Shown here one piece after another: positions 1 through 61,758 of a stretch of DNA of 61,758 bases; positions within the stretch are counted from its first letter, which is position 1, and each line of letters starts with the position of its first letter. Location of the stretch: assembly GCA_964515685.1 (NCBI GenBank), contig CAZEWA010000003.1, forward strand, positions 1 through 61,758, in the 5' to 3' direction. Position numbers and translations under genes: made by a program. The notes below the pieces were generated by a model. It was not told where the DNA came from. It searched no databases and saw nothing but the letters and a program-made list of their open reading frames with translations. Source of the DNA: an uncultured Polyangiales bacterium. GTDB taxonomy: Bacteria; Myxococcota_A; Polyangia; Polyangiales; DASUME01.

Positions 1-1084
1 CGAGCCCAACGATGCCGGGTGCGGCGCCCGTGAGCAGGGCGCCCAGCGCGACTAGGACCTGCAGAAGTCCGCTGGCGTCGAGGACCTCGCCGAGGCTTCC
101 CTTGACGGCGCTCACGCAGGGCCTGCCGCTCGCGGCGCCCAAGAGTCCGAGCAAGGCGCGGGCTTCGGCGTCGTCTGTTCGCGCTGTGCCGTTGGCGCCT
201 GCGCTGAGGAAGCCGAGTGCGTCAGCAGCCACACCGGCCGCGCGCAGTGCGTCGCCACACACGCGTCGCAGTGTTGTCTCCAGGTTCGACTCGCTTGACG
301 GTTCGAGCGCGAGGCCGGCCGCGTGGCCACGGATGCGCCCGAAAATCGTAGCATCGCGTGCCTTGGCCTGAACCTGTGGTTCGAGCACCAAAGCAACTGC
401 GGCCTCTCCAAACGCGTTGCCTTCGTGCAGGCGATCGAACACTCGGAATCGATCCGCAGTCGCGAGCATGCCGGCCCGCGAGGCGGAGATCGTGAGCTCA
501 CGACACGGCGAGAAAGCCGCGACCACGACACATGCCTGGGCGCGTCCGCTCTGGAGGAGACGCACGCCGTGAGCAAGCGCATCGAGCGAGGAGGTGGCGC
601 CTCCGCCCAAGGTCACCGAGAATGCCTTGGCGTCTAAGGCCAGGGCCGTGGCGGCACCCGGAGCGCTAGAGATGGCGAGTGGCATCAGGGCGGGGTTTGT
701 ACGCTGGATGCCGGATTTCCAGAGGCTTGCGTCATACTCGAGCAAGGTGTCGAGGTGACCGAACGTCGATGCAAACACGATGCCGAGCGCTTCACCGCTC
801 AGCGCGCAGCCCGACTGCGTAAGTGCGCGCTTGGCGGCGCAGATGGCGAGCTGCGTGGTGCGGTTGTAGACGCGCATGCCGCGCACGTTGGCGTAGCGGG
901 TGGCATCAAACTGGGCGATGCGCGCCTCATTCAGATTACCGCTCTCGGGCTTCGGCACCACGCAGCCCAAGCCCTCGTGAAGCGCGGAGAGCAGCGACTC
1001 GAAGGTGTCGCCGAGCGGCGTGATCACACCCACGCCGCTGATGACGATGGCGGACGAAGTGAGGGGATCGATCCCGGCACTCAT
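1..1084 (-). CDS. Ketosynthase-like protein lacking the active-site cysteine (KS-beta / chain-length-factor-like); 3' end runs off the left edge
   Basis: Own translation of the minus strand from ATG at 1084 (ATGA overlap with the stop of the upstream KS at 1081-1083) stays open to nt 1: MSAGIDPLTSSAIVISGVGVITPLGDTFESLLSALHEG... It has the thiolase/KS layout, but the position of the catalytic TACxSS reads VTLGGGATSSLDA (nt 581-616), with no Cys. It is absent from the ORF track because there is no stop inside the window. Confidence 0.75.
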   Translation of the reverse strand, partial: MSAGIDPLTSSAIVISGVGVITPLGDTFESLLSALHEGLGCVVPKPESGNLNEARIAQFDATRYANVRGMRVYNRTTQLAICAAKRALTQSGCALSGEALGIVFASTFGHLDTLLEYDASLWKSGIQRTNPALMPLAISSAPGAATALALDAKAFSVTLGGGATSSLDALAHGVRLLQSGRAQACVVVAAFSPCRELTISASRAGMLATADRFRVFDRLHEGNAFGEAAVALVLEPQVQAKARDATIFGRIRGHAAGLALEPSSESNLETTLRRVCGDALRAAGVAADALGFLSAGANGTARTDDAEARALLGLLGAASGRPCVSAVKGSLGEVLDASGLLQVLVALGALLTGAAPGIVGL

Positions 1085-2319
1085 GGCGCCTCCTTGAGCA
1101 CGAGACACACGTTGAAGCCGCCGAAACCCGCGGCCATGTTGAGACAGGTTCGTACGTTGGCGGCGCGACCTCGGTCGCGGATGAGGTCGAGCTCGATGCG
1201 AGGATCGGGCTCACTCAAGTTGGCGGTGGGTGGCAGCGCCCGGTGGAGCAGCGCAAGGGCGCAGGCGACACTCTCGATGGCACTCGCCGCACCGTTTGTG
1301 TGTCCGAGCATCGACTTGATCGAACTTACGGGTAAATCGCGGGATAGCTCACCGAAAACTTCCTTCAGGGCCAAAGCTTCGCCGATGTCGTTGTAGGCGG
1401 TGCCGGTGCCGTGGGCGCTCACGTAGTCCACAGCGCTGCGCGGAGTTTGTGTGCTCTCGAGGGCCTGTTTGATGGCTCTCGCAAAGCCCTCGCCGCTGGG
1501 TTCGGGAGCCGTGATGTGGTGTGCGTCGTTGCTGATGCCGTAACCGCAGAGCTCAGCGTAGATGCGCGCACTGCGTCGTCGGGCGTGCTCAAGCTCTTCG
1601 AGCACCATCACGCCTGCGCCTTCGCCAAAGGAGACACCGTCACGGTCTTTGTCGAACGGTTTGCAGGTGCTCTTGGAGAGTGCGTTCATGCGCGCGAAGC
1701 CACAGTACGTTACGCGCGTGAGTGTGTCGGCGCCGCCGGCTAGCATCATGTCGACCGTGCCGTCGGCCACGAGATCGTAGGCCCACGCGGTCGCGGCGTT
1801 GCCGGAGCTGCAAGCAGTCGCGTTGAGTAAGAGCGGACCCACCAGTTCATGTTCGCGTGCGATCGACAGTGGAAGACGTGTGTTGTCGGCGAGCTGAAAG
1901 AAATCTGCGCCGATGGCGTCATCGCCCTGTTCGGCGCGTCGCTCGCTTACGTGATTGAGCTGTCGTTCCTCGCCCAGCGTGGTGCCGATCGCGACGCCCA
2001 TGCGAGCCTCGGTAGCAAGGTTCGGCGAGACGAAAGCGTCGACCATCGCCTTCCGTGCCGCTAGGTTCGCGAGTAGGTTGCAGCGATCGCGTCGGCGCGC
2101 GCCCTCTTCATGCGAGGCGAGACCGTGTTCTGGCAGATCGACCTCGGCGCCCCTAGCATCGGAGAGTCCCGGCACGATGAAGTGACGCAGTGGTTGGATG
2201 AAACACGTGCCTTGCATGAGAGCATCCCAAAACTTGGGCAGCTCACAGCCGGCTGCGCTCACCACGCCGCAACCGGTGAGCACCACGCGCCTGCGCGGTG
2301 TTGGCTTGGACTTCGTCAC
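1081..2319 (-). CDS. Beta-ketoacyl-ACP synthase, FabF/KAS-II type (elongating KS)
   Basis: 412 aa. N-terminal RRVVLTGCGVVSAAG; catalytic Cys in NATACSSGNAA; the two His motifs VSAHGTGTAYND and SMLGHTNGAAS; C-terminal NMAAGFGGFNVCLVL. Confidence 0.9.
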   Translation of the reverse strand: MTKSKPTPRRRVVLTGCGVVSAAGCELPKFWDALMQGTCFIQPLRHFIVPGLSDARGAEVDLPEHGLASHEEGARRRDRCNLLANLAARKAMVDAFVSPNLATEARMGVAIGTTLGEERQLNHVSERRAEQGDDAIGADFFQLADNTRLPLSIAREHELVGPLLLNATACSSGNAATAWAYDLVADGTVDMMLAGGADTLTRVTYCGFARMNALSKSTCKPFDKDRDGVSFGEGAGVMVLEELEHARRRSARIYAELCGYGISNDAHHITAPEPSGEGFARAIKQALESTQTPRSAVDYVSAHGTGTAYNDIGEALALKEVFGELSRDLPVSSIKSMLGHTNGAASAIESVACALALLHRALPPTANLSEPDPRIELDLIRDRGRAANVRTCLNMAAGFGGFNVCLVLKEAP

Positions 2320-2999
2320 GGAGTGACCTGCGCTTCGTGTGAGACTGGTTCATGGCGATTCGCACCCTCGGCGCTCAGGGCTACGCTCGCACCATTATTG
2401 ATCGGTGACGCCACCACGCGTGCGCGCGACGCGACTGGTTCTTGTGCGTGTGTTCTGCGAGGTCCGAAGGCGGCCACCGCGGCAGCGGGGATCACACGAT
2501 TTCTCGCGACCACGACCGTGCATCCGTCGGTGACGTTGTTCGCTACGACGCAGTTGGCTCCGATCTTTACGTTGTGCCCCACGCGGATGTTGCCGAGCAC
2601 GCGTGCCCCGGCATAGATGTCCACGTTGTCGCCGAGCTCCGGGAACTGGGCAGAGTTGGCGTTCATTCCGAGCGTCACCTCGTGGAAGATCAGACAGTTC
2701 GCTCCAATCTTGCAGGGGCCGATTAGGATGCTGCGAGGATGCACCAACATAAGCCCAGGCCCGATCTTTGCGCCTGGCGAAATGTCTACCTGATACAGCA
2801 GATGGAACGCTTGGGTGGCTAGTTTCTGTGGCACCAAGAGCGGGAGGCGGAGCGTCCGCGGGAGCTGCCTTGTCCAGCGTCCGAAACGGTGGGTGAGCGT
2901 GACCCAGAAGCCAGGCTCACGATACCAACCCTCCGGGTAGCGCGCGGCGTCTGCCTTCAGTACGGCCAATAGATCGAGCAGCGAAGAAAAACCATGCAT
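2316..2999 (-). CDS. Left-handed beta-helix (hexapeptide-repeat) acyltransferase, serine O-acetyltransferase-like
   Basis: Hexapeptide repeats: GAKIGPGLMLVHPRSILIGPCKIGANCLIFHEVTLG...GDNVDIYAGARVLGNIRVGHNVKIGANCVV. I prefer the ATG at 2999 (MHGFSSLL) because AAGGAGG lies about 5 nt upstream on the minus strand; the track start is 3029. There is a 4-nt overlap with the KS start. Confidence 0.8.
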   Translation of the reverse strand: MHGFSSLLDLLAVLKADAARYPEGWYREPGFWVTLTHRFGRWTRQLPRTLRLPLLVPQKLATQAFHLLYQVDISPGAKIGPGLMLVHPRSILIGPCKIGANCLIFHEVTLGMNANSAQFPELGDNVDIYAGARVLGNIRVGHNVKIGANCVVANNVTDGCTVVVARNRVIPAAAVAAFGPRRTHAQEPVASRARVVASPINNGASVALSAEGANRHEPVSHEAQVTP

Positions 3000-3039
3000 A
3001 TGCCCCTCCTTATTCCAGCGCGTGTTCACAGCTCAGCAC

Positions 3040-3804
3040 TCAACTGATGAAACCACCGTCAACCACGATCGTTTGACCTGTCAGGTAGGTCGGCGCTTCG
3101 GTCGCAAGAAACCGAACGATCGTGGCTATCTCCTCAGGTGTCCCGAGCCTGCGCATCGGAATGCGCGCGATGGCGGCCGCCCTCTGTTCCGGGTTCTGAT
3201 CGGCCAGCATGTCCGTCTCCACGTAACCAGGGGCTACGGCGTTGACCGGAATGCTCCAGTGCGCGAGTTCCTTTGCGAGTGAGCGCGTGAAGCCGATGAT
3301 CGCGCCCTTGGCCGCAGAGTAGTTTGTCTGTCCAGGGATACCGATAAGTCCGGACACCGAGGTGATATTGACGATACGCCCGCCGTGTTGACGGATCATT
3401 TGCTTCGAAGCCGCCCGCGTGGCGCTGAATAGACCATTCAGGCTGGTCTCGAGGACGCTGAACCATTCTTCCTCGCTCATCATTGCGAGCAGGCGGTCAT
3501 GGGTGATGGCTGCATTGTTGACGAGCACGTGCAGCGCACCGGTTTCAGCGACGACTTGATCCACGAGTTCGCCTAGGGCCTTGATGTCTCTTGAGTCGAC
3601 GCGCAACGCCGTGGCGCGCAGGCCAGAAGCTGCAAGCTTTACGACCAAGCCCGCTGCAATCTCTGCATTGTTGAGGTAAGTGAAGAGCACGTGGAAGCCC
3701 CGTGCTGCGAGTTGTGTAACGATGGCTCGACCGATGCCGCGCGAGCCTCCCGTGACGAGAGCGACGCGCACTTGATCCGGCGCGTGAGGGGCTTGCGGCT
3801 CCAT
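3040..3804 (-). CDS. 3-oxoacyl-ACP reductase-like short-chain dehydrogenase (FabG family)
   Basis: 254 aa. Cofactor motif VALVTGGSRGIGRAI, NNAA, catalytic YSAAKGA (YxxxK), C-terminal GQTIVVDGG. Confidence 0.9.
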   Translation of the reverse strand: MEPQAPHAPDQVRVALVTGGSRGIGRAIVTQLAARGFHVLFTYLNNAEIAAGLVVKLAASGLRATALRVDSRDIKALGELVDQVVAETGALHVLVNNAAITHDRLLAMMSEEEWFSVLETSLNGLFSATRAASKQMIRQHGGRIVNITSVSGLIGIPGQTNYSAAKGAIIGFTRSLAKELAHWSIPVNAVAPGYVETDMLADQNPEQRAAAIARIPMRRLGTPEEIATIVRFLATEAPTYLTGQTIVVDGGFIS

Positions 3805-4031
3805 CAGCTCATCTTCAGCGACTTCACGAGGTTCAGTAGATCGTCGAAGGTTCTCGCTTCGGCATAGCGTTCCTCAGGGAATTTCACGTTGAACGCCCGT
3901 TCGATCTCGAAGACCAGCTCGAACACGCGGACCGAGTCCACTTTGAGCTCGTCACGTAGATTGGCCTTTGGTGAAAAGCCGGCGTCAGTTTCGGCGATCT
4001 TGGCGATCATCTCTCTGAGTACGTGTTCCAT
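3804..4031 (-). CDS. Acyl carrier protein
   Basis: 75 aa, acidic, four-helix ACP pattern with the phosphopantetheine serine in LKVDSVRVFELV. Confidence 0.8.
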   Translation of the reverse strand: MEHVLREMIAKIAETDAGFSPKANLRDELKVDSVRVFELVFEIERAFNVKFPEERYAEARTFDDLLNLVKSLKMS

Positions 4032-4080
4032 GGCTTGCTTCTCCGTTGAGTATGGGGCCGTGTATTTGCAGATCCGTTGT

Positions 4081-4332
4081 TCAGGTTGGAATCCTACTGA
4101 TTACAAGCTCGGCAACGCTGTGGACCGTTCGAAAGGACTCGGAGCTTACGTCTGACGGATCCAGTTGAGTCTTGAACGTGTCGTCGAGGAATGCAATGAG
4201 GGCGAGTGTTGCGAAGGAATCTAGGATCCCATTGGCCTGCAGATCGGTCTCGTCGTCGAAGCCCCGGCTGTCTCCACTGAGCCAGGTGCTCGCGATGTAT
4301 TCACGAATGTCTGAACGGACGCGGTCTTCCAC
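4081..4332 (-). CDS. Peptidyl/aminoacyl carrier protein (DltC/PCP-like)
   Basis: 83 aa. The carrier serine is in ANGILDSFATLALIAFLDD. It lies directly downstream of the adenylation enzyme. Confidence 0.75.
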   Translation of the reverse strand: MEDRVRSDIREYIASTWLSGDSRGFDDETDLQANGILDSFATLALIAFLDDTFKTQLDPSDVSSESFRTVHSVAELVISRIPT

Positions 4333-4346
4333 AGTTTGGGTCCTTT

Positions 4347-5912
4347 CTACTCGGCGGAGCGTTGGTCTGGTTTGAACTGCTCCAGGTCGCCTGCGACTAG
4401 CGCGCTTCTCGTGCGTACGCGATCGATCTTGCCGCTCGAGGTGCGAGGCAGCACTGCGACGAGCCGCACGTCACCAGGAATCATGTAGCGAGGTAGGTGT
4501 GCAGCGCAATGGCGCTTCACTTCGAGCACCGACACGCTCAGCTCCGACACCATGGCGACTGCGGTCAGGCGCTGGTCGATCAACATGGCGACAGCTTCTT
4601 GAATGCCCGGATGCGCGTGGAGTGCGGCCTCGACTTCGCCGAGCTCGACACGGAAGCCGTGGACCTTGACCATATGGTCCTTGCGGCCGTGGTACATCAG
4701 CTCGCCGTCTTTGCGACGCGAGACCAGATCGCCCGTCGGATAGGGCCGCTTTGCAGGCGTGCGTGCTCCGCCATTCCAGTATCCGAGCATCACGGTCGGC
4801 CCGTCTACCCACAGCTCGCCCACCTCTCCATCGGAGACCGGCTGGGCATGTTCGTCGACGATGGTGCAGACATCGTTGCAGACTGCATGCCCGATTGGGA
4901 TAGCCGTGGTGTCTGCAGCCGGAACATCGGGCACCTCATAGGCCAGGCACACGTTGGTCTCGGTGGGGCCAAACAGGTTGACAAATCTTGCGATGGGGAG
5001 GGCTGCCATGGCGCGTCGCAGGTGCTTGATGGGAAACACCTCGCCTGCGAAGAGGACCACGCGGAGTGACGGCGCTCCGCGCTGCTCGAGGGCGGCAGAC
5101 TCGAGCATCAGGATCAGCGCCGAGGGCACCGAGTACCACACGTTGATGGTTTGCTCATGGATCACATCGAGCATGCGTTTGCCCGAAACCACCGAGGCCT
5201 CGTCAACAATTACGATGGTTGCCCCGCGCGAGAGCGACGACCAGACGTCGAATACCGACAGATCGAAGTGGAAAGGGGCGACGCTCGCCACTCGATCGAA
5301 CTGTGTGAGCGAGATACTTTCGGCGGCCCAGTCCGCAAATGAGAGCGCGTTGCGGTGCGAGAGCATGACGCCCTTGGGCACGCCCGTGGAACCCGAGGTG
5401 TAGAGTATGTAGGCGAGCGTATCTGGGTCAGGCTCGGGCAGAGGCACAGGCGCCGTACTTACCTCTTGCAGGTCCGTCCAGGAGTGAACCTGCGCGGGCG
5501 CATCGAGCGCGGGCACCGGGCCGTCTGCGGCCAGGAAGAAATGTTTGAAGGATGTCACCACGTTGGCCGTGCGAAAGCTTGCGAGTAGCTGCGGCGAGAT
5601 CACGACGTGCTCAAGTCCGCAATCACGCGCGATAAGCTGAATGCGGGCAGGCGGAGAGCTAGGGTCGAGCGGCACATACACGGCACCGGCTCGCAGCGCT
5701 CCCAACATGGCTGCTACGCCGCGCCCTGAGCGTGGCAGGTGGATGCCCACGCGCGCGCCCGGAAGCACGCCGTGCATTGTGAAGGCACGGGCAAAGCGAT
5801 TGGCGAGTGCGTCGAGTTCAGCGTAGCTGAGGTGGCTGTCGCCCGACAGAACTGCAGTGTGCTCGGGGATGCGCTGGGCCCATCCGCTGACCAGTCGATC
5901 GAGTCGCATCAT
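4347..5912 (-). CDS. Stand-alone NRPS-type adenylation enzyme (amino acid-AMP ligase, DltA/PltF-like)
   Basis: 521 aa with complete ANL core motifs: YILYTSGSTGVPKGV (A3), FHFDLSVFD (A4), NLFGPTETN (A5), YPTGDLV (A7), GRKDHMVKVHGFRVELGEVE (A8), PRTSSGKIDR (A10). Confidence 0.9.
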   Translation of the reverse strand: MMRLDRLVSGWAQRIPEHTAVLSGDSHLSYAELDALANRFARAFTMHGVLPGARVGIHLPRSGRGVAAMLGALRAGAVYVPLDPSSPPARIQLIARDCGLEHVVISPQLLASFRTANVVTSFKHFFLAADGPVPALDAPAQVHSWTDLQEVSTAPVPLPEPDPDTLAYILYTSGSTGVPKGVMLSHRNALSFADWAAESISLTQFDRVASVAPFHFDLSVFDVWSSLSRGATIVIVDEASVVSGKRMLDVIHEQTINVWYSVPSALILMLESAALEQRGAPSLRVVLFAGEVFPIKHLRRAMAALPIARFVNLFGPTETNVCLAYEVPDVPAADTTAIPIGHAVCNDVCTIVDEHAQPVSDGEVGELWVDGPTVMLGYWNGGARTPAKRPYPTGDLVSRRKDGELMYHGRKDHMVKVHGFRVELGEVEAALHAHPGIQEAVAMLIDQRLTAVAMVSELSVSVLEVKRHCAAHLPRYMIPGDVRLVAVLPRTSSGKIDRVRTRSALVAGDLEQFKPDQRSAE

Positions 5913-7096
5913 CGAAGCCCCATCGAGCGGGCGATGATGGCCCGCTGCATTTCGGACGTGCCCGAGAAGACCCGGGATGGAATCGCGTCGCGTAGTAGTG
6001 CATCAACTCCAGTTTCGGGTGCGACGCCTGAGCCTCCAAAGATTTGGATTGCATCGAGACCGCACTGAACCGCGGACTCCGAGATCCACAGCTTGCTGAG
6101 CGCCACCGCCTCGTCGCAGCGCTTGCCTGCACGGTGCAGCTCGCCTGCACGGTACAGTAAGAGTCGACTCGTCTCTAGCCTGAGTTTCATGTCGACCAGA
6201 CGGTTTGACACCGATTGAAAGCTACCTAAGAGCTCGCCAAACTGCTTGCGCGAGCGCGCGTGCTCGACGCAGCGAGAAAGCGTCCGCTGCATGGCGCCCA
6301 CATAGTAGGCGAACAGACAGCCGCGCTCCCAGATCATCGACTCGTTGAAGAGCAGCGCGCCCGACCCCTCAGGTCCCATGCGAGCACTCTCGGGTACCAG
6401 GCATTCCTCGAGATAGACCGTGCCCCAGGGCGAGCTACGCAGGCCGCTCTTGGTGGCGCCAGCGACCACACGCAGTCCGGGCGTGTCGCGCGGTAAGATA
6501 AAGGAAGAAATGCCCATAAAACCGCGCTCTGGACTGGTGGACGCGTAGATGAGGAAGAGGTCTGCGACAGGGGCGTTCGTGATGAAGACCTTGGTGCCAT
6601 CGAGTAGATACTCCGCGCCTTTACGGGTGGCACGGGTTTGCATGGCGTAAACGTCGGACCCCGCTTCGGGTTCGGTCGTGCCATTCGCGCAGATGAGCTT
6701 CCCGGTGGCGATGTCGCGCAGATACCGCTCGTGGTGAACGCTCGACTTGGAGCGCCAGATGGGAATCGCGGACGCGAACATGTGCGCGCACAGAGAGAAG
6801 GTCAGTCCACCGTCTTCGCATTCGAGGCCCAGCGCTTCTATGATCTCCATGGTTTCTACGGCATCGAGCCCACTGCCACCCCATTGCTCGGGTATGGGCA
6901 GGCCCGTAAGACCGAAGGCTGCCGCTTCGTCCCACAGAGAACGTTCGAAGCGGCCTTGTTCGCAGCGCTCGCGTGCCCCAGGCGTCAGGCGACGGCGCGC
7001 GAAGTCCCGCACAACGCGGACGCGCTCGTGTTGATGACTTTCGTGGCGTTCCATCCTTCGTGAAGCTAAGTGACATTGGGTCGAATGTGCAAGCAT
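5909..7096 (-). CDS. Acyl-CoA/acyl-carrier-protein dehydrogenase family flavoenzyme
   Basis: 395 aa. Typical ACAD stretches: TEPEAGSDVYAMQTRA, KVFITNAP, IFGGSGV, SGTSEMQRAIIAR. There is a 4-nt overlap with the adenylation gene. The start could instead be the ATG at 7054. Confidence 0.85.
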   Translation of the reverse strand: MLAHSTQCHLASRRMERHESHQHERVRVVRDFARRRLTPGARERCEQGRFERSLWDEAAAFGLTGLPIPEQWGGSGLDAVETMEIIEALGLECEDGGLTFSLCAHMFASAIPIWRSKSSVHHERYLRDIATGKLICANGTTEPEAGSDVYAMQTRATRKGAEYLLDGTKVFITNAPVADLFLIYASTSPERGFMGISSFILPRDTPGLRVVAGATKSGLRSSPWGTVYLEECLVPESARMGPEGSGALLFNESMIWERGCLFAYYVGAMQRTLSRCVEHARSRKQFGELLGSFQSVSNRLVDMKLRLETSRLLLYRAGELHRAGKRCDEAVALSKLWISESAVQCGLDAIQIFGGSGVAPETGVDALLRDAIPSRVFSGTSEMQRAIIARSMGLR

Positions 7097-7268
7097 GCAT
7101 CACACGGGAACACATTCGTCCTTCTCGGATTCGGACAGTCTAATTCGAACATCGAAGTAAGATTTTGCGCGGGCCTTGATGGACATCAGGCGGATAGGTT
7201 CCGATCGGCTCGCCTCGCCTGAAAAAACGTGTGACGCAATGCGTGACGATACGGACGGAGGCTGGTCG

Positions 7269-8279
7269 ATGGCAAACGTACTGAACCGCCGTTGGTTGCT
7301 GGCAGAGAGACCTCGGGGCATTCCACGTCAGGAGGACTTCGCATGGAGCGAGGTTCCTGTGCCCATTCCGAACAAGGGAGAGCTGTTGATCCGCAATCTA
7401 TGTCTCGCATGCGAGCCGACTCAACTCGGTTGGGCCGCTGGGGAGACTTATCTTCCCGCCGTCCAGCTCGGAGAAGTAATGCGCTCGCTCGCGGCAGGAG
7501 AAGTGGTGGCGTCGAACGATCCCCGATTCCGCGTTGGGCAGCGCGTTCAGGGGCTTTTTGGCTGGCAGGACTTCGTCACAGTGCGCGCAGACGTCGCGTA
7601 TCCGGTGCTGCCGATCGCCTCTGGCGTGTCGGTCGAAACGGCTCTTTCGGTGCTAGGCAACACAGGGCTGACGGCCTACTTTGGGATGCTCGAAATAGGG
7701 CGGCCCGTCGCAGGCGAGACGGTCGTAGTGTCGGCGGCTGCCGGAGCTACCGGCTCGGTCGCGGGCCAGATTGCCAAACTCAAGGGCTGTCGTGTGATCG
7801 GTATTGCCGGTGGGGTCGACAAATGCCGCTACCTGACAGAGCAGCTCGGCTTCGACGCGGCCATCGACTACAAGCGCGAGAACCTCGTCTCGCGGCTGCG
7901 CCAGACGTGTCCGAACGGTATCGATGTGTATTTCGACAACGTCGGCGGGCGGGTATTGGATGCTGTCCTGTTGTTCTTGGCCTTGCACGGGCGCATCGTG
8001 TTGTGCGGGGCCATCTCCGGCTACGCCGAAGCCGTGCCCCACGGCCCGCGAAACTACCTGCGTCTGCTGCGGCAGCGCGGCCGGATGGAGGGCTTCATCG
8101 TGTTAGACTTCCTGGCGCGGGCCGAGGAGGCCAGTGCGGTGTTACGCGCTTGGCTCGAGGCCGGCCAGCTCAAAGACCGTGTCGACATGTTGACAGGCCT
8201 CGAGAATGCGCCCAGGGCACTCGCTCGTCTGTTTTCCGGAGAGAATCAGGGGAAACAACTCGTCCAGCTCGTCGCTTGA
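7269..8279 (+). CDS. NADP-dependent oxidoreductase, zinc-independent medium-chain dehydrogenase/reductase (YncB / enone-reductase-like)
   Basis: MANVLNRRWLLAERPRGIPRQEDF start, Rossmann motif VSAAAGATGSVAGQIAKLKGCRVIGIAG, C-terminal GENQGKQLV. I prefer the ATG at 7269 over the track start at 7176. It is divergent from the biosynthetic operon. Confidence 0.85.
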   Translation: MANVLNRRWLLAERPRGIPRQEDFAWSEVPVPIPNKGELLIRNLCLACEPTQLGWAAGETYLPAVQLGEVMRSLAAGEVVASNDPRFRVGQRVQGLFGWQDFVTVRADVAYPVLPIASGVSVETALSVLGNTGLTAYFGMLEIGRPVAGETVVVSAAAGATGSVAGQIAKLKGCRVIGIAGGVDKCRYLTEQLGFDAAIDYKRENLVSRLRQTCPNGIDVYFDNVGGRVLDAVLLFLALHGRIVLCGAISGYAEAVPHGPRNYLRLLRQRGRMEGFIVLDFLARAEEASAVLRAWLEAGQLKDRVDMLTGLENAPRALARLFSGENQGKQLVQLVA

Positions 8280-8325
8280 GGCTCGGTGACGCGAGTGAGC
8301 TGCGCTACGGTCAGGCGGAGCTGTA

Positions 8326-8919
8326 CTAACGCCTCTCGCCCCGGATAGCGTAAGGATTCCAGTCTGCGGGATCTGAGGGGTTGCGGACGCAGTGGACCAA
8401 GTAGAGGAGGTTAGAGTAGCTCAGTCTCTGCACGGATGGGAGGATCGTAAGCTCGGTTGAGGCGTACCCTCGAGGGTAGGTCACACGCTCGGTGCCTTTG
8501 GGCACGACGACCGTGTACGTGCCAGAGTAGCGAAGCAGCTGAGGCTTTTGGCCTGCTTTCGCCACATAGCGACGCATGGGTTCGAGCATCCCCCAGAACT
8601 GCGGGGATCTTGCGAAAGGCGAGTTATGAACCTCGGAGCTCGACTTCAGCAGCACGAGGACGTGCTCGCAGTCGCTTGCCTCAAGCAGTACGGCATGACC
8701 CGGGCGCACTTCCTGTGGCTTACTGATGATCTCGGAAGTGGCGATAGGCGCGGCCTGTTCGGGCACACAGCCAGGAGCTGGCGCCCAGCCCAACATGAGG
8801 ATCCAGCTTGCTGCACCAAGGCGGAGGCGGCTGCGCGCGCGCTGGAGGGAGCTGGGAGGGCATGCTCTCGGGTTCTCACCACCAGTTCTGATACTCCGGC
8901 GGATCGTTGTACGGCTCAT
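8326..8919 (-). CDS. Hypothetical secreted protein / possible lipoprotein
   Basis: 197-aa ORF with a hydrophobic N-terminus ending in APGC. I recognise no catalytic motif. The start is uncertain because it overlaps the upstream gene by 44 nt. Confidence 0.5.
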   Translation of the reverse strand: MSRTTIRRSIRTGGENPRACPPSSLQRARSRLRLGAASWILMLGWAPAPGCVPEQAAPIATSEIISKPQEVRPGHAVLLEASDCEHVLVLLKSSSEVHNSPFARSPQFWGMLEPMRRYVAKAGQKPQLLRYSGTYTVVVPKGTERVTYPRGYASTELTILPSVQRLSYSNLLYLVHCVRNPSDPADWNPYAIRGERR

Positions 8920-9784
8920 GGTTGGTCTTCGCGCTCTTTGTTGCAGGCACCCCCAGGTTTGCCGCGTACGTCTGGATGCCCACGGTGGTTCCCCCTTCGC
9001 ACGTCCAGTCGCCCTCCTGGCAGTTCCAGCCGTTGTGAGGAGTCAGTGCAGAGGTCCAATACAGACGCAGCTTGACCCCTGTCGGAGGCTTGCAGCCGTC
9101 GGCTCCATGATCGGGGACCGGGTCGTCGACCACGTAACCGACAACTTTCTTGTCGAAGGTCACTCCGCGGCAATAGAGCTTCGCCGCTGCGGCCCCGCCG
9201 TTCGAGAAACCGTGGATCAGCACCTTCGTGCAGCCGTTGTCGGCGATGGCTTGAGCGATAATTTGTCGAGTTTCTGTCAGGCGATCGTCGGGGAAATACA
9301 GCCATTGACGACCGCCCCAACTCTCACCGTCGGCGTTGCCTGTGGGGGCGACGAACAAATACTCCGCCCTGGTTTGGGTGGCAAAGCCGCCTCCGCTTTT
9401 GCCGTGCAGAAAGACCACGCACTTCTGTTGGGGCCCGCTTTCAGACGCATCGCGCTCGCCCTCTGCTGCATCCGGGAGGTCGGAATCTGAACCCGCAGCG
9501 TCGCGCGAGCCCGAGTCCCGTGAGCCCGATGAGCCTGAGTCCTGTGCGCCATTTCCCTGGCCCCCATCGCGCTGGCCGTCACCTCCGGAAGCGCTATCTC
9601 CGCGAGCCGCATCTGCCTGGGCTGACCCTGAATCGGCGCGACCGTTCGCGTCGGCTTTTTGTTCGCACCCGAACTGGAGCGCGACCAGGAGGCCCGCCAG
9701 GCCAGCCAGACCAAAGCGAGGCCTGAGGCGTGTGACCGAAGAATGCGTGATATGCGGGCCGACTTTGAGCATGGGCCTGAGCAT
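8876..9784 (-). CDS. Lipoprotein alpha/beta-hydrolase (esterase/lipase-like)
   Basis: Signal peptide plus lipobox LQFGC, a long acidic G/S/D linker, then VVFLHGKSGG and the nucleophile elbow LIHGFSNGG (GxSxG). The C-terminus is Cys-rich. Confidence 0.7.
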   Translation of the reverse strand: MLRPMLKVGPHITHSSVTRLRPRFGLAGLAGLLVALQFGCEQKADANGRADSGSAQADAARGDSASGGDGQRDGGQGNGAQDSGSSGSRDSGSRDAAGSDSDLPDAAEGERDASESGPQQKCVVFLHGKSGGGFATQTRAEYLFVAPTGNADGESWGGRQWLYFPDDRLTETRQIIAQAIADNGCTKVLIHGFSNGGAAAAKLYCRGVTFDKKVVGYVVDDPVPDHGADGCKPPTGVKLRLYWTSALTPHNGWNCQEGDWTCEGGTTVGIQTYAANLGVPATKSAKTNHEPYNDPPEYQNWW

Positions 9785-9960
9785 ACTGAAAATTGAGCGA
9801 GGGTCACGCCCAGCGATCCATCCGCGGTAGCACGCGAGGACAACCGCGAGATTCTTCGAGAAAAACTGAAGAAGGCGGTACTCGACCCGATGCCCTGGCG
9901 TGGCCCATGCGTCGGCGGTCGTGGGCTGCTTTCCTGACGCTTAGCGTCACGCCCGCATTC

Positions 9961-12900
9961 TCACAGTACGTTGCGCGGGGCGTGCACGGTGCCGAGCTCG
10001 ACATATGCGCCGCTCTCCATCACCACGAACGGCCGCTCTTCGAAGCGTAGCGTGCCTTGGCCGTCGTGGTCGATGATCTGCAGCTTGCCCATGCCGTAGC
10101 CCATCGGACCGCGGCTGTAGTAGTGTGCCTGTAGCTTGTACGGGTAGGCGCGTGCGCTCTGTTTGCCGCGGATGGTGAAACACTCAGGTCCGTAGCCGGT
10201 TGTTACGTCTGCATACAACTTGCCGCCCGATGGTAGGGTGGGCGCGCTGTAGTACGCGTGCCCTCCCTTGCTGTCGTGAATGTGGAAATCGACGTCGTTG
10301 GCATCCGTTTCCCAGTTGAGCACGAAACGCAGCGACGGCGTGTTCTCGACGCTACCCCCCGCACGTTGCAGACGCGAAAGGATGTCTTGTTGCAGCGCGG
10401 GCTCTTGTTTCATCCACACGGCTCCCGCAAGCCCGAGGTCTTCGCGCAGGATCTGCTCGACACCGCGGAAGCGACCGTCGGGATAGCGCGTCGCGACGCC
10501 GACCAAAATCGCCTCGAAGGCCTCGCGCGCCTTTTCCAGTTTGAGTAACGCGAAGCCTAGCAGGCGGTGACTCGCGGGATGGTCGGGGCGCTGCTCGACC
10601 GCCTTGCGATAGGTGTCGACCGCAAGCGTGAGCGCGGCTTGGCTTTTGACGCGCTCAAGGCGCTCGCCGGCGAAGCGACGCATGTCCGCACGACCGGGAA
10701 ACAGGTCGATGATGGAGCCGTAGGCACGCGCGGCAGACGAAAGATCTGACAGAGCCTCGAAGCACTCGCCCAATGCCACCAGTGCGAGCACGTCGCCGGC
10801 ATCGCGTGCACGCCATGCCAAAGCACGCTTGAGCGCGGCGTGCTTGTCCGTGCTCAGCAGCGCGAGCACTTGCTTGAGCTCGCCTTCGAGAGCTGGCGTT
10901 GCTGATTTCTTGGCTTCCGCGCGTGCTCCGCGCGTGGATTCGGATCTGAGAAGGCCGATGATACCTCCCTGTGGGGGAGCGGGGCGCGTGGCGGGCGCCT
11001 CGGATTCTGCAGGGGCTGCACGGTTGCGACGAGCGTCGTCTGGTCTGCCTGTGCTCGCTCGCGATGCAGCAGCGCGGCCTCCGCCGCCAGCGCCCGTGCC
11101 GTATGCGCTCAGCGCGTCACTCGGCGCATCGCTGAGCGCGTCGTACGTTTCGCTTCTCTCAGGCTGCGCGCTGTGCCGTGCGCCAGACGCTGGGGCGGCG
11201 GCAGGTACGGGGGCACTTGTCGACGCGCGTTTGGCATTGCCTGGTGTCCTCTGCGGCGGTGCGAGCGCGGCGGGGTCGCTCGGTGCAGCCACCTGCGGCG
11301 AGCCCATCTCGAGCACCACTGGCTGCGCTAGATCGAAGTCGGCGCGGTGCATGAGCGCGATGCCGCCCGCTCCGACCGTCAGGATGTCTGCCAGCGCGCG
11401 CCGCTCGATGCCGAAGCGCGCGTAGTCTTGTTCGGTCTCGAGCACCAAGAGCGAAGTGTACGGGCTGAGCACGCGGTGCTTGGTGGAGAGCTCGATCGCT
11501 TGCTTCTTGAGGGCCTCGGCTAGGTCTCGGTCATTCCCACTCACGTTGTCGCGCTGCTCGATGAGCTTGTTGATGCGCGCCTTGACCCAGGCACGCTCGA
11601 GAAGCGGACGCTCGACCGAGGAAAGCGCCCCTGCGAGCGCGAGCGGCTTGTCATCCACGGTGATCTGAAACGGTTTGTCGGCAGGCAGATCGGCATACAC
11701 CACCAGCTCGTCACCAGGCTGCACGCCATCGAGCACGCTCGGCCAGACCCAGCCTGCGCCGTCGATCGCGAGCCTGATGCCCGAGCGGGTGGCGCGCGTC
11801 AGCTTCTGCGCCAACAGTTTGGAGGGCCGCGTGGCATCGAGCACTACGCCGTCGCGCGCAAGTCCGCTGGTGACCAGGCGTGCCAGCAGTGCGTCATCGC
11901 GAATTCCGCCGACCGCCAGCACATCGAGCCGCTCGACGCCCAAGCTTGAGAGCGCCTTCACGCGCGCGCGCAGCTTGTCCGCAGAGGTCTCGCCCGCAGT
12001 GGCGACACCATCGCTCACCAAGAGCACGCGCGTATGCTTCAGCTTGGGCGGCGTGTTCACGAGATAGCCGAGTGCCCCGTCGAGGTCGGATGCACCCAGG
12101 GCGCGGCGCGCAAGCAGACCGCTGCGCACACGGTCGCCGATGTTGCTGATTTTTCCGCTGTAGATCGGCGTAACTTCCTGATCGAAACTGGCAACGGTCA
12201 CGGCCTGTACGTCCGCGCTGCGGGCAAGCTCAGATAGTAAGCCTTCGAGCGCTGAGATCTGCTCCGTTAATCCGAGCGCGCGCGATGCGCTGGTGTCGAC
12301 CAATACGAACAGCGAGGTGACCGCGTCGCGCGCTGCCGCGTCGGCAACGGGCACGATACGCGCCGCCACCAGGTTGTCGTGACGCAGACCGAGTTGCACT
12401 GTGCTGCCACTGATTGCAACCTCAAAGTCGCGGTCCGGCATGAAGTTGCGCTTGTCGACCTCGATGACTTCGTGCTGCGCACGTTGTCCGCCAAGGTTCG
12501 ACGCAGGCTGTGCGCCCAGGCTAGCCGTCTTGCTGACCAAGGCGCGAATCGATAGCGAACCGAGGTGCGGCAGGCCGCGCAAGGGCAGACGGTAAGGCTC
12601 GTCGCGCCGCGTCAGCTCCTGTGAGTAGGACACAATCAACTCTTTGGTGCTGTTGGGCGGAATCGGGAACACGCGCGCAGAGAATTCGTTGCCGGCTTCA
12701 GCCTCGAGCAGGGCAGGATCCTGACGACGATGCAAGAAGTCTTCATAGGCGACGCGCGCGGCCTGCTGCTCGACGACCTCACCTTCCTGAAATCGGTCCC
12801 CGATGCGCATCGCGAAGCGGCTGATTGTGGCTCCCGACGGCAGCGTGATGCGGAAGCGACCTTCCCGTGTGCGCGACTCGGGATTCCTGAACACCAGACG

Positions 12901-13203
12901 AAGCTCGGTGAATGCGAGCGGGTCTTCGATCACTGCGCTCGCCGTCATGGAGACGAGCTCGAGGCCCGTGCCATCCGAGGCTGTCAGGCTCACAGGAGAA
13001 GGCGTAGGCGGCAGCAGTGCGGCCGGAATCTGCGCGGGCTCCCGTGCGACAAGCAGCGGCGAAGGTGTAGTGGGAAGGCCCTGCGCCGGCATCTCGCGCG
13101 GCCACATCACCCCGGCGACGCCCAGCAGCGCCAAAAGCGGTACCGACAAACGTGTTAATACCTTCCACCGCGACTCCGAATGCCCCGCCCCGTTTTGCCT
13201 CAT
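9961..13203 (-). CDS. Secreted VIT - von Willebrand A - TPR-like - DUF2135-type giant protein
   Basis: 1080 aa. Signal peptide; VIT-like block (FTELRLVFRNPESRTREGRFRITLPSGATISRFAMRIGD); vWA MIDAS motif LFVLVDTSASRAL; a low-complexity A/P/G region; a helical-repeat region; C-terminal DVDFHIHD...YADVTTGYGPECF, typical of DUF2135. Confidence 0.85.
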   Translation of the reverse strand: MRQNGAGHSESRWKVLTRLSVPLLALLGVAGVMWPREMPAQGLPTTPSPLLVAREPAQIPAALLPPTPSPVSLTASDGTGLELVSMTASAVIEDPLAFTELRLVFRNPESRTREGRFRITLPSGATISRFAMRIGDRFQEGEVVEQQAARVAYEDFLHRRQDPALLEAEAGNEFSARVFPIPPNSTKELIVSYSQELTRRDEPYRLPLRGLPHLGSLSIRALVSKTASLGAQPASNLGGQRAQHEVIEVDKRNFMPDRDFEVAISGSTVQLGLRHDNLVAARIVPVADAAARDAVTSLFVLVDTSASRALGLTEQISALEGLLSELARSADVQAVTVASFDQEVTPIYSGKISNIGDRVRSGLLARRALGASDLDGALGYLVNTPPKLKHTRVLLVSDGVATAGETSADKLRARVKALSSLGVERLDVLAVGGIRDDALLARLVTSGLARDGVVLDATRPSKLLAQKLTRATRSGIRLAIDGAGWVWPSVLDGVQPGDELVVYADLPADKPFQITVDDKPLALAGALSSVERPLLERAWVKARINKLIEQRDNVSGNDRDLAEALKKQAIELSTKHRVLSPYTSLLVLETEQDYARFGIERRALADILTVGAGGIALMHRADFDLAQPVVLEMGSPQVAAPSDPAALAPPQRTPGNAKRASTSAPVPAAAPASGARHSAQPERSETYDALSDAPSDALSAYGTGAGGGGRAAASRASTGRPDDARRNRAAPAESEAPATRPAPPQGGIIGLLRSESTRGARAEAKKSATPALEGELKQVLALLSTDKHAALKRALAWRARDAGDVLALVALGECFEALSDLSSAARAYGSIIDLFPGRADMRRFAGERLERVKSQAALTLAVDTYRKAVEQRPDHPASHRLLGFALLKLEKAREAFEAILVGVATRYPDGRFRGVEQILREDLGLAGAVWMKQEPALQQDILSRLQRAGGSVENTPSLRFVLNWETDANDVDFHIHDSKGGHAYYSAPTLPSGGKLYADVTTGYGPECFTIRGKQSARAYPYKLQAHYYSRGPMGYGMGKLQIIDHDGQGTLRFEERPFVVMESGAYVELGTVHAPRNVL

Positions 13204-13534
13204 GGGACTTTGGACGCGCGATTCGCCGGAAGGTTCTGCGGATTTTCGGGATGCGGCTGCGATTGCGGCGCGCGAGTTGGGTGCTGCCTTACATCCTTGT
13301 GATCGGACTGTAGGTGGGTGTGGTGCAGCACCGGAGCCCGCTGCGCGCCACTGGCGGATCCTGCCAATCTACCCGGCGTTAGCTCGCCTTGCCGCTGCAT
13401 CCGCTCGACCTCGCGGAATCCGTGCTGCACACCCTCGAATAGGGACTCAACTTCAGAGGAAGCCTGACGGAGTGAGCAGTAGTGCGACAAAGCGTCAGGT
13501 GGCAATCTGCCCTGGGAGCAGGTAATGGACGCGC

Positions 13535-14995
13535 ATGACGGAAAGCAAGGTTGCCGGTCGTCTTCACATCGTGCTCGTGCCCGGATTTGGAGGCTTCGAT
13601 GCTCTCGGCCAGATAGAGTACTACGCGGGCACGACTACCGTGTTTCAAGCTTGGCGCGAGGGTTCCTCTGCATCGCCACGCGGCGTCGTGCTGCACTACT
13701 TCGACAATCTTCCTACAGCCGGGGTGCGTACGCGGGCCGGCCTCTTAAGTCGGTACCTTACCAAGCGCGTGCTGCGTGGTGAGTTTCAGAAGAACGATGA
13801 GATTGCGCTGATCGGTCATTCGACCGGTGGTCTCGACATAAGACAACTGCTTTGCGATCTGGATGAGCTCGACCGGCAAAAGCTCGAAGTGGCCGGCATC
13901 GAGGACCACGACCCCAAGCAGCGAGATAACCGCGGGCGTGATGGCGTGTCCGGCGGAGAACTTCTGAGCATGATCAAGCGCGTGGTCTTCATCTCGGTGC
14001 CGCAGCGCGGTACCAACATTGCCAATTGGGTGCGAGCTCAACCGCTGGCGCGCCAGGTAATCGTCGCTCTGGTCAAAGCCGCCGTGGACGCCTTGGATGT
14101 GCCGGTTGTGGAGCCAGCGAGCCTCATCGCCACGCGTACCATGTCTTGGCTGCGCAAGACCGAGACTGCCACTTGGATAGGCGCGATGGCCGCTGACCTT
14201 GTGATCGCCCTCGCGGACGTGAATGCCGAGATCGGTTTGCGTGGCTCGAAGAAAGCGGCGGAGGCGGCGGACGGGCGCGCCGCCCTCGCCGACCTGAATT
14301 TGTGGCTCAGCCACACGCACGCTGATTTTTTGGCCATAGACGACCTGTCGTCGACCGATCGAGACCCCAGTCTGTACGGATCGGTGGCGGATGTGGTGGG
14401 CAAACTGGCACGTCCGATCGTGCGATCGAGCGCCTCCGACGATCGCTCCGGCTGCGCGCGGGCAGACGACGCTGCAAGAAGCCGAGAAAAGGCGCTGTGG
14501 GGTGAGCGTATTCGTGTCCGGTCCTACGCCACGGTGGCCCGCAACCCCTTCCCGAAGGAGGCTCGCAACCAGCACCAGATACGCTCCGTGGCGGGGGTGC
14601 TCCTGCGCGCGGTGCGACCGCGTCCCGGCTCAGATATTACTTTCCAGTCTGCATACGCAGCATGTGCGGTAGGACCGTTCGTGGATGCGCTGCGTGAGAA
14701 TACGGCCACGTGCTTCTTCGGAAAGCATAAGCGGGTGCTCGGGGCCTTCGAGAATGACGGCATCGTCAACACCGCCTCCATGCTTTGGCCGAGCGCTGAG
14801 CATACGTATCTGATCGACGCGGACCACGGCGATATCATCGGGCACTACGCGCGCAAGCCGGCGGTGAACTCGAGGGGACGCAAGTTCGACGCCTACGACA
14901 TTTTGCAGTCGAGCTCGGGCTACGGAGGTAAGACGTTCGATGAGTCTGACTTCAACGCAGTGTGGAGCGACATCTTTACGTTCTGCGCTTCGTAG
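13535..14995 (+). CDS. Lipase/esterase-family alpha/beta hydrolase
   Basis: 486 aa. HIVLVPGFGGFDALG oxyanion-type start and nucleophile elbow IALIGHSTGGLD (GHSxG). Confidence 0.75.
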   Translation: MTESKVAGRLHIVLVPGFGGFDALGQIEYYAGTTTVFQAWREGSSASPRGVVLHYFDNLPTAGVRTRAGLLSRYLTKRVLRGEFQKNDEIALIGHSTGGLDIRQLLCDLDELDRQKLEVAGIEDHDPKQRDNRGRDGVSGGELLSMIKRVVFISVPQRGTNIANWVRAQPLARQVIVALVKAAVDALDVPVVEPASLIATRTMSWLRKTETATWIGAMAADLVIALADVNAEIGLRGSKKAAEAADGRAALADLNLWLSHTHADFLAIDDLSSTDRDPSLYGSVADVVGKLARPIVRSSASDDRSGCARADDAARSREKALWGERIRVRSYATVARNPFPKEARNQHQIRSVAGVLLRAVRPRPGSDITFQSAYAACAVGPFVDALRENTATCFFGKHKRVLGAFENDGIVNTASMLWPSAEHTYLIDADHGDIIGHYARKPAVNSRGRKFDAYDILQSSSGYGGKTFDESDFNAVWSDIFTFCAS

Positions 14996-15133
14996 GGGGC
15001 CACAGTCTCCGGCAAATCGCCTCGATGCGCATCTGAGAATCTTCGGGGACCCGGCTGTTCGTGATGGGTTCCAGGGCCGTAGCCGCTAGACTGCCGGGAG
15101 CAGTTCCTCTCCAGGCACGAAAAGGAGTCGTCC

Positions 15134-15523
15134 ATGATCGATCACACAGGTGTTGGAGTTAGCGATCCAAAGAAAAGCCGGCTGTTCTATGAGCGGGCGC
15201 TTGCTCCGCTCGGCTACAAGGTCTTGATGGAGATTCCGCTAGAGCTCACGGCTGGGAAGGTGGTGCTGGGCTTTGGAGTGCCCCCGGCTCCCGATTTTTG
15301 GATCAACGAGGGCGTTCCGCAGCAACCGCACGTGCACATCGCCTTTCGCGCCAAGAGTCCAGAAGAAGTGAATGCGTTCTACGAAGCGGCCCTTGCGGCC
15401 GGAGGTCGCGACAACGGGCCTCCTGGGCCGCGTCCGCACTACCACACGGGATACTACGGTGCGTTCGTGTTGGATCCTGACGGTCACAATGTCGAGGCCG
15501 TGTGTCACGTGGCATCTCCGTGA
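15134..15523 (+). CDS. VOC-family (glyoxalase/bleomycin-resistance/dioxygenase fold) protein
   Basis: 129 aa. MIDHTGVGVSDPKKSRLFYERALAPLGY...HIAFRA...DPDGHNVEAV. AAGGAG lies 7 nt upstream of the ATG. Confidence 0.85.
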   Translation: MIDHTGVGVSDPKKSRLFYERALAPLGYKVLMEIPLELTAGKVVLGFGVPPAPDFWINEGVPQQPHVHIAFRAKSPEEVNAFYEAALAAGGRDNGPPGPRPHYHTGYYGAFVLDPDGHNVEAVCHVASP

Positions 15524-15788
15524 GAAAAGAAGCCGATGCCTCTCGAAGCGCGGACGCCGGATACGGCGCGCGGGGTAGTGGAGACTCCTTCCCCTGTGCT
15601 GGTTTGAGGCGACGCATCGCTCGATGTGAGGGGCCAGGTCGCCGGCTTCGCCTGCGACGACAATGACGTATGCTCGCACACATGGAGAGAATGGTAGATG
15701 TTCGCCCTCGCCGCGTGCGAGGCGCGTATGCGTAGCGTTCGGAACAAACATGTTGAGATGAAGAGCGACCGATGACTAGAATTGGGAT

Positions 15789-16238
15789 GTGAATTCGCCC
15801 ATCAAGCAGACACTTCAAGACGGAAGCACACAATGGAATCTCGGGGGCAACGCCAACGTGAGCTTGAGGCGGCTTGCGCCTGGAGTGATGTACTTCGCGG
15901 CTGCAGGCAGCATTACGCAGTTCATCGACGAAGCGGCCAAGATGCTTGACGCCGAGATCGCACGCGAGGGACGCATCACCGTGTTTGCCAACCTGTACGA
16001 GACCGCGCGCATGAACACGGACGTGCGCGACGCTTGGGCTGCTTGGAGCAAGAAGACGCAGGCAAACACCATCCCTTACTGTCTCGTTCGCTCGAAGCTC
16101 ATGGAGATGGCGATGTCGCTCATCTCTATGTTCAGCGGCGCGAGTCTGCGCGTGTCTTCGAATCCGAAGGAGTTTTTGGAAGCGATGAGGCGCACGGTCC
16201 CGAACGTCAAGTTGCCCGAGATCAAGCTCGTCGCATAG
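15789..16238 (+). CDS. Hypothetical protein
   Basis: 149-aa ORF (GTG start in the track) with plausible globular composition. I recognise no motif. Confidence 0.5.
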   Translation: MNSPIKQTLQDGSTQWNLGGNANVSLRRLAPGVMYFAAAGSITQFIDEAAKMLDAEIAREGRITVFANLYETARMNTDVRDAWAAWSKKTQANTIPYCLVRSKLMEMAMSLISMFSGASLRVSSNPKEFLEAMRRTVPNVKLPEIKLVA

Positions 16239-16312
16239 CGAGCTCGAGTACAGTGCTCCGCGAACCAGGTAGTTGACGCGCTCTTGGCATGCACTTGGCT
16301 TTCTGAGTCGGC

Positions 16313-16546
16313 ATGAACACCACTCATCGCGCGGCTCTCGGGCTCGGCCTGCTCGCCTCTCTCTCGGCATGTCAGAGCGATTGCGGCGGAAGCAGCAAGC
16401 TCAGGGATAACATCGAGCGCACGGTTGGTGACTCGCCCGAGGCGCCGGGGTTGATGGGCGGATCGTCGTCCCCGCTCAAAGATGATGCTGCGGTCGAAAG
16501 AAAAATGGCGGGGGATGCAGGTCCCGTCGCGGCCCCGCCACGCTGA
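16313..16546 (+). CDS. Small putative lipoprotein
   Basis: 77 aa. Signal peptide with lipobox LSAC (MNTTHRAALGLGLLASLSACQ). Confidence 0.5.
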   Translation: MNTTHRAALGLGLLASLSACQSDCGGSSKLRDNIERTVGDSPEAPGLMGGSSSPLKDDAAVERKMAGDAGPVAAPPR

Positions 16547-16657
16547 ACCGAGGCGAGCATTTCTGCCCCGTGTGAGACCGCGCTTGCGGTTTGGCTCGAG
16601 CCACGAGAGATGACCGTGTCGCGGGCTTTGGAGCGCTCGATCCGGCTGCCCCAGCAG

Positions 16658-18334
16658 CTACGGCAAGGAAGAGTTGCTTGGCTGCTTTTTTGCGCCTTTT
16701 CGCGAAGCCTCCTCGCGCTCTCGTTTTCGCTCCTCACGCTCTCGCCGCCACATTCTACGCTTCGGAGGATCCAACCGTACGGCGAGCGCCGACGGTCTGA
16801 GCTGGGCGTAGGCCATCAGGCCGACGGGCACGCGTGTGCCGTAGTGAGGCTCGAGGTCTACATCGAGCGCGGTCAGAGAGGCGCGCACGCCGATGCCGGG
16901 TGCGAGCGAGAGCAGCGGGCGGAAGTAGTAGACGTATCCGAGTGTGATAGCGCCCGTTTGGTAGCGCTGGTCCTGGTTGGGAGCAGGGATCGCAAGCCAT
17001 CGTGCCGTGCGCTCCACGAACTCGGCGCGGCCGAACAGCGTGTTATGGCCGTCGAGGTTCCAGTTGGACTCGAGCAGCACAGAGGTGGTGGACGGACCAG
17101 GCTCTTCGAGGTTCTGGCCGATGGTCAAGGTGGTTGCCCAGTTGTCCTCGAGGCCCTCTCGTTGATTGTACATCGCTGACGCGGTCACGCGGTGCATGCC
17201 GCGTTCAGGCGTAAGTCTGTACGGTTCAGAGAAGTACGCGTAGGAGACCTGCGCGCTCCAGGCGAACGTGGGGTTGAAGGTCAGGCGCGTGGAGAACGAG
17301 TCGGGCTTGTTCAGGTCGAGATCCCAGCGCCGGTCGTCGGGCTCTCTGCCGTTGAACCAGGAGATTTCTCCCTTGTATTTGCGCCCAAAGACGCCGGCTG
17401 TGATCACGCCGCTCGCGATGCGTGGTCCGTCTTGCAAGCTGTAGCTGAGGGGAGCGAGCGGGTCAGAGAGGGCCGACACGCGGTAGGTGTAGGAGCCCGG
17501 GCCGAGCGCTGGTTCCCCAGCGAGGGCAAGGTAGAGCTGGAACGCCACGTCGTTGTGTACGGGCCGCGAGTACATCACGGCTAACTCGCTGAACACGTCG
17601 TGAGGGGACTGCCGATCGTGCACGGGACGTCCGTCGAGGGTCGCGCCGGTCTGCGCGATGAGCGGGTAGCCGTTAGGGATGGTGAGCGCCTCCCAGCTCA
17701 AGATCGCGCGCGGCATGATCTCGCCGCCCCACAGTGCGTGCCACACCATGACCATGAGCGAGTTCACGCTGGTGACACGCTTACTCCCGCGGTCGCTGTT
17801 GAACCAGTTGTAGCCCAGGAAAATATTGCCGCGGACCATGAGGCCGAACCCGCCCACCTTGGTCATCAGTCCGTACATGGGAGAGGACGCAGGCATCCAC
17901 GCCGTGCCTGAGCCCATGCGCGAGCGTGCCAGATCGAAGATGCTGGTCATCAGCTCCTCGCTCGGTGCGTGCGCCTGCGCGAAGCCGCTGGCCGCGTCTT
18001 GCATGAGCTTGGGGAGCGCTTTGACGAGTGGGCCGTGGGGGCGGTTCTCGGGGAGCTCCTCCGGCGACGCATGGGTTGTGCTCTCCGGGTGGATCTCGAA
18101 CTCGGGGGCACTCGGCTGCGGCGTGGGCGTCTTTTTTCGGCGCTCCTCGTCCTGCGCAGCTGCCACGGGGCGTAGGAGGCCCGCCAGCGCTACCAGCGAC
18201 AGGATTAGAGCGCTTCTAAACCGCTGCGCTGAGCGACCCACCCCTGGCACCCAGTTCAAGCTAACTCGTCCGAGCCTTGGTAGCACGCGTGTTGTTGCGT
18301 GATGGTCGTCTTCGGGGAGTCGCTTACGGGCCAA
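16658..18334 (-). CDS. Putative outer-membrane beta-barrel protein with a charged C-terminal tail
   Basis: 558 aa. Signal-like ALILSLVALAGLLRPVAAAQ, then alternating-hydrophobicity strands rich in G/Y/W/N (GNIFLGYNWFN, AITLGYVYYF, VGLMAYAQL). It ends in the R/E/K-rich RRMWRREREERKREREEASRKGAKK instead of a terminal aromatic residue. Confidence 0.6.
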   Translation of the reverse strand: MARKRLPEDDHHATTRVLPRLGRVSLNWVPGVGRSAQRFRSALILSLVALAGLLRPVAAAQDEERRKKTPTPQPSAPEFEIHPESTTHASPEELPENRPHGPLVKALPKLMQDAASGFAQAHAPSEELMTSIFDLARSRMGSGTAWMPASSPMYGLMTKVGGFGLMVRGNIFLGYNWFNSDRGSKRVTSVNSLMVMVWHALWGGEIMPRAILSWEALTIPNGYPLIAQTGATLDGRPVHDRQSPHDVFSELAVMYSRPVHNDVAFQLYLALAGEPALGPGSYTYRVSALSDPLAPLSYSLQDGPRIASGVITAGVFGRKYKGEISWFNGREPDDRRWDLDLNKPDSFSTRLTFNPTFAWSAQVSYAYFSEPYRLTPERGMHRVTASAMYNQREGLEDNWATTLTIGQNLEEPGPSTTSVLLESNWNLDGHNTLFGRAEFVERTARWLAIPAPNQDQRYQTGAITLGYVYYFRPLLSLAPGIGVRASLTALDVDLEPHYGTRVPVGLMAYAQLRPSALAVRLDPPKRRMWRREREERKREREEASRKGAKKQPSNSSLP

Positions 18335-19976
18335 GCTCCAGACGCAGCCCGATCAACATCGGCGCGCTCAGCGGTCCGACTGCCTGGCCGTCAACTTCCG
18401 TGACGGTCATGCGCAAGGAATACACGCGCGCGGGCTTCAAGGGCAGCTTGATGCGCAGTGCGTGGGGGGAGGAGGGGTAGACTTGGTTGAAGATGGAGTC
18501 CTCCCCGAGCTCCCCATCCGGCAGCTCCGTGACATCGAAGATCTCCAAGCGCATCTTGGCGATCATGAGGTTATCGAAGATGAGGAAGTGCTCGCGCTCG
18601 CGCGGCGAGGTGGCGAGGGTGTAGTAGGCGTACTGGTTCTCCACGCCATCCATATCACGGCCCACGCGCCCCTCGCGCGGCACATCAGGCAAAAGCGGCA
18701 GCGGATAGCGCGCACTCCCATCGGAGATGCGCTCCAGGGTCAACACATAGTCGTTGGGCTGGTCGGCGTAGTTTGGCGAGATCGAGATCGTGTAGGACGC
18801 GCCGCGTACCAAGGGGGGTGTGTGCAAGCGTGATGGATCAGACGCCTCCGGTCTGCTGAGCTTCGTGCCGAATGAGCTGTAAACTTCTGCGTAATGACGC
18901 GCATCCCTTTGGGTCTGCCGCAGTGAGATGGCGTAGCTGCCGGAGTCGGGTGGAACGAAGGCAAGCGACAAGCCTTTGCCGCTTGTGGCGGGCAAGGTGA
19001 AAGTCTGCTCGCCCGAGCAGGCTTTGGGCGCGTCGTCGCTTACGGAGGGCACGCATACGTAGCGCGTCCAGCTGAGTGCGGGATCTTGACGCATCATCGG
19101 CGGCGCGCTGTTGAACGTGTTCAGCAGGTGCTCGCGCGCCGTTTCATAGAGAGTCATGGAGGCCTGTTGCTGGATGCGTTGCAGCGTTATTACCCTGCTG
19201 GGCTCATCGATCTTACCATCCAAAGCAAAGTCGTTGAGCATCCCCTCATAGGCGCTCCCGGTCACGTCGCTGGCCAAGAATGCGGCGGAGAACCACAGTA
19301 AGTTGCTGTCATCGGGTGCGCGTGTCTCATCGCCGTCGGCGTGCAAGAGATCGAGCTGTTCGACATGATGACGGGTCTGAAACAGCTCGCTCAGCTCGGC
19401 GCGCGCCTGCTCGCGCGCTTGTGTGATGTTGGCGACGTCGCCATCGGATAAGAGCCGCTGCACGCGCCGCATGGCGAACGGCGTGAGCAGGTTGATGCTG
19501 CCACGCACGCGGCCGTTCTCGACAGGCGCGAACATGCTCAAGTGCATGCCCTGCAACTGTGCGAACTTCCCGGTGACTTCGTTAAACGAGCGCCCTTCGA
19601 TGGTCACCTCCGCCCACGCTGCGTCATCGGGTAAGCGGTCGACGATGAATCTGCCGAAGGCGTCTACCTGACCGTACGTGGGCTCGCCATCGCGCTGGGC
19701 ACGCTCGTCGAGCGCGTAGATGCGCACCATCGCGCCATTTTGGAAGGGGCCTTTCTGAGCGCTGCCTTGCAAAAGCGAGGTCTCTGCGGTGACGGGCTCG
19801 CCAGAATCGGGATCGGTCGTAGGCGGTGTCGTCTGCGCGTCTTCGCCCGCATCCTCAGCCCCGCCCGCGTCCGCTCTTGCGCTCTGTTTTCCGCCGCCGC
19901 CCTCGGCCCCACACGCACTCATCGCCAGGGCACAACCTACTGCCCAGAGTGCGGTTCGTGCACTTCGTTGTATCAT
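18324..19976 (-). CDS. Lipoprotein of unknown function (upstream partner of the putative OM protein)
   Basis: 550 aa. Lipobox LAMSAC, acidic linker. There is an 11-nt overlap with the downstream ORF. Confidence 0.65.
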   Translation of the reverse strand: MIQRSARTALWAVGCALAMSACGAEGGGGKQSARADAGGAEDAGEDAQTTPPTTDPDSGEPVTAETSLLQGSAQKGPFQNGAMVRIYALDERAQRDGEPTYGQVDAFGRFIVDRLPDDAAWAEVTIEGRSFNEVTGKFAQLQGMHLSMFAPVENGRVRGSINLLTPFAMRRVQRLLSDGDVANITQAREQARAELSELFQTRHHVEQLDLLHADGDETRAPDDSNLLWFSAAFLASDVTGSAYEGMLNDFALDGKIDEPSRVITLQRIQQQASMTLYETAREHLLNTFNSAPPMMRQDPALSWTRYVCVPSVSDDAPKACSGEQTFTLPATSGKGLSLAFVPPDSGSYAISLRQTQRDARHYAEVYSSFGTKLSRPEASDPSRLHTPPLVRGASYTISISPNYADQPNDYVLTLERISDGSARYPLPLLPDVPREGRVGRDMDGVENQYAYYTLATSPREREHFLIFDNLMIAKMRLEIFDVTELPDGELGEDSIFNQVYPSSPHALRIKLPLKPARVYSLRMTVTEVDGQAVGPLSAPMLIGLRLELGP

Positions 19977-20172
19977 CGCTCTCGGTCCTCCATATCACTC
20001 ACGCTCTGTGCGCAGCACGAAAGCATAAGCCGATTTGGCGCCTTTGGAGCGTCGATTCATGCTCGCCGCGCCAGATTTGTAGGGGACCTCAAGTACGAAT
20101 CGCCATTCTGGCCAAAAATAGTGTGGATTTTCGCCCCACGTTTTATCTGTTGGCGAACAACTTCAGAAACGC

Positions 20173-20215
20173 TTGACTATTGCATGCGCAGCAGTGCATA
20201 TGCATGGTCATGCAT
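20173..20215 (+). promoter_or_regulatory. Putative ArsR promoter/operator: TTGACT followed by TGCAT-rich palindromes
   Basis: TTGACT at 20173-20178. TGCATG at 20181, the perfect palindrome TGCATATGCA at 20195-20204, then TGCATG at 20201 and TGCAT at 20211, overlapping the likely start codon. ArsR/SmtB regulators usually autoregulate through such inverted repeats. Confidence 0.35.
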
Positions 20216-20557
20216 CTAGATGCTTTCCAGGCGCTCGCCGATCCGACGCGTCGCCGCATCGTCGAGGCTCTGCGCGATGGTGAGCAGCAAGTCGGTGACG
20301 TCGTCGAGAAAGCTGGCATCCACCAGTCCGGTGTGTCGCGACATCTCCGCATCCTCTCCGAGGCGGGCTTCGTGTCGATGCGGCCGGATGGGCAGCACCG
20401 TTTGTACGCGTTGAAGCCTGAGCCATTCCGGGAGCTCGACACGTGGCTCTCCCAGTATCGAAGGCTGTGGGAGGCGCGACTCATTCGCTTTGAATCCGCG
20501 CTGGAGAAGAAGCAACAGCAAGCTCGGCGAGCCAAAAAGAGGAGCAAGCGCACATGA
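20204..20557 (+). CDS. ArsR/SmtB-family transcriptional regulator
   Basis: Winged-HTH signature FQALADPTRRRIVEALRDGEQQVGDVVEKAGIHQSGVSRHLRILSEAGFV. I prefer the ATG at 20204 or 20210; the track uses TTG at 20180. Confidence 0.9.
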   Translation: MVMHLDAFQALADPTRRRIVEALRDGEQQVGDVVEKAGIHQSGVSRHLRILSEAGFVSMRPDGQHRLYALKPEPFRELDTWLSQYRRLWEARLIRFESALEKKQQQARRAKKRSKRT

Positions 20558-21048
20558 CCAACGAGAACAAGACGCGCAGTCAGGCGACGGTCGTCATCGA
20601 GCGTACCTACCGTGCGAGCATCAAGGACGTGTGGGATCTTTGGACCACGAAAGAAGGCTTTGAGTCGTGGTGGGGGCCGCAAGGTTTTCGCGCAGAGGTG
20701 CACGAGATCGATGCGAGCGTCGGTGGCGCCCTTCGCTACGACATGATCGCCGATACGCCGGAGACGATTGCCGCCATGAAGCAGATGGGCCGGCCGACGT
20801 CGCACCCGGGCCGTTCCCGCTTCACCGAGCTTACGTCTCAGAAGCGACTCGTACTCACGAACGTCATCGACTTTCTTCCTGGCGTCGCGACCTACGAGAG
20901 CGATATCTCAGTGGCCTTCTTCTCGGTAGGCGACTGCGTGCGCATGGTGGTCACGCTGGACGCAATGCACAGCGATGAATTCACGAGGATGCAGGAGGAA
21001 GGCTTTACCAACCAGCTCACCAAGCTCGACGAACGGTTCGCGTCGTAG
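20554..21048 (+). CDS. SRPBCC-superfamily protein (Aha1/activator-of-Hsp90-ATPase-like domain)
   Basis: 164 aa. IERTYRASIKDVWDLWTTKEGFESWWGPQGF. ATGA overlap with the ArsR gene. ArsR plus SRPBCC is a common gene pair. Confidence 0.85.
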   Translation: MTNENKTRSQATVVIERTYRASIKDVWDLWTTKEGFESWWGPQGFRAEVHEIDASVGGALRYDMIADTPETIAAMKQMGRPTSHPGRSRFTELTSQKRLVLTNVIDFLPGVATYESDISVAFFSVGDCVRMVVTLDAMHSDEFTRMQEEGFTNQLTKLDERFAS

Positions 21049-21091
21049 GTAGACGACGGCGCCATCGGGCGGTAGACGACGGCGCCATCGG
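21048..21091. repeat. Perfect 21-nt tandem direct repeat GGTAGACGACGGCGCCATCGG x2 (period 23)
   Basis: Copies at 21048-21068 and 21071-21091. The first begins in the TAG stop of the SRPBCC gene. GGCAGCCTGC is also duplicated at 21090 and 21110. Confidence 0.9.
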
Positions 21092-21399
21092 CAGCCTGCA
21101 CGGGTCTCTGGCAGCCTGCTGGGCCTCGTTCAGGGGGACACGGGCTCTGCGATGACGCGCTGCGCCAGTTACAGCGTCGTTGTCCTCACTCTCAGAGCAG
21201 GTACCGCCACCCGGTTCCAGGGGCCGTGTCGGGAGAGCCCGTCGGAACTAAAGATGATAGGTCCTGCGAGTGCTATCGCAAGCCGTCAGATGCCGGCTGC
21301 GCCGTGCCCTCTGGGGAGGCTTGATTCTTCTCGATCGTCTGTACATAGTTTGGGGGCGGCTGGTCGTATATATGCCCCTCACGCGGAAGGTACTGCCTC

Positions 21400-22194
21400 T
21401 TGGATGAGTCACTGCGGAAATTGATTCGCACGATGCAGAGCGAGTTTTCTTTCTTGAAGGAAGCTAAGGACTTCGTTTACCGCATCCAACGACGACTGCT
21501 CACGAGGCCGCACGAGCACGAGTTCCGGGCGCTGAAGTTCATTCCGGACGACCTGCCCGGTTCCTACGTCGATATCGGAGCCAATCAGGGCCAGAGCATC
21601 GAGTCGATCAAGAAGGTCAAGCCGAAGGCGCGGGTGTACTCCTACGAGGCCAATCCGCTGCTCGCCGAAAAGCTTCAAAAGCGGTACCAGAAGCGCGACG
21701 ACATCAGGGTGTTTGCGTTTGGTCTCGGCGATGAGCCCAAGAAAATGACGCTCTTCGTTCCGGTCTACAAGGGCTTCGTCTACGACGGAGATTCCTCCCT
21801 GGACCCTCAGATGGCGTCGGCTCTGCTCACACCCGAGCGCCTCTACTGGTTCAACCCGAAGCAGGTGGAGCTCCGGGAAGTCGGCTGCGCCATCGAGCGC
21901 CTGGACGAGCAGAACCTCGATCCGGTGTTCATCAAGATGGACGTCCAGGGGTACGAGTCGCTGGTCGCGAGGGGAGGGATCGAGACCTTCAAGCGCTGTG
22001 AGCCGGTCCTTATGGTCGAACGGGTGTACGACCACACGGAACTGATGAGCATTCTCGATACGCTGGGCTACGAAGAGTACCTGTTCGACGAACACGGATT
22101 CTATCCCGGCAGTGCGCCCCACGCGCTCAACCAGATCCTGATGACGCCGCGGCGCGCCGCCGAGGTGCGTCGCTCGGCCGCTGCTTCCGCTTGA
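21400..22194 (+). CDS. FkbM-family SAM-dependent methyltransferase
   Basis: 264 aa. YVDIGANQGQSI SAM-binding motif and FIKMDVQGYE. The start is uncertain (TTG at 21400 or ATG at 21433). Confidence 0.75.
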   Translation: MDESLRKLIRTMQSEFSFLKEAKDFVYRIQRRLLTRPHEHEFRALKFIPDDLPGSYVDIGANQGQSIESIKKVKPKARVYSYEANPLLAEKLQKRYQKRDDIRVFAFGLGDEPKKMTLFVPVYKGFVYDGDSSLDPQMASALLTPERLYWFNPKQVELREVGCAIERLDEQNLDPVFIKMDVQGYESLVARGGIETFKRCEPVLMVERVYDHTELMSILDTLGYEEYLFDEHGFYPGSAPHALNQILMTPRRAAEVRRSAAASA

Positions 22195-22220
22195 GCGGCT
22201 CCTGGGCTCGCGCGGCGGGC

Positions 22221-23900
22221 TCAGCGCCGCTTGTATTCGCGGTCGGCGTCGAGTGCCTTGCGCGTCGTGGTGGCGCCGCGGTTGAGGACGGCCTGTGAAG
22301 CCTTGCGGTCGCTTGCGCCTGCGCCATTCGAGACGTTGTACGCAACGACGCCGCTGTCGTTCTCGGTCGTGCTAGGCGCCTCGCTGTTGTCGCTTGCTGT
22401 GTAGTGCTGACTGCGCGCGGGGATGTCGGTTCGGAATTGGTAAGCCGCGTCAGTCGGCTTCAGGTTCCAGGCCGCTTCCGGGTGCGCGGAGACCAGGGAG
22501 AAGTACTCGACCAGCGATCCATCGAAGTACACCGTGGGGTAGCCGAGGATGTTCAGCGCGGCGAAGCCGTTGACCTGGACCTCGAAGTTGGTGCGGCACT
22601 GGGAGATGATGACTTTGGTCGCCTTGTCTGCGGGCGCGTAGCCAGCGGCCTCAAACACATCTGCGAGGGTCGCCTTGTCCTTGTACTTCCAGTTCCCAGC
22701 TCCGGCGTCGACCAGCAGATCGGCCCAGGGGAAGCTCGTGGCGCCCTTCACGTGTCCTTCGAAAGGCACGTAGCTCTTGGCCTGGCCTGTTGCGTCGTGG
22801 CTCGGTGCGCCGGTGGAATTCCAGGCGGTGGTGATGAACTGGCCTGGGTGAGTATCGAAGAACGCAGCCGTGGGGGTCGTGCGGTTGTACTGGGCCGTGG
22901 GGCGTGCATCGATGATCCACTGCTTCGTGAAGCCGTGGACGGCGTTCGTCGCCGCTAGGTTCTGGTCCACGGCCTTCAGAAAGGCCTCGAGCGAAATCGT
23001 AAGGTTGGTGTTGTCCACGCGCAGATCCGCTACCGAAAAACCGCCATTCGAGATGGAGCCCTCGGGCGTCTTGGTGGTGGACAGGGCGCCTAGGTAGTTC
23101 TGCTTGAGGGTGCCGTTCAGGATCGCCAGCTGGTCGATGGCGGCGCCCCAGTAGCGCAGCCAGTACACAGCGCGCGTGAGGTCCTGGAAGAAACCGCCAT
23201 TGGGTGCGGCGTTTTCCCCCGCGGCAAACACGACGAAGTCCCGGCTCAGGTCGATGCCGTAGCTGGCAAGCCAGGCGTCCGCCGTGGGCCCGCTTGCCTG
23301 ATAGCGCACCGAGTTCGAAATGAGGCCTGTGTCGCGCGTCTCGTTGAAGCGGAAGGCATCGAGCTCGTAGGTGTACACGCCATTGGCGGGACTCGACGGA
23401 ACGTAGTTTTCGCCGGCGGCGCGGTTGGCTGCGTTGAGCTGCAGCACAATCAGCTTCGCGCCTTCAGGTAGGTGCGCAGGTCGTCCGTTGGGAGCGGCGG
23501 CTGCTGCGGCGCTGTCCTTGGTGGCCCAGCTCGTGACGTAGGCTTCCAGGGTGGACGCCTCGATCAAGCCCCAACGATTGTGCGCGTAATCTGCTGCGGA
23601 AATGTTGGGCAGCGTAGAGACCGCGCTGACGGGCGGCAGACTCGGCTCGGGGGTCGGCTCGCCACTGTCAGGTTGACCCGCGTCAGGTTCGCCGCTGTCC
23701 GGTTGTCCACTATCCGGCTCGCCGCTGTCCGTCAGGTCTCCTGCGTCGGACTGGTTGCCGCCGCCGTCGTCTGCGTGCGCACCGCTGTCGATTTCTGTGC
23801 CGTTGTCGTTCGACGCTTCGTCCGCGCAGGCGTGCAGCCCGAGCATCGCTGTGAGCACTGCGAGTACGACAACCGTTCGCTTTTGTCTATCGATCCTCAT
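22221..23900 (-). CDS. Lipoprotein with tandem rhodanese-like domains (paralog A; Cys loop CRTNFE)
   Basis: 559 aa. Lipobox GLHAC, a DSGEP/DSGQP pentapeptide linker, rhodanese-type blocks RAVYWLRYWGAAIDQLAILNGT, WIIDARPTAQY, FEGHVKGATSFPW, VIISQCRTNFEVQVNGFAALNILGYPTVYFDGSLVEY. Confidence 0.7.
   Translation of the reverse strand: MRIDRQKRTVVVLAVLTAMLGLHACADEASNDNGTEIDSGAHADDGGGNQSDAGDLTDSGEPDSGQPDSGEPDAGQPDSGEPTPEPSLPPVSAVSTLPNISAADYAHNRWGLIEASTLEAYVTSWATKDSAAAAAAPNGRPAHLPEGAKLIVLQLNAANRAAGENYVPSSPANGVYTYELDAFRFNETRDTGLISNSVRYQASGPTADAWLASYGIDLSRDFVVFAAGENAAPNGGFFQDLTRAVYWLRYWGAAIDQLAILNGTLKQNYLGALSTTKTPEGSISNGGFSVADLRVDNTNLTISLEAFLKAVDQNLAATNAVHGFTKQWIIDARPTAQYNRTTPTAAFFDTHPGQFITTAWNSTGAPSHDATGQAKSYVPFEGHVKGATSFPWADLLVDAGAGNWKYKDKATLADVFEAAGYAPADKATKVIISQCRTNFEVQVNGFAALNILGYPTVYFDGSLVEYFSLVSAHPEAAWNLKPTDAAYQFRTDIPARSQHYTASDNSEAPSTTENDSGVVAYNVSNGAGASDRKASQAVLNRGATTTRKALDADREYKRR
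23655..23744. repeat. 15-bp in-frame tandem repeat (about 6 units) encoding the DSGEP/DSGQP/DAGQP linker
   Basis: Units start at 23655, 23670, 23685, 23700, 23715 and 23730. They lie inside rhodanese-like paralog A. Confidence 0.85.
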
Positions 23901-23925
23901 GCGCGTTTTCCTTGTTCTGGATGGG

Positions 23926-25446
23926 TCACAGGCACGCGTTTTCGCCTCCGCCTACAGGCGGAAGCGCTGGTGGCGTGCGTTTGTAGTTAAGGTCCACTTG
24001 CTGCACGCGATCCGTGCGCTCGGGCGCGGTATCGAGCAACAGCGGCATGATGCAGGTATTCGTGTCTGCCCAGAGCGTGCTGCCTTCTGTCAGGCTCCCG
24101 AACACATCGGTGCGCCACGGATTTTCAGCAGGCAAAAGCTGCAGTCCGGCTGTCGGATGCGCGGCATTCAGCGCGCCCCACTCGAGGAACGAGGCCGCGT
24201 ACCAGCGTGCCTGTGCCCCCGTCACAGCGAGTAATGCGAAGGTCACAGCAGCGCTGAAACCTTGGTCGCCATCGTACACAATGGCCGTTTTGCTGGGGGC
24301 TATGCCTGCGTTCGCGAAGGCCAAATCGAGCTGAGCCAAAGGCCGAATGGTGTAGTCCACGGGGTCGATGATGGCGTCCCCGGCGAGATGGACGGCGCCC
24401 TTGATACGGCCCGAGAAAGAGGGCGTGCAGTGAGGTGCTCCGAGGCGGCAGGTGTTGTCGACCGGACTTGTTCCGAGGACGCTGCCTGCATACTCGGCTT
24501 CCGTGCGGACATCTACGAGCGTATCTTTGCCGAGCGCGTCGCGTACGGCTCCCACATCGGCGAGCAGAACGAAGTGTCGGTTGATGAGGTCTGATACACG
24601 AGCCGTCCCATCGAAACCAGGCGCATCAGGAAACGCTTGCCGATTCGCAGCCGGAACGTCGGCATCGACCGAGCCATTGTGGAGCCCCAGGAAGGCGTGC
24701 TCCGCACCCCAGTAGCGCAGCGTCAACCATGCCCGCGCTACCCCCCCTAGGGCGTGTTCGGAGCTTTTTCCCACGGTCAGGAGCACGAAGTCGTGGTTGG
24801 GGCGCACGTCGTGCTTGCGCAACCAGGTGTCGATGCGGGTGCCGTTGGCGGGCACGCTGCCCACGGCCGTGAGGCCATTGCTGCGAGGCTCGAGAAAGAA
24901 GCGTAAGTCCGCCCCGTCGTACACGCGCACGCGCCGCGTGACTTCGACGCCGCCTTCGTGGCGAGCGCTGAGGGTACCTTTGATGAACTTGCCCGGCTCG
25001 CTCGCCGCGTCGAGCTGAACTATCACGAGATCGCCCGGAACTTCGCTGGGGCGAGTGTTCGCCCAGTCTTCGAGCCACGTCAGCAGTCTGCTGGTCGCGA
25101 TGAGTCCGCTCTGATTGTCCGCGTAGTCTGGAGCCGAGCGCACGGCGAGCGAGCTGGGCGTCGCAGGCTCCACCGCGTCCACAGGATGCGCGGGACTTGC
25201 CGCATCAGGCTCGGCATCTGCCGGGGGGGCCGCTGCGTCGCTAGCTGCGTCAGACAACGGGCCTGCATCGGGCACGGCGTCGCCTCCGTCTGGATCGTCC
25301 ACGGTGCGCGCATCGGGCGTGGGTTCTGCGTCGAGGTCACGTGGGGACGCCGACTCCTCGTGGCACGCACCAACGAACCAGAGGGGTAAGCAGAACAGCG
25401 CGAGTGCAACGCCGGAAATGGGGCGTACGAAGGCGATGGTTGTCAT
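23926..25446 (-). CDS. Lipoprotein with tandem rhodanese-like domains (paralog B; catalytic Cys replaced)
   Basis: 506 aa. Lipobox FVGAC, acidic/Pro linker, RAWLTLRYWGAEHAFLGLHNGS, LVDVRTEAEYAG, FSGRIKGAVHL. The loop position reads AIVYDGDQGFSAAV, with Asp in place of Cys. Confidence 0.7.
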   Translation of the reverse strand: MTTIAFVRPISGVALALFCLPLWFVGACHEESASPRDLDAEPTPDARTVDDPDGGDAVPDAGPLSDAASDAAAPPADAEPDAASPAHPVDAVEPATPSSLAVRSAPDYADNQSGLIATSRLLTWLEDWANTRPSEVPGDLVIVQLDAASEPGKFIKGTLSARHEGGVEVTRRVRVYDGADLRFFLEPRSNGLTAVGSVPANGTRIDTWLRKHDVRPNHDFVLLTVGKSSEHALGGVARAWLTLRYWGAEHAFLGLHNGSVDADVPAANRQAFPDAPGFDGTARVSDLINRHFVLLADVGAVRDALGKDTLVDVRTEAEYAGSVLGTSPVDNTCRLGAPHCTPSFSGRIKGAVHLAGDAIIDPVDYTIRPLAQLDLAFANAGIAPSKTAIVYDGDQGFSAAVTFALLAVTGAQARWYAASFLEWGALNAAHPTAGLQLLPAENPWRTDVFGSLTEGSTLWADTNTCIMPLLLDTAPERTDRVQQVDLNYKRTPPALPPVGGGENACL

Positions 25447-25465
25447 GGCGCGACCCTGCGAATGT

Positions 25466-27082
25466 TCAGGGCTGCGCGAGCTTGTAGGCGCGGTCGTCGA
25501 TCACGGACTGTGAGGCCGTGGTCGAGGCGGGCACGAGTAGGATGGGCGTATCGCTGATGTCCGCGTCGAGGTTATAGTTGGGGCCGTCGATCCAGCCGGT
25601 GATCGTATGTGCGTCGGGATCGAAGGGTAAGCCAGGCGTGTATCCTGTGACTGTGGCGTGCTCGGTGAACGTCGCCAGATCGGTGCGATAAGCAGAAGCT
25701 TCCGGCAAGGTCTGGGTCTTTGCCGTCGGCCCATAGGCTAGGTGCGACCACTCGATGAACGACGTGTCATAGAATCGTGTCGGATAGCCGAGGATCACTG
25801 ACGAGACGACGCCGGTCACCATGGAGCGCACGTTCGTGCGGCAGTACTGGACCACCACGTTTCCTGTTTTGTACTCCGACTGCGTGTCGAAGATGTCCTT
25901 CACGGTGGCCTTGCTGAAGAAGCGAAAGCCGTTCGCGGAGGTATCGAGGAACTGGGTCCAGGGCACGCTGTATGCGCCCTTGATGCGCCCTTCAAACAGC
26001 GGCGAGCAACGCGTGTTGGCACCGGAGTTGTCGTAGCTCGGGCAGTCGGTCTTGCCGGTGGAGGTGGACTTCAAGAGGCCCAGGGCTTCAGCGCCGCCTC
26101 GCGCATCTACAATCGTGGTCTTGTTGCGTGGTGTTGCGCTGGCTGCGTTCTTCAACGTACCGAGCAAGCCGTCGAGCGTGATCACAAACTGCGTGTTGTC
26201 GGTGCGCAGCTCTCGCACGGATACGCTGCCGTTGTTGGGAGGCGTGGCCGGCACGTCGGTGGACAGCACAAGCTCTTCGTTTGCGCTGTTCCAGTTCACG
26301 CTGCCGTTCAAGAGTGCGATGCGGTCCTTCGCGTAACCCCAGTAACGAAGCAGCAGCCAAGCTCGGGCTGCCTGCTGCACGATGGCGTTGGCCGTGGCGG
26401 GCGCGGCTCCAACAGCGGGCAGTTGCTCGAACGTGACGACGACGAAATCCTGGAGCGCGTCGATACCGTACTTTTTCAGCAGCGTATCGGCGCTCTCACC
26501 ATTGGGAATCTCCGCTTCGATCTGGGAGAGACCATTGTTGCGCAGCTGCGTGAGCTCGCTTTGTGCGACCAGGTAAGAGACTACGTTCGTGCCGTCGCCT
26601 GCCACGTGGGTCTGTGAGTTGGCTACGTTCGGTACGACCTGCAGCACGACGAGCTTGCCGGTTACACCTGCGGGTCGATTGGCCGGCCAGTTGCTGATCC
26701 AGTTGGCCAGGGTTGCACCGGTGATGAGACCGTGCTTGTTGTCTGCATAGTTGTCGGCAGAAACATCGGCCAGTTCTGCAGGGGTCGCAGTCGGCAGCAG
26801 ATCGACATTCGCATCGGGCTCTTCGCTAGCATCGAACTCCTCGCTAGCATCGAGCTCCTCGCTCGCGTCAGGTTCGACCGCTGCATCGCTGCCTGCGTCG
26901 AGCTCTGCGTTCGCATCCGTATCGGATGCCGCATCCTTCGTGTCGTCCACGCCGGAATCCGCGACGGGGTTATCCGAGGGCGAGCTTGTATCATCGGAGC
27001 ATGCGCTGAGGAGGAGCGCAGACGCCAGAAGGAAGGAACCCATACCTGCGGACCGCTCAAGCCGCCTTACTCTGCGCGTCAT
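25466..27082 (-). CDS. Lipoprotein with tandem rhodanese-like domains (paralog C; Cys loop CRTNVR)
   Basis: 538 aa. Lipobox LLSAC, a DASEE hexapeptide linker, RAWLLLRYWGYAKDRIALLNGS, FEGRIKGAYSVPW, VVVQYCRTNVRSMVTG...FYDTSFIEW. The start may be the ATG at 27043. Confidence 0.7.
   Translation of the reverse strand: MTRRVRRLERSAGMGSFLLASALLLSACSDDTSSPSDNPVADSGVDDTKDAASDTDANAELDAGSDAAVEPDASEELDASEEFDASEEPDANVDLLPTATPAELADVSADNYADNKHGLITGATLANWISNWPANRPAGVTGKLVVLQVVPNVANSQTHVAGDGTNVVSYLVAQSELTQLRNNGLSQIEAEIPNGESADTLLKKYGIDALQDFVVVTFEQLPAVGAAPATANAIVQQAARAWLLLRYWGYAKDRIALLNGSVNWNSANEELVLSTDVPATPPNNGSVSVRELRTDNTQFVITLDGLLGTLKNAASATPRNKTTIVDARGGAEALGLLKSTSTGKTDCPSYDNSGANTRCSPLFEGRIKGAYSVPWTQFLDTSANGFRFFSKATVKDIFDTQSEYKTGNVVVQYCRTNVRSMVTGVVSSVILGYPTRFYDTSFIEWSHLAYGPTAKTQTLPEASAYRTDLATFTEHATVTGYTPGLPFDPDAHTITGWIDGPNYNLDADISDTPILLVPASTTASQSVIDDRAYKLAQP
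26819..26872. repeat. 18-bp in-frame tandem repeat (3 units) encoding the DASEE(L/F/P) linker
   Basis: CTCTTCGCTAGCATCGAA / CTCCTCGCTAGCATCGAG / CTCCTCGCTCGCGTCAGG. They lie inside rhodanese-like paralog C. Confidence 0.85.
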
Positions 27083-27467
27083 CGTGCCACCTCATGCGAA
27101 ATAGGTTCGAGCCCTGAGCAAGAGGCGTGCCTCGATTGAGGGCGGGCTTCATGGCGCCCGCTTTCAGGCCTAGTGCCCCGGGGCGTACAGACCCAAATGC
27201 GCCGCTTTCACCAAGTTTTTAGTACGATACGCGGCAGGCTCGGCGTTGCGGGCGACGACTCGGCCCGTGACGCGTGCGCCATGGATCACGCAGGACCCAG
27301 CATTTTTCCTGGCCTAAACCAGGGCCCGGCGCAGTGCCCAGCATCTGCCCTCAGCGCCAGCACGGCTTTGGGGGATCGCGCTTGCGGCGATCGCGCAATG
27401 CGTGCGCTGAGGAGGCCTGCGAGGCCGCAGCCCACACGCGGCCCAGAAGCCAGGCTATGCTCGCCGG

Positions 27468-28727
27468 ATGGCTTCCATTCTGCACAATCCCTACGCGTGG
27501 CTGGTGTTTGTCGCCCTCGTCGGGCAGTATCTGGTCAGCGTAGTCGCGGATGTACTGAACCAGCGTGCGATGCAGTCGGAGCTGCCGAGAGAGTTCAGCG
27601 AGGTCTACGCGGAGGAGACCTACGCGCGCTCGCAGGCATACAACCGGGCGCGCCTGCGCTTTGCGCAGTGGCCGCGCAGTGCGGCGCTAGTGGTGCTGCT
27701 CGGCGTCTGGTTAGGGGGCGGTTTCGAGTGGCTGGATCAGACGCTGCGCAGCTTGGGCTTTGGGCCCATCGTCACGGGGTTGTTCTTTTTCGGCGTGTTG
27801 CTGCTCGCGCAGGGCTTGCTCGGTTTGCCGTTTCGTCTTTACAGCACCTTCGTGATCGAGGAGCGCTTCGGCTTCAATCGCACCACCGTACGCACGTTCG
27901 TGAGCGATCTAGCTAAGTCGATCTTGCTCGGATCGCTGCTCGGCGGTGCCTTCGGCGCCTTGCTGCTGTTGTTGTTTCAAGAGGCTGGGGTCTGGGCCTG
28001 GCTCGTGTGTTGGGCAGTCACTGCGCTTCTGATTCTGTTGCTGCAGTTCGTGGCGCCACGCTGGCTGATGCCGCTCTTCATCAAGTTCACGCCGCTCGAG
28101 GAAGGCAGTCTGCGCAGTCGCATCATGGAGTACGCGCACTCGGTGACGTTCCCGGTGCAGAACCTGTTCGTGGTGGATGGCTCGCGGCGCTCGAGCAAGG
28201 CCAACGCCTTCTTTGCAGGGTTTGGCAGCAATCGCCGCATCGGGCTGTTCGATACGCTTATCGAGCGGCACTCTACCGAAGAAATCGTGGCCATCGTGGC
28301 GCACGAGGTGGGGCACTACAAAAAGCGCCATGTGATCCAGGGCATGTTCTGGAGCATCGCGCAGCTGGGCCTCGTGTTTTTCGTATTTGGAACATTCATG
28401 CAAAAGGAGGCGCTGTTCGAGGCCTTCCGCATGAGCACCCCGTCTGACTACGCAGGGCTATTTCTGTGCACGCTCTTGTACGAACCGCTGGGATTGCTTT
28501 TCGGAGTGTTCATGCTGGCTCGCTCACGCCGCCATGAGTACGAAGCAGACGCCTTCGCTGCACAGACAACAGGCAGTGCAGACGCACTCGCGGCGGGGCT
28601 CAAAAAGCTCGCAACCGATAGCCTGAGCAATCTGACGCCGCATCCGTTTTACGTGCGCTTGCACTACACGCACCCGCCCTTGGTGGAACGCATCGCCGCG
28701 CTGCGCGCCAGTGCGCCGGCACGCTGA
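27468..28727 (+). CDS. M48-family zinc metalloprotease (Ste24/HtpX-like, N-terminal membrane domain)
   Basis: 419 aa. Several TM helices, HEXXH motif VAHEVGHYKKRH and downstream EYEADAFA. Confidence 0.9.
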   Translation: MASILHNPYAWLVFVALVGQYLVSVVADVLNQRAMQSELPREFSEVYAEETYARSQAYNRARLRFAQWPRSAALVVLLGVWLGGGFEWLDQTLRSLGFGPIVTGLFFFGVLLLAQGLLGLPFRLYSTFVIEERFGFNRTTVRTFVSDLAKSILLGSLLGGAFGALLLLLFQEAGVWAWLVCWAVTALLILLLQFVAPRWLMPLFIKFTPLEEGSLRSRIMEYAHSVTFPVQNLFVVDGSRRSSKANAFFAGFGSNRRIGLFDTLIERHSTEEIVAIVAHEVGHYKKRHVIQGMFWSIAQLGLVFFVFGTFMQKEALFEAFRMSTPSDYAGLFLCTLLYEPLGLLFGVFMLARSRRHEYEADAFAAQTTGSADALAAGLKKLATDSLSNLTPHPFYVRLHYTHPPLVERIAALRASAPAR

Positions 28728-28854
28728 CACACGCGCGATTCGCGTAGGAGCACGCTCGAACGCAGCTTTTGGAGCGTTGATAGGAGCGGCACGCAGTCTA
28801 ATCGGGTGCAGCTCATCCAGCTTTCGATATCAGGAGTGTGGCAGGGGAGAGCGA

Positions 28855-29619
28855 CTAGCTGGTTTCGGCGTAGCGCCACGGCTGCAAGTGTCGGCCGAGA
28901 CGCTCGAGCGCCCAGTCGCTGAGCTTGCCGCACAGTGCAAATAAGAACAGCGCGGCGATGATGAGCTCGGGCCGACTCGTGGTTTGTCCGTCGACCATCA
29001 GGTAGCCGAGCCCTTTACTGGCGCCCATGAGTTCGGCGGCCACAACGAACATCCAGCCGAGGCCCAGACCGCTGCGGAGTCCGGTCAGATATGAAGGCAG
29101 CGCGGCAGGTAGCAAGACGCTGCGCGCCAAGCGAAAGCCGCTGTACTCAAACACATGGGCGACCTCGAGCAGACGTGGGTCGATGGCGTGAATGCCGCTC
29201 ATGAGATTGAGGTAGACGGGAAAGAACACGCCGACGCCGATCAAGGCCACCTTGGAGCTTTCCTTTATGCCCAACCAAAGCAAAAAGAGCGGCACCCAGG
29301 CCAGCGACGGAATACTGCGCAGTGCCTGCAGCAAAGGGTCGAGCAAGCCATGCAGAAAGCGGCTGCGCCCCGTGAGCACGCCGAAGAGAGTGCCTAGCCA
29401 TGCACCCAGGCTGAAGCCCAACAGTACGCGTAAGATCGTCGCCGAGAGGTGTGCCATGAGGCTGCCGTCACGCTGCAACGAAAGCAGACTCTCGCCGGCG
29501 GCGCTCGGCGGCGGCAGCAGGTTAGCGCTGACGAGGCCTAGGCGCGCCGCAAGTTCCCAGCTGCCCAGTAGGCAAACCGGCAGCACGAGGCCGATGGAGC
29601 CTAAGCGCTGCGTACTCAT
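28855..29619 (-). CDS. ABC transporter permease, NitT/TauT (sulfonate/nitrate/taurine) family
   Basis: 254 aa, six hydrophobic segments. BPD-transporter EAA-like region (LEVAHVFEYSGFRLARSVLLPAALP). Confidence 0.9.
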   Translation of the reverse strand: MSTQRLGSIGLVLPVCLLGSWELAARLGLVSANLLPPPSAAGESLLSLQRDGSLMAHLSATILRVLLGFSLGAWLGTLFGVLTGRSRFLHGLLDPLLQALRSIPSLAWVPLFLLWLGIKESSKVALIGVGVFFPVYLNLMSGIHAIDPRLLEVAHVFEYSGFRLARSVLLPAALPSYLTGLRSGLGLGWMFVVAAELMGASKGLGYLMVDGQTTSRPELIIAALFLFALCGKLSDWALERLGRHLQPWRYAETS

Positions 29620-30605
29620 CGAGTGAGGTCGGCCGAGAAGCTTGAGTCGACAAGTGCTGTGGCCACCGCAGACACGTCTGCTTCTGGCTTGATCACGGCG
29701 CTACGCTTGAGCACATCGCCTGCTGCTAGAATGGCCTGCTTCTGCACGTCGCCGATGCCCGAGGACGTGATGTCGGTGCGCTTGAGCACAAGCGTCGCTA
29801 CGGCGTCCTTGAGGCCGGCTTCCTTGATCAACGAGGCCTGAAGCTCGTCTGGATGAGCGAGCGCATGGGCCCGTGCGCGCTCGTAGGCGTCGATGACCTT
29901 CTTGACGTACTGCGGATATTTGGCAGCGAAGTCTTCGCGCACATTGAGCACGCCGTAAGTATTCCAGTCGGGGCTGCGGAAGAAGAGCTTCGCGCCGCTG
30001 TCGAGCTCGAGCGTAGCCATCAGCGGGTCGAGGCCGGCCCAGGCATCCACATCGCCGCGCTCGAGTGCGGCCTTACCATCCGCGTGCTGGAGCGGAATCA
30101 GTTCGATGTCTTTCTCGCTGAGGTTCTTGGAGTCGAGCGCCCGTAGCAGAAACACAAAGGGGTCGGTGCCGCGTGTGGCCGCGACCTTCTTGCCGCGGAG
30201 ATCCTCGATGCTCTGAATGCCAGAGTTCGCACGAGTCACGAGCGCAGTCCATTCGGGCTTGGAGTACACGTACACGGAGCGAATCGGATTGCCGTTGGCG
30301 CGTGCAAGCAGAGCAGCGGCGCCCGCGGTGGAGCCAAAATCGACACTGCTGGAGTTGAGGAATTCGAGCGCCTTGTTCGAGCCCAGGCTTTTTACCCACT
30401 CCACCTTGATGCCGTCCTCGCGCAAGGCCTCTTCGAGGAACCCCTTGTCCTTGAGCAAGAGTCCCACGGGGTTGTAGGTGGCGTAGTCGAGCCGCAGGGA
30501 TTCAGGCCTTCCTTCCTTGGTGCAGGCGGTGAACAGCAGCGTTGCGATGGTCGCTCGCAGTAAGAGAGAAAGCATCGGAGATAGTAGAGTAGAGCGTTGG
30601 GTCAT
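29616..30605 (-). CDS. ABC substrate-binding lipoprotein, SsuA/NMT1-like (aliphatic sulfonate type)
   Basis: 329 aa. Lipobox LFTAC. LRLDYATYNPVGLLLKDKGFLEE, LRGKKVAATRGTDPFVFLLRAL, DVDAWAGLDP. Confidence 0.85.
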   Translation of the reverse strand: MTQRSTLLSPMLSLLLRATIATLLFTACTKEGRPESLRLDYATYNPVGLLLKDKGFLEEALREDGIKVEWVKSLGSNKALEFLNSSSVDFGSTAGAAALLARANGNPIRSVYVYSKPEWTALVTRANSGIQSIEDLRGKKVAATRGTDPFVFLLRALDSKNLSEKDIELIPLQHADGKAALERGDVDAWAGLDPLMATLELDSGAKLFFRSPDWNTYGVLNVREDFAAKYPQYVKKVIDAYERARAHALAHPDELQASLIKEAGLKDAVATLVLKRTDITSSGIGDVQKQAILAAGDVLKRSAVIKPEADVSAVATALVDSSFSADLTR

Positions 30606-31438
30606 GGTTCCTCGATCGGGATGGAGACGGGGTCTACAAGACGGTAAGGTGTGGTTGCGCGTGCAGGCTGCGGTAGAGCTTCCGCTCGCAGTGCTTGCAT
30701 AATCTGGCGTCGAACGGCGGCGAAGGCCGCGCTCGTGCGATCGCGTGGTCGAGCAAGGTCGACTACAAACTCGTGCGTGATGGCACCAGGTCGCCCCGAC
30801 ATCACAACGATGCGGTTCGCAAGGAATACGGCTTCCTCGATGTCGTGGGTCACGAGCAGCAGCGTGGTGTGGCCAAACCCGAGGATGCGCAGGATTTCCT
30901 CCTGCAGCAGGACCTTGGTCAGAGCATCGAGCGCGCCGAAAGGTTCGTCGAGCAGCAATACGCGCGGTTGTGCGGCGAGCGCCCGTGCCAAGGCAGCGCG
31001 TTGTGCCATGCCGCCGGAGAGCTGGTGGGGGTAGGCACGCTCAAAACCTGACAGGCCGACCAGGGCGATGTGATCTAGGACGATGCTCGCCTCTTGCTTG
31101 CGGTCTCTGGCGCGTACGCCAAAGGCAACGTTTTCGGCCACCGTGAGCCAAGGCATCAAGCGATGCTCTTGAAACAACAGACCTCGGTCGAAGCCAGGTT
31201 TTTGATGCGTGACGTCGGCGCCCGCTAAATCGACGCGACCCTGATGCTCGCGTTCGAGGCCGGCTGCGATGCGCAGCAACGTACTCTTACCACAGCCACT
31301 GGTGCCGACGACGACGACGATTTCGCCTTGCTCGAGATGCAGGTCGACAGTCCGTAGGCCTGCGCCACGGGCGCGCTCGCCGGTGTCGAAGAGCTTGGAG
31401 ACTCTTCGTAAACTCAGTAGGGGCGGGTTCGCGGTCAT
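30602..31438 (-). CDS. ABC transporter ATP-binding protein (NitT/TauT family)
   Basis: Walker A VGTSGCGKSTLL, signature LSGGMAQRAALARAL, Walker B LLLDEPFGALD. Confidence 0.9.
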   Translation of the reverse strand: MTANPPLLSLRRVSKLFDTGERARGAGLRTVDLHLEQGEIVVVVGTSGCGKSTLLRIAAGLEREHQGRVDLAGADVTHQKPGFDRGLLFQEHRLMPWLTVAENVAFGVRARDRKQEASIVLDHIALVGLSGFERAYPHQLSGGMAQRAALARALAAQPRVLLLDEPFGALDALTKVLLQEEILRILGFGHTTLLLVTHDIEEAVFLANRIVVMSGRPGAITHEFVVDLARPRDRTSAAFAAVRRQIMQALRAEALPQPARATTPYRLVDPVSIPIEEP

Positions 31439-31441
31439 GGG

Positions 31442-32227
31442 TCAGGCCTCCTCAACGCCGAAGCGCGCGCACAGCGCCCGTGCCAGCGCATCGAGTAGAA
31501 AGCCCAAGCTGCCGATGACCAGGATCATCGCCATCAATTCTGAGTAGGCCAGGCGATCGCGCGTATCGAGGATGTAGTAGCCGAGGCCGGCGCTGACACC
31601 GAGCATCTCGCAAGGAACGAGCACGATCCATAGCGCACCGATGGCGAGTCGTGTGCCTGTGAGGACATGGCTCAGCACGCCTGGGACTACGATATGCCGC
31701 AGCAACTCGCTGCGTGTTGCGCTCAAACTGGCTCCGAGCTCCATCAGACGTGGGTCGAGTGCCTTTACGCCTGCGGCGGTACTCAGCACGACCGGCCACA
31801 CGGCGACGAAGCTCAGCAGGTAATAGATGGGTTGGTCTCCCACGCCAAAGGCCATCACAGCCATCGGCATGAGTGAGAGTGGCGAAATCATTCGCAGGAA
31901 CTGGAAGGCCGCCGAGGTAGTCGAAGCCACGTGCTGAAAGCTTCCGACCAGGAGGCCGAGCGGAATGCCTATCGTGAGTGCGGCGCCGAGACCGATGCCA
32001 ATCCGCCGCAGGCTTACAAACAGGTGTCGAGCGAGCTCGGGACCTGTCAGCAGTTCGTACAGGCTTGCCAGTGCGGGTGAAGGTGCAAAGCGAGGCGCCA
32101 TGGCTCCCGTTTCGACACTGCCGCGTGTCACAAGCCACCAGAACACAAAAAGCAGTAAGAGTCCCGCGGTAGGCAAAGCCAGGCGAGCTGTATCCGAGGG
32201 GCGCGAAGCTTTCGAGTCGAGGTTCAC
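31442..32227 (-). CDS. ABC transporter permease, NitT/TauT family
   Basis: 261 aa multi-TM protein. LMELGASLSATRSELLRHIVVPGVLSHV EAA-type loop. Confidence 0.9.
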   Translation of the reverse strand: MNLDSKASRPSDTARLALPTAGLLLLFVFWWLVTRGSVETGAMAPRFAPSPALASLYELLTGPELARHLFVSLRRIGIGLGAALTIGIPLGLLVGSFQHVASTTSAAFQFLRMISPLSLMPMAVMAFGVGDQPIYYLLSFVAVWPVVLSTAAGVKALDPRLMELGASLSATRSELLRHIVVPGVLSHVLTGTRLAIGALWIVLVPCEMLGVSAGLGYYILDTRDRLAYSELMAMILVIGSLGFLLDALARALCARFGVEEA

Positions 32228-33426
32228 GTTGCGGTGATAAATTCGGTGCGTGTCAACGAATCTGGAAAGCCGAAGGCCTTGAGTCCACCGAGGCGTTCCA
32301 GTGCTTTCTTGACGAAGCGGTTGTCGACCAGTTCGCGGGCGGCCTGCTTCGGCTCGAGTTTCTGCAGAAAGCTCGCGTCTCCCTCGACCTGAGTAATCTG
32401 CATGCTTGCAATCAGCTTCTCAGTGTAACTCACAAACGGATAGGGCTGGAAATCGATGCGCTGCACGTCCCAGTCTTTGTGCAAGAGAGCGCGCCCGGCG
32501 AGGTACGTTGCGCGGTCTGCGGCCGGAGGCGCGAGGACCTTACTCAAGACCTCCACGCTGTGAGGCGTGTAGTGATTCTTGCCTTCCTTCGACAGAATGC
32601 GCGCGGTCTCGCTGCGGTTGCGTTTCGCCCAGTGCTGGGCCTCCACGAGTGCGCTGACCACTTTTTCTGACCACTCTGGGCGCTGCTGTAGATCGCGCTC
32701 GTGCATGAATACTACGCAGCAGGCGTGATCCTTCCAGATGTCGCCCGTGAAGCGCAGCACCTTGCCGATCTTGAGTGCTTCAGCGGCTGCGTTGAACGGC
32801 TCGGCCACGATGTAGCCAGCGATTTGGCCCGAGGCGAGCGCAGGTGGCATGTCCGAGGGAGCCATCACCACGAGCTTGACCTCCTTGGGGCCTACGCTGT
32901 CACCGCGCAATACGGGCTTGAGCCCGTGGGCTCTGAGCAGGTCCTGCAGCACGATATTGTGGATCGAGTACCAGAAAGGTACGGCGACGGTCTTGCCAGC
33001 GAGATCGGCAGGCGTGGAGATGTCGAGTCGCACGGTGAGGGCCGAACCATTGACGTGGTTCCAGGCGACCACCTTGGCCGGGACCTTACTGCCGAAGCGT
33101 GCCCAGACTGTCATGGGCGACAGCAAGTGGACCACATTGACTTGGCCTGCGATGAACGCCTCGACGAGCTGCGCCCAAGTCCGAAACATGCGCGGTGGCT
33201 CGACCTCGAGGCTGGCCTTGGCGTACAGACCTCGCTCGTGTGCAACCAAGAGAGGTGTGGCGTCTGTGATCGGAAGATATCCGATGCGCACGGGTGCGTT
33301 GGGGTCGTCCTTGGCGCGCGCTTCGGCAGCGCGTAAAAGTGGTGTGGCGCCCACGCCGAGCAGCGCCGCAAGTTTGAGCAGATCGCGGCGGGAATGGGTC
33401 TTGAGATCATCACACGAGCTGCACAT
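32224..33426 (-). CDS. ABC substrate-binding protein, NrtA/CmpA-like, probable Tat signal
   Basis: Preferred start MCSSCDDLKTHSRRDLLKLAALLGVGATPLL (twin-arginine-type signal; ATG at 33426). VRIGYLPITDATPLLVAHERGLYAK...VNVVHLLSPM resembles nitrate/bicarbonate/cyanate-type binding proteins. The track ORF extends to 33582. Confidence 0.8.
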   Translation of the reverse strand: MCSSCDDLKTHSRRDLLKLAALLGVGATPLLRAAEARAKDDPNAPVRIGYLPITDATPLLVAHERGLYAKASLEVEPPRMFRTWAQLVEAFIAGQVNVVHLLSPMTVWARFGSKVPAKVVAWNHVNGSALTVRLDISTPADLAGKTVAVPFWYSIHNIVLQDLLRAHGLKPVLRGDSVGPKEVKLVVMAPSDMPPALASGQIAGYIVAEPFNAAAEALKIGKVLRFTGDIWKDHACCVVFMHERDLQQRPEWSEKVVSALVEAQHWAKRNRSETARILSKEGKNHYTPHSVEVLSKVLAPPAADRATYLAGRALLHKDWDVQRIDFQPYPFVSYTEKLIASMQITQVEGDASFLQKLEPKQAARELVDNRFVKKALERLGGLKAFGFPDSLTRTEFITAT

Positions 33427-34252
33427 ACGGAGACTCCTTGCTGGCAGGCAAACGATTTGGTTCAGCGCTTCGATTTGGGGTGACGAGAGCGTCGAGAATG
33501 GAGCGCTTGAGCTCCAGTAGTGCCGTTTCGGACGTAGGCCTGCGCTTGGGGCCAGTGCGCTCGACGTGCCAGCAGCGGACAAGGCGTGCAGGTCGGCCTG
33601 ACAGTAGCAGTACGCGGTCGGACAGGCGCAGGGCTTCGTCGATGTCGTGGGTGCTCAAGAGAATCGTCGTCTGTTTGCGCTGCGAAGGCGACAGGAGCAG
33701 CTGTTGCAGGTCTGAGCGTGTCAGCGCGTCTAGCGCGGCGAACGGTTCGTCGAGCAGCATGACCTGCGGCTTACGTGCGAGGTAGCGCGCGAAGGCTGCG
33801 CGCTGGGCCATACCTCCTGAAAGCTGGGCGGGACGTACGTTGCGTGCTTGTTTCAGTCCGACACGCGAGATGGCGTTCGCCACGCGTTCGGCTAGTTCTT
33901 GGTGCGAGAGCTTGGGCTGACTCTTGAAATTCAGACCCAAGGCGACGTTTTCTTCGAGCGTAAGCCAGGGCAGAAGGCGTGCCTCTTGGAAGACCATGGC
34001 CACTGCCGGAGAAGGCTTGTTTAAGGGCGTTCCCCGTAGCCAAATGCTACCTTCCTGCGGTTTGAGCAGACCGGACAGCACCCGCAGGAGGCTCGATTTG
34101 CCGACGCCACTTTGTCCGATCACAGAAACGATCTCGCCCGGCCGTAGCTCGAGCTGAATCTTCGCGAAGACCAAGCCTTGGCCCGACGTCGACCCGTAGC
34201 CAAAGCTCAGGCCACGGGCTTCGAGGGTTGGTGCGGCACCTTGGGAAATCAT
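33410..34252 (-). CDS. ABC transporter ATP-binding protein (NitT/TauT family)
   Basis: Walker A VIGQSGVGKSSLL, signature LSGGMAQRAAFARYL, Walker B MLLDEPFAALD. I chose the ATG at 34252 (ATGA overlap with the upstream gene's stop at 34249). Confidence 0.9.
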   Translation of the reverse strand: MISQGAAPTLEARGLSFGYGSTSGQGLVFAKIQLELRPGEIVSVIGQSGVGKSSLLRVLSGLLKPQEGSIWLRGTPLNKPSPAVAMVFQEARLLPWLTLEENVALGLNFKSQPKLSHQELAERVANAISRVGLKQARNVRPAQLSGGMAQRAAFARYLARKPQVMLLDEPFAALDALTRSDLQQLLLSPSQRKQTTILLSTHDIDEALRLSDRVLLLSGRPARLVRCWHVERTGPKRRPTSETALLELKRSILDALVTPNRSAEPNRLPASKESPYVQLV

Positions 34253-35316
34253 GCGCGCTCCTGTACCGCGTGCCGCACAAGCTCCGCGCGCAGCTGCACC
34301 ACGCTCGGTGTGACGATCGGAAGAAAGCATGCTTCCCGCCAACGCCGTGCGAAACCTCCGCTACCTGAAAGGTAGGCCCGGCCGCCCTGTGCCATCAGTT
34401 CGAGTCCGACACTCGCGGTGGCAACCTCGATCAAGCGTAGGCGCAACGCAAACAAGCATGCAGGCGACGTCGCAAATTGGCCTTGCTGTAGGCCGTTCGT
34501 CAGCTCGCGAACGCCAAGCTCAAGCCAGCGCTCCTGCTCGAGGCGCGAGTTGGCGAGTACGCTGCGCGCTGAGCCCGTCACTCGCCGTGTATGGTTCAGG
34601 CTCGCGCGCGCCAAGCCCACGGCGAGCGCCGTCTGGAAGGCCAAGAATGTGGGCCGCACGGCGCTGAGAAATTGAGGGGCGTTTGGATGCAACATAAAGG
34701 ACTCGCCGAGCTCCACCTCGTGAAGCGTGAGCGCTGCCGTGTTGCTGCTCCTGAGTCCAATCAGCGCGAGGTCATCGCTGCGCACGAGGCCGCGAACCGT
34801 CTGCGGCACGGCGAAGATCGATGGCGCGCGCGAGGCGCCGTGGTCGACCGCGCAGGCCACGATGAAGCCCTGTTTGCGAAGGTTGGTGACCCAGGGCAAA
34901 TGACCCGAGAGCTGAAAGCCCGATGCGACAGCCTCTGCGTTCACCTGAAGCTCCTCGACGCCCGAAAGAAATTTCATGGCATTCGAGAGCCCGCTGGCCC
35001 CTGCGAGCTTGCCCGTTAGGAGGTCCGGTAGGAGCGCGGCGCGCAAATCGTGATCCGGCATGTGGAGTAGGTACTCAATGAAGGTGCGCTGCCCCCAAAG
35101 TACAAACGCAGCCGTCAGCGAGTGCTCAGCGACGGCAGCGATAAGCTCGACGACATCCGCCGCAGATCCGTTGCTGCCGCCCCAGTGCGCGGGGACGCCC
35201 ACGCCGAAAGCTTGCGCCGCAGCCAGACGCGGAATGATATCTTCTGCGGAGGCTGGGCTGCAGTCGAGAGCGTCTGCGTAGACCGTAAGCCAGTCGTGTA
35301 GTGAGGAGTCGAGCAT
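34249..35316 (-). CDS. Acyl-CoA dehydrogenase-fold protein (type-2; possibly a flavin-dependent monooxygenase of the SfnB/DszC kind)
   Basis: 355 aa. ACAD-like N-terminal and middle regions (HSLTAAFVLWGQ, LAGASGLSN, GHLPWVTN) and a C-terminal helical domain (LELMAQGGRAYL). The functional subtype is inference from its operon context with ABC importers. Confidence 0.7.
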   Translation of the reverse strand: MLDSSLHDWLTVYADALDCSPASAEDIIPRLAAAQAFGVGVPAHWGGSNGSAADVVELIAAVAEHSLTAAFVLWGQRTFIEYLLHMPDHDLRAALLPDLLTGKLAGASGLSNAMKFLSGVEELQVNAEAVASGFQLSGHLPWVTNLRKQGFIVACAVDHGASRAPSIFAVPQTVRGLVRSDDLALIGLRSSNTAALTLHEVELGESFMLHPNAPQFLSAVRPTFLAFQTALAVGLARASLNHTRRVTGSARSVLANSRLEQERWLELGVRELTNGLQQGQFATSPACLFALRLRLIEVATASVGLELMAQGGRAYLSGSGGFARRWREACFLPIVTPSVVQLRAELVRHAVQERA

Positions 35317-35376
35317 GGGGGGCTATATTCCGGTTTCGGTGCGCGGCCGACGCGCACGGCTAAGCAAGACACGGGC

Positions 35377-35949
35377 CTAACCCGCGAGGGTCTCGGGATC
35401 TTGCTGCCAGCGGTGTTCGTGCAGCTCTGGATTGAGAGGCGGTTGTCCGAGGTTGTTGGCGAAGTTGCAGAGGGTTGCGAGACTGACTCCGAGCACCACT
35501 TGCAGTGCGCTCGATGCGTCGTAACCGCCTGCGTAGAACGCCTCCAAGTCAGGTGTGGCCACGTTTCCCCTGTGACTAATCACGGCCCGCACGAAGCGAG
35601 CCAGGATCTCCAACCGGGAATTCTCCAGGGCGCGCCCTTCTCGTATGTCTGCAAGCTGTGAGGGCACCATCTTCACAAGCTTTTGGGAGATGGCGGTGTG
35701 GCCCGCGACGCAGAATGCGCAGCCGTGGGTTCTGGCTGCTACGAGCTGCACAACTTCGCGCTCTTCAAGTGTCAGCGAGCCCTTGGCATTGAGCTTGGAG
35801 AGCGTCAGATAGGCTTCCAGCGCCTCGGGCGCGTGGGCCAGCGTTGCAAGAAGATTGGAAAGGTAGCCATTGGTTTGAACCGCCTGCCGAAGTAGGGGCT
35901 GTGCCGCAGCGGGAGCTGAATCGAGATCATGGAGCGGAATACGCGTCAT
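35377..35949 (-). CDS. Carboxymuconolactone decarboxylase / AhpD-like family protein
   Basis: The CxxC motif in ARTHGCAFCVAGHTA is typical of the AhpD core. I prefer the start MTRIPLHDLD (35949); the track start is 35970. Confidence 0.8.
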   Translation of the reverse strand: MTRIPLHDLDSAPAAAQPLLRQAVQTNGYLSNLLATLAHAPEALEAYLTLSKLNAKGSLTLEEREVVQLVAARTHGCAFCVAGHTAISQKLVKMVPSQLADIREGRALENSRLEILARFVRAVISHRGNVATPDLEAFYAGGYDASSALQVVLGVSLATLCNFANNLGQPPLNPELHEHRWQQDPETLAG

Positions 35950-36075
35950 GGTGCTACTCCTGTCAGGCATCCAATCGAAAGTGCGATGGGTGCCTGCCTT
36001 GCTGCCCGATACTGCGCGCGAGGCGTAGCCGATGCCATGTCTGCAAATCTGTAATTTCTGCTCGATCGTCTGACT

Positions 36076-37065
36076 ATGCGCGACAGTCTCAGCCTACTCG
36101 ATTGGTTCCTGGCGAGTCTCGAACTCGAGGCCACGATATTTCATCGCGGCCAGTACTGCGGACGTTTTCGCGCTTCGACCTCTGGTCTTGGGCGCGCCAC
36201 GTTTCACTTGGTGGCGCGCGGGAGTTGTTGGTTTCATCGGCCCGGGCATGCACCCGTCGCCTTGCAAGCAGGTGACTCCGTGTTCTTGCTGCGCGATGGC
36301 CAGCACGCGCTGAGTTTCGAAGAGCACGTCTCGTTTGGTTCAGGCGAGCTCGTGCGTTTTGGGGAACTCCAAGCCATGCAGGCCATGGACGCGAACGAAC
36401 CCAGCTCGGTGGGGCTCGTGTGCGGCTTCTTCGACTTCAAGCCTGGTCTCAGTGCGATGATTGCCGAAGCCTTGCCGCAGCAGCTGTTGATTCGCAGCGG
36501 AGACGCGGAGATGGCTGCGATTCGCGGTGTAGTCGAGCTGATTGTTGCGGAGAGCGTAGCTGCAGGGGCTCTGTCGGCCGTGCTTGTGCAGCGCCTTACG
36601 GGGGTGCTCTTCATCTACGTCGTACGCCAACTGGCCTCTCGTGAAGGGCTTTCGCTCGGCGTGCTCGACACGGCTCGACACCACGATCTTGCGCGGGTTC
36701 TTCAGGGCTTGATCGCGGAGCCCAGTCGAGCCTGGTCTCTCGAAGAGATGGCTCGCGTGTGCGGCATGTCGCGTGCGACCTTCTTCAAGCACTTCCGCGA
36801 AGTGGCAGGCTGTTCACCCGTTGCATTTCTGCTCGCGCTGCGCGTGCATCTGGCAGCACAAAAGTTGCAGCGAGGTGAGACCGTGGAGAGGGTCGCGGAG
36901 GAGGTGGGCTATCACTCCGCGGCAGCCTTCGCGCGCGCTTTCAAGCGCGTCACGGGAAGAATGCCCGGTGGCTATCGTCGCGCGAGCCAAGAAAAAGAAG
37001 CTGTCAGCCCGAGCGTGGCCGGCCGCGAGCGACAGGATCAGAGACTGAAGGCGTTCACACGATGA
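36076..37065 (+). CDS. AraC-family transcriptional regulator (cupin-type N-terminal domain)
   Basis: C-terminal double HTH: LEEMARVCGMSRATFFKHFREVAG...VERVAEEVGYHSAAAFARAFKRVTG. It is divergent from the 35949-28855 operon. Confidence 0.85.
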   Translation: MRDSLSLLDWFLASLELEATIFHRGQYCGRFRASTSGLGRATFHLVARGSCWFHRPGHAPVALQAGDSVFLLRDGQHALSFEEHVSFGSGELVRFGELQAMQAMDANEPSSVGLVCGFFDFKPGLSAMIAEALPQQLLIRSGDAEMAAIRGVVELIVAESVAAGALSAVLVQRLTGVLFIYVVRQLASREGLSLGVLDTARHHDLARVLQGLIAEPSRAWSLEEMARVCGMSRATFFKHFREVAGCSPVAFLLALRVHLAAQKLQRGETVERVAEEVGYHSAAAFARAFKRVTGRMPGGYRRASQEKEAVSPSVAGRERQDQRLKAFTR

Positions 37066-37561
37066 AGTGTGTGCCGATGCCGAGCTGACGCGTCTCGAGC
37101 TTCACATTGCGCTCACTCAGGAACCAACGCCCGCGCTCGAAACGAAAGCGGTCGTGGTAGCGCCCGACCAAGAACAGTCTGCTCGCACCAGCTTCGAGAT
37201 GGGCCTCGCCCACGTCGCTTATGGTTTCGTACAAAGCCAACGACGTGATGGCCTTGACGGTGCCGTTTTGCTGCGGCTCGTAGGCGTACAGGACGCCGTG
37301 CCTAAACCACTTGGCATGGTTTACGTGGTGTTTGGGGAGCAGCTCAAAGAGTGCAGCGAGCCCAGCTTGATCGTGCTCGAGCCACGTCATCTCCTTGCGG
37401 ATCTCGGGGCTGTAGGTGGTGATGTGGTAGCGCAGGTCAGAGGTCGTGTTTTCCAGCCAGGCACCGAAGTGTCCGGCGTCGAGCTGGAGAATTCCTCGGT
37501 AGATGGTTTCCTTGATCTCGGTGCGAAACTGGGCCGCTTGAAAGGCTTCGGTTTGAGTCAT
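37055..37561 (-). CDS. Aromatic-ring-hydroxylating oxygenase beta subunit (SnoaL/NTF2-like fold)
   Basis: About 168 aa from MTQTEAFQAAQFRTEIKETIYRG. ATGA overlap with the alpha-subunit stop at 37558. The length, position and ...RYHITTYS...RLFLVGRYHDRF pattern fit small subunits. Confidence 0.75.
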   Translation of the reverse strand: MTQTEAFQAAQFRTEIKETIYRGILQLDAGHFGAWLENTTSDLRYHITTYSPEIRKEMTWLEHDQAGLAALFELLPKHHVNHAKWFRHGVLYAYEPQQNGTVKAITSLALYETISDVGEAHLEAGASRLFLVGRYHDRFRFERGRWFLSERNVKLETRQLGIGTHFIV

Positions 37562-38895
37562 GTCTCTGCTCCAGACGTCTGGAGAATGCTGAGGGCGCGC
37601 GGGCGTGGGGTCTCGCGGCCTTGAATCTCGAACGGTGCGCGTGCGTCGCGCTGCATGCGCCGTGACCACTCGGCGTAGTAGTGGCGCAGGCCGGCTTCGT
37701 CGTGGATGGACGAGTCTTCAATGCGACCTTGCAGAACATGCAGGCTCTCGCTGCCGCGCCGCATGCCGAGCCCCTGACTGACTACGCCCAGTAAGTCTTC
37801 GGGCAGATTGCGACCAAAGGGACCCCAGATGGTGTTGTGATCGCGGACGCGCTTTGCGCGTTGTTCGGACGTGTCACTACGCAGGCCCACGCCTCGGAAT
37901 TCGATGAGAACCTTGTCCACGTCGATAGGCGTCATGGTGTCGATGCGCAGGGCCGAACCACGCAGGTTGATGGCGATGCCTGGGAACAGATCGAGCAGTT
38001 TCCAGCCGTTTTCTGCAAGACCTGGGAACGAGGCCGACTGTCGGCTCTCCGCGAGAGCCACCTGCTTCGCTTCATAGGCTGTGTACTGCACCGTCATAGA
38101 GCTCACGGTGACATGTCCATTGTCGAAGGCGTCGTAGCGGCGGTCGTAGTAGCCCGCCTGCTGCATGCTGGTCACCTTGTTAAAGTGGTGCATGTAGTCG
38201 TGATAGAATTCGCTGTTGGTCTCGTGCCACAACTTGTAGTTTGTCTGCACCACCGCCTTGTGGTGATGAAACACCTCGAGCGGTTCAGCCGTGAGATGCG
38301 GGCCAATGGCGTCAAATGCTTTGCCGATATGCTCTTCGAGTGGCACGGGGCTTGGATCGAGGTTGAGCCAGACGAAGCCGCCATAGCCCACCTCGCAGGC
38401 AATCTCCCTGAGCTGAGCCTCGGCGCACTCCAAGCGGTCTTGATAGCCCGCCTTGCGCCGCGGGATCGAGGTGCACTGGCCCTGAGCATTGAACTGCCAG
38501 GCGTGGAACATACAGGTGATGTGCTTGGGGCCGCCAGATGGGCTCGATGTGCCGAGGTTGCCCGCAGGTTCGCGCAGCAGCAAGGCGCCCCGATGCGGAC
38601 ATACGTTCAAGAACGCGCGCACCTTGAGGTCTTCGCCGCGTACGATGAGGATGGGCTCACGCGCGATGACCGTGGTTCGATAGTCGAGCGCTTCGGGCAG
38701 CTCGCTCTCGTGCACGGCTAGCAGCCAGGTTTTGCGCCAGATCTTCGTGAGCTCTTCTTCAAACAGGCCCTTGTCTGTGTAGATCGCGCTGTCGACGTAG
38801 GGGATTTTGGGGCTGCCCAGGCGCTGGCGCCAGGGGCGTTGATCTTGTCCAGTCATGTCTGACCTCCAATCTTCGATGGGTTCTTCGAGCGTCAC
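37558..38895 (-). CDS. Rieske [2Fe-2S] non-heme-iron oxygenase alpha subunit
   Basis: 445 aa. Rieske ligands CPHRGALL...CMFHAWQF. Catalytic-domain His/Asp region (EFYHDYMHH). Confidence 0.9.
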   Translation of the reverse strand: MTLEEPIEDWRSDMTGQDQRPWRQRLGSPKIPYVDSAIYTDKGLFEEELTKIWRKTWLLAVHESELPEALDYRTTVIAREPILIVRGEDLKVRAFLNVCPHRGALLLREPAGNLGTSSPSGGPKHITCMFHAWQFNAQGQCTSIPRRKAGYQDRLECAEAQLREIACEVGYGGFVWLNLDPSPVPLEEHIGKAFDAIGPHLTAEPLEVFHHHKAVVQTNYKLWHETNSEFYHDYMHHFNKVTSMQQAGYYDRRYDAFDNGHVTVSSMTVQYTAYEAKQVALAESRQSASFPGLAENGWKLLDLFPGIAINLRGSALRIDTMTPIDVDKVLIEFRGVGLRSDTSEQRAKRVRDHNTIWGPFGRNLPEDLLGVVSQGLGMRRGSESLHVLQGRIEDSSIHDEAGLRHYYAEWSRRMQRDARAPFEIQGRETPRPRALSILQTSGAET

Positions 38896-39725
38896 GCACC
38901 GTGCGTGGCGGCTCCTGAAATAAATCGTGCGCCATCGAGCGGATGGGTCTCCGCACCGGCGCTTAAGGCTGCCGTGCCCAGGTTGTCGCGCGTGTGACCG
39001 AGCACCGCGTCCAAGAGTCGCGCGCAGAGCCTGCCCACTTCCGGCATCTCACGGGATCGCGCGCGCGGCAGGTCGATGCGCACGTCTTCGAGTACGCGTC
39101 CCTCATCGAACACCAGCACGCGGTCTCCGAGCAAGACTGCTTCCTCGACGTCGTGGGTCACCAGCACGGACGTGAAGCCATGGTGCTGCCACAGCGACTC
39201 TACAAGGCGTTGGGCACCCACGCGCGTGAGCGCATCGAGCGCACCAAATGGCTCGTCGAGCAACATCACGCTCGGCTGGTGTACGAGTGCGCGCGCCAGG
39301 GATACGCGCTGGCGTTGGCCTCCCGACAGGACTCCAGGATATTCAGTTGCACGATCACTGAGCCCGACCTGCTCGAGCACTTTCAGCCCCCGTGCGTACT
39401 CGGCCTTGGGCAGCCCTATCATTACGTTATCGAGCACACTCCGCCACGGCAGCAGACGTGGTTCTTGAAACACCACTTTGACGCCATCGGAGACGTCGCT
39501 ACCTGCGGCATTGCGGATATGCGCGCTGCCCTGACTCGGAACGTCCAGGCCCGACAGGATTCTGAGTAAGGTGCTCTTGCCGGAGCCGCTGCGGCCGACG
39601 ATGGTCACGAACTCGGAAGGTTCGATTTGTAGGTCGATTCCGCGCAGGGCAGGGCGGACGCCGAATTCCTTGTGCAGCGCCTGTAGGCTGATGCCTGCGC
39701 CGCGGGCTTCTCTTGTTTCGGTCAT
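38892..39725 (-). CDS. ABC transporter ATP-binding protein (NitT/TauT family)
   Basis: Walker A IVGRSGSGKSTLL, signature LSGGQRQRVSLARAL, Walker B MLLDEPFGALD. Confidence 0.9.
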   Translation of the reverse strand: MTETREARGAGISLQALHKEFGVRPALRGIDLQIEPSEFVTIVGRSGSGKSTLLRILSGLDVPSQGSAHIRNAAGSDVSDGVKVVFQEPRLLPWRSVLDNVMIGLPKAEYARGLKVLEQVGLSDRATEYPGVLSGGQRQRVSLARALVHQPSVMLLDEPFGALDALTRVGAQRLVESLWQHHGFTSVLVTHDVEEAVLLGDRVLVFDEGRVLEDVRIDLPRARSREMPEVGRLCARLLDAVLGHTRDNLGTAALSAGAETHPLDGARFISGAATHGA

Positions 39726-39728
39726 GAT

Positions 39729-40526
39729 CTACTCCGCGTCCATTCGCTGCATGCGAGGTTGCCAGGGAAGAAGCGCGCGCTCTGCAGCGCGGGCGGCGAC
39801 GTCGGCGAGCTTGCCGAGCAGGGCCCAAAGCACGATGGTGAGCACCAGCACGTCCATCTGCATGAACTCGCGGGCATTCAACGCCACGTAACCCAAGCCT
39901 GCCTCGGCCCCGATATGTTCGGCCACGATCAACACCAACCAGGCGAGTCCAAGAGCAAATCGCAGGCCAACTAGAATCGATGGCAGTGCGCCAGGGAGAA
40001 TCACCTCGCGGTACAGCGTGAGACCACGCAGGTTGTAGACGTGGGCCATCTCGATCAGCTGCGGGTCCACACTGCGCACGCCGTGGAAGGTGTTGAGGTA
40101 AACCGGGAACAATACGGTGATGGCGACGATGAACAGCTTGGCTGTCTCACCAAGGCCAAACCAGAGAATCACCAGGGGCACCAGGGCCAGGGCTGGCACA
40201 GCGCGCAGCATCTGCAGCGGACCATCCAGGACGAGCTGCAGCTTGCGTGACAGACCACTGGCCAGGCCCAACACAAGGCCGAGGCTTGCGCCGATTACGA
40301 GCCCAAACAGGGCGCGCAGTGCACTCACGCCCAGGTGTTTGTCGAGCGACCCCTGCCGGAACCCTCGCTCCGCAGCGGACAGCACGTCGAGCGGTGCGGG
40401 CAGCAGCGTGGCGGAGATGATCCCGAGACGGGACAGCAGCTCCCAGACGAGAACCAGCAGCGTCGGTGCGATCCAAGGCGCAACGCGCCGCGTCCACTTA
40501 CCGGTCCCCTGACTTAGAACACTCAT
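39729..40526 (-). CDS. ABC transporter permease, NitT/TauT family
   Basis: I prefer the start MSVLSQGTGKW (ATG at 40526; ATGA overlap with the stop of the binding-protein gene at 40523). Multi-TM with an EAA-type loop (LIEMAHVYNLRGLTLYREVILPGALP). Confidence 0.85.
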   Translation of the reverse strand: MSVLSQGTGKWTRRVAPWIAPTLLVLVWELLSRLGIISATLLPAPLDVLSAAERGFRQGSLDKHLGVSALRALFGLVIGASLGLVLGLASGLSRKLQLVLDGPLQMLRAVPALALVPLVILWFGLGETAKLFIVAITVLFPVYLNTFHGVRSVDPQLIEMAHVYNLRGLTLYREVILPGALPSILVGLRFALGLAWLVLIVAEHIGAEAGLGYVALNAREFMQMDVLVLTIVLWALLGKLADVAARAAERALLPWQPRMQRMDAE

Positions 40527-41545
40527 GGCTTTTTGTAGGCGGCCGTCGGAAGGAAGGCTTCTGAGGTCTTGATGGCGTTCGGGATGACGTCGATTTGATG
40601 GAACGTGTCGGCGATTTTTTGCTGCTTTTGGAGGACCTGTTCCGTAATTTCCTGCAGGCCGTAGGGGTGGCGTTTCTCCGTGATCAGCAGTGCTTCGTAG
40701 GAGATGCCAGACGATGCGGCGAGGATGGTCGCGGCCTCTTCGGGATGGCCTGCGGCCCACTCGCTCAGGGTCTGATATTCAGCGAGCACTGCTTTGACGA
40801 TGTCTGTGTGTTTCTCCGCGAACTCGCGACGCACAACGTAGAAGAGATAGTTGTCGACCAGCCCCTCACCATCGCGAAGCACGCGTGCACCCGCGACCTC
40901 CGCCGCGGCCAGGAAGGGATCCCAGATTACCCATGCGTCGATACGGCCGCCCTCGAAGGCTGCTCGCGCATCTGCGGGTGCGAGCGATGTGAGCTGAATG
41001 TCTGCCAAGGTCAGCTTGGCTTCTTCGAGCGCGCGCAGCAGCAAGTAGTGCACGTTGGAGCCGCGGTTGAGTGCGACACGCTTGCCCTTTAAATCCGCGA
41101 CCGTTTTGATCTTGGAGTCCTTCGGCACCACGATGGCTTCGGCCTTGGGTGCGGGCGGATCGGCCGCGACGTACACGAACGGTACGCCACCTGACTGCGC
41201 GAACACGGGAGGGGTTTCCCCCACGTAGCCCAGGTCTACGGCCCCTGCGCGCACCGCTTCGAGCAGCGCTGGGCCCGACGGAAACTCTATCCATTCGGCT
41301 CGGCTGTTGACGGCGGCAAGGCTCTTCACCAGGTTTTCATCGCGCCCTTTCAGCAGAAATGGCGGACCTATTTTCTGAAAGCCCAGGCGTATCGGCGTCA
41401 GTTCTTTGGGCTGAGGCACACTAGGAGCATCGCTCGCGTGGGCCTTATCCGCTTGGGGCTCGGCAGTTTGTCCAGACGTGCACCCTACAAAAAGCATGGT
41501 TAGGAGCAGCACTGCAGTGCGCCGTGAGAATGAGATGGATCGCAT
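40523..41545 (-). CDS. ABC substrate-binding lipoprotein, SsuA-like (sulfonate family)
   Basis: 340 aa. Lipobox LFVGC. IRLGFQKIGPPFLLKG, LKGKRVALNRGSNVHYLLLRALEEA, RIDAWVIWDPF. Confidence 0.85.
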   Translation of the reverse strand: MRSISFSRRTAVLLLTMLFVGCTSGQTAEPQADKAHASDAPSVPQPKELTPIRLGFQKIGPPFLLKGRDENLVKSLAAVNSRAEWIEFPSGPALLEAVRAGAVDLGYVGETPPVFAQSGGVPFVYVAADPPAPKAEAIVVPKDSKIKTVADLKGKRVALNRGSNVHYLLLRALEEAKLTLADIQLTSLAPADARAAFEGGRIDAWVIWDPFLAAAEVAGARVLRDGEGLVDNYLFYVVRREFAEKHTDIVKAVLAEYQTLSEWAAGHPEEAATILAASSGISYEALLITEKRHPYGLQEITEQVLQKQQKIADTFHQIDVIPNAIKTSEAFLPTAAYKKP

Positions 41546-41576
41546 GACTTTGGCCTTTTTAGTGGAACGACAGAGA

Positions 41577-43076
41577 TCAGAAGAGCGCTTGGAGCCGCGC
41601 GCCGACGAGGTTCTCGCTGCGCAGCTTTTGTGCGCCCTGAGCCGCCGTGAACTGCGTGTGCTCGAAGTTGAGCATCAGGCGTACGACATCCGTCGGGATC
41701 CAGTTGAGACCGCCGCCGTATGCCGTGGCGCTCTTGGCTGCGACATTCGGATTGGCGAAGGTGGGGAAGAGCTGGCTGTCGTAGTCGATGTGCTCGAAGC
41801 GTCCGACCAGCTCGAACGCGCCAAGGCTGCCGGTGGACAAATCGAACGGACGCTTGGGCGAGACGATGTCGAGCAGCAGGGCCTTCTCGCCCGTGAGCAC
41901 CAGTGAGCCCACGGCGTGATAGGCGTGATGGGTGACGGTCTTGGTGGTCGAGCCCGTGCTCAGACGCTCTGTGGCCCTTATGTACTCGGCGTACACGCTG
42001 AGCGGTCCGGCAACGTAGGAGGCCTGCGGCACCAGGCGCACCACGCGTCCGTTGGCGAATGCGGTGGCGGTCGGATCGGTCGGATTGACCACGGTAGAGA
42101 AGAACGTGCGGCCACCCAGTGTGCGCGCATTGCCCGTCAGCGGATTGGCTGCGTTGCCTCTGTGTACGCCGTAGCTGCCGCCGAAGCCCAGGCCGAGGCC
42201 TGCCAATAGCGGGAGATCTAGGCTTGCGAAAGGGCGCAAAAAGACGCGTCCGATGCCGTCCTTGCCGGAATCTTGATCGACTTCGTAGTGCTGGTTGGCA
42301 GGGGCGCCATTGCTCAGCATGGCGGAGTATTCGAAGACTTTATTGTCGGTTGCGCCCCAGAGCATCGGACCGAACTCGGAGATAGGCAGCAGCGTGGAGG
42401 CGAGGCCGTGCTCGAGCAGCACGATCTTGAGCGGCAGCGTGGCGCGCTCGAGGGAAAGCGGAGACAACACCTTGCCGACGCGCAGGTGCAGAAGCTTGTG
42501 CGCCTGGACATCGAGCCAGGCATTGACGACGGTCACGCTCTTGTCCGCGAAGCCGACGATGAGCTTGCCCGTTACGTTCTTGTAGAGCGTGGCGCTGAAA
42601 ATCGGGCCAAAAAAGCGTGGGTAAAACGCATCGCCATTCTTGGGCAGGTTGTTGTTGAGCGTGGCCTTACCATCGAACATGAAGGGAAAGCGAATGTTGA
42701 AGCCGAAGCGTCCGTCCGCGGTTTGCGCGTTGAAGCCCTTGGGGCCCAGGGTCACGAGAGCGGGAGGCGGCGCGGCAAGGGGCGCGACCACTTTCGCTGC
42801 GCTCGTCGCGATGGGCTCGGGTTGCGCGGCAGAAGCAGGTGTAGCGCCGAGGCTTACTTGGACCTGCGACGGCGGAATGTCCTGGGTACGAGAATCCGTC
42901 GCGAAATTAGGCGAAGATTCGGCGCCTGTGGCCTGGGCCGGTGCTGGATTCGACTCCGCTTGTACCGCTTGAGCCACGGTAGGAGTTGGCTCGGGTGCGG
43001 AGTCTGGCGTGGCCTCTTGGGCGAGCGCCCGACTGCTCATAAGCATCAGAAGACTAAGTGCCCTGACGGATCGCAT
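41577..43076 (-). CDS. Outer-membrane porin (OprO/OprP-like phosphate/anion-selective porin fold)
   Basis: 499 aa. Signal peptide, P/A/S-rich linker, beta-strand periodicity, C-terminal LVGARLQALF ending in Phe (beta-barrel signal). It is the first gene of the sulfonate-ABC/Rieske operon. Confidence 0.65.
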   Translation of the reverse strand: MRSVRALSLLMLMSSRALAQEATPDSAPEPTPTVAQAVQAESNPAPAQATGAESSPNFATDSRTQDIPPSQVQVSLGATPASAAQPEPIATSAAKVVAPLAAPPPALVTLGPKGFNAQTADGRFGFNIRFPFMFDGKATLNNNLPKNGDAFYPRFFGPIFSATLYKNVTGKLIVGFADKSVTVVNAWLDVQAHKLLHLRVGKVLSPLSLERATLPLKIVLLEHGLASTLLPISEFGPMLWGATDNKVFEYSAMLSNGAPANQHYEVDQDSGKDGIGRVFLRPFASLDLPLLAGLGLGFGGSYGVHRGNAANPLTGNARTLGGRTFFSTVVNPTDPTATAFANGRVVRLVPQASYVAGPLSVYAEYIRATERLSTGSTTKTVTHHAYHAVGSLVLTGEKALLLDIVSPKRPFDLSTGSLGAFELVGRFEHIDYDSQLFPTFANPNVAAKSATAYGGGLNWIPTDVVRLMLNFEHTQFTAAQGAQKLRSENLVGARLQALF

Positions 43077-43188
43077 TCTGCTTCCTCTGTTGGTAGTGCC
43101 CTTTTGGCGACTAAGAGCAGGGTGCGTGCCAACCTCCGTAAGGCAGGTCTGAGTGCGTGTTTGTCCTCTGTTCTGCTGATGAAGACGA

Positions 43189-43216
43189 CTCGGCTGCTGC
43201 TCTTGCAGCAGTCGAG
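43189..43216 (-). terminator. Stem-loop downstream of the kinase gene
   Basis: CTCGGCTGCTGC-tctt-GCAGCAGTCGAG. It forms a 12-bp stem with one non-Watson-Crick position (a C-A mismatch on the minus-sense RNA), about 100 nt after the kinase stop. There is no clear U-tract. Confidence 0.3.
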
Positions 43217-43315
43217 CAGCAGACTCTGTGCAAATCGCAGCGATCGAGTCGGACGGTCAGTCTATGTCAGGGCGTAGCAGTCGGCGCGTGCAGCTCCGAC
43301 GCGCGCAGCCAGCAC

Positions 43316-45130
43316 TCAGCGCACGAGCAAGCCGACACCAGGATGCGTGTAAGGCGGTGCGCCAAAGCGCGAGGGATCGACGCTGAGCTTGGCTGCCAGG
43401 GTGAGCACATGGCGCTCGGCGGCCTGGGCGCGCTCGGTGTCTGCTTGTGCAGCGTCTGCTGGCTCGGCATCCGCCAGTTCTTCGGCGTAGCGGAAATCGC
43501 TGGCGCGCTCTTCTGGCAAACGTTCCCCGAAGTCGAGCTCGGTTTTACCCTCCGCGTGGACATAGGCGCGCAGGAGCTCGCCTCGCTCGGCCACTGCGAA
43601 GACGATGCCTGACACGGCGGCGTCGGTTCCGAACAGGCACACGCGGCACTGCAGGGTTTGGCTCAGACCACCGAGTACGCTGCGCAGCTCGTCGAGGCTG
43701 CGTGTGCGCGGGGCATAGCCGAGTGCCAACACCTGACCGTCTTGTTCGGGCGTAAGGTACACGCCGCGTGGACTTACCTTGCCGTTTGCGCAGTCGACGC
43801 CGCGTGTCCAGCTGCACAAGTCTGCGCGCCGGCCGGCAAAGCGCGTGTCCACGGCTTGCAGCGCATTGAGGGCTTGTGCGGGTTCGCTCGCGCGCATCGA
43901 GAGCCACTGCGCATCGGGTCCGAACGGGCAAGGCGGCTCAGCTCCGCGAGGCAGCGGGGGCGAGATGCGCTCGGTCAGCCAGCGCAGCGAAAACCAGCTC
44001 ATGTCTGTCTCGTGGCTGACAGGACGCATGGACTCGTTGCCGCTGCGTGTGATGCTGGCGAGCGAGCTAAACGAGAGCACTGCATCTCGCAGTGGGTGTT
44101 CGCTGTCTTGGGCCTTTTCGTGCGCGCTGCCGGCTGCGGCGCGCTCGCGACGGGCCATGGCGTAGCGAACCATGTGGCTCACGTCGGCGGCTGTGACTCG
44201 CAGCTCGTGGCGCGCCAGGTACTCGGCAATCGCCGCGCGTATCTCGCGCGCCGTCTGAAACCTGACTTCTCGATCCCTGGCCAACATCTTCTGCAGCAGC
44301 GCATCGAGCTCGGTATCGACACCTGGGCGCAGGCCGTGCAGCGCCGGCACCTCGGTCTTCTGAACGTTCTTCACGGTGGCGTAGTCCGTGTCGGCTAAAA
44401 ACAGGCGCCTACCTGCGAGGGCCTCCCACAGCACGACCCCCAGCGAGAACAAGTCGGCACGCGCATCGACCGCTTGCCCCAGCGCGGCCTCGGGCGAGAG
44501 ATAGCCGTACTTGCCCTTCACCACGCCGGGATCCGTGGCCTCGAGCTGCGTCGTGGCTTTGGCCAGGCCGAAGTCCATCAGCTTCACTTCGCCGCTCTTG
44601 GTGAGCATCACGTTCGGCGGAGAGACGTCGCGATGGACGATGTTGAGCTGCGCGCCGCGCTCATCGCACAGCTCGTGTGCGTGGCCTAGCGCGCTGCACA
44701 GCTCCATCACGATGAAGAGCGCTTCTCGAATGCCGGGGCGTCGCTTGTGCTTCTGCAGCTGGTCGAGCAGGCTCTTGAGGTCGAGGCCATCGACGAGCTC
44801 CATCACGATGAAGTAGCTGCCGTCGGCCGCCCCCACATCGAAGACACGCACGATGTTCGGGTGGTTGAGGCGCACGCCGATACGGGCTTCATCGAGGAAC
44901 ATGCGGGCGAAGCGCTCGTTGTGCGCAAGGTTCGGGAGAACGCGCTTGAGGGCGACGGGATTACCGGCCCTCTCCCCGTGCAGCGCCTCGCCCAGAAAGA
45001 CCTCTGCCATGCCCCCTGTCTCGAGGAGGCGTGTCACGCGGTAACGTTGTTCTTCAAAGCTCTCTGGCATCGTCGCGACAGATCTCGTTGCTGGGCGTGC
45101 ATGTATCATATGCGCGCAAAGAGAACTCAT
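43316..45130 (-). CDS. Hanks-type serine/threonine protein kinase with a ~300-aa C-terminal domain of unknown function
   Basis: GGMAEVFLG glycine loop, VALKRV lysine, catalytic loop IVHRDVSPPNVML, DFGLAK, YLSPEA. No TM segment is evident. The start is probably the ATG at 45070 (MPESFEEQRYRV). Confidence 0.9.
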   Translation of the reverse strand: MSSLCAHMIHARPATRSVATMPESFEEQRYRVTRLLETGGMAEVFLGEALHGERAGNPVALKRVLPNLAHNERFARMFLDEARIGVRLNHPNIVRVFDVGAADGSYFIVMELVDGLDLKSLLDQLQKHKRRPGIREALFIVMELCSALGHAHELCDERGAQLNIVHRDVSPPNVMLTKSGEVKLMDFGLAKATTQLEATDPGVVKGKYGYLSPEAALGQAVDARADLFSLGVVLWEALAGRRLFLADTDYATVKNVQKTEVPALHGLRPGVDTELDALLQKMLARDREVRFQTAREIRAAIAEYLARHELRVTAADVSHMVRYAMARRERAAAGSAHEKAQDSEHPLRDAVLSFSSLASITRSGNESMRPVSHETDMSWFSLRWLTERISPPLPRGAEPPCPFGPDAQWLSMRASEPAQALNALQAVDTRFAGRRADLCSWTRGVDCANGKVSPRGVYLTPEQDGQVLALGYAPRTRSLDELRSVLGGLSQTLQCRVCLFGTDAAVSGIVFAVAERGELLRAYVHAEGKTELDFGERLPEERASDFRYAEELADAEPADAAQADTERAQAAERHVLTLAAKLSVDPSRFGAPPYTHPGVGLLVR

Positions 45131-45283
45131 GCGGGATAGGCGTGGCTACGCGCTCCAGCGTTTCGGGCGCGGCGTCCAAGGCGCCCTTGGGCTCTCTGAA
45201 AACTCGCGCTTTTCTCGCTTACCGCAGCGGCGTGGTTTGCCCCGGGCTGAGGAAAGTTACAACCATACTGCGTGTTATGTCGC

Positions 45284-45355
45284 CCAGACATATCCGGATA
45301 CTAATCCAGACATGGCCGTAGATCGTCCAGATATGTATTAAATTGGCCAAGACAT
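45284..45355. promoter_or_regulatory. Four phased direct repeats CCAGACAT / CCAGACAT / CCAGATAT / CCAAGACAT at 20-22 bp spacing
   Basis: Copies at 45284-45291, 45306-45313, 45327-45334 and 45347-45355, with a weaker fifth copy (CCAGGCGG) at 45369. They sit in a conspicuously AT-richer patch of the 575-bp gap between the vgrG-like stop and the kinase start. That the repeats exist is certain; their function is inferred. Confidence 0.5.
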
Positions 45356-45388
45356 GAATGAGGAAATTCCAGGCGGGTTGCATCGTGT

Positions 45389-45408
45389 ATCGCCATTCAA
45401 ATGGCGAT
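45389..45408. other. Perfect 8-bp-stem hairpin/palindrome ATCGCCAT-tcaa-ATGGCGAT
   Basis: Read directly from the sequence. It lies immediately after the phased repeats. Confidence 0.4.
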
Positions 45409-45704
45409 GTGTGACAAGGAGTTGTGCCCCTACAAGCGCGGAAGACGCGCAGCCCCGTATTCGAAGGAGTCGTGTGTGCGTCCCTATAGGTAGGCGCTAA
45501 GAGCGTCGCCCAGTGAGTAGAGGACGACTTCCTGGCAACCTACTGCTTCAGGGAGATCAGGCGCGGCACGGCTCGCACGTGCCGGGGCTCGCCGCCTATG
45601 CTGCGTCGAAGCCTGCAGCGGAGGTGGAGCGCGCCATCGAGCCCAAAATCGAGCCCACTTTCTCGATATCTCGATCTCGCGGAGTAGCGGGGGTACCGAG
45701 CGCG

Positions 45705-47330
45705 CTAGGACTCTTCGAGCTCCTGCGTTCGGAGCAAGATGCTCCCGTCGGAGACGGAGATGACTTGCTCGTCTTTGTTCGCGACGCGGCGAATATCCAG
45801 CACGGGCTTGGCCTCTCGGTAGTGGTGTTTGACGGAGGTTCCATCGTCGATCTTCTTGCCGAGCAGGAGGTGGTTGCCCTGGCTCTCGGCAGGCAAGCGC
45901 GCGTCCTTTCGCCAATCGAGGAAGCCTACGATGCGAGCTGACTGAAAGTGGATTTCCAGCAGCACTCGCTGGTCTCGGATCGCAGGGAAATAGAATTGCC
46001 CGGGAGCGAAGAGGGGTTCGTACGGTGCGATCACGACAGCGTCGTCCCACAGGGGCACCTTGACGCGATAGTAGTCGAGGGATGTGTCGTCGTCCTTGTT
46101 GGCCTGGTAGGTCCCCTGATCCTCTTCGCCGATCTCGCTGACGACCATGCCTTCAACGAAGATGGGCCAGTGAGGCACTTCGAACGAACCCATCCGCGGC
46201 GCGGTATCGCTCGCGCGCTCAAGCTCCGCGTGGAGGCTGCCCTCATACGTGTTGGCGTCGTCGTCTAAGCTGTCTACGGGGTTCTGGTTCGTGGCGCGCA
46301 GGTCGGCGTGCAGTCGGCGCATCCAGTGAGCTTCCCCGGCTTGCAGAGCGTGGGCGCTCCACTTGGCCCCGAAGGCGTAGGTGAAGCCCGGTCGCACGTT
46401 GCCACGTGGGAAGCGCGAGAAAGCCACGTGCAGCTCTCGATCTGGAGAGATGCTGCGATCCTTCTCCAGCGAGGCCCGCGCGTCGAGATCGGAAGCTATC
46501 GCGGAGCGCATGAGAAAGTCACTGCGGACGCCGGAGACGCTGTCGGTCGCATCGATACTCTTGACCTTGGTGGCCGCCAGGGTCGAACCGTTGAGTACGC
46601 GAGGGGTCGCGCGGGAGCGGACCGGAAAGAACACGCGCAGGGAGGCTGTTTCGTCCGGTCTCAGGTCGTCTCCCTTGCCGAGTGGAATGCGGTTCGACCC
46701 GAGCCGGTATTCGAGCTTTTCGGCGTCGTACTGCAGATAGCCTCCCTCCGTGTAGGTGAGCCATCGCGTGAAGTCGTAGAAGGACGCACGCAGGTCGCCC
46801 GCGTCCAAGCCCAGGCAGATCACGGGCCGCACCTCGTTCAAGAAGGGCCACTCGTACTTCAGCTCGACGCCCTCTGGCAGATTGGCCCCGAACATGTCGG
46901 CGAGGGTCTTGTCGCAATACAGGGCGCACGGTCTGTGCTGGGCCCAAAGAACGGCGAGCTTGTCGGCGAAGCGCACATTGTAGCGCCGCTGCATGATAGG
47001 GGAGCCAGAAAGGTCCTCGAAGGCCCGCTCCGAAAGCTCGCGGGTTGTCACCAGGCCCTTGAGCACGACGGGCGCGACGACCCCCGCCTCGTCATCGTAC
47101 AGGGGCTCCAGGTTCAAGGTCGCCTCGATCAGATCGTTCTCTACGAAAGGTTCCTTGAGCTTGTCCTCCGATGGGTCGCGCAAGCTCACGTGCCACCACG
47201 TCACGTCTGCTTCAAAGCCCTGCGCCGTCCAGTCGAAGGCCATCGCCTTGATGTTTCCGCCGGGAACGCTGAAGTCCTTGCCGCCGATCGTGAGTTTCAA
47301 GGATGCTCGCAGTCGACTTCGGAGCGTCAC
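45705..47330 (-). CDS. vgrG: VgrG-like spike/hub protein (gp27-like plus gp5 OB-fold), short C-terminus
   Basis: 541 aa. The N-terminal pattern LKLTIGGKDFSV...FEADVTWW...RRYNVRFADKLAVLWAQHRPCALYCDKTLADMF parallels the VgrG gp27 region. YYRVKVPLWDD...GQFYFPAIRDQRVLLEIHFQSARIVGFL parallels the gp5 OB-fold. GTG start with GTGA overlap onto the tssE stop. Confidence 0.65.
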   Translation of the reverse strand: MTLRSRLRASLKLTIGGKDFSVPGGNIKAMAFDWTAQGFEADVTWWHVSLRDPSEDKLKEPFVENDLIEATLNLEPLYDDEAGVVAPVVLKGLVTTRELSERAFEDLSGSPIMQRRYNVRFADKLAVLWAQHRPCALYCDKTLADMFGANLPEGVELKYEWPFLNEVRPVICLGLDAGDLRASFYDFTRWLTYTEGGYLQYDAEKLEYRLGSNRIPLGKGDDLRPDETASLRVFFPVRSRATPRVLNGSTLAATKVKSIDATDSVSGVRSDFLMRSAIASDLDARASLEKDRSISPDRELHVAFSRFPRGNVRPGFTYAFGAKWSAHALQAGEAHWMRRLHADLRATNQNPVDSLDDDANTYEGSLHAELERASDTAPRMGSFEVPHWPIFVEGMVVSEIGEEDQGTYQANKDDDTSLDYYRVKVPLWDDAVVIAPYEPLFAPGQFYFPAIRDQRVLLEIHFQSARIVGFLDWRKDARLPAESQGNHLLLGKKIDDGTSVKHHYREAKPVLDIRRVANKDEQVISVSDGSILLRTQELEES

Positions 47331-47719
47331 GACACGTTCCTCGGCTTCTCGCCCACGTGGATCTCCGTGCGCCGTGGGTTGCAGATCACGAAGAGGGACA
47401 CGCCGCTGGTGAGGACTCGGCAGTGGGCGAGCACCATCGCCTCTTGGGTGTCGTCGTCGAAGACCTCGTCACAACGCAGGATCTCGAGCCGCCTCTCGTA
47501 GAGCCCCACGTTCTCCCTGATTTGCAGGCTGATCTCCGACACCATGGTCTGGACCGTGCCGTAGCCAGTCGTGGAGAGCCCATAGTTTTCGCGAAACGAG
47601 CTGCACCCTCTGCGGGCCACGAACATGGCTCGCAGGTTGAGGAGTATGTCCTCGAGCTCCAGGGCGGCAGGACTCTTCATGGGCTCGGGTTTGGCGATGA
47701 AGTGCTTTCGAAGGAACAT
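47327..47719 (-). CDS. tssE: T6SS baseplate wedge protein TssE (GPW/gp25-like)
   Basis: LELEDILLNLRAMFVARRGCSSFRENYGL...ISLQIRENVGLYERRLEILRCDEV matches the gp25/TssE pattern. I prefer the ATG at 47719 because GGAG lies 7 nt upstream; the track start is 47743. Confidence 0.65.
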   Translation of the reverse strand: MFLRKHFIAKPEPMKSPAALELEDILLNLRAMFVARRGCSSFRENYGLSTTGYGTVQTMVSEISLQIRENVGLYERRLEILRCDEVFDDDTQEAMVLAHCRVLTSGVSLFVICNPRRTEIHVGEKPRNVS

Positions 47720-47733
47720 TGCGCGGCTCCTGG

Positions 47734-48846
47734 TTAGCGCCAAAGGTGATCGTGACGTGGCTTCGAAGAAAGCCGCGTGCGCTCGCTCGCGCTGTAGACG
47801 AGCTCATCGTCCGGGGGGCGGTCGTCGCATATCCCGTCCGCGGTCGGGTCCCCGGTGTTTCCCTCAAACAGGATGATCCTCTGGCGTGGGCCGACAAGAC
47901 TCTCCCAGATGCGTGTGGCCTTTCTCTCTGGATCTCCGCGCCAGGGATAGCGGACATCGAGCGGAATCTCGCCCAGTACGCGGTCATACCCGAGGACCGA
48001 GTACCCTTCTCGTGTGGGCGCCGATGTCTTGCTGATGACGGCGCTGGTGCGATGGGGCAGATCGAGCTCGACCTGCAGCGGAAGCCGGAACGGTCTCAGA
48101 AGCGGCATCAGCGTGCGCGACAGGCGCGCACGCACGAGATCGTACCAGCGTTCTCCGTGATCGTGGTACTCGTCCGCGGCGAAGAGCCTGACCGCGAAAC
48201 CCGGCGCGACAGTCTCGAACACGTGCCCCACCACGGCTGTGCCGTCGAGCCGAGATGAGCCCGTCCTCGCTCCAAAGCTCTGGTTGTGCTCAGGCTGAGC
48301 CATTCTCCGTACCTCGACGATGAACTCGGGGAAGAGGCTGTGAAACAGCCAGTGCAAGGTGCTCATCGAGGCCGTCCCCAACGCATGAAGCAGCGCCCGC
48401 TTGGTGCGGCCCCAGTCCTCGAAGACGAGCCCATCGGTTTCGGGAGAGATGGCACGCGCGTAGTTGTCGAGCAGCTTGTGCTCGAAGAACCGGAAGAATG
48501 AGAGCATCCGATCGGGATCGGGACTTGTCTCCAGTATGCCCTGGAAGTAGCTCGGAAGGAGTCCATGGCCGCCCCACAGGCCGATGTTGAGTGTGATGGT
48601 GACGTAGTCGCTCGCCGATTGGGCGTCGGGCGCGCTGAAGGAGCCAATGTCGTGGCGGCTCCAAAACTTGACCGACTCCACGAGCGATCGCGCAGAGTGT
48701 GAACCCGGATGGCTCTGCAGGAAGGTCCGCTCGCGGGCGTACCCTTGCGCGGCCAAAAGGCGCAACAGGGCGGGTAGATCGAAGTCACGCGCCCGCTGCG
48801 TCACGCGTCTCTCGAAGGCCTGGCATGGAAGCGCCGCGGCTTTCAT
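47734..48846 (-). CDS. tssG: T6SS baseplate protein TssG
   Basis: 370 aa. DFDLPALLRLLAAQGY, ITLNIGLWGGHGLLPSYFQGIL, MLSFFRFFEHKLLDNYARA and LFPEFIVEVRRMAQ follow the conserved TssG blocks. Confidence 0.7.
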   Translation of the reverse strand: MKAAALPCQAFERRVTQRARDFDLPALLRLLAAQGYARERTFLQSHPGSHSARSLVESVKFWSRHDIGSFSAPDAQSASDYVTITLNIGLWGGHGLLPSYFQGILETSPDPDRMLSFFRFFEHKLLDNYARAISPETDGLVFEDWGRTKRALLHALGTASMSTLHWLFHSLFPEFIVEVRRMAQPEHNQSFGARTGSSRLDGTAVVGHVFETVAPGFAVRLFAADEYHDHGERWYDLVRARLSRTLMPLLRPFRLPLQVELDLPHRTSAVISKTSAPTREGYSVLGYDRVLGEIPLDVRYPWRGDPERKATRIWESLVGPRQRIILFEGNTGDPTADGICDDRPPDDELVYSASERTRLSSKPRHDHLWR

Positions 48847-49854
48847 CTAGCCTCTCCTGTGCTGCTGCGGGCTCGCCTCGGCTTCGAGGTCTGCGAAACC
48901 GTCGAGGTCCGTGCGATAGAGCTGGCTCAGGAGGCTCCACTCCAGTCCCTCACGCTCCTCCCAGTACGGAGCGAGCTCGCTGACGTGGCCTGACAGCGCG
49001 CGAAAGTAGCTGCGAAACAGCGCCGGGAAGTAGAGCACGGGGTCGAAGCTTTCGAGTAGCTTGTTCACATCGTCGGCGACGATGGCCGCCCGCTTGTACG
49101 AGCCTTTGGTCGCGAGCGCCTGAAAGACGCGCAGCTTGGCGCAGAGCGCGACGAAGTGAGGGGAGACATCGAGTGAGACGGATCTCTCCTCGGGACTCAA
49201 GGCTTCGATGGGCGTGAGCTCTCCGCGATCGAGCGGCTCGAGGGGAGCATTCCGCGGAGTGGAAGCCGTTTGGAAATCCGGGGGCTGGTCGCGGCCCGTC
49301 CGTGGGTCCTCGTTGTCCGAGGTTGGGAGGGCGCGCAGTTCGTGGACGAACACCACCAAGGAGGACGTCGCACCGGTCAAGTTCCTCTCTGAAAAGAGGG
49401 AGAGAAGGTCGTCCGTGCGCGCAAGGCAGGCTTGCTTGAGGGGCTCGGTGAAGGCTTCGTTCCAGCGCCCTTCGAGGGTGGCCGGTGTGCCCCGCGCGCG
49501 AAGGTTCTCCGCCATGACGCGAAACAACCACTCGAGCCGCTTGTCGAAGTGCTGCGTGCGCATGCTGAGCGGGCCGATGCTGTCTCCGCGGACTTTCAGG
49601 AGGGCCTCGAGCGCGTCGAGTAGCGCCGGAACCCCTGCCGGTCCCGTTTCTACGAAGTGTCCGTGCAGGCAGTACACGGCGAGCCGGATGTCGTGTATCC
49701 CTTCGTTCCAGAGCGATGCCGCCGCGTTCGCAGCCTTGTCGAACGCGGACTTTTCCCACAGCGAGACGATGGCCTCGTACGCCCCTTCATTGAAGAGAGG
49801 CTTCGGTGTCTCCGTGTCGGCGGGCAACCGGAGCAGCGATGCGAGGGGTTCCAT
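48847..49854 (-). CDS. TssA-like (ImpA N-terminal-domain-like) protein
   Basis: About 335 aa from MEPLASLLRLP. SLWNEGIHDIRLAVYCLHGHFVETGPAGVPALLDALEALL resembles the ImpA_N core. The match is weak and the position in the cluster is the main support. Confidence 0.4.
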   Translation of the reverse strand: MEPLASLLRLPADTETPKPLFNEGAYEAIVSLWEKSAFDKAANAAASLWNEGIHDIRLAVYCLHGHFVETGPAGVPALLDALEALLKVRGDSIGPLSMRTQHFDKRLEWLFRVMAENLRARGTPATLEGRWNEAFTEPLKQACLARTDDLLSLFSERNLTGATSSLVVFVHELRALPTSDNEDPRTGRDQPPDFQTASTPRNAPLEPLDRGELTPIEALSPEERSVSLDVSPHFVALCAKLRVFQALATKGSYKRAAIVADDVNKLLESFDPVLYFPALFRSYFRALSGHVSELAPYWEEREGLEWSLLSQLYRTDLDGFADLEAEASPQQHRRG

Positions 49855-49882
49855 GGATGACTCTCCGCGACAATGGTGAAGG

Positions 49883-50269
49883 TTAGATCTGAACTGTAAG
49901 CTGGCCGGGGTTGACCACACTCACGACGCCGCCCCAGGCGCAGATCAGGGTGGAGCTTTGGTCGAGCGCCGGCATCCCTCCGATCAGAATGTTCGGCTTA
50001 CCCGGGAGCCAAGGAGCGACAGTGGCAGGGATGCAAGGTTGAGGAGTCAGCACACCGAGCGCGGCGGCCGTCGCCGCGGCGACGAGCGGGTTGGCGAGCG
50101 ACGAGCACACGCCGAAGGGAAGAACGTTCGCCAAGGGGATGTTGTCCATCACGGTCGCAACCGGCATGGCTTGCGCGATGACCGCCGTTTTGGGGACGAC
50201 CGTGAGCACCGAGGGCGCGGCGCCGAAAGAACACTTGAGGGTGGCTCCCATACACACTTGACAGCTCAT
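49883..50269 (-). CDS. DUF4280 (PAAR-like) spike-tip protein
   Basis: 128 aa from MSCQVCMGATLKCSFGAAPSVLTV...NVLPFGVCSS...PQPCIPATVAPWLPGKPNILIGGMPALDQSSTLICAWGGVVSVVNPGQ, a classic DUF4280 Cys pattern. ATGA overlap with the upstream gene's stop at 50266. Confidence 0.8.
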   Translation of the reverse strand: MSCQVCMGATLKCSFGAAPSVLTVVPKTAVIAQAMPVATVMDNIPLANVLPFGVCSSLANPLVAAATAAALGVLTPQPCIPATVAPWLPGKPNILIGGMPALDQSSTLICAWGGVVSVVNPGQLTVQI

Positions 50270-52056
50270 GGTCGGCGACTCTCTTGTCCAGGCTCCATCG
50301 AGGGAAGCGCTGCGGGCTCTGCTCCGAGCAGCGCGAGCGTGCGCTTGAGCGCAGCGAGCTCGACAAACACGGCGCGGCGGGCTTTGTGGAACAGGACATT
50401 GCCGAGCACCTGCCTTCGCGCCCAATCGGAGTCCACCGCGCCTTGGTCGTCCAGGTGGGGAAGAAGCGGCAGCAGATGAATCTGTTGAGGTAAGGCCCAT
50501 GCGCCGAGTTCACGCTCGATGAGCCCGCGAATGTGGTGGGTCAGGGTGCTCCTCGAGCGCTCAACTTCCTCTGCCGCACGTGGGTCGACGAAGACGATCA
50601 GCAGCGCCTCGGAGTGGTTGACTTGATGGGTCGCGGGGAGCATGACGGCCGTCGCGCAGTCGGCGATGGCATGGTGGACGAGTAGGCGGGAGACCTCCGC
50701 GCTGGGATAGCGAACGCCAGCGCGCCACGCGTCGAGGGAACCCAAGAGCTGGTAGTGGTCCTGGTTCTCGGAGAGCAGAAATTGTCCGGCGCGACCGTCC
50801 ATGAGCTCTCCTTGTGGCCGGAATATCCCGACGGAGCCTATCGCCGGTTCGCCGCTTCCATTCGTGTCTTCCAGCGACCAGGCTTGTCCAGGGCTCGGCA
50901 TGACGGAGAACAACTCAGGGCGCTCCTGCTTGCGCGAAAAGAGCAGGGAGCCACCGCAGGCGGCCGAGGCCAATAGGTTGAATCCTCGCGCTCCCTGGGG
51001 CGCTAGCGCCTTGGAGAAGTCATCCCAGCGCGTGAAGTCGGCGGGCTGGGCGGGATCGCGGAACCAGCGGCCTACTTCGAGTGCTGCGAGCTCTCGCGAC
51101 TCCAGTAAAAGGTCGCGAAGCTCTGGTGTCACCCCCAAGAGCGAGGGCCGAGCCTCCACCAATCGCCGGGGGTTTTGCGTCACCTGGGCTAGGTCGAGGA
51201 AAGCGTACTCTCCGCCGCCAAACCAAGTGACGAGCATCAGCCACGGATGCATCACGACCGGATCGAAGCCGGGCGCGGCCACGCGCTCGCCGGGCTGGAC
51301 AGGCAAGATGAGCCCAGCGTCTCGCAGGAGCCCCGTGTAGAGCCCGTGGGCGCTGAGCTCGCAGGGCATCTCCGAAGAGGGCGCGTAGGGCGAAAAGAGC
51401 TGGAGAGCGGGGTCGTCAGCGCCGTAACGATGGGCGCTTGGCGCGATCGTGGGAGCCTTGAACTGGGGATCCATCAGGGGCAGCACGCGATCGGCGAACG
51501 CGCCGAGCCAGGGCTCGAAGAGGCGGTCCACTACGATGTAGTCTGGCGTGAGCGCGGCCACTCGATGCTGTACGAAAGCAGCCCCATGCGGCGGGATGCA
51601 GGCGACCTGAAGTCCAGAGCGCAGCGCCGCGAGCACGGCGACGGCGTACTCGGGGCCAGGGTCTGCGATCACGCAGACGATTTCGCCTGGTGCGACGCCC
51701 TGCGTCAACCAGTAGGCGTGGATCCGAGTCGCTTGCTTCCCGAGTAGCTCGAAATCAACTTGTAGCGCATCCCCGCCTGGATCTGTCCAGCGCAGCGCCT
51801 GGAGCCGCCTGCTCGTGCGTCGAAAGCGCTCGCAGAGGTCGTGAAAAAAGTCGTAGCGCATCCCTAGCTCGCTCTGGAGGCGAACACCGCTTTCGCCCTC
51901 GAGGCGCTGCATGAGCGAAGCGTAGAACCCCTCGGGGTTGGCGAACGATCGCGCGTGCCACGAGGCGTCGAAGTCCTTCGCGCTGGCGAGCCCGCCCACG
52001 GCGGACGAAATGGCGCCGAGGTCGAAAGGGAGCGGTTGTTCGGGTCTGCTGATCAC
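50266..52056 (-). CDS. ANL-superfamily (acetyl/acyl-CoA-synthetase-like) protein with degenerate catalytic motifs
   Basis: 596 aa. The N-terminal half follows the ACS layout (ALRWTDPGGDALQVDFELLGKQATRIHAYWLTQGVAPGEIVCVIADPGPEYAVAVLAALRSGLQV). The P-loop position reads QLFSPYAPSSEMPCE (nt 51358-51402) instead of YTSGTTGxPKG. The A10 lysine region reads LPHLDDQGAVDSDW. GTG start 2 nt after the tssJ stop. Confidence 0.65.
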   Translation of the reverse strand: MISRPEQPLPFDLGAISSAVGGLASAKDFDASWHARSFANPEGFYASLMQRLEGESGVRLQSELGMRYDFFHDLCERFRRTSRRLQALRWTDPGGDALQVDFELLGKQATRIHAYWLTQGVAPGEIVCVIADPGPEYAVAVLAALRSGLQVACIPPHGAAFVQHRVAALTPDYIVVDRLFEPWLGAFADRVLPLMDPQFKAPTIAPSAHRYGADDPALQLFSPYAPSSEMPCELSAHGLYTGLLRDAGLILPVQPGERVAAPGFDPVVMHPWLMLVTWFGGGEYAFLDLAQVTQNPRRLVEARPSLLGVTPELRDLLLESRELAALEVGRWFRDPAQPADFTRWDDFSKALAPQGARGFNLLASAACGGSLLFSRKQERPELFSVMPSPGQAWSLEDTNGSGEPAIGSVGIFRPQGELMDGRAGQFLLSENQDHYQLLGSLDAWRAGVRYPSAEVSRLLVHHAIADCATAVMLPATHQVNHSEALLIVFVDPRAAEEVERSRSTLTHHIRGLIERELGAWALPQQIHLLPLLPHLDDQGAVDSDWARRQVLGNVLFHKARRAVFVELAALKRTLALLGAEPAALPSMEPGQESRRP

Positions 52057-52058
52057 TC

Positions 52059-52568
52059 CTATCTCTTCTCGCCTACGTCTGCCGCTCGCCGAATCGCTCG
52101 CTCTTCGATGACGAACCCGAGCTGTGCCTGATGTGGACTTGGCAAGAGCACTTTCCAGGCGCTGCTTCGGTTGGTGAAGAAGACATAGAGCGCGAGGTCG
52201 GCACCCTCCGTGACACGCAGGTCGAGAGACCTGGACTCGCCCGGGTAAACCAATCCCTGCCGCAAGACGGTACTATCCGGCTCGCTCTGCAGAGCCATCG
52301 ACAACGCCGCGTCGTAGCCGAGGGCAAAGCCATCGCGCTCCGTGAGCTCTCGGACCATGTAGTATACGGGCCTTCGCTCGTTTCCCTTGGGTCCTGCGAT
52401 GAGTCCGAGCTTGATGGGAACGCCCTTCTCCTTGACCGGTGTCGTCTCGGCCGTGCTCGATGCTGTGTGGGACCTCGCGCAGCCGAGCAGCACCCACACG
52501 AGCACGAGCCATGGACAGGCGCGCCGTACGGCCGTGCGGGGCGAGGTCGCGTGCAGCTCGCGTATCAT
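52059..52568 (-). CDS. tssJ: T6SS outer-membrane lipoprotein TssJ (SciN-like)
   Basis: About 169 aa from MIRELH. Lipobox LLGC. IKLGLIAGPKGNERRPVYYMVRELTERDGF...LVYPGESRSLDLRVTEGADLALYVFFTNRSSAWKVLL follows the TssJ pattern. ATGA overlap with the tssM stop. The track ORF (to 52856) is over-extended. Confidence 0.65.
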   Translation of the reverse strand: MIRELHATSPRTAVRRACPWLVLVWVLLGCARSHTASSTAETTPVKEKGVPIKLGLIAGPKGNERRPVYYMVRELTERDGFALGYDAALSMALQSEPDSTVLRQGLVYPGESRSLDLRVTEGADLALYVFFTNRSSAWKVLLPSPHQAQLGFVIEERAIRRAADVGEKR

Positions 52569-55500
52569 CGACGCGCTCTCTTCTGGCAGAGCGAGCTCTC
52601 CTGGAGAAGCGCGAACGGCGCGAACGGGTCCTTCTCGAACCGTAGGCGTACCGCAGGCTTTCGCGCTGTCGCGCGCGGGGCGGCGAGCGTCCAAGTGCCG
52701 ATGCATCCATTGGGGCCCTTGGCCTCGACCACGAGCTGCTTCGTCAGATGAAGGAGTGCCCAGTGTGAGCGCGGCGTGGAAATGAAGGAGCTCGCGTCCG
52801 CGCCTCCCGAAGTGCGTACGCGCGCGGTCAGCTCCGCGTCGTGGGCGTCGAGCCACGGTATCGCCACGCTCATGGGCATGGGGGCTTGGTTGACGTAGGG
52901 CAATTCGGCTCGCTCACCACTGCGGAGCTCGATGCGCTCGAGGCCAGATTCCGAGTCGAAGGGGAGAAGTTCCACACTAACGCCGTAGGCTTTGGGCGCG
53001 CCATCCTCCCGCCATAGTTGCCTCTGCAATGCTTGGATGCGCGACCAGGTTTGGTGCAGCTCACGGGGCACCAGACCGTGGCCTCCACGGACGAGCGGTG
53101 CGACCAGGAGATCGTAGGTCTTGGGTAAGGAGCCCTGGCCCGGGTGCAACACCGCGATCAGGCTGGCCGGGCTCGCGTCGGTCGCGGAGTGGGGGTCGAA
53201 AGGGAAGTGCCCGCTCAGGACTTTGAGCTGTGGCTTCAAGCTCGCTTCCCACACCGCTGCCCCGATCTCCCTCAGGCGACGTAGTCCGAGGTCGCGGAGC
53301 GCCAGGATCGGGGCTTCGAACATCGGCGTGAGCAGCGGGGGGATCTGCGCGGTCAAGCGCCAGGTATCGAAGCGCGCTTGCACAGAGTCCTCGGCGCCGG
53401 CGAGGATCGGCAGCACGAGTCTCGCGGCGGGGCTCAGCAAGTCAGCCAACCGCACCTCTCGACCCTCTGCTGCCGCCGCCTGGAGTCGCTCTGTTGCAGA
53501 GCTGCCAGCGCCTTGAGCGAGTTCGTTGGCGATGTCACGCAAGAGGTTTTGATACTCAGAGAGCGCAGCATCGAGCGCCTCGCCGTCGCTCTGAGGGGAC
53601 GGAAGGTCGAAACGTCCAAGCGCGTCGGCGAGCGCGGAAAGCGGGCCGTCCTCCCCGCTGCTGGCTTGGGCGTCGCCGCGTACATCGGTGATCTGCTGCG
53701 CGCTCGAGAGCGCGAGCTGCAGCGCCGCGGAAGGGCTACCAAGGCTGTTGAGCTTGGAGGAAAGACCTTTTTCAAAGAGATCGGCGAAGGACGCCTCAAC
53801 CGTGGACAGCTCGTGCGTCACGCCGTGCCCGTAGCTCTCCCCGTAGGCGACGGCGAGCCTGTCTACGGCGGTCATCCATGCGCTACGGAGCGCTGGCAGG
53901 GGAGCGAGAGCTTGGGAGAGGGAGGAGGCAGCAAGAAACAGTGGCTTGAGATGAGTCAGATAGATCTCGCGCTTGAGCGGGGCGCCAGGGGATAAGCCGA
54001 GCAGCTTGCGTCCTGGGTCACCGAGCGCGGAAGGCGCGGCGTCATCCGCTGGGATCGCGCGTTCGACCTGCTCGGTGAAAGCGGCGATGATGAAGCGCAT
54101 GCGCATGCGACCCACGGTGCGTAGCAGGTTGATACTCGAGTAGATAGCGCCACTTTCGCCATCGGGCTTGGGGATCGAAATGACATCGCTCCACGCGCGG
54201 GGCTCTCCGAGGGGGGCAGAGAGCTCTCCGCACGTACTCGGGTGAGCGTCTTGGGGCCGCGCGGCGAGTTCATGGCGTGTGCAGAGCTCGGCCCAGAGGT
54301 CTTGCATCGCCTGCTGGAGCGTGTAGTCGCCTTCGAGCGGTCGTGGGGTAGAGATGGACAGCACGAGACTCAGGAGCGGATTCCGTTCCTGCGCTGTCTG
54401 GGAGACCTTGCCTGTGCGCGGCATCAAGCCGCCCAGCGTGCTCTTGTAGTGCTGCGCGGGCTGGTCGTCTTCGAGGCGATCGAGGATGTCATAGGCGAGC
54501 CAGTGCTGCCCGATCCATCGCAAGCGCTTCTTGAGCGAGTCTTGCTGGGTCTGTGCGCTTCGCTTGAGCTCGCTCAGCTTACCAGGGGAGGCGTCCGCGT
54601 CATCACGTACGAAGTCATTCAAATCGGCGAGCCACTTCTGCCAAGGGAGCGCCACTTCAGCCACGGGAAGCGCACGAGGGACAGGCAACGTGAGGCCGCT
54701 CAGGTCGGGAGGCGGCGCCGCGGCCAAGTATCCGCGCAGGGATTCGGTGTCGAAAGGGGTGTGCGTCACGAATTCGGGCAAATCTTCTCCTAGGGCAAGC
54801 TGCTTGAGCTCTTCGTTGCCCGGCGCGTGAAGAAGTCCGAGCAGAAAGAGCCCGTCAATCTGACTGTCAGAGTCTCCGTTGGAGATGCTGAGCGCCGTCG
54901 CGGGCAGCAGTAAGCGATCGCGGAACAGGACGGAGGCTTTGCGGGCGACTACCGGCGCCGCGCTTGCGAAGAAGGGAAAGGCAGGCAGAGGCAGACCCGT
55001 CTTGACGCCGCCCGAGACGAACTCCGCGACGGCAGCGCGCGCTTCGATCTCGTTCTTTCTCCATCCTTGGTTACACAACGTTTTGGGATACGCCTCAAGG
55101 CTCGCGATGGCGCTGGAGAAGCGTTGCTCTTCAAGCAGATAGCTGCTGATCGCATAGAAACTGAGTGCGATTGACCCGAGGACCGTGAACCAACGGTGAG
55201 GCCACAGGAGGTACTCGCGTGGCAGCGTCTCCTTACGCGAGCCTGGACGCAGGGGATTGGAGCCCCATCGAGAGGGCGCTTCGGTCGTGTCGGTAAGGAC
55301 CAGCTCGGTCAGCAGAGGGGTCTCGCGCATGCGGACGTGCTTGCCCAATCCCTCGACGAAGACGGCCAGTTTCGAGGCGAGCGCTGGTAGGGCTCGGCAG
55401 AACGCCGTGACACCTCGGCAGTCGTCGGGCGACTGGGTGACGAGCGACTGGGGAAGGACAGTTCCAAACGTGCGGAGAGCCTGCGACATCCCTTCGTCGT

Positions 55501-61758: not shown

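Follow-up and report, generated by a model that had tools for sequence, protein, structure and literature searches.

A putative ANL-fold pseudoenzyme encoded among the core genes of a Francisella-related T6SS cluster

The window analysed here, a stretch of 61,758 nucleotides from an uncultured Polyangiales bacterium, carries a T6SS cluster on the minus strand. Following the direction of transcription, we found a small VgrG-like spike protein of the Francisella type (60562..61224; NCBIfam T6SS_TssI_Fran, E 0.0023, and weak PDB matches to VgrG and to the gp5 beta-helix), a TssF/IglH-like baseplate subunit (58752..60533; Pfam T6SS_TssF, E 6.5e-27, and NCBIfam TssF/IglH), DotU/TssL (57826..58755; Pfam DotU, E 3e-12, and TIGR03349), a TssM/PdpB-like subunit of the membrane complex (52565..56428; Pfam IcmF-related_N, E 6e-6, and a weak TIGR03348 match) and an IglE-type TssJ outer-membrane lipoprotein of 169 aa (52059..52568; Pfam IglE_N, E 3.9e-11) with an LLGC lipobox. 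The true start of the lipoprotein gene is likely the ATG at 52568, which itself overlaps the tssM stop as ATGA. Then comes the gene on which this work is centred (50266..52056, minus strand), which encodes an ANL-fold putative pseudoenzyme of 596 aa that we call X. Downstream of it lie the genes of a DUF4280 PAAR-like tip protein of 128 aa that is IglG-like (49883..50269; Pfam DUF4280, E 9e-35; NCBIfam T6SS_IglG, E 3e-15), of an IglI-family protein (48847..49920; NCBIfam IglI_fam, 216 bits), of a TssG-like baseplate subunit in the IglJ position (47734..48846), recognised by conserved synteny and by a Pfam T6SS_TssG match below the cut-off (E 1.8e-4), of the gp25-like baseplate subunit TssE (47327..47743; phmmer against TssE of loci L001, L002, L007 and L009, E 3.7e-34) and of U540, a conserved T6SS-cluster protein of 541 aa (45705..47330) that has the same position in more than 20 loci and no match in Pfam or NCBIfam. 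A 172-aa ORF at 47469-47987, read in another frame across parts of tssE and tssG, is probably no gene, and in the synteny comparison it matched itself only.

Regarding the lineage of this cluster, the IglE_N, IglI_fam, IglG and Francisella-type VgrG models all match, which points to an FPI-like system, and IglI-family members from elsewhere match the TssA model TIGR03362 (E 6.7e-7) and, weakly, ImpA_N. When the TssC of a related locus was compared with the PDB, Francisella IglB was the best match, with 425 bits versus 360 for the T6SS-i sheaths. PDB sequence searches for Francisella VgrG, IglE, DotU and IglD, made with the window proteins or with the TssK of a related locus, gave nothing usable. 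Judged by its sequence matches, the window cluster is Francisella-pathogenicity-island-like (IglE, IglG-like and IglI proteins, with an IglB-like sheath in related loci), which an earlier note on this DNA had not recognised, just as it had not placed X where iglF would stand.

The coordinates and the gene structure that the earlier note gave for X proved to be correct. The tssJ-type ORF ends with a TAG stop at 52061-52059, which is followed by a gap of 2 nt and by the GTG start of X at 52056, and at the other end an ATGA overlap at 50269-50266 joins the stop of X to the DUF4280 gene. Both junctions had been described before and both were confirmed in the sequence. They support that X is co-transcribed with, and translationally coupled to, the T6SS structural genes. 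X is predicted to be a cytoplasmic protein, neither a signal peptide nor a transmembrane segment having been found in it.

The claim that X keeps the ANL/acetyl-CoA-synthetase scaffold was borne out by profile comparison with the PDB, hhalign, AF2 and Foldseek. The X profile found Acs in the PDB with E 1e-7, and hhalign aligned the X family with real ANL enzymes over 469 columns (probability 99.3%, E 2.5e-20). The AF2 model of X had a pLDDT of 94.8 and a pTM of 0.93, with both domains confidently packed; a first run, on a 4-sequence alignment, had given a pLDDT of 47 and was discarded. The best Foldseek match of the model in the PDB was 8rpk_A (E 6e-27, TM 0.73), all of the top 50 were ANL enzymes and the leading ones were AMP-forming acetyl-CoA synthetases. 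At the level of the fold X belongs to the ANL superfamily, with a large N-terminal domain and a small C-terminal domain of ~110 aa in the ANL topology. Against Pfam AMP-binding (PF00501) it scores 23.6 bits where the gathering cut-off is 29.9, and the match covers only the 70 residues aa 107-176. The next-best matches to the X family in a database of 5.8 billion sequences were true propionyl-CoA synthetases and NRPS A domains, with E ~1e-12.

Compared with Acs 1PG4/2P2J from Salmonella, AcsA 8RPK from Chloroflexota and PrpE 5GXD, X has the same full fold of N- and C-terminal domains (TM 0.70-0.73), and it shares with the AMP-forming acetyl- and propionyl-CoA synthetases an Acs-type N-terminal extension. 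The earlier note had asked which core motifs survive: the structural motifs A1 (LSYxxL) and A2 (LLAALRxG), part of A8 (GRxYPxxEV) and an A9-like PD are kept, whereas A3, A5, A7 and A10 are absent. Unlike the synthetases, X has no A3 P-loop, A5 Thr-Glu, A7 Asp or A10 Lys and fails the Pfam gathering threshold. At its C-terminal side it also has a helical addition of its own, which is conserved (aa 543-578). Moreover, X is encoded in T6SS operons and the synthetases with metabolic genes. As part of the joint best explanation given below, X probably descends from an ANL enzyme of the acetyl/propionyl-CoA-synthetase type and has kept the whole two-domain fold.

None of the P-loop, A5 TE, A7 TGD and A10 GK patterns was found in X. 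As a control, a genuine ANL ligase encoded at 4347-5912 of the same window has SGSTGVPKG, FGPTE, YPTGD and PRTSSGK, and reaches 306 bits with Pfam AMP-binding versus the 23.6 of X. The earlier note had seen the lost P-loop in QLFSPYAPSSEMPCE, and this peptide does occupy aa 219-233 (51358..51402, minus strand), where A3 is expected; it forms a strand-loop-strand with the family consensus LFSPxxxxxxxP. The loss is family-wide, with a P-loop-like pattern ([ST]GTTGxPKG) in 0 of the 143 family members examined. The exact register differs between the two methods. In hhalign (register A) the P-loop falls into an 11-residue deletion after Y240, just downstream of aa 219-233, whereas in the AF2 model (register B) a strand at 216-221, a loop at 222-230, a strand at 231-235 and a helix at 236-250 fit the earlier placement; the Gly, Thr and Lys residues of the P-loop are gone under either register. 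The second region concerned, aa 532-563 (50368..50463, minus strand), holds the degenerate A10 together with the C-terminal signature PRxxxxGxVDxxWCxxQYLxGxLxRK. Here the stretch LPHLDDQGAVDSDW (aa 532-545), reported before as the degenerate region of the catalytic lysine, was found to be just that: hhalign puts G539-A540 on the G-K of LPKTRSGK, Ala540 stands at the Lys position, and column 540 of the family (A33/E30/R12/S12) has no Lys. In the sequence alignment the family reads AAxGG at A5 and has hydrophobic residues or a gap at A7, in either register. The intact ATP-binding and catalytic residues that would have made X an ordinary ligase are not what the alignment shows, and the comparison supports regarding X as a pseudoenzyme as far as adenylation chemistry is concerned.

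An exhaustive profile search found 328 representatives of 50%-identity clusters with E <= 1e-30, all of them full length (~540-600 aa). A word-indexed homologue search returned just 3 relatives and badly under-reports the family; repeated with a 143-sequence profile, it gave the same 3 relatives and true ANL enzymes. The genome scan with a 4-sequence alignment of X matched one Haliangium MAG only, and X had no match on plasmids. The metagenome sample was drawn with the single motif DHxWCRxQY, and one subfamily is over-represented in it. The motifs ALRDG, WFRxP, GGxxLFS and DxxWCxxQYLxGxLxRK are common to the family, and 28 columns, outside the classical ANL motifs, are conserved in at least 90% of it; D542, W545, G553 and L555 reach the same level. 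Purifying selection on the family is strong and family-specific. Among 80 relatives, 74 match Pfam AMP-binding only, and weakly (E <= 1e-3, best 1.3e-15), and neither X nor the 80 relatives match DUF4123, DUF1795 or DUF2169, AMP-binding and AMP-binding_C being their only Pfam families. In NCBI and UniRef the relatives are labelled 'AMP-binding protein', 'AMP-dependent synthetase and ligase' or 'acetyl-coenzyme A synthetase'; no dedicated database family exists for what is a large unnamed family. The named hosts are Desulfonatronospira, Myxococcota and Haliangium MAGs and Ca. Uabimicrobium amorphum, which span three named phyla, Myxococcota, Desulfobacterota and Planctomycetota.

Regarding the gene neighbourhood, T6SS genes adjoin X in 33 of 34 distinct loci, and the remaining contig (L023) carries X alone. 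The earlier note had allowed that orthologues might not be syntenic with T6SS genes elsewhere; in these 33 loci they are. Where the upstream neighbour is visible, it is IglE in 17 of 21 loci, and tssM homologues precede IglE and X in 17 loci. The downstream neighbour is TssB in 21 loci, DUF4280 in 6 and IglI in 4. The most constant neighbour of X is tssM-tssJ and not the PAAR-like gene. The mean pairwise identity is 0.40 for X, 0.39 for TssM and 0.36 for IglE, and the divergence of X correlates with that of TssM (Pearson r 0.97), of IglE (r 0.90) and also of TssC, although such a correlation is expected of any genes staying together in a cluster and is no proof of contact. The conserved co-location with core genes makes it most likely that X is a component of an FPI-like (subtype ii-related) T6SS.

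Our preferred reading, which we consider probable, is that X is a conserved non-enzymatic subunit or accessory factor of an FPI-related T6SS lineage, derived from an ANL enzyme and having lost all the classes of residues required for ATP binding and acyl-adenylate formation. X would then be neither a ligase nor a polymorphic effector. It would act through protein-protein contacts during cytoplasmic assembly, and the likely contact surfaces would be the frozen ANL cleft and the conserved helices added at the C terminus (DxxWCxxQYLxGxLxRK). Most likely X would serve as an adaptor between the TssM/TssL complex, on its cytoplasmic side, and the spike/baseplate hub, which consists of the TssA-like IglI and a PAAR or DUF4280 tip. 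A parallel may be seen in IglF, without which, as without IglG, T6SS assembly in Francisella is not initiated efficiently. We infer the partner of X and the step of its action from gene order alone, which gives two different signals, tssM-tssJ on the upstream side and DUF4280/IglI on the downstream side (including the island at locus L008). The adjacency to tssJ cannot mean direct binding by the cytoplasmic X, because TssJ is periplasmic. A bolder version of this reading, unlikely in our opinion, is that X is an obligatory structural subunit that defines an unnamed, subtype ii-related T6SS lineage of Myxococcota, Desulfobacterota and Planctomycetota, docks on the cytoplasmic face of TssM/DotU and recruits the spike and the TssA-like IglI as a nucleation adaptor; firing might be gated by an acyl or nucleotide metabolite that its fossil cleft still senses.

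The alternative that survives best, doubtful as we find it, is that X is a dedicated chaperone/adaptor of the DUF4280 tip, corresponding in function to IglF with IglG or to DUF2169 with DUF4150/PIPY. X would hold the cone, and possibly an IglI-like cargo, or load them onto the small VgrG before firing. In the window X shares the ATGA overlap with DUF4280, and X stands directly before DUF4280 in the window and in 5 other distinct loci of several lineages, including Ca. Uabimicrobium. At L008, X, DUF4280 and an IglI-like gene form an orphan island, and the 10 kb around it hold no further T6SS genes. The T6SS tip chaperones/adaptors (DUF2169 for DUF4150/PIPY, Eag/DUF1795, Tap/DUF4123) are cytoplasmic, non-secreted and encoded beside PAAR or PAAR-like genes, an arrangement which the X-DUF4280 adjacency of the six loci resembles. 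DUF2169 is a precedent for chaperones specific to PAAR-like tips, and its loss abolishes sheath assembly (PMC11883445). However, X has a fold unrelated to those of DUF2169, Eag/DUF1795 and Tap/DUF4123, is about twice as large, and has no Pfam match to the known T6SS adaptor families. Furthermore, X lies in the core operon, whereas DUF2169, Eag and Tap lie in auxiliary effector islands, L008 being the exception, and X also occurs without an adjacent DUF4280. In class-1 clusters, the majority of those sampled, X is followed by tssB-tssC, and those readable to their end have a canonical PAAR, DUF4280 being absent from the 10 kb around X and from a further 10 kb downstream. U117, a protein of 116 aa from class-1 clusters, was tried as a divergent DUF4280 and rejected (hhalign probability 0.08). 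Therefore, the role of spike-tip chaperone, one of those proposed in the earlier note, is weakened, and X is not strictly a DUF4280 chaperone because some X-bearing clusters use a canonical PAAR.

The comparison with Francisella bears on the same alternative. By aligning a related TssC to IglB of PDB 3J9O and searching with an IglB fragment we reached the F. philomiragia locus L010, whose IglF (L010:17952-19664) served as reference. There iglF lies immediately upstream of iglG; IglF binds IglG (PMC5014421), and deletion of either iglF or iglG leads to the same rare-assembly phenotype in Francisella (PMC5481754). Both iglF in L010 and X in the window come shortly after iglE and immediately before the DUF4280/iglG gene. 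Like X, IglF is a cytoplasmic protein of similar size (~570-580 aa) without a recognised enzymatic function, and plausibly required for assembly. Nevertheless, X is in an iglF-like position only outside class-1 clusters, and IglF has a Lys/Asn/Ile/Glu-rich sequence that looks all-helical by eye, whereas X has the ANL fold. It is the N-terminal helix of IglG that binds IglF, and in F. philomiragia IglG the DUF4280 domain begins at aa 59; the DUF4280 proteins here are without this helix, and in that of the window aa 5-123 match Pfam model positions 1-109, with no N-terminal extension. IglF gave no BLASTP match to the X family, no hmmsearch --max match to the X-family or ANL profiles and no Pfam match, and sequence homology of IglF and X was rejected (hhalign probability 0.14); the shared position alone stands. 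Two other gammaproteobacterial FPI-like clusters, of Dongshaea marina (L011) and Vibrio sp. S4M6 (L012), were searched for bridging forms, and between their vgrG and iglH genes both IglF and X are missing.

It is also conceivable, although quite improbable, that X binds a small molecule (acyl, CoA or nucleotide) or runs a non-canonical reaction in a remodelled ANL cleft, so that T6SS assembly would be gated by a metabolic sensor or a modifying enzyme. The two-domain architecture is whole, the A8 hairpin region (RxGRxYPxxEV) and the A9-like PD being among the parts kept, both domains are confidently packed, and Arg, Asp, Ser and Cys residues away from the classical motifs are invariant at many positions; the invariant polar residues D73, R165, R245-D246, R314, S374, R445, E454, D542 and C546 could make up a novel ligand-binding or catalytic site. 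However, the known residues for ATP, Mg and adenylation (P-loop, A5 Glu, A7 Asp, A10 Lys) are missing family-wide, and the loci compared have no conserved carrier protein, thioesterase or other acyl-handling gene beside X.

The earlier note had listed a structural substitute and a cargo among its other candidate roles, and the latter fares badly. Secretion of X as a cargo or effector of the spike tip, a role once suggested for IglF, would agree with the PAAR-like gene adjoining X in some loci, with the ~65 kDa of X, similar to the size of IglF (PMC5924787), and with the frequency of enzyme-derived folds among effectors. Actually we judge it very unlikely, because X keeps a fixed core-operon position in 33 loci of three phyla and has diverged as fast as TssM and IglE, in correlation with both, whereas effectors are normally variable and exchanged between clusters; moreover, no immunity-like partner of X was found across the 33 loci and its catalytic residues are lost. 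Finally, that X is an ordinary active acyl-CoA synthetase lying in the cluster by chance, as the database names and the weak Pfam matches of 74 of 80 members imply, is effectively refuted by motifs and synteny, with 23.6 bits over 70 residues against 306 for the true ligase, all catalytic motifs absent and T6SS linkage in every locus with visible flanks.

No standard T6SS component with this fold was known to the earlier note, and we found none in the literature searched. The same searches gave nothing relevant on an ANL/AMP-binding T6SS component or a fifth T6SS subtype in Myxococcota, Desulfobacterota or Planctomycetota, and no report of an ANL-fold pseudoenzyme in any secretion system. The 'thiolase-like' proteins of DUF2169 synteny type A, likened to X here by their description in PMC11883445 only, are also conserved T6SS-linked proteins of unknown role with a metabolic-enzyme fold, although they differ from X in fold, T6SS subtype and phyla. 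X is most likely a conserved pseudoenzyme component, not described before, of a T6SS lineage related to that of Francisella. T6SS subtype ii has been stated to be restricted to the Francisella genus (PMC13584744), as is usually held, and the X loci reveal that three further phyla have a lineage related to it. This X-bearing lineage has an IglE-type TssJ, IglI, a small VgrG, an IglB-like sheath, ClpB and an extra component which is outside the current T6SS parts lists. X would be a clear case of pseudoenzyme co-option, in which a whole metabolic-enzyme fold is retained only as a scaffold in a secretion machine. The comparison of X with IglF, a different protein in the same position, may help to explain the still-unexplained role of IglF. 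Metabolic reconstructions of the hosts would be misled by the present labels of hundreds of entries ('AMP-binding protein', 'acetyl-CoA synthetase', 'hypothetical protein'), and the X family could be used as a marker for finding this T6SS lineage, whose hosts include Ca. Uabimicrobium amorphum and Haliangium.

The gene of the 596-aa protein, hereafter X, lies at 50266..52056 (-) and begins with GTG, as the earlier note had it; the two peptides quoted there were also right and correspond to aa 219-233 (nt 51358-51402) and aa 532-545. Its codon-position GC (0.73/0.48/0.76) is what a real gene would show in a genome of 62.5% GC, and we found neither a signal peptide nor a transmembrane segment in the protein. 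Upstream is the IglE-type tssJ (52059-52568, -; Pfam IglE_N, E 3.9e-11). The 265-aa ORF listed for this gene is too long; the true start is likely the ATG at 52568, which overlaps the tssM stop as ATGA; read from there, the product is a lipoprotein of 169 aa whose lipobox is LLGC. The TAG stop of tssJ lies 2 nt ahead of the GTG of X, and the TGA of X overlaps the ATG of the DUF4280 gene (128-aa protein, Pfam E 9e-35), again as ATGA. The coupling on both sides of X that had been proposed is thus confirmed, and the overlaps together with the 2-nt gap mean that tssM, tssJ, X and DUF4280 are translationally coupled in series.

Regarding the fold, the Pfam AMP-binding model gave X alone 23.6 bits against a cut-off of 29.9 and spanned aa 107-176 only, so X fails membership at the curated threshold; AMP-binding_C matched with E 0.0065. 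A profile of four X sequences matched Salmonella Acs (E 1e-7) in the N-terminal and A8-A10 parts, and the profile of 143 family members aligned with real propionyl-/acyl-CoA synthetases over 469 columns (hhalign probability 99.3%, E 2.5e-20). The AF2 model from a deep alignment had pLDDT 94.8 and pTM 0.93, and its top 50 Foldseek hits in the PDB were all ANL enzymes, AMP-forming acetyl-CoA synthetases first (best 8rpk_A, E 6e-27, TM 0.73; Salmonella Acs, TM about 0.7). These profiles and the predicted structure settle the fold as ANL.

As a positive control from the same window we used a canonical acyl-CoA ligase (4347-5912, -; Pfam AMP-binding 306 bits), which adjoins an acyl-CoA dehydrogenase gene (5909-7096, -) and has intact catalytic motifs: SGSTGVPKG (A3, the P-loop), FGPTE (A5), YPTGD (A7) and PRTSSGK (A10). 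Unlike in this control, none of the A3, A5, A7 and A10 patterns was present when sought in X. The loss of the P-loop was therefore correctly noticed. Its exact register can be read in two ways: the hhalign alignment has an 11-residue deletion following Y240, whereas in the AF2 model the strand-loop-strand-helix at 216-250 fits SPYAPSSEM as the former loop, where the earlier note had placed it; Gly, Thr and Lys are gone in either register. The C-terminal region is degenerate as described, the catalytic Lys of LPKTRSGK aligning to Ala540. Judged from its sequence, X lacks all the features that were tested as hallmarks of an active adenylating enzyme.

X is not a decayed singleton but, by profile searches, a member of a large coherent family. 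A word-indexed search found only three relatives; an exhaustive profile search of 1.84 billion representatives found 328 proteins with E <= 1e-30, all of about 540-600 aa and matching end to end. In the 143 that we aligned, a P-loop-like pattern was found in none (0/143), and the column of the A10 Lys holds A/E/R/S. Conservation reaches 90% or more in 28 columns, and the motifs that these make up are not those of ANL enzymes: LFSPx7P, ALRDG, LRD, WFRxP, NLxxxAAxGGxxLFS, VLPAPG, RxGRxYPxxEV, PD and, at the C-terminus, PRxxxxGxVDxxWCxxQYLxGxLxRK, which runs on into three helices past the ANL C-domain. This pattern of conservation is that of purifying selection on a new function, not of drift. 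Pfam gave 74 of 80 members a weak AMP-binding match and no other domain, which explains why databases name Desulfonatronospira WP_008870032 and the members from Myxococcota MAGs "AMP-binding protein", and the member of Ca. Uabimicrobium amorphum "acetyl-coenzyme A synthetase".

Loci encoding X were collected from the contigs of family members, a genome scan and a metagenome scan, and their ORFs were labelled by phmmer, with the proteins of annotated loci as the reference. After removal of near-duplicates 34 distinct loci remained, and in 33 of them T6SS genes adjoin X, so the orthologues are syntenic with T6SS genes elsewhere too; the 34th (L023) is a 1.9-kb contig that holds X alone. Where the upstream side was visible, TssM and then IglE precede X in 17 of 21 loci, and in the other 4 X is the first gene of an orphan island or of a divergent operon. 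The downstream neighbour is TssB-TssC (21 loci), DUF4280 (6) or IglI (4). The first arrangement, class 1, reads ClpB-TssM-IglE-X-TssB-TssC-Hcp-TssK-TssE-U540-smallVgrG-TssF-DotU-U117-TssG-..., U540 being a conserved protein of about 540 aa and U117 a protein of 116 aa; it is over-represented because the metagenome sample was drawn by one motif. An orphan trio of X, DUF4280 and a 517-aa IglI-like protein occurs in a Myxococcales MAG (L008, 10001-13773), with no further T6SS genes within 10 kb. In the planctomycete Ca. Uabimicrobium amorphum (L007) the cluster begins X-DUF4280-TssG, and TssB and TssC are joined in a single 856-aa sheath protein (13318-15888). In Desulfonatronospira thiodismutans (L003, 11980-21755) the gene after X encodes a 618-aa protein that faintly matches Tle1-like phospholipases. 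Next come several IcsB_M-domain proteins, with an IS21 element breaking up the series; all these proteins are probably effector cargo.

On the minus strand, the order in the window's cluster is small VgrG-like, TssF/IglH, DotU, an unassigned gap, TssM/PdpB-like, IglE-type TssJ and X, followed by DUF4280 (IglG-like), IglI family, TssG-like, TssE, a conserved 541-aa protein and a Ser/Thr kinase. The IglI-family protein (48847-49920, -) has relatives in the class-1 cluster L040 (11961-12965) and in the related locus L005 (12130-13254). Such proteins match TssA (TIGR03362) and ImpA_N weakly to moderately; that of L040 scores 286 bits as IglI and also matches the TssA model with E 6.7e-7. These matches raise the possibility that the TssA-like cap missing from subtype-ii-type systems is Francisella IglI or one of its relatives. 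The 541-aa protein (45705-47330, -) is U540; it has no Pfam or NCBIfam match, its counterpart in the related cluster L009 is at 16239-17867, and its position, after tssE and ahead of tssF or the small VgrG, is fixed across more than 20 related clusters. It may pair with the small VgrG as a PdpA-like or gp27-like component of the hub. The Francisella-type small VgrG model recognises a 172-aa class-1 protein (L040 7093-7611, equal to L009 17898-18416) with E 1.5e-7. In the window, an ORF of similar size (47469-47987) is probably not a gene; it runs in a different frame over parts of tssE and tssG.

Several lines of sequence comparison indicate that this T6SS lineage is related to the Francisella system. 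The best PDB match of class-1 TssC is Francisella IglB (425 bits, versus 360 for subtype-i sheaths), the IglE_N, IglI_fam, IglG and Francisella-VgrG models all match in X-bearing clusters, and ClpB, not ClpV, is encoded there. A 2026 review restricts T6SS subtype ii to Francisella (PMC13584744). In the Francisella pathogenicity island (FPI) the order is iglE-vgrG-iglF-iglG, IglF (about 68 kDa) binds IglG, and deletion of iglF gives the same rare-assembly phenotype as deletion of iglG (PMC5014421, PMC5481754, PMC5924787). The gene of X is in the same place as iglF. We reached the F. philomiragia FPI (L010) through the IglB sequence of PDB 3J9O and compared its 570-aa IglF with the X family: hhalign gave a probability of 0.14, BLASTP no match, hmmsearch --max no match with either the X family or the ANL profile, and Pfam nothing on IglF. 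Homology of X and IglF is therefore rejected at the sequence and profile level, and the two would have a common position at most. Lys, Asn, Ile and Glu abound in the IglF sequence, which to the eye alone seems all-helical, and the DUF4280 proteins of X clusters lack the N-terminal helix by which IglG binds IglF. Neither IglF nor X was found in the other gammaproteobacterial FPI-like clusters examined (L011, L012). The former, from Dongshaea marina, encodes a 1172-aa protein (17726-21244) with a DUF4280-like region by phmmer; this protein may unite a PAAR-like tip with a large extension and replace iglF and iglG as separate genes.

The existence and conservation of the X family are solid, and somewhat surprising; what X does we infer. 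On balance we favour a non-catalytic cytoplasmic assembly subunit acting through protein-protein contacts. Direct contact with the periplasmic TssJ would be impossible for a cytoplasmic protein. Most plausibly, X would connect TssM/DotU, at their cytoplasmic face, with the hub of spike and baseplate, which comprises the TssA-like IglI and a PAAR or PAAR-like tip; this choice of partner we hold with much less confidence. A chaperone specific to the tip, one of the roles first proposed, seems rather unlikely, and in its strict form, dedicated to DUF4280, it is weakened by the extended class-1 cluster L040: this adds TssG, a Zn-finger protein, IglI, a 605-aa protein, a DUF2345-like small protein and a canonical PAAR, contains no DUF4280, and U117 is not DUF4280-like by hhalign. 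The many invariant polar residues could instead serve a ligand sensor or an enzyme with new chemistry, which we consider distinctly improbable. Secreted cargo, also proposed before, is very improbable, because X has a fixed core position, no immunity-like partner and a mean pairwise identity (0.40 over 14-18 loci) equal to those of TssM (0.39) and IglE (0.36). Pair by pair, the identity of X follows that of TssM (r = 0.97), IglE (r = 0.90) and TssC (Spearman 0.95); co-inherited genes are expected to correlate, so this shows only that X is not swapped between clusters. An ordinary ligase can practically be dismissed.

X behaves like the T6SS accessory proteins DUF2169, Eag, Tap and IglF, but matches none of these families; it has the fold of ANL enzymes without the features of an active adenylating one. 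We class it as a co-opted pseudoenzyme and, within the T6SS, as an accessory or core-like subunit. In the literature, of which our coverage is incomplete, we found no description of an ANL-fold T6SS component, in agreement with the earlier note, or of an X-bearing T6SS lineage.

Elsewhere in the window, five ORFs of about 505-560 aa form a run at 16658-27082 (-); Pfam found nothing in four of them and only a Rhodanese domain in the other. Directly downstream of the T6SS cluster, the Ser/Thr protein kinase (43316-45130, -; Pkinase E 1e-34) may be a PpkA-like regulator, and it is followed by a porin and an aliphatic-sulfonate ABC transporter.
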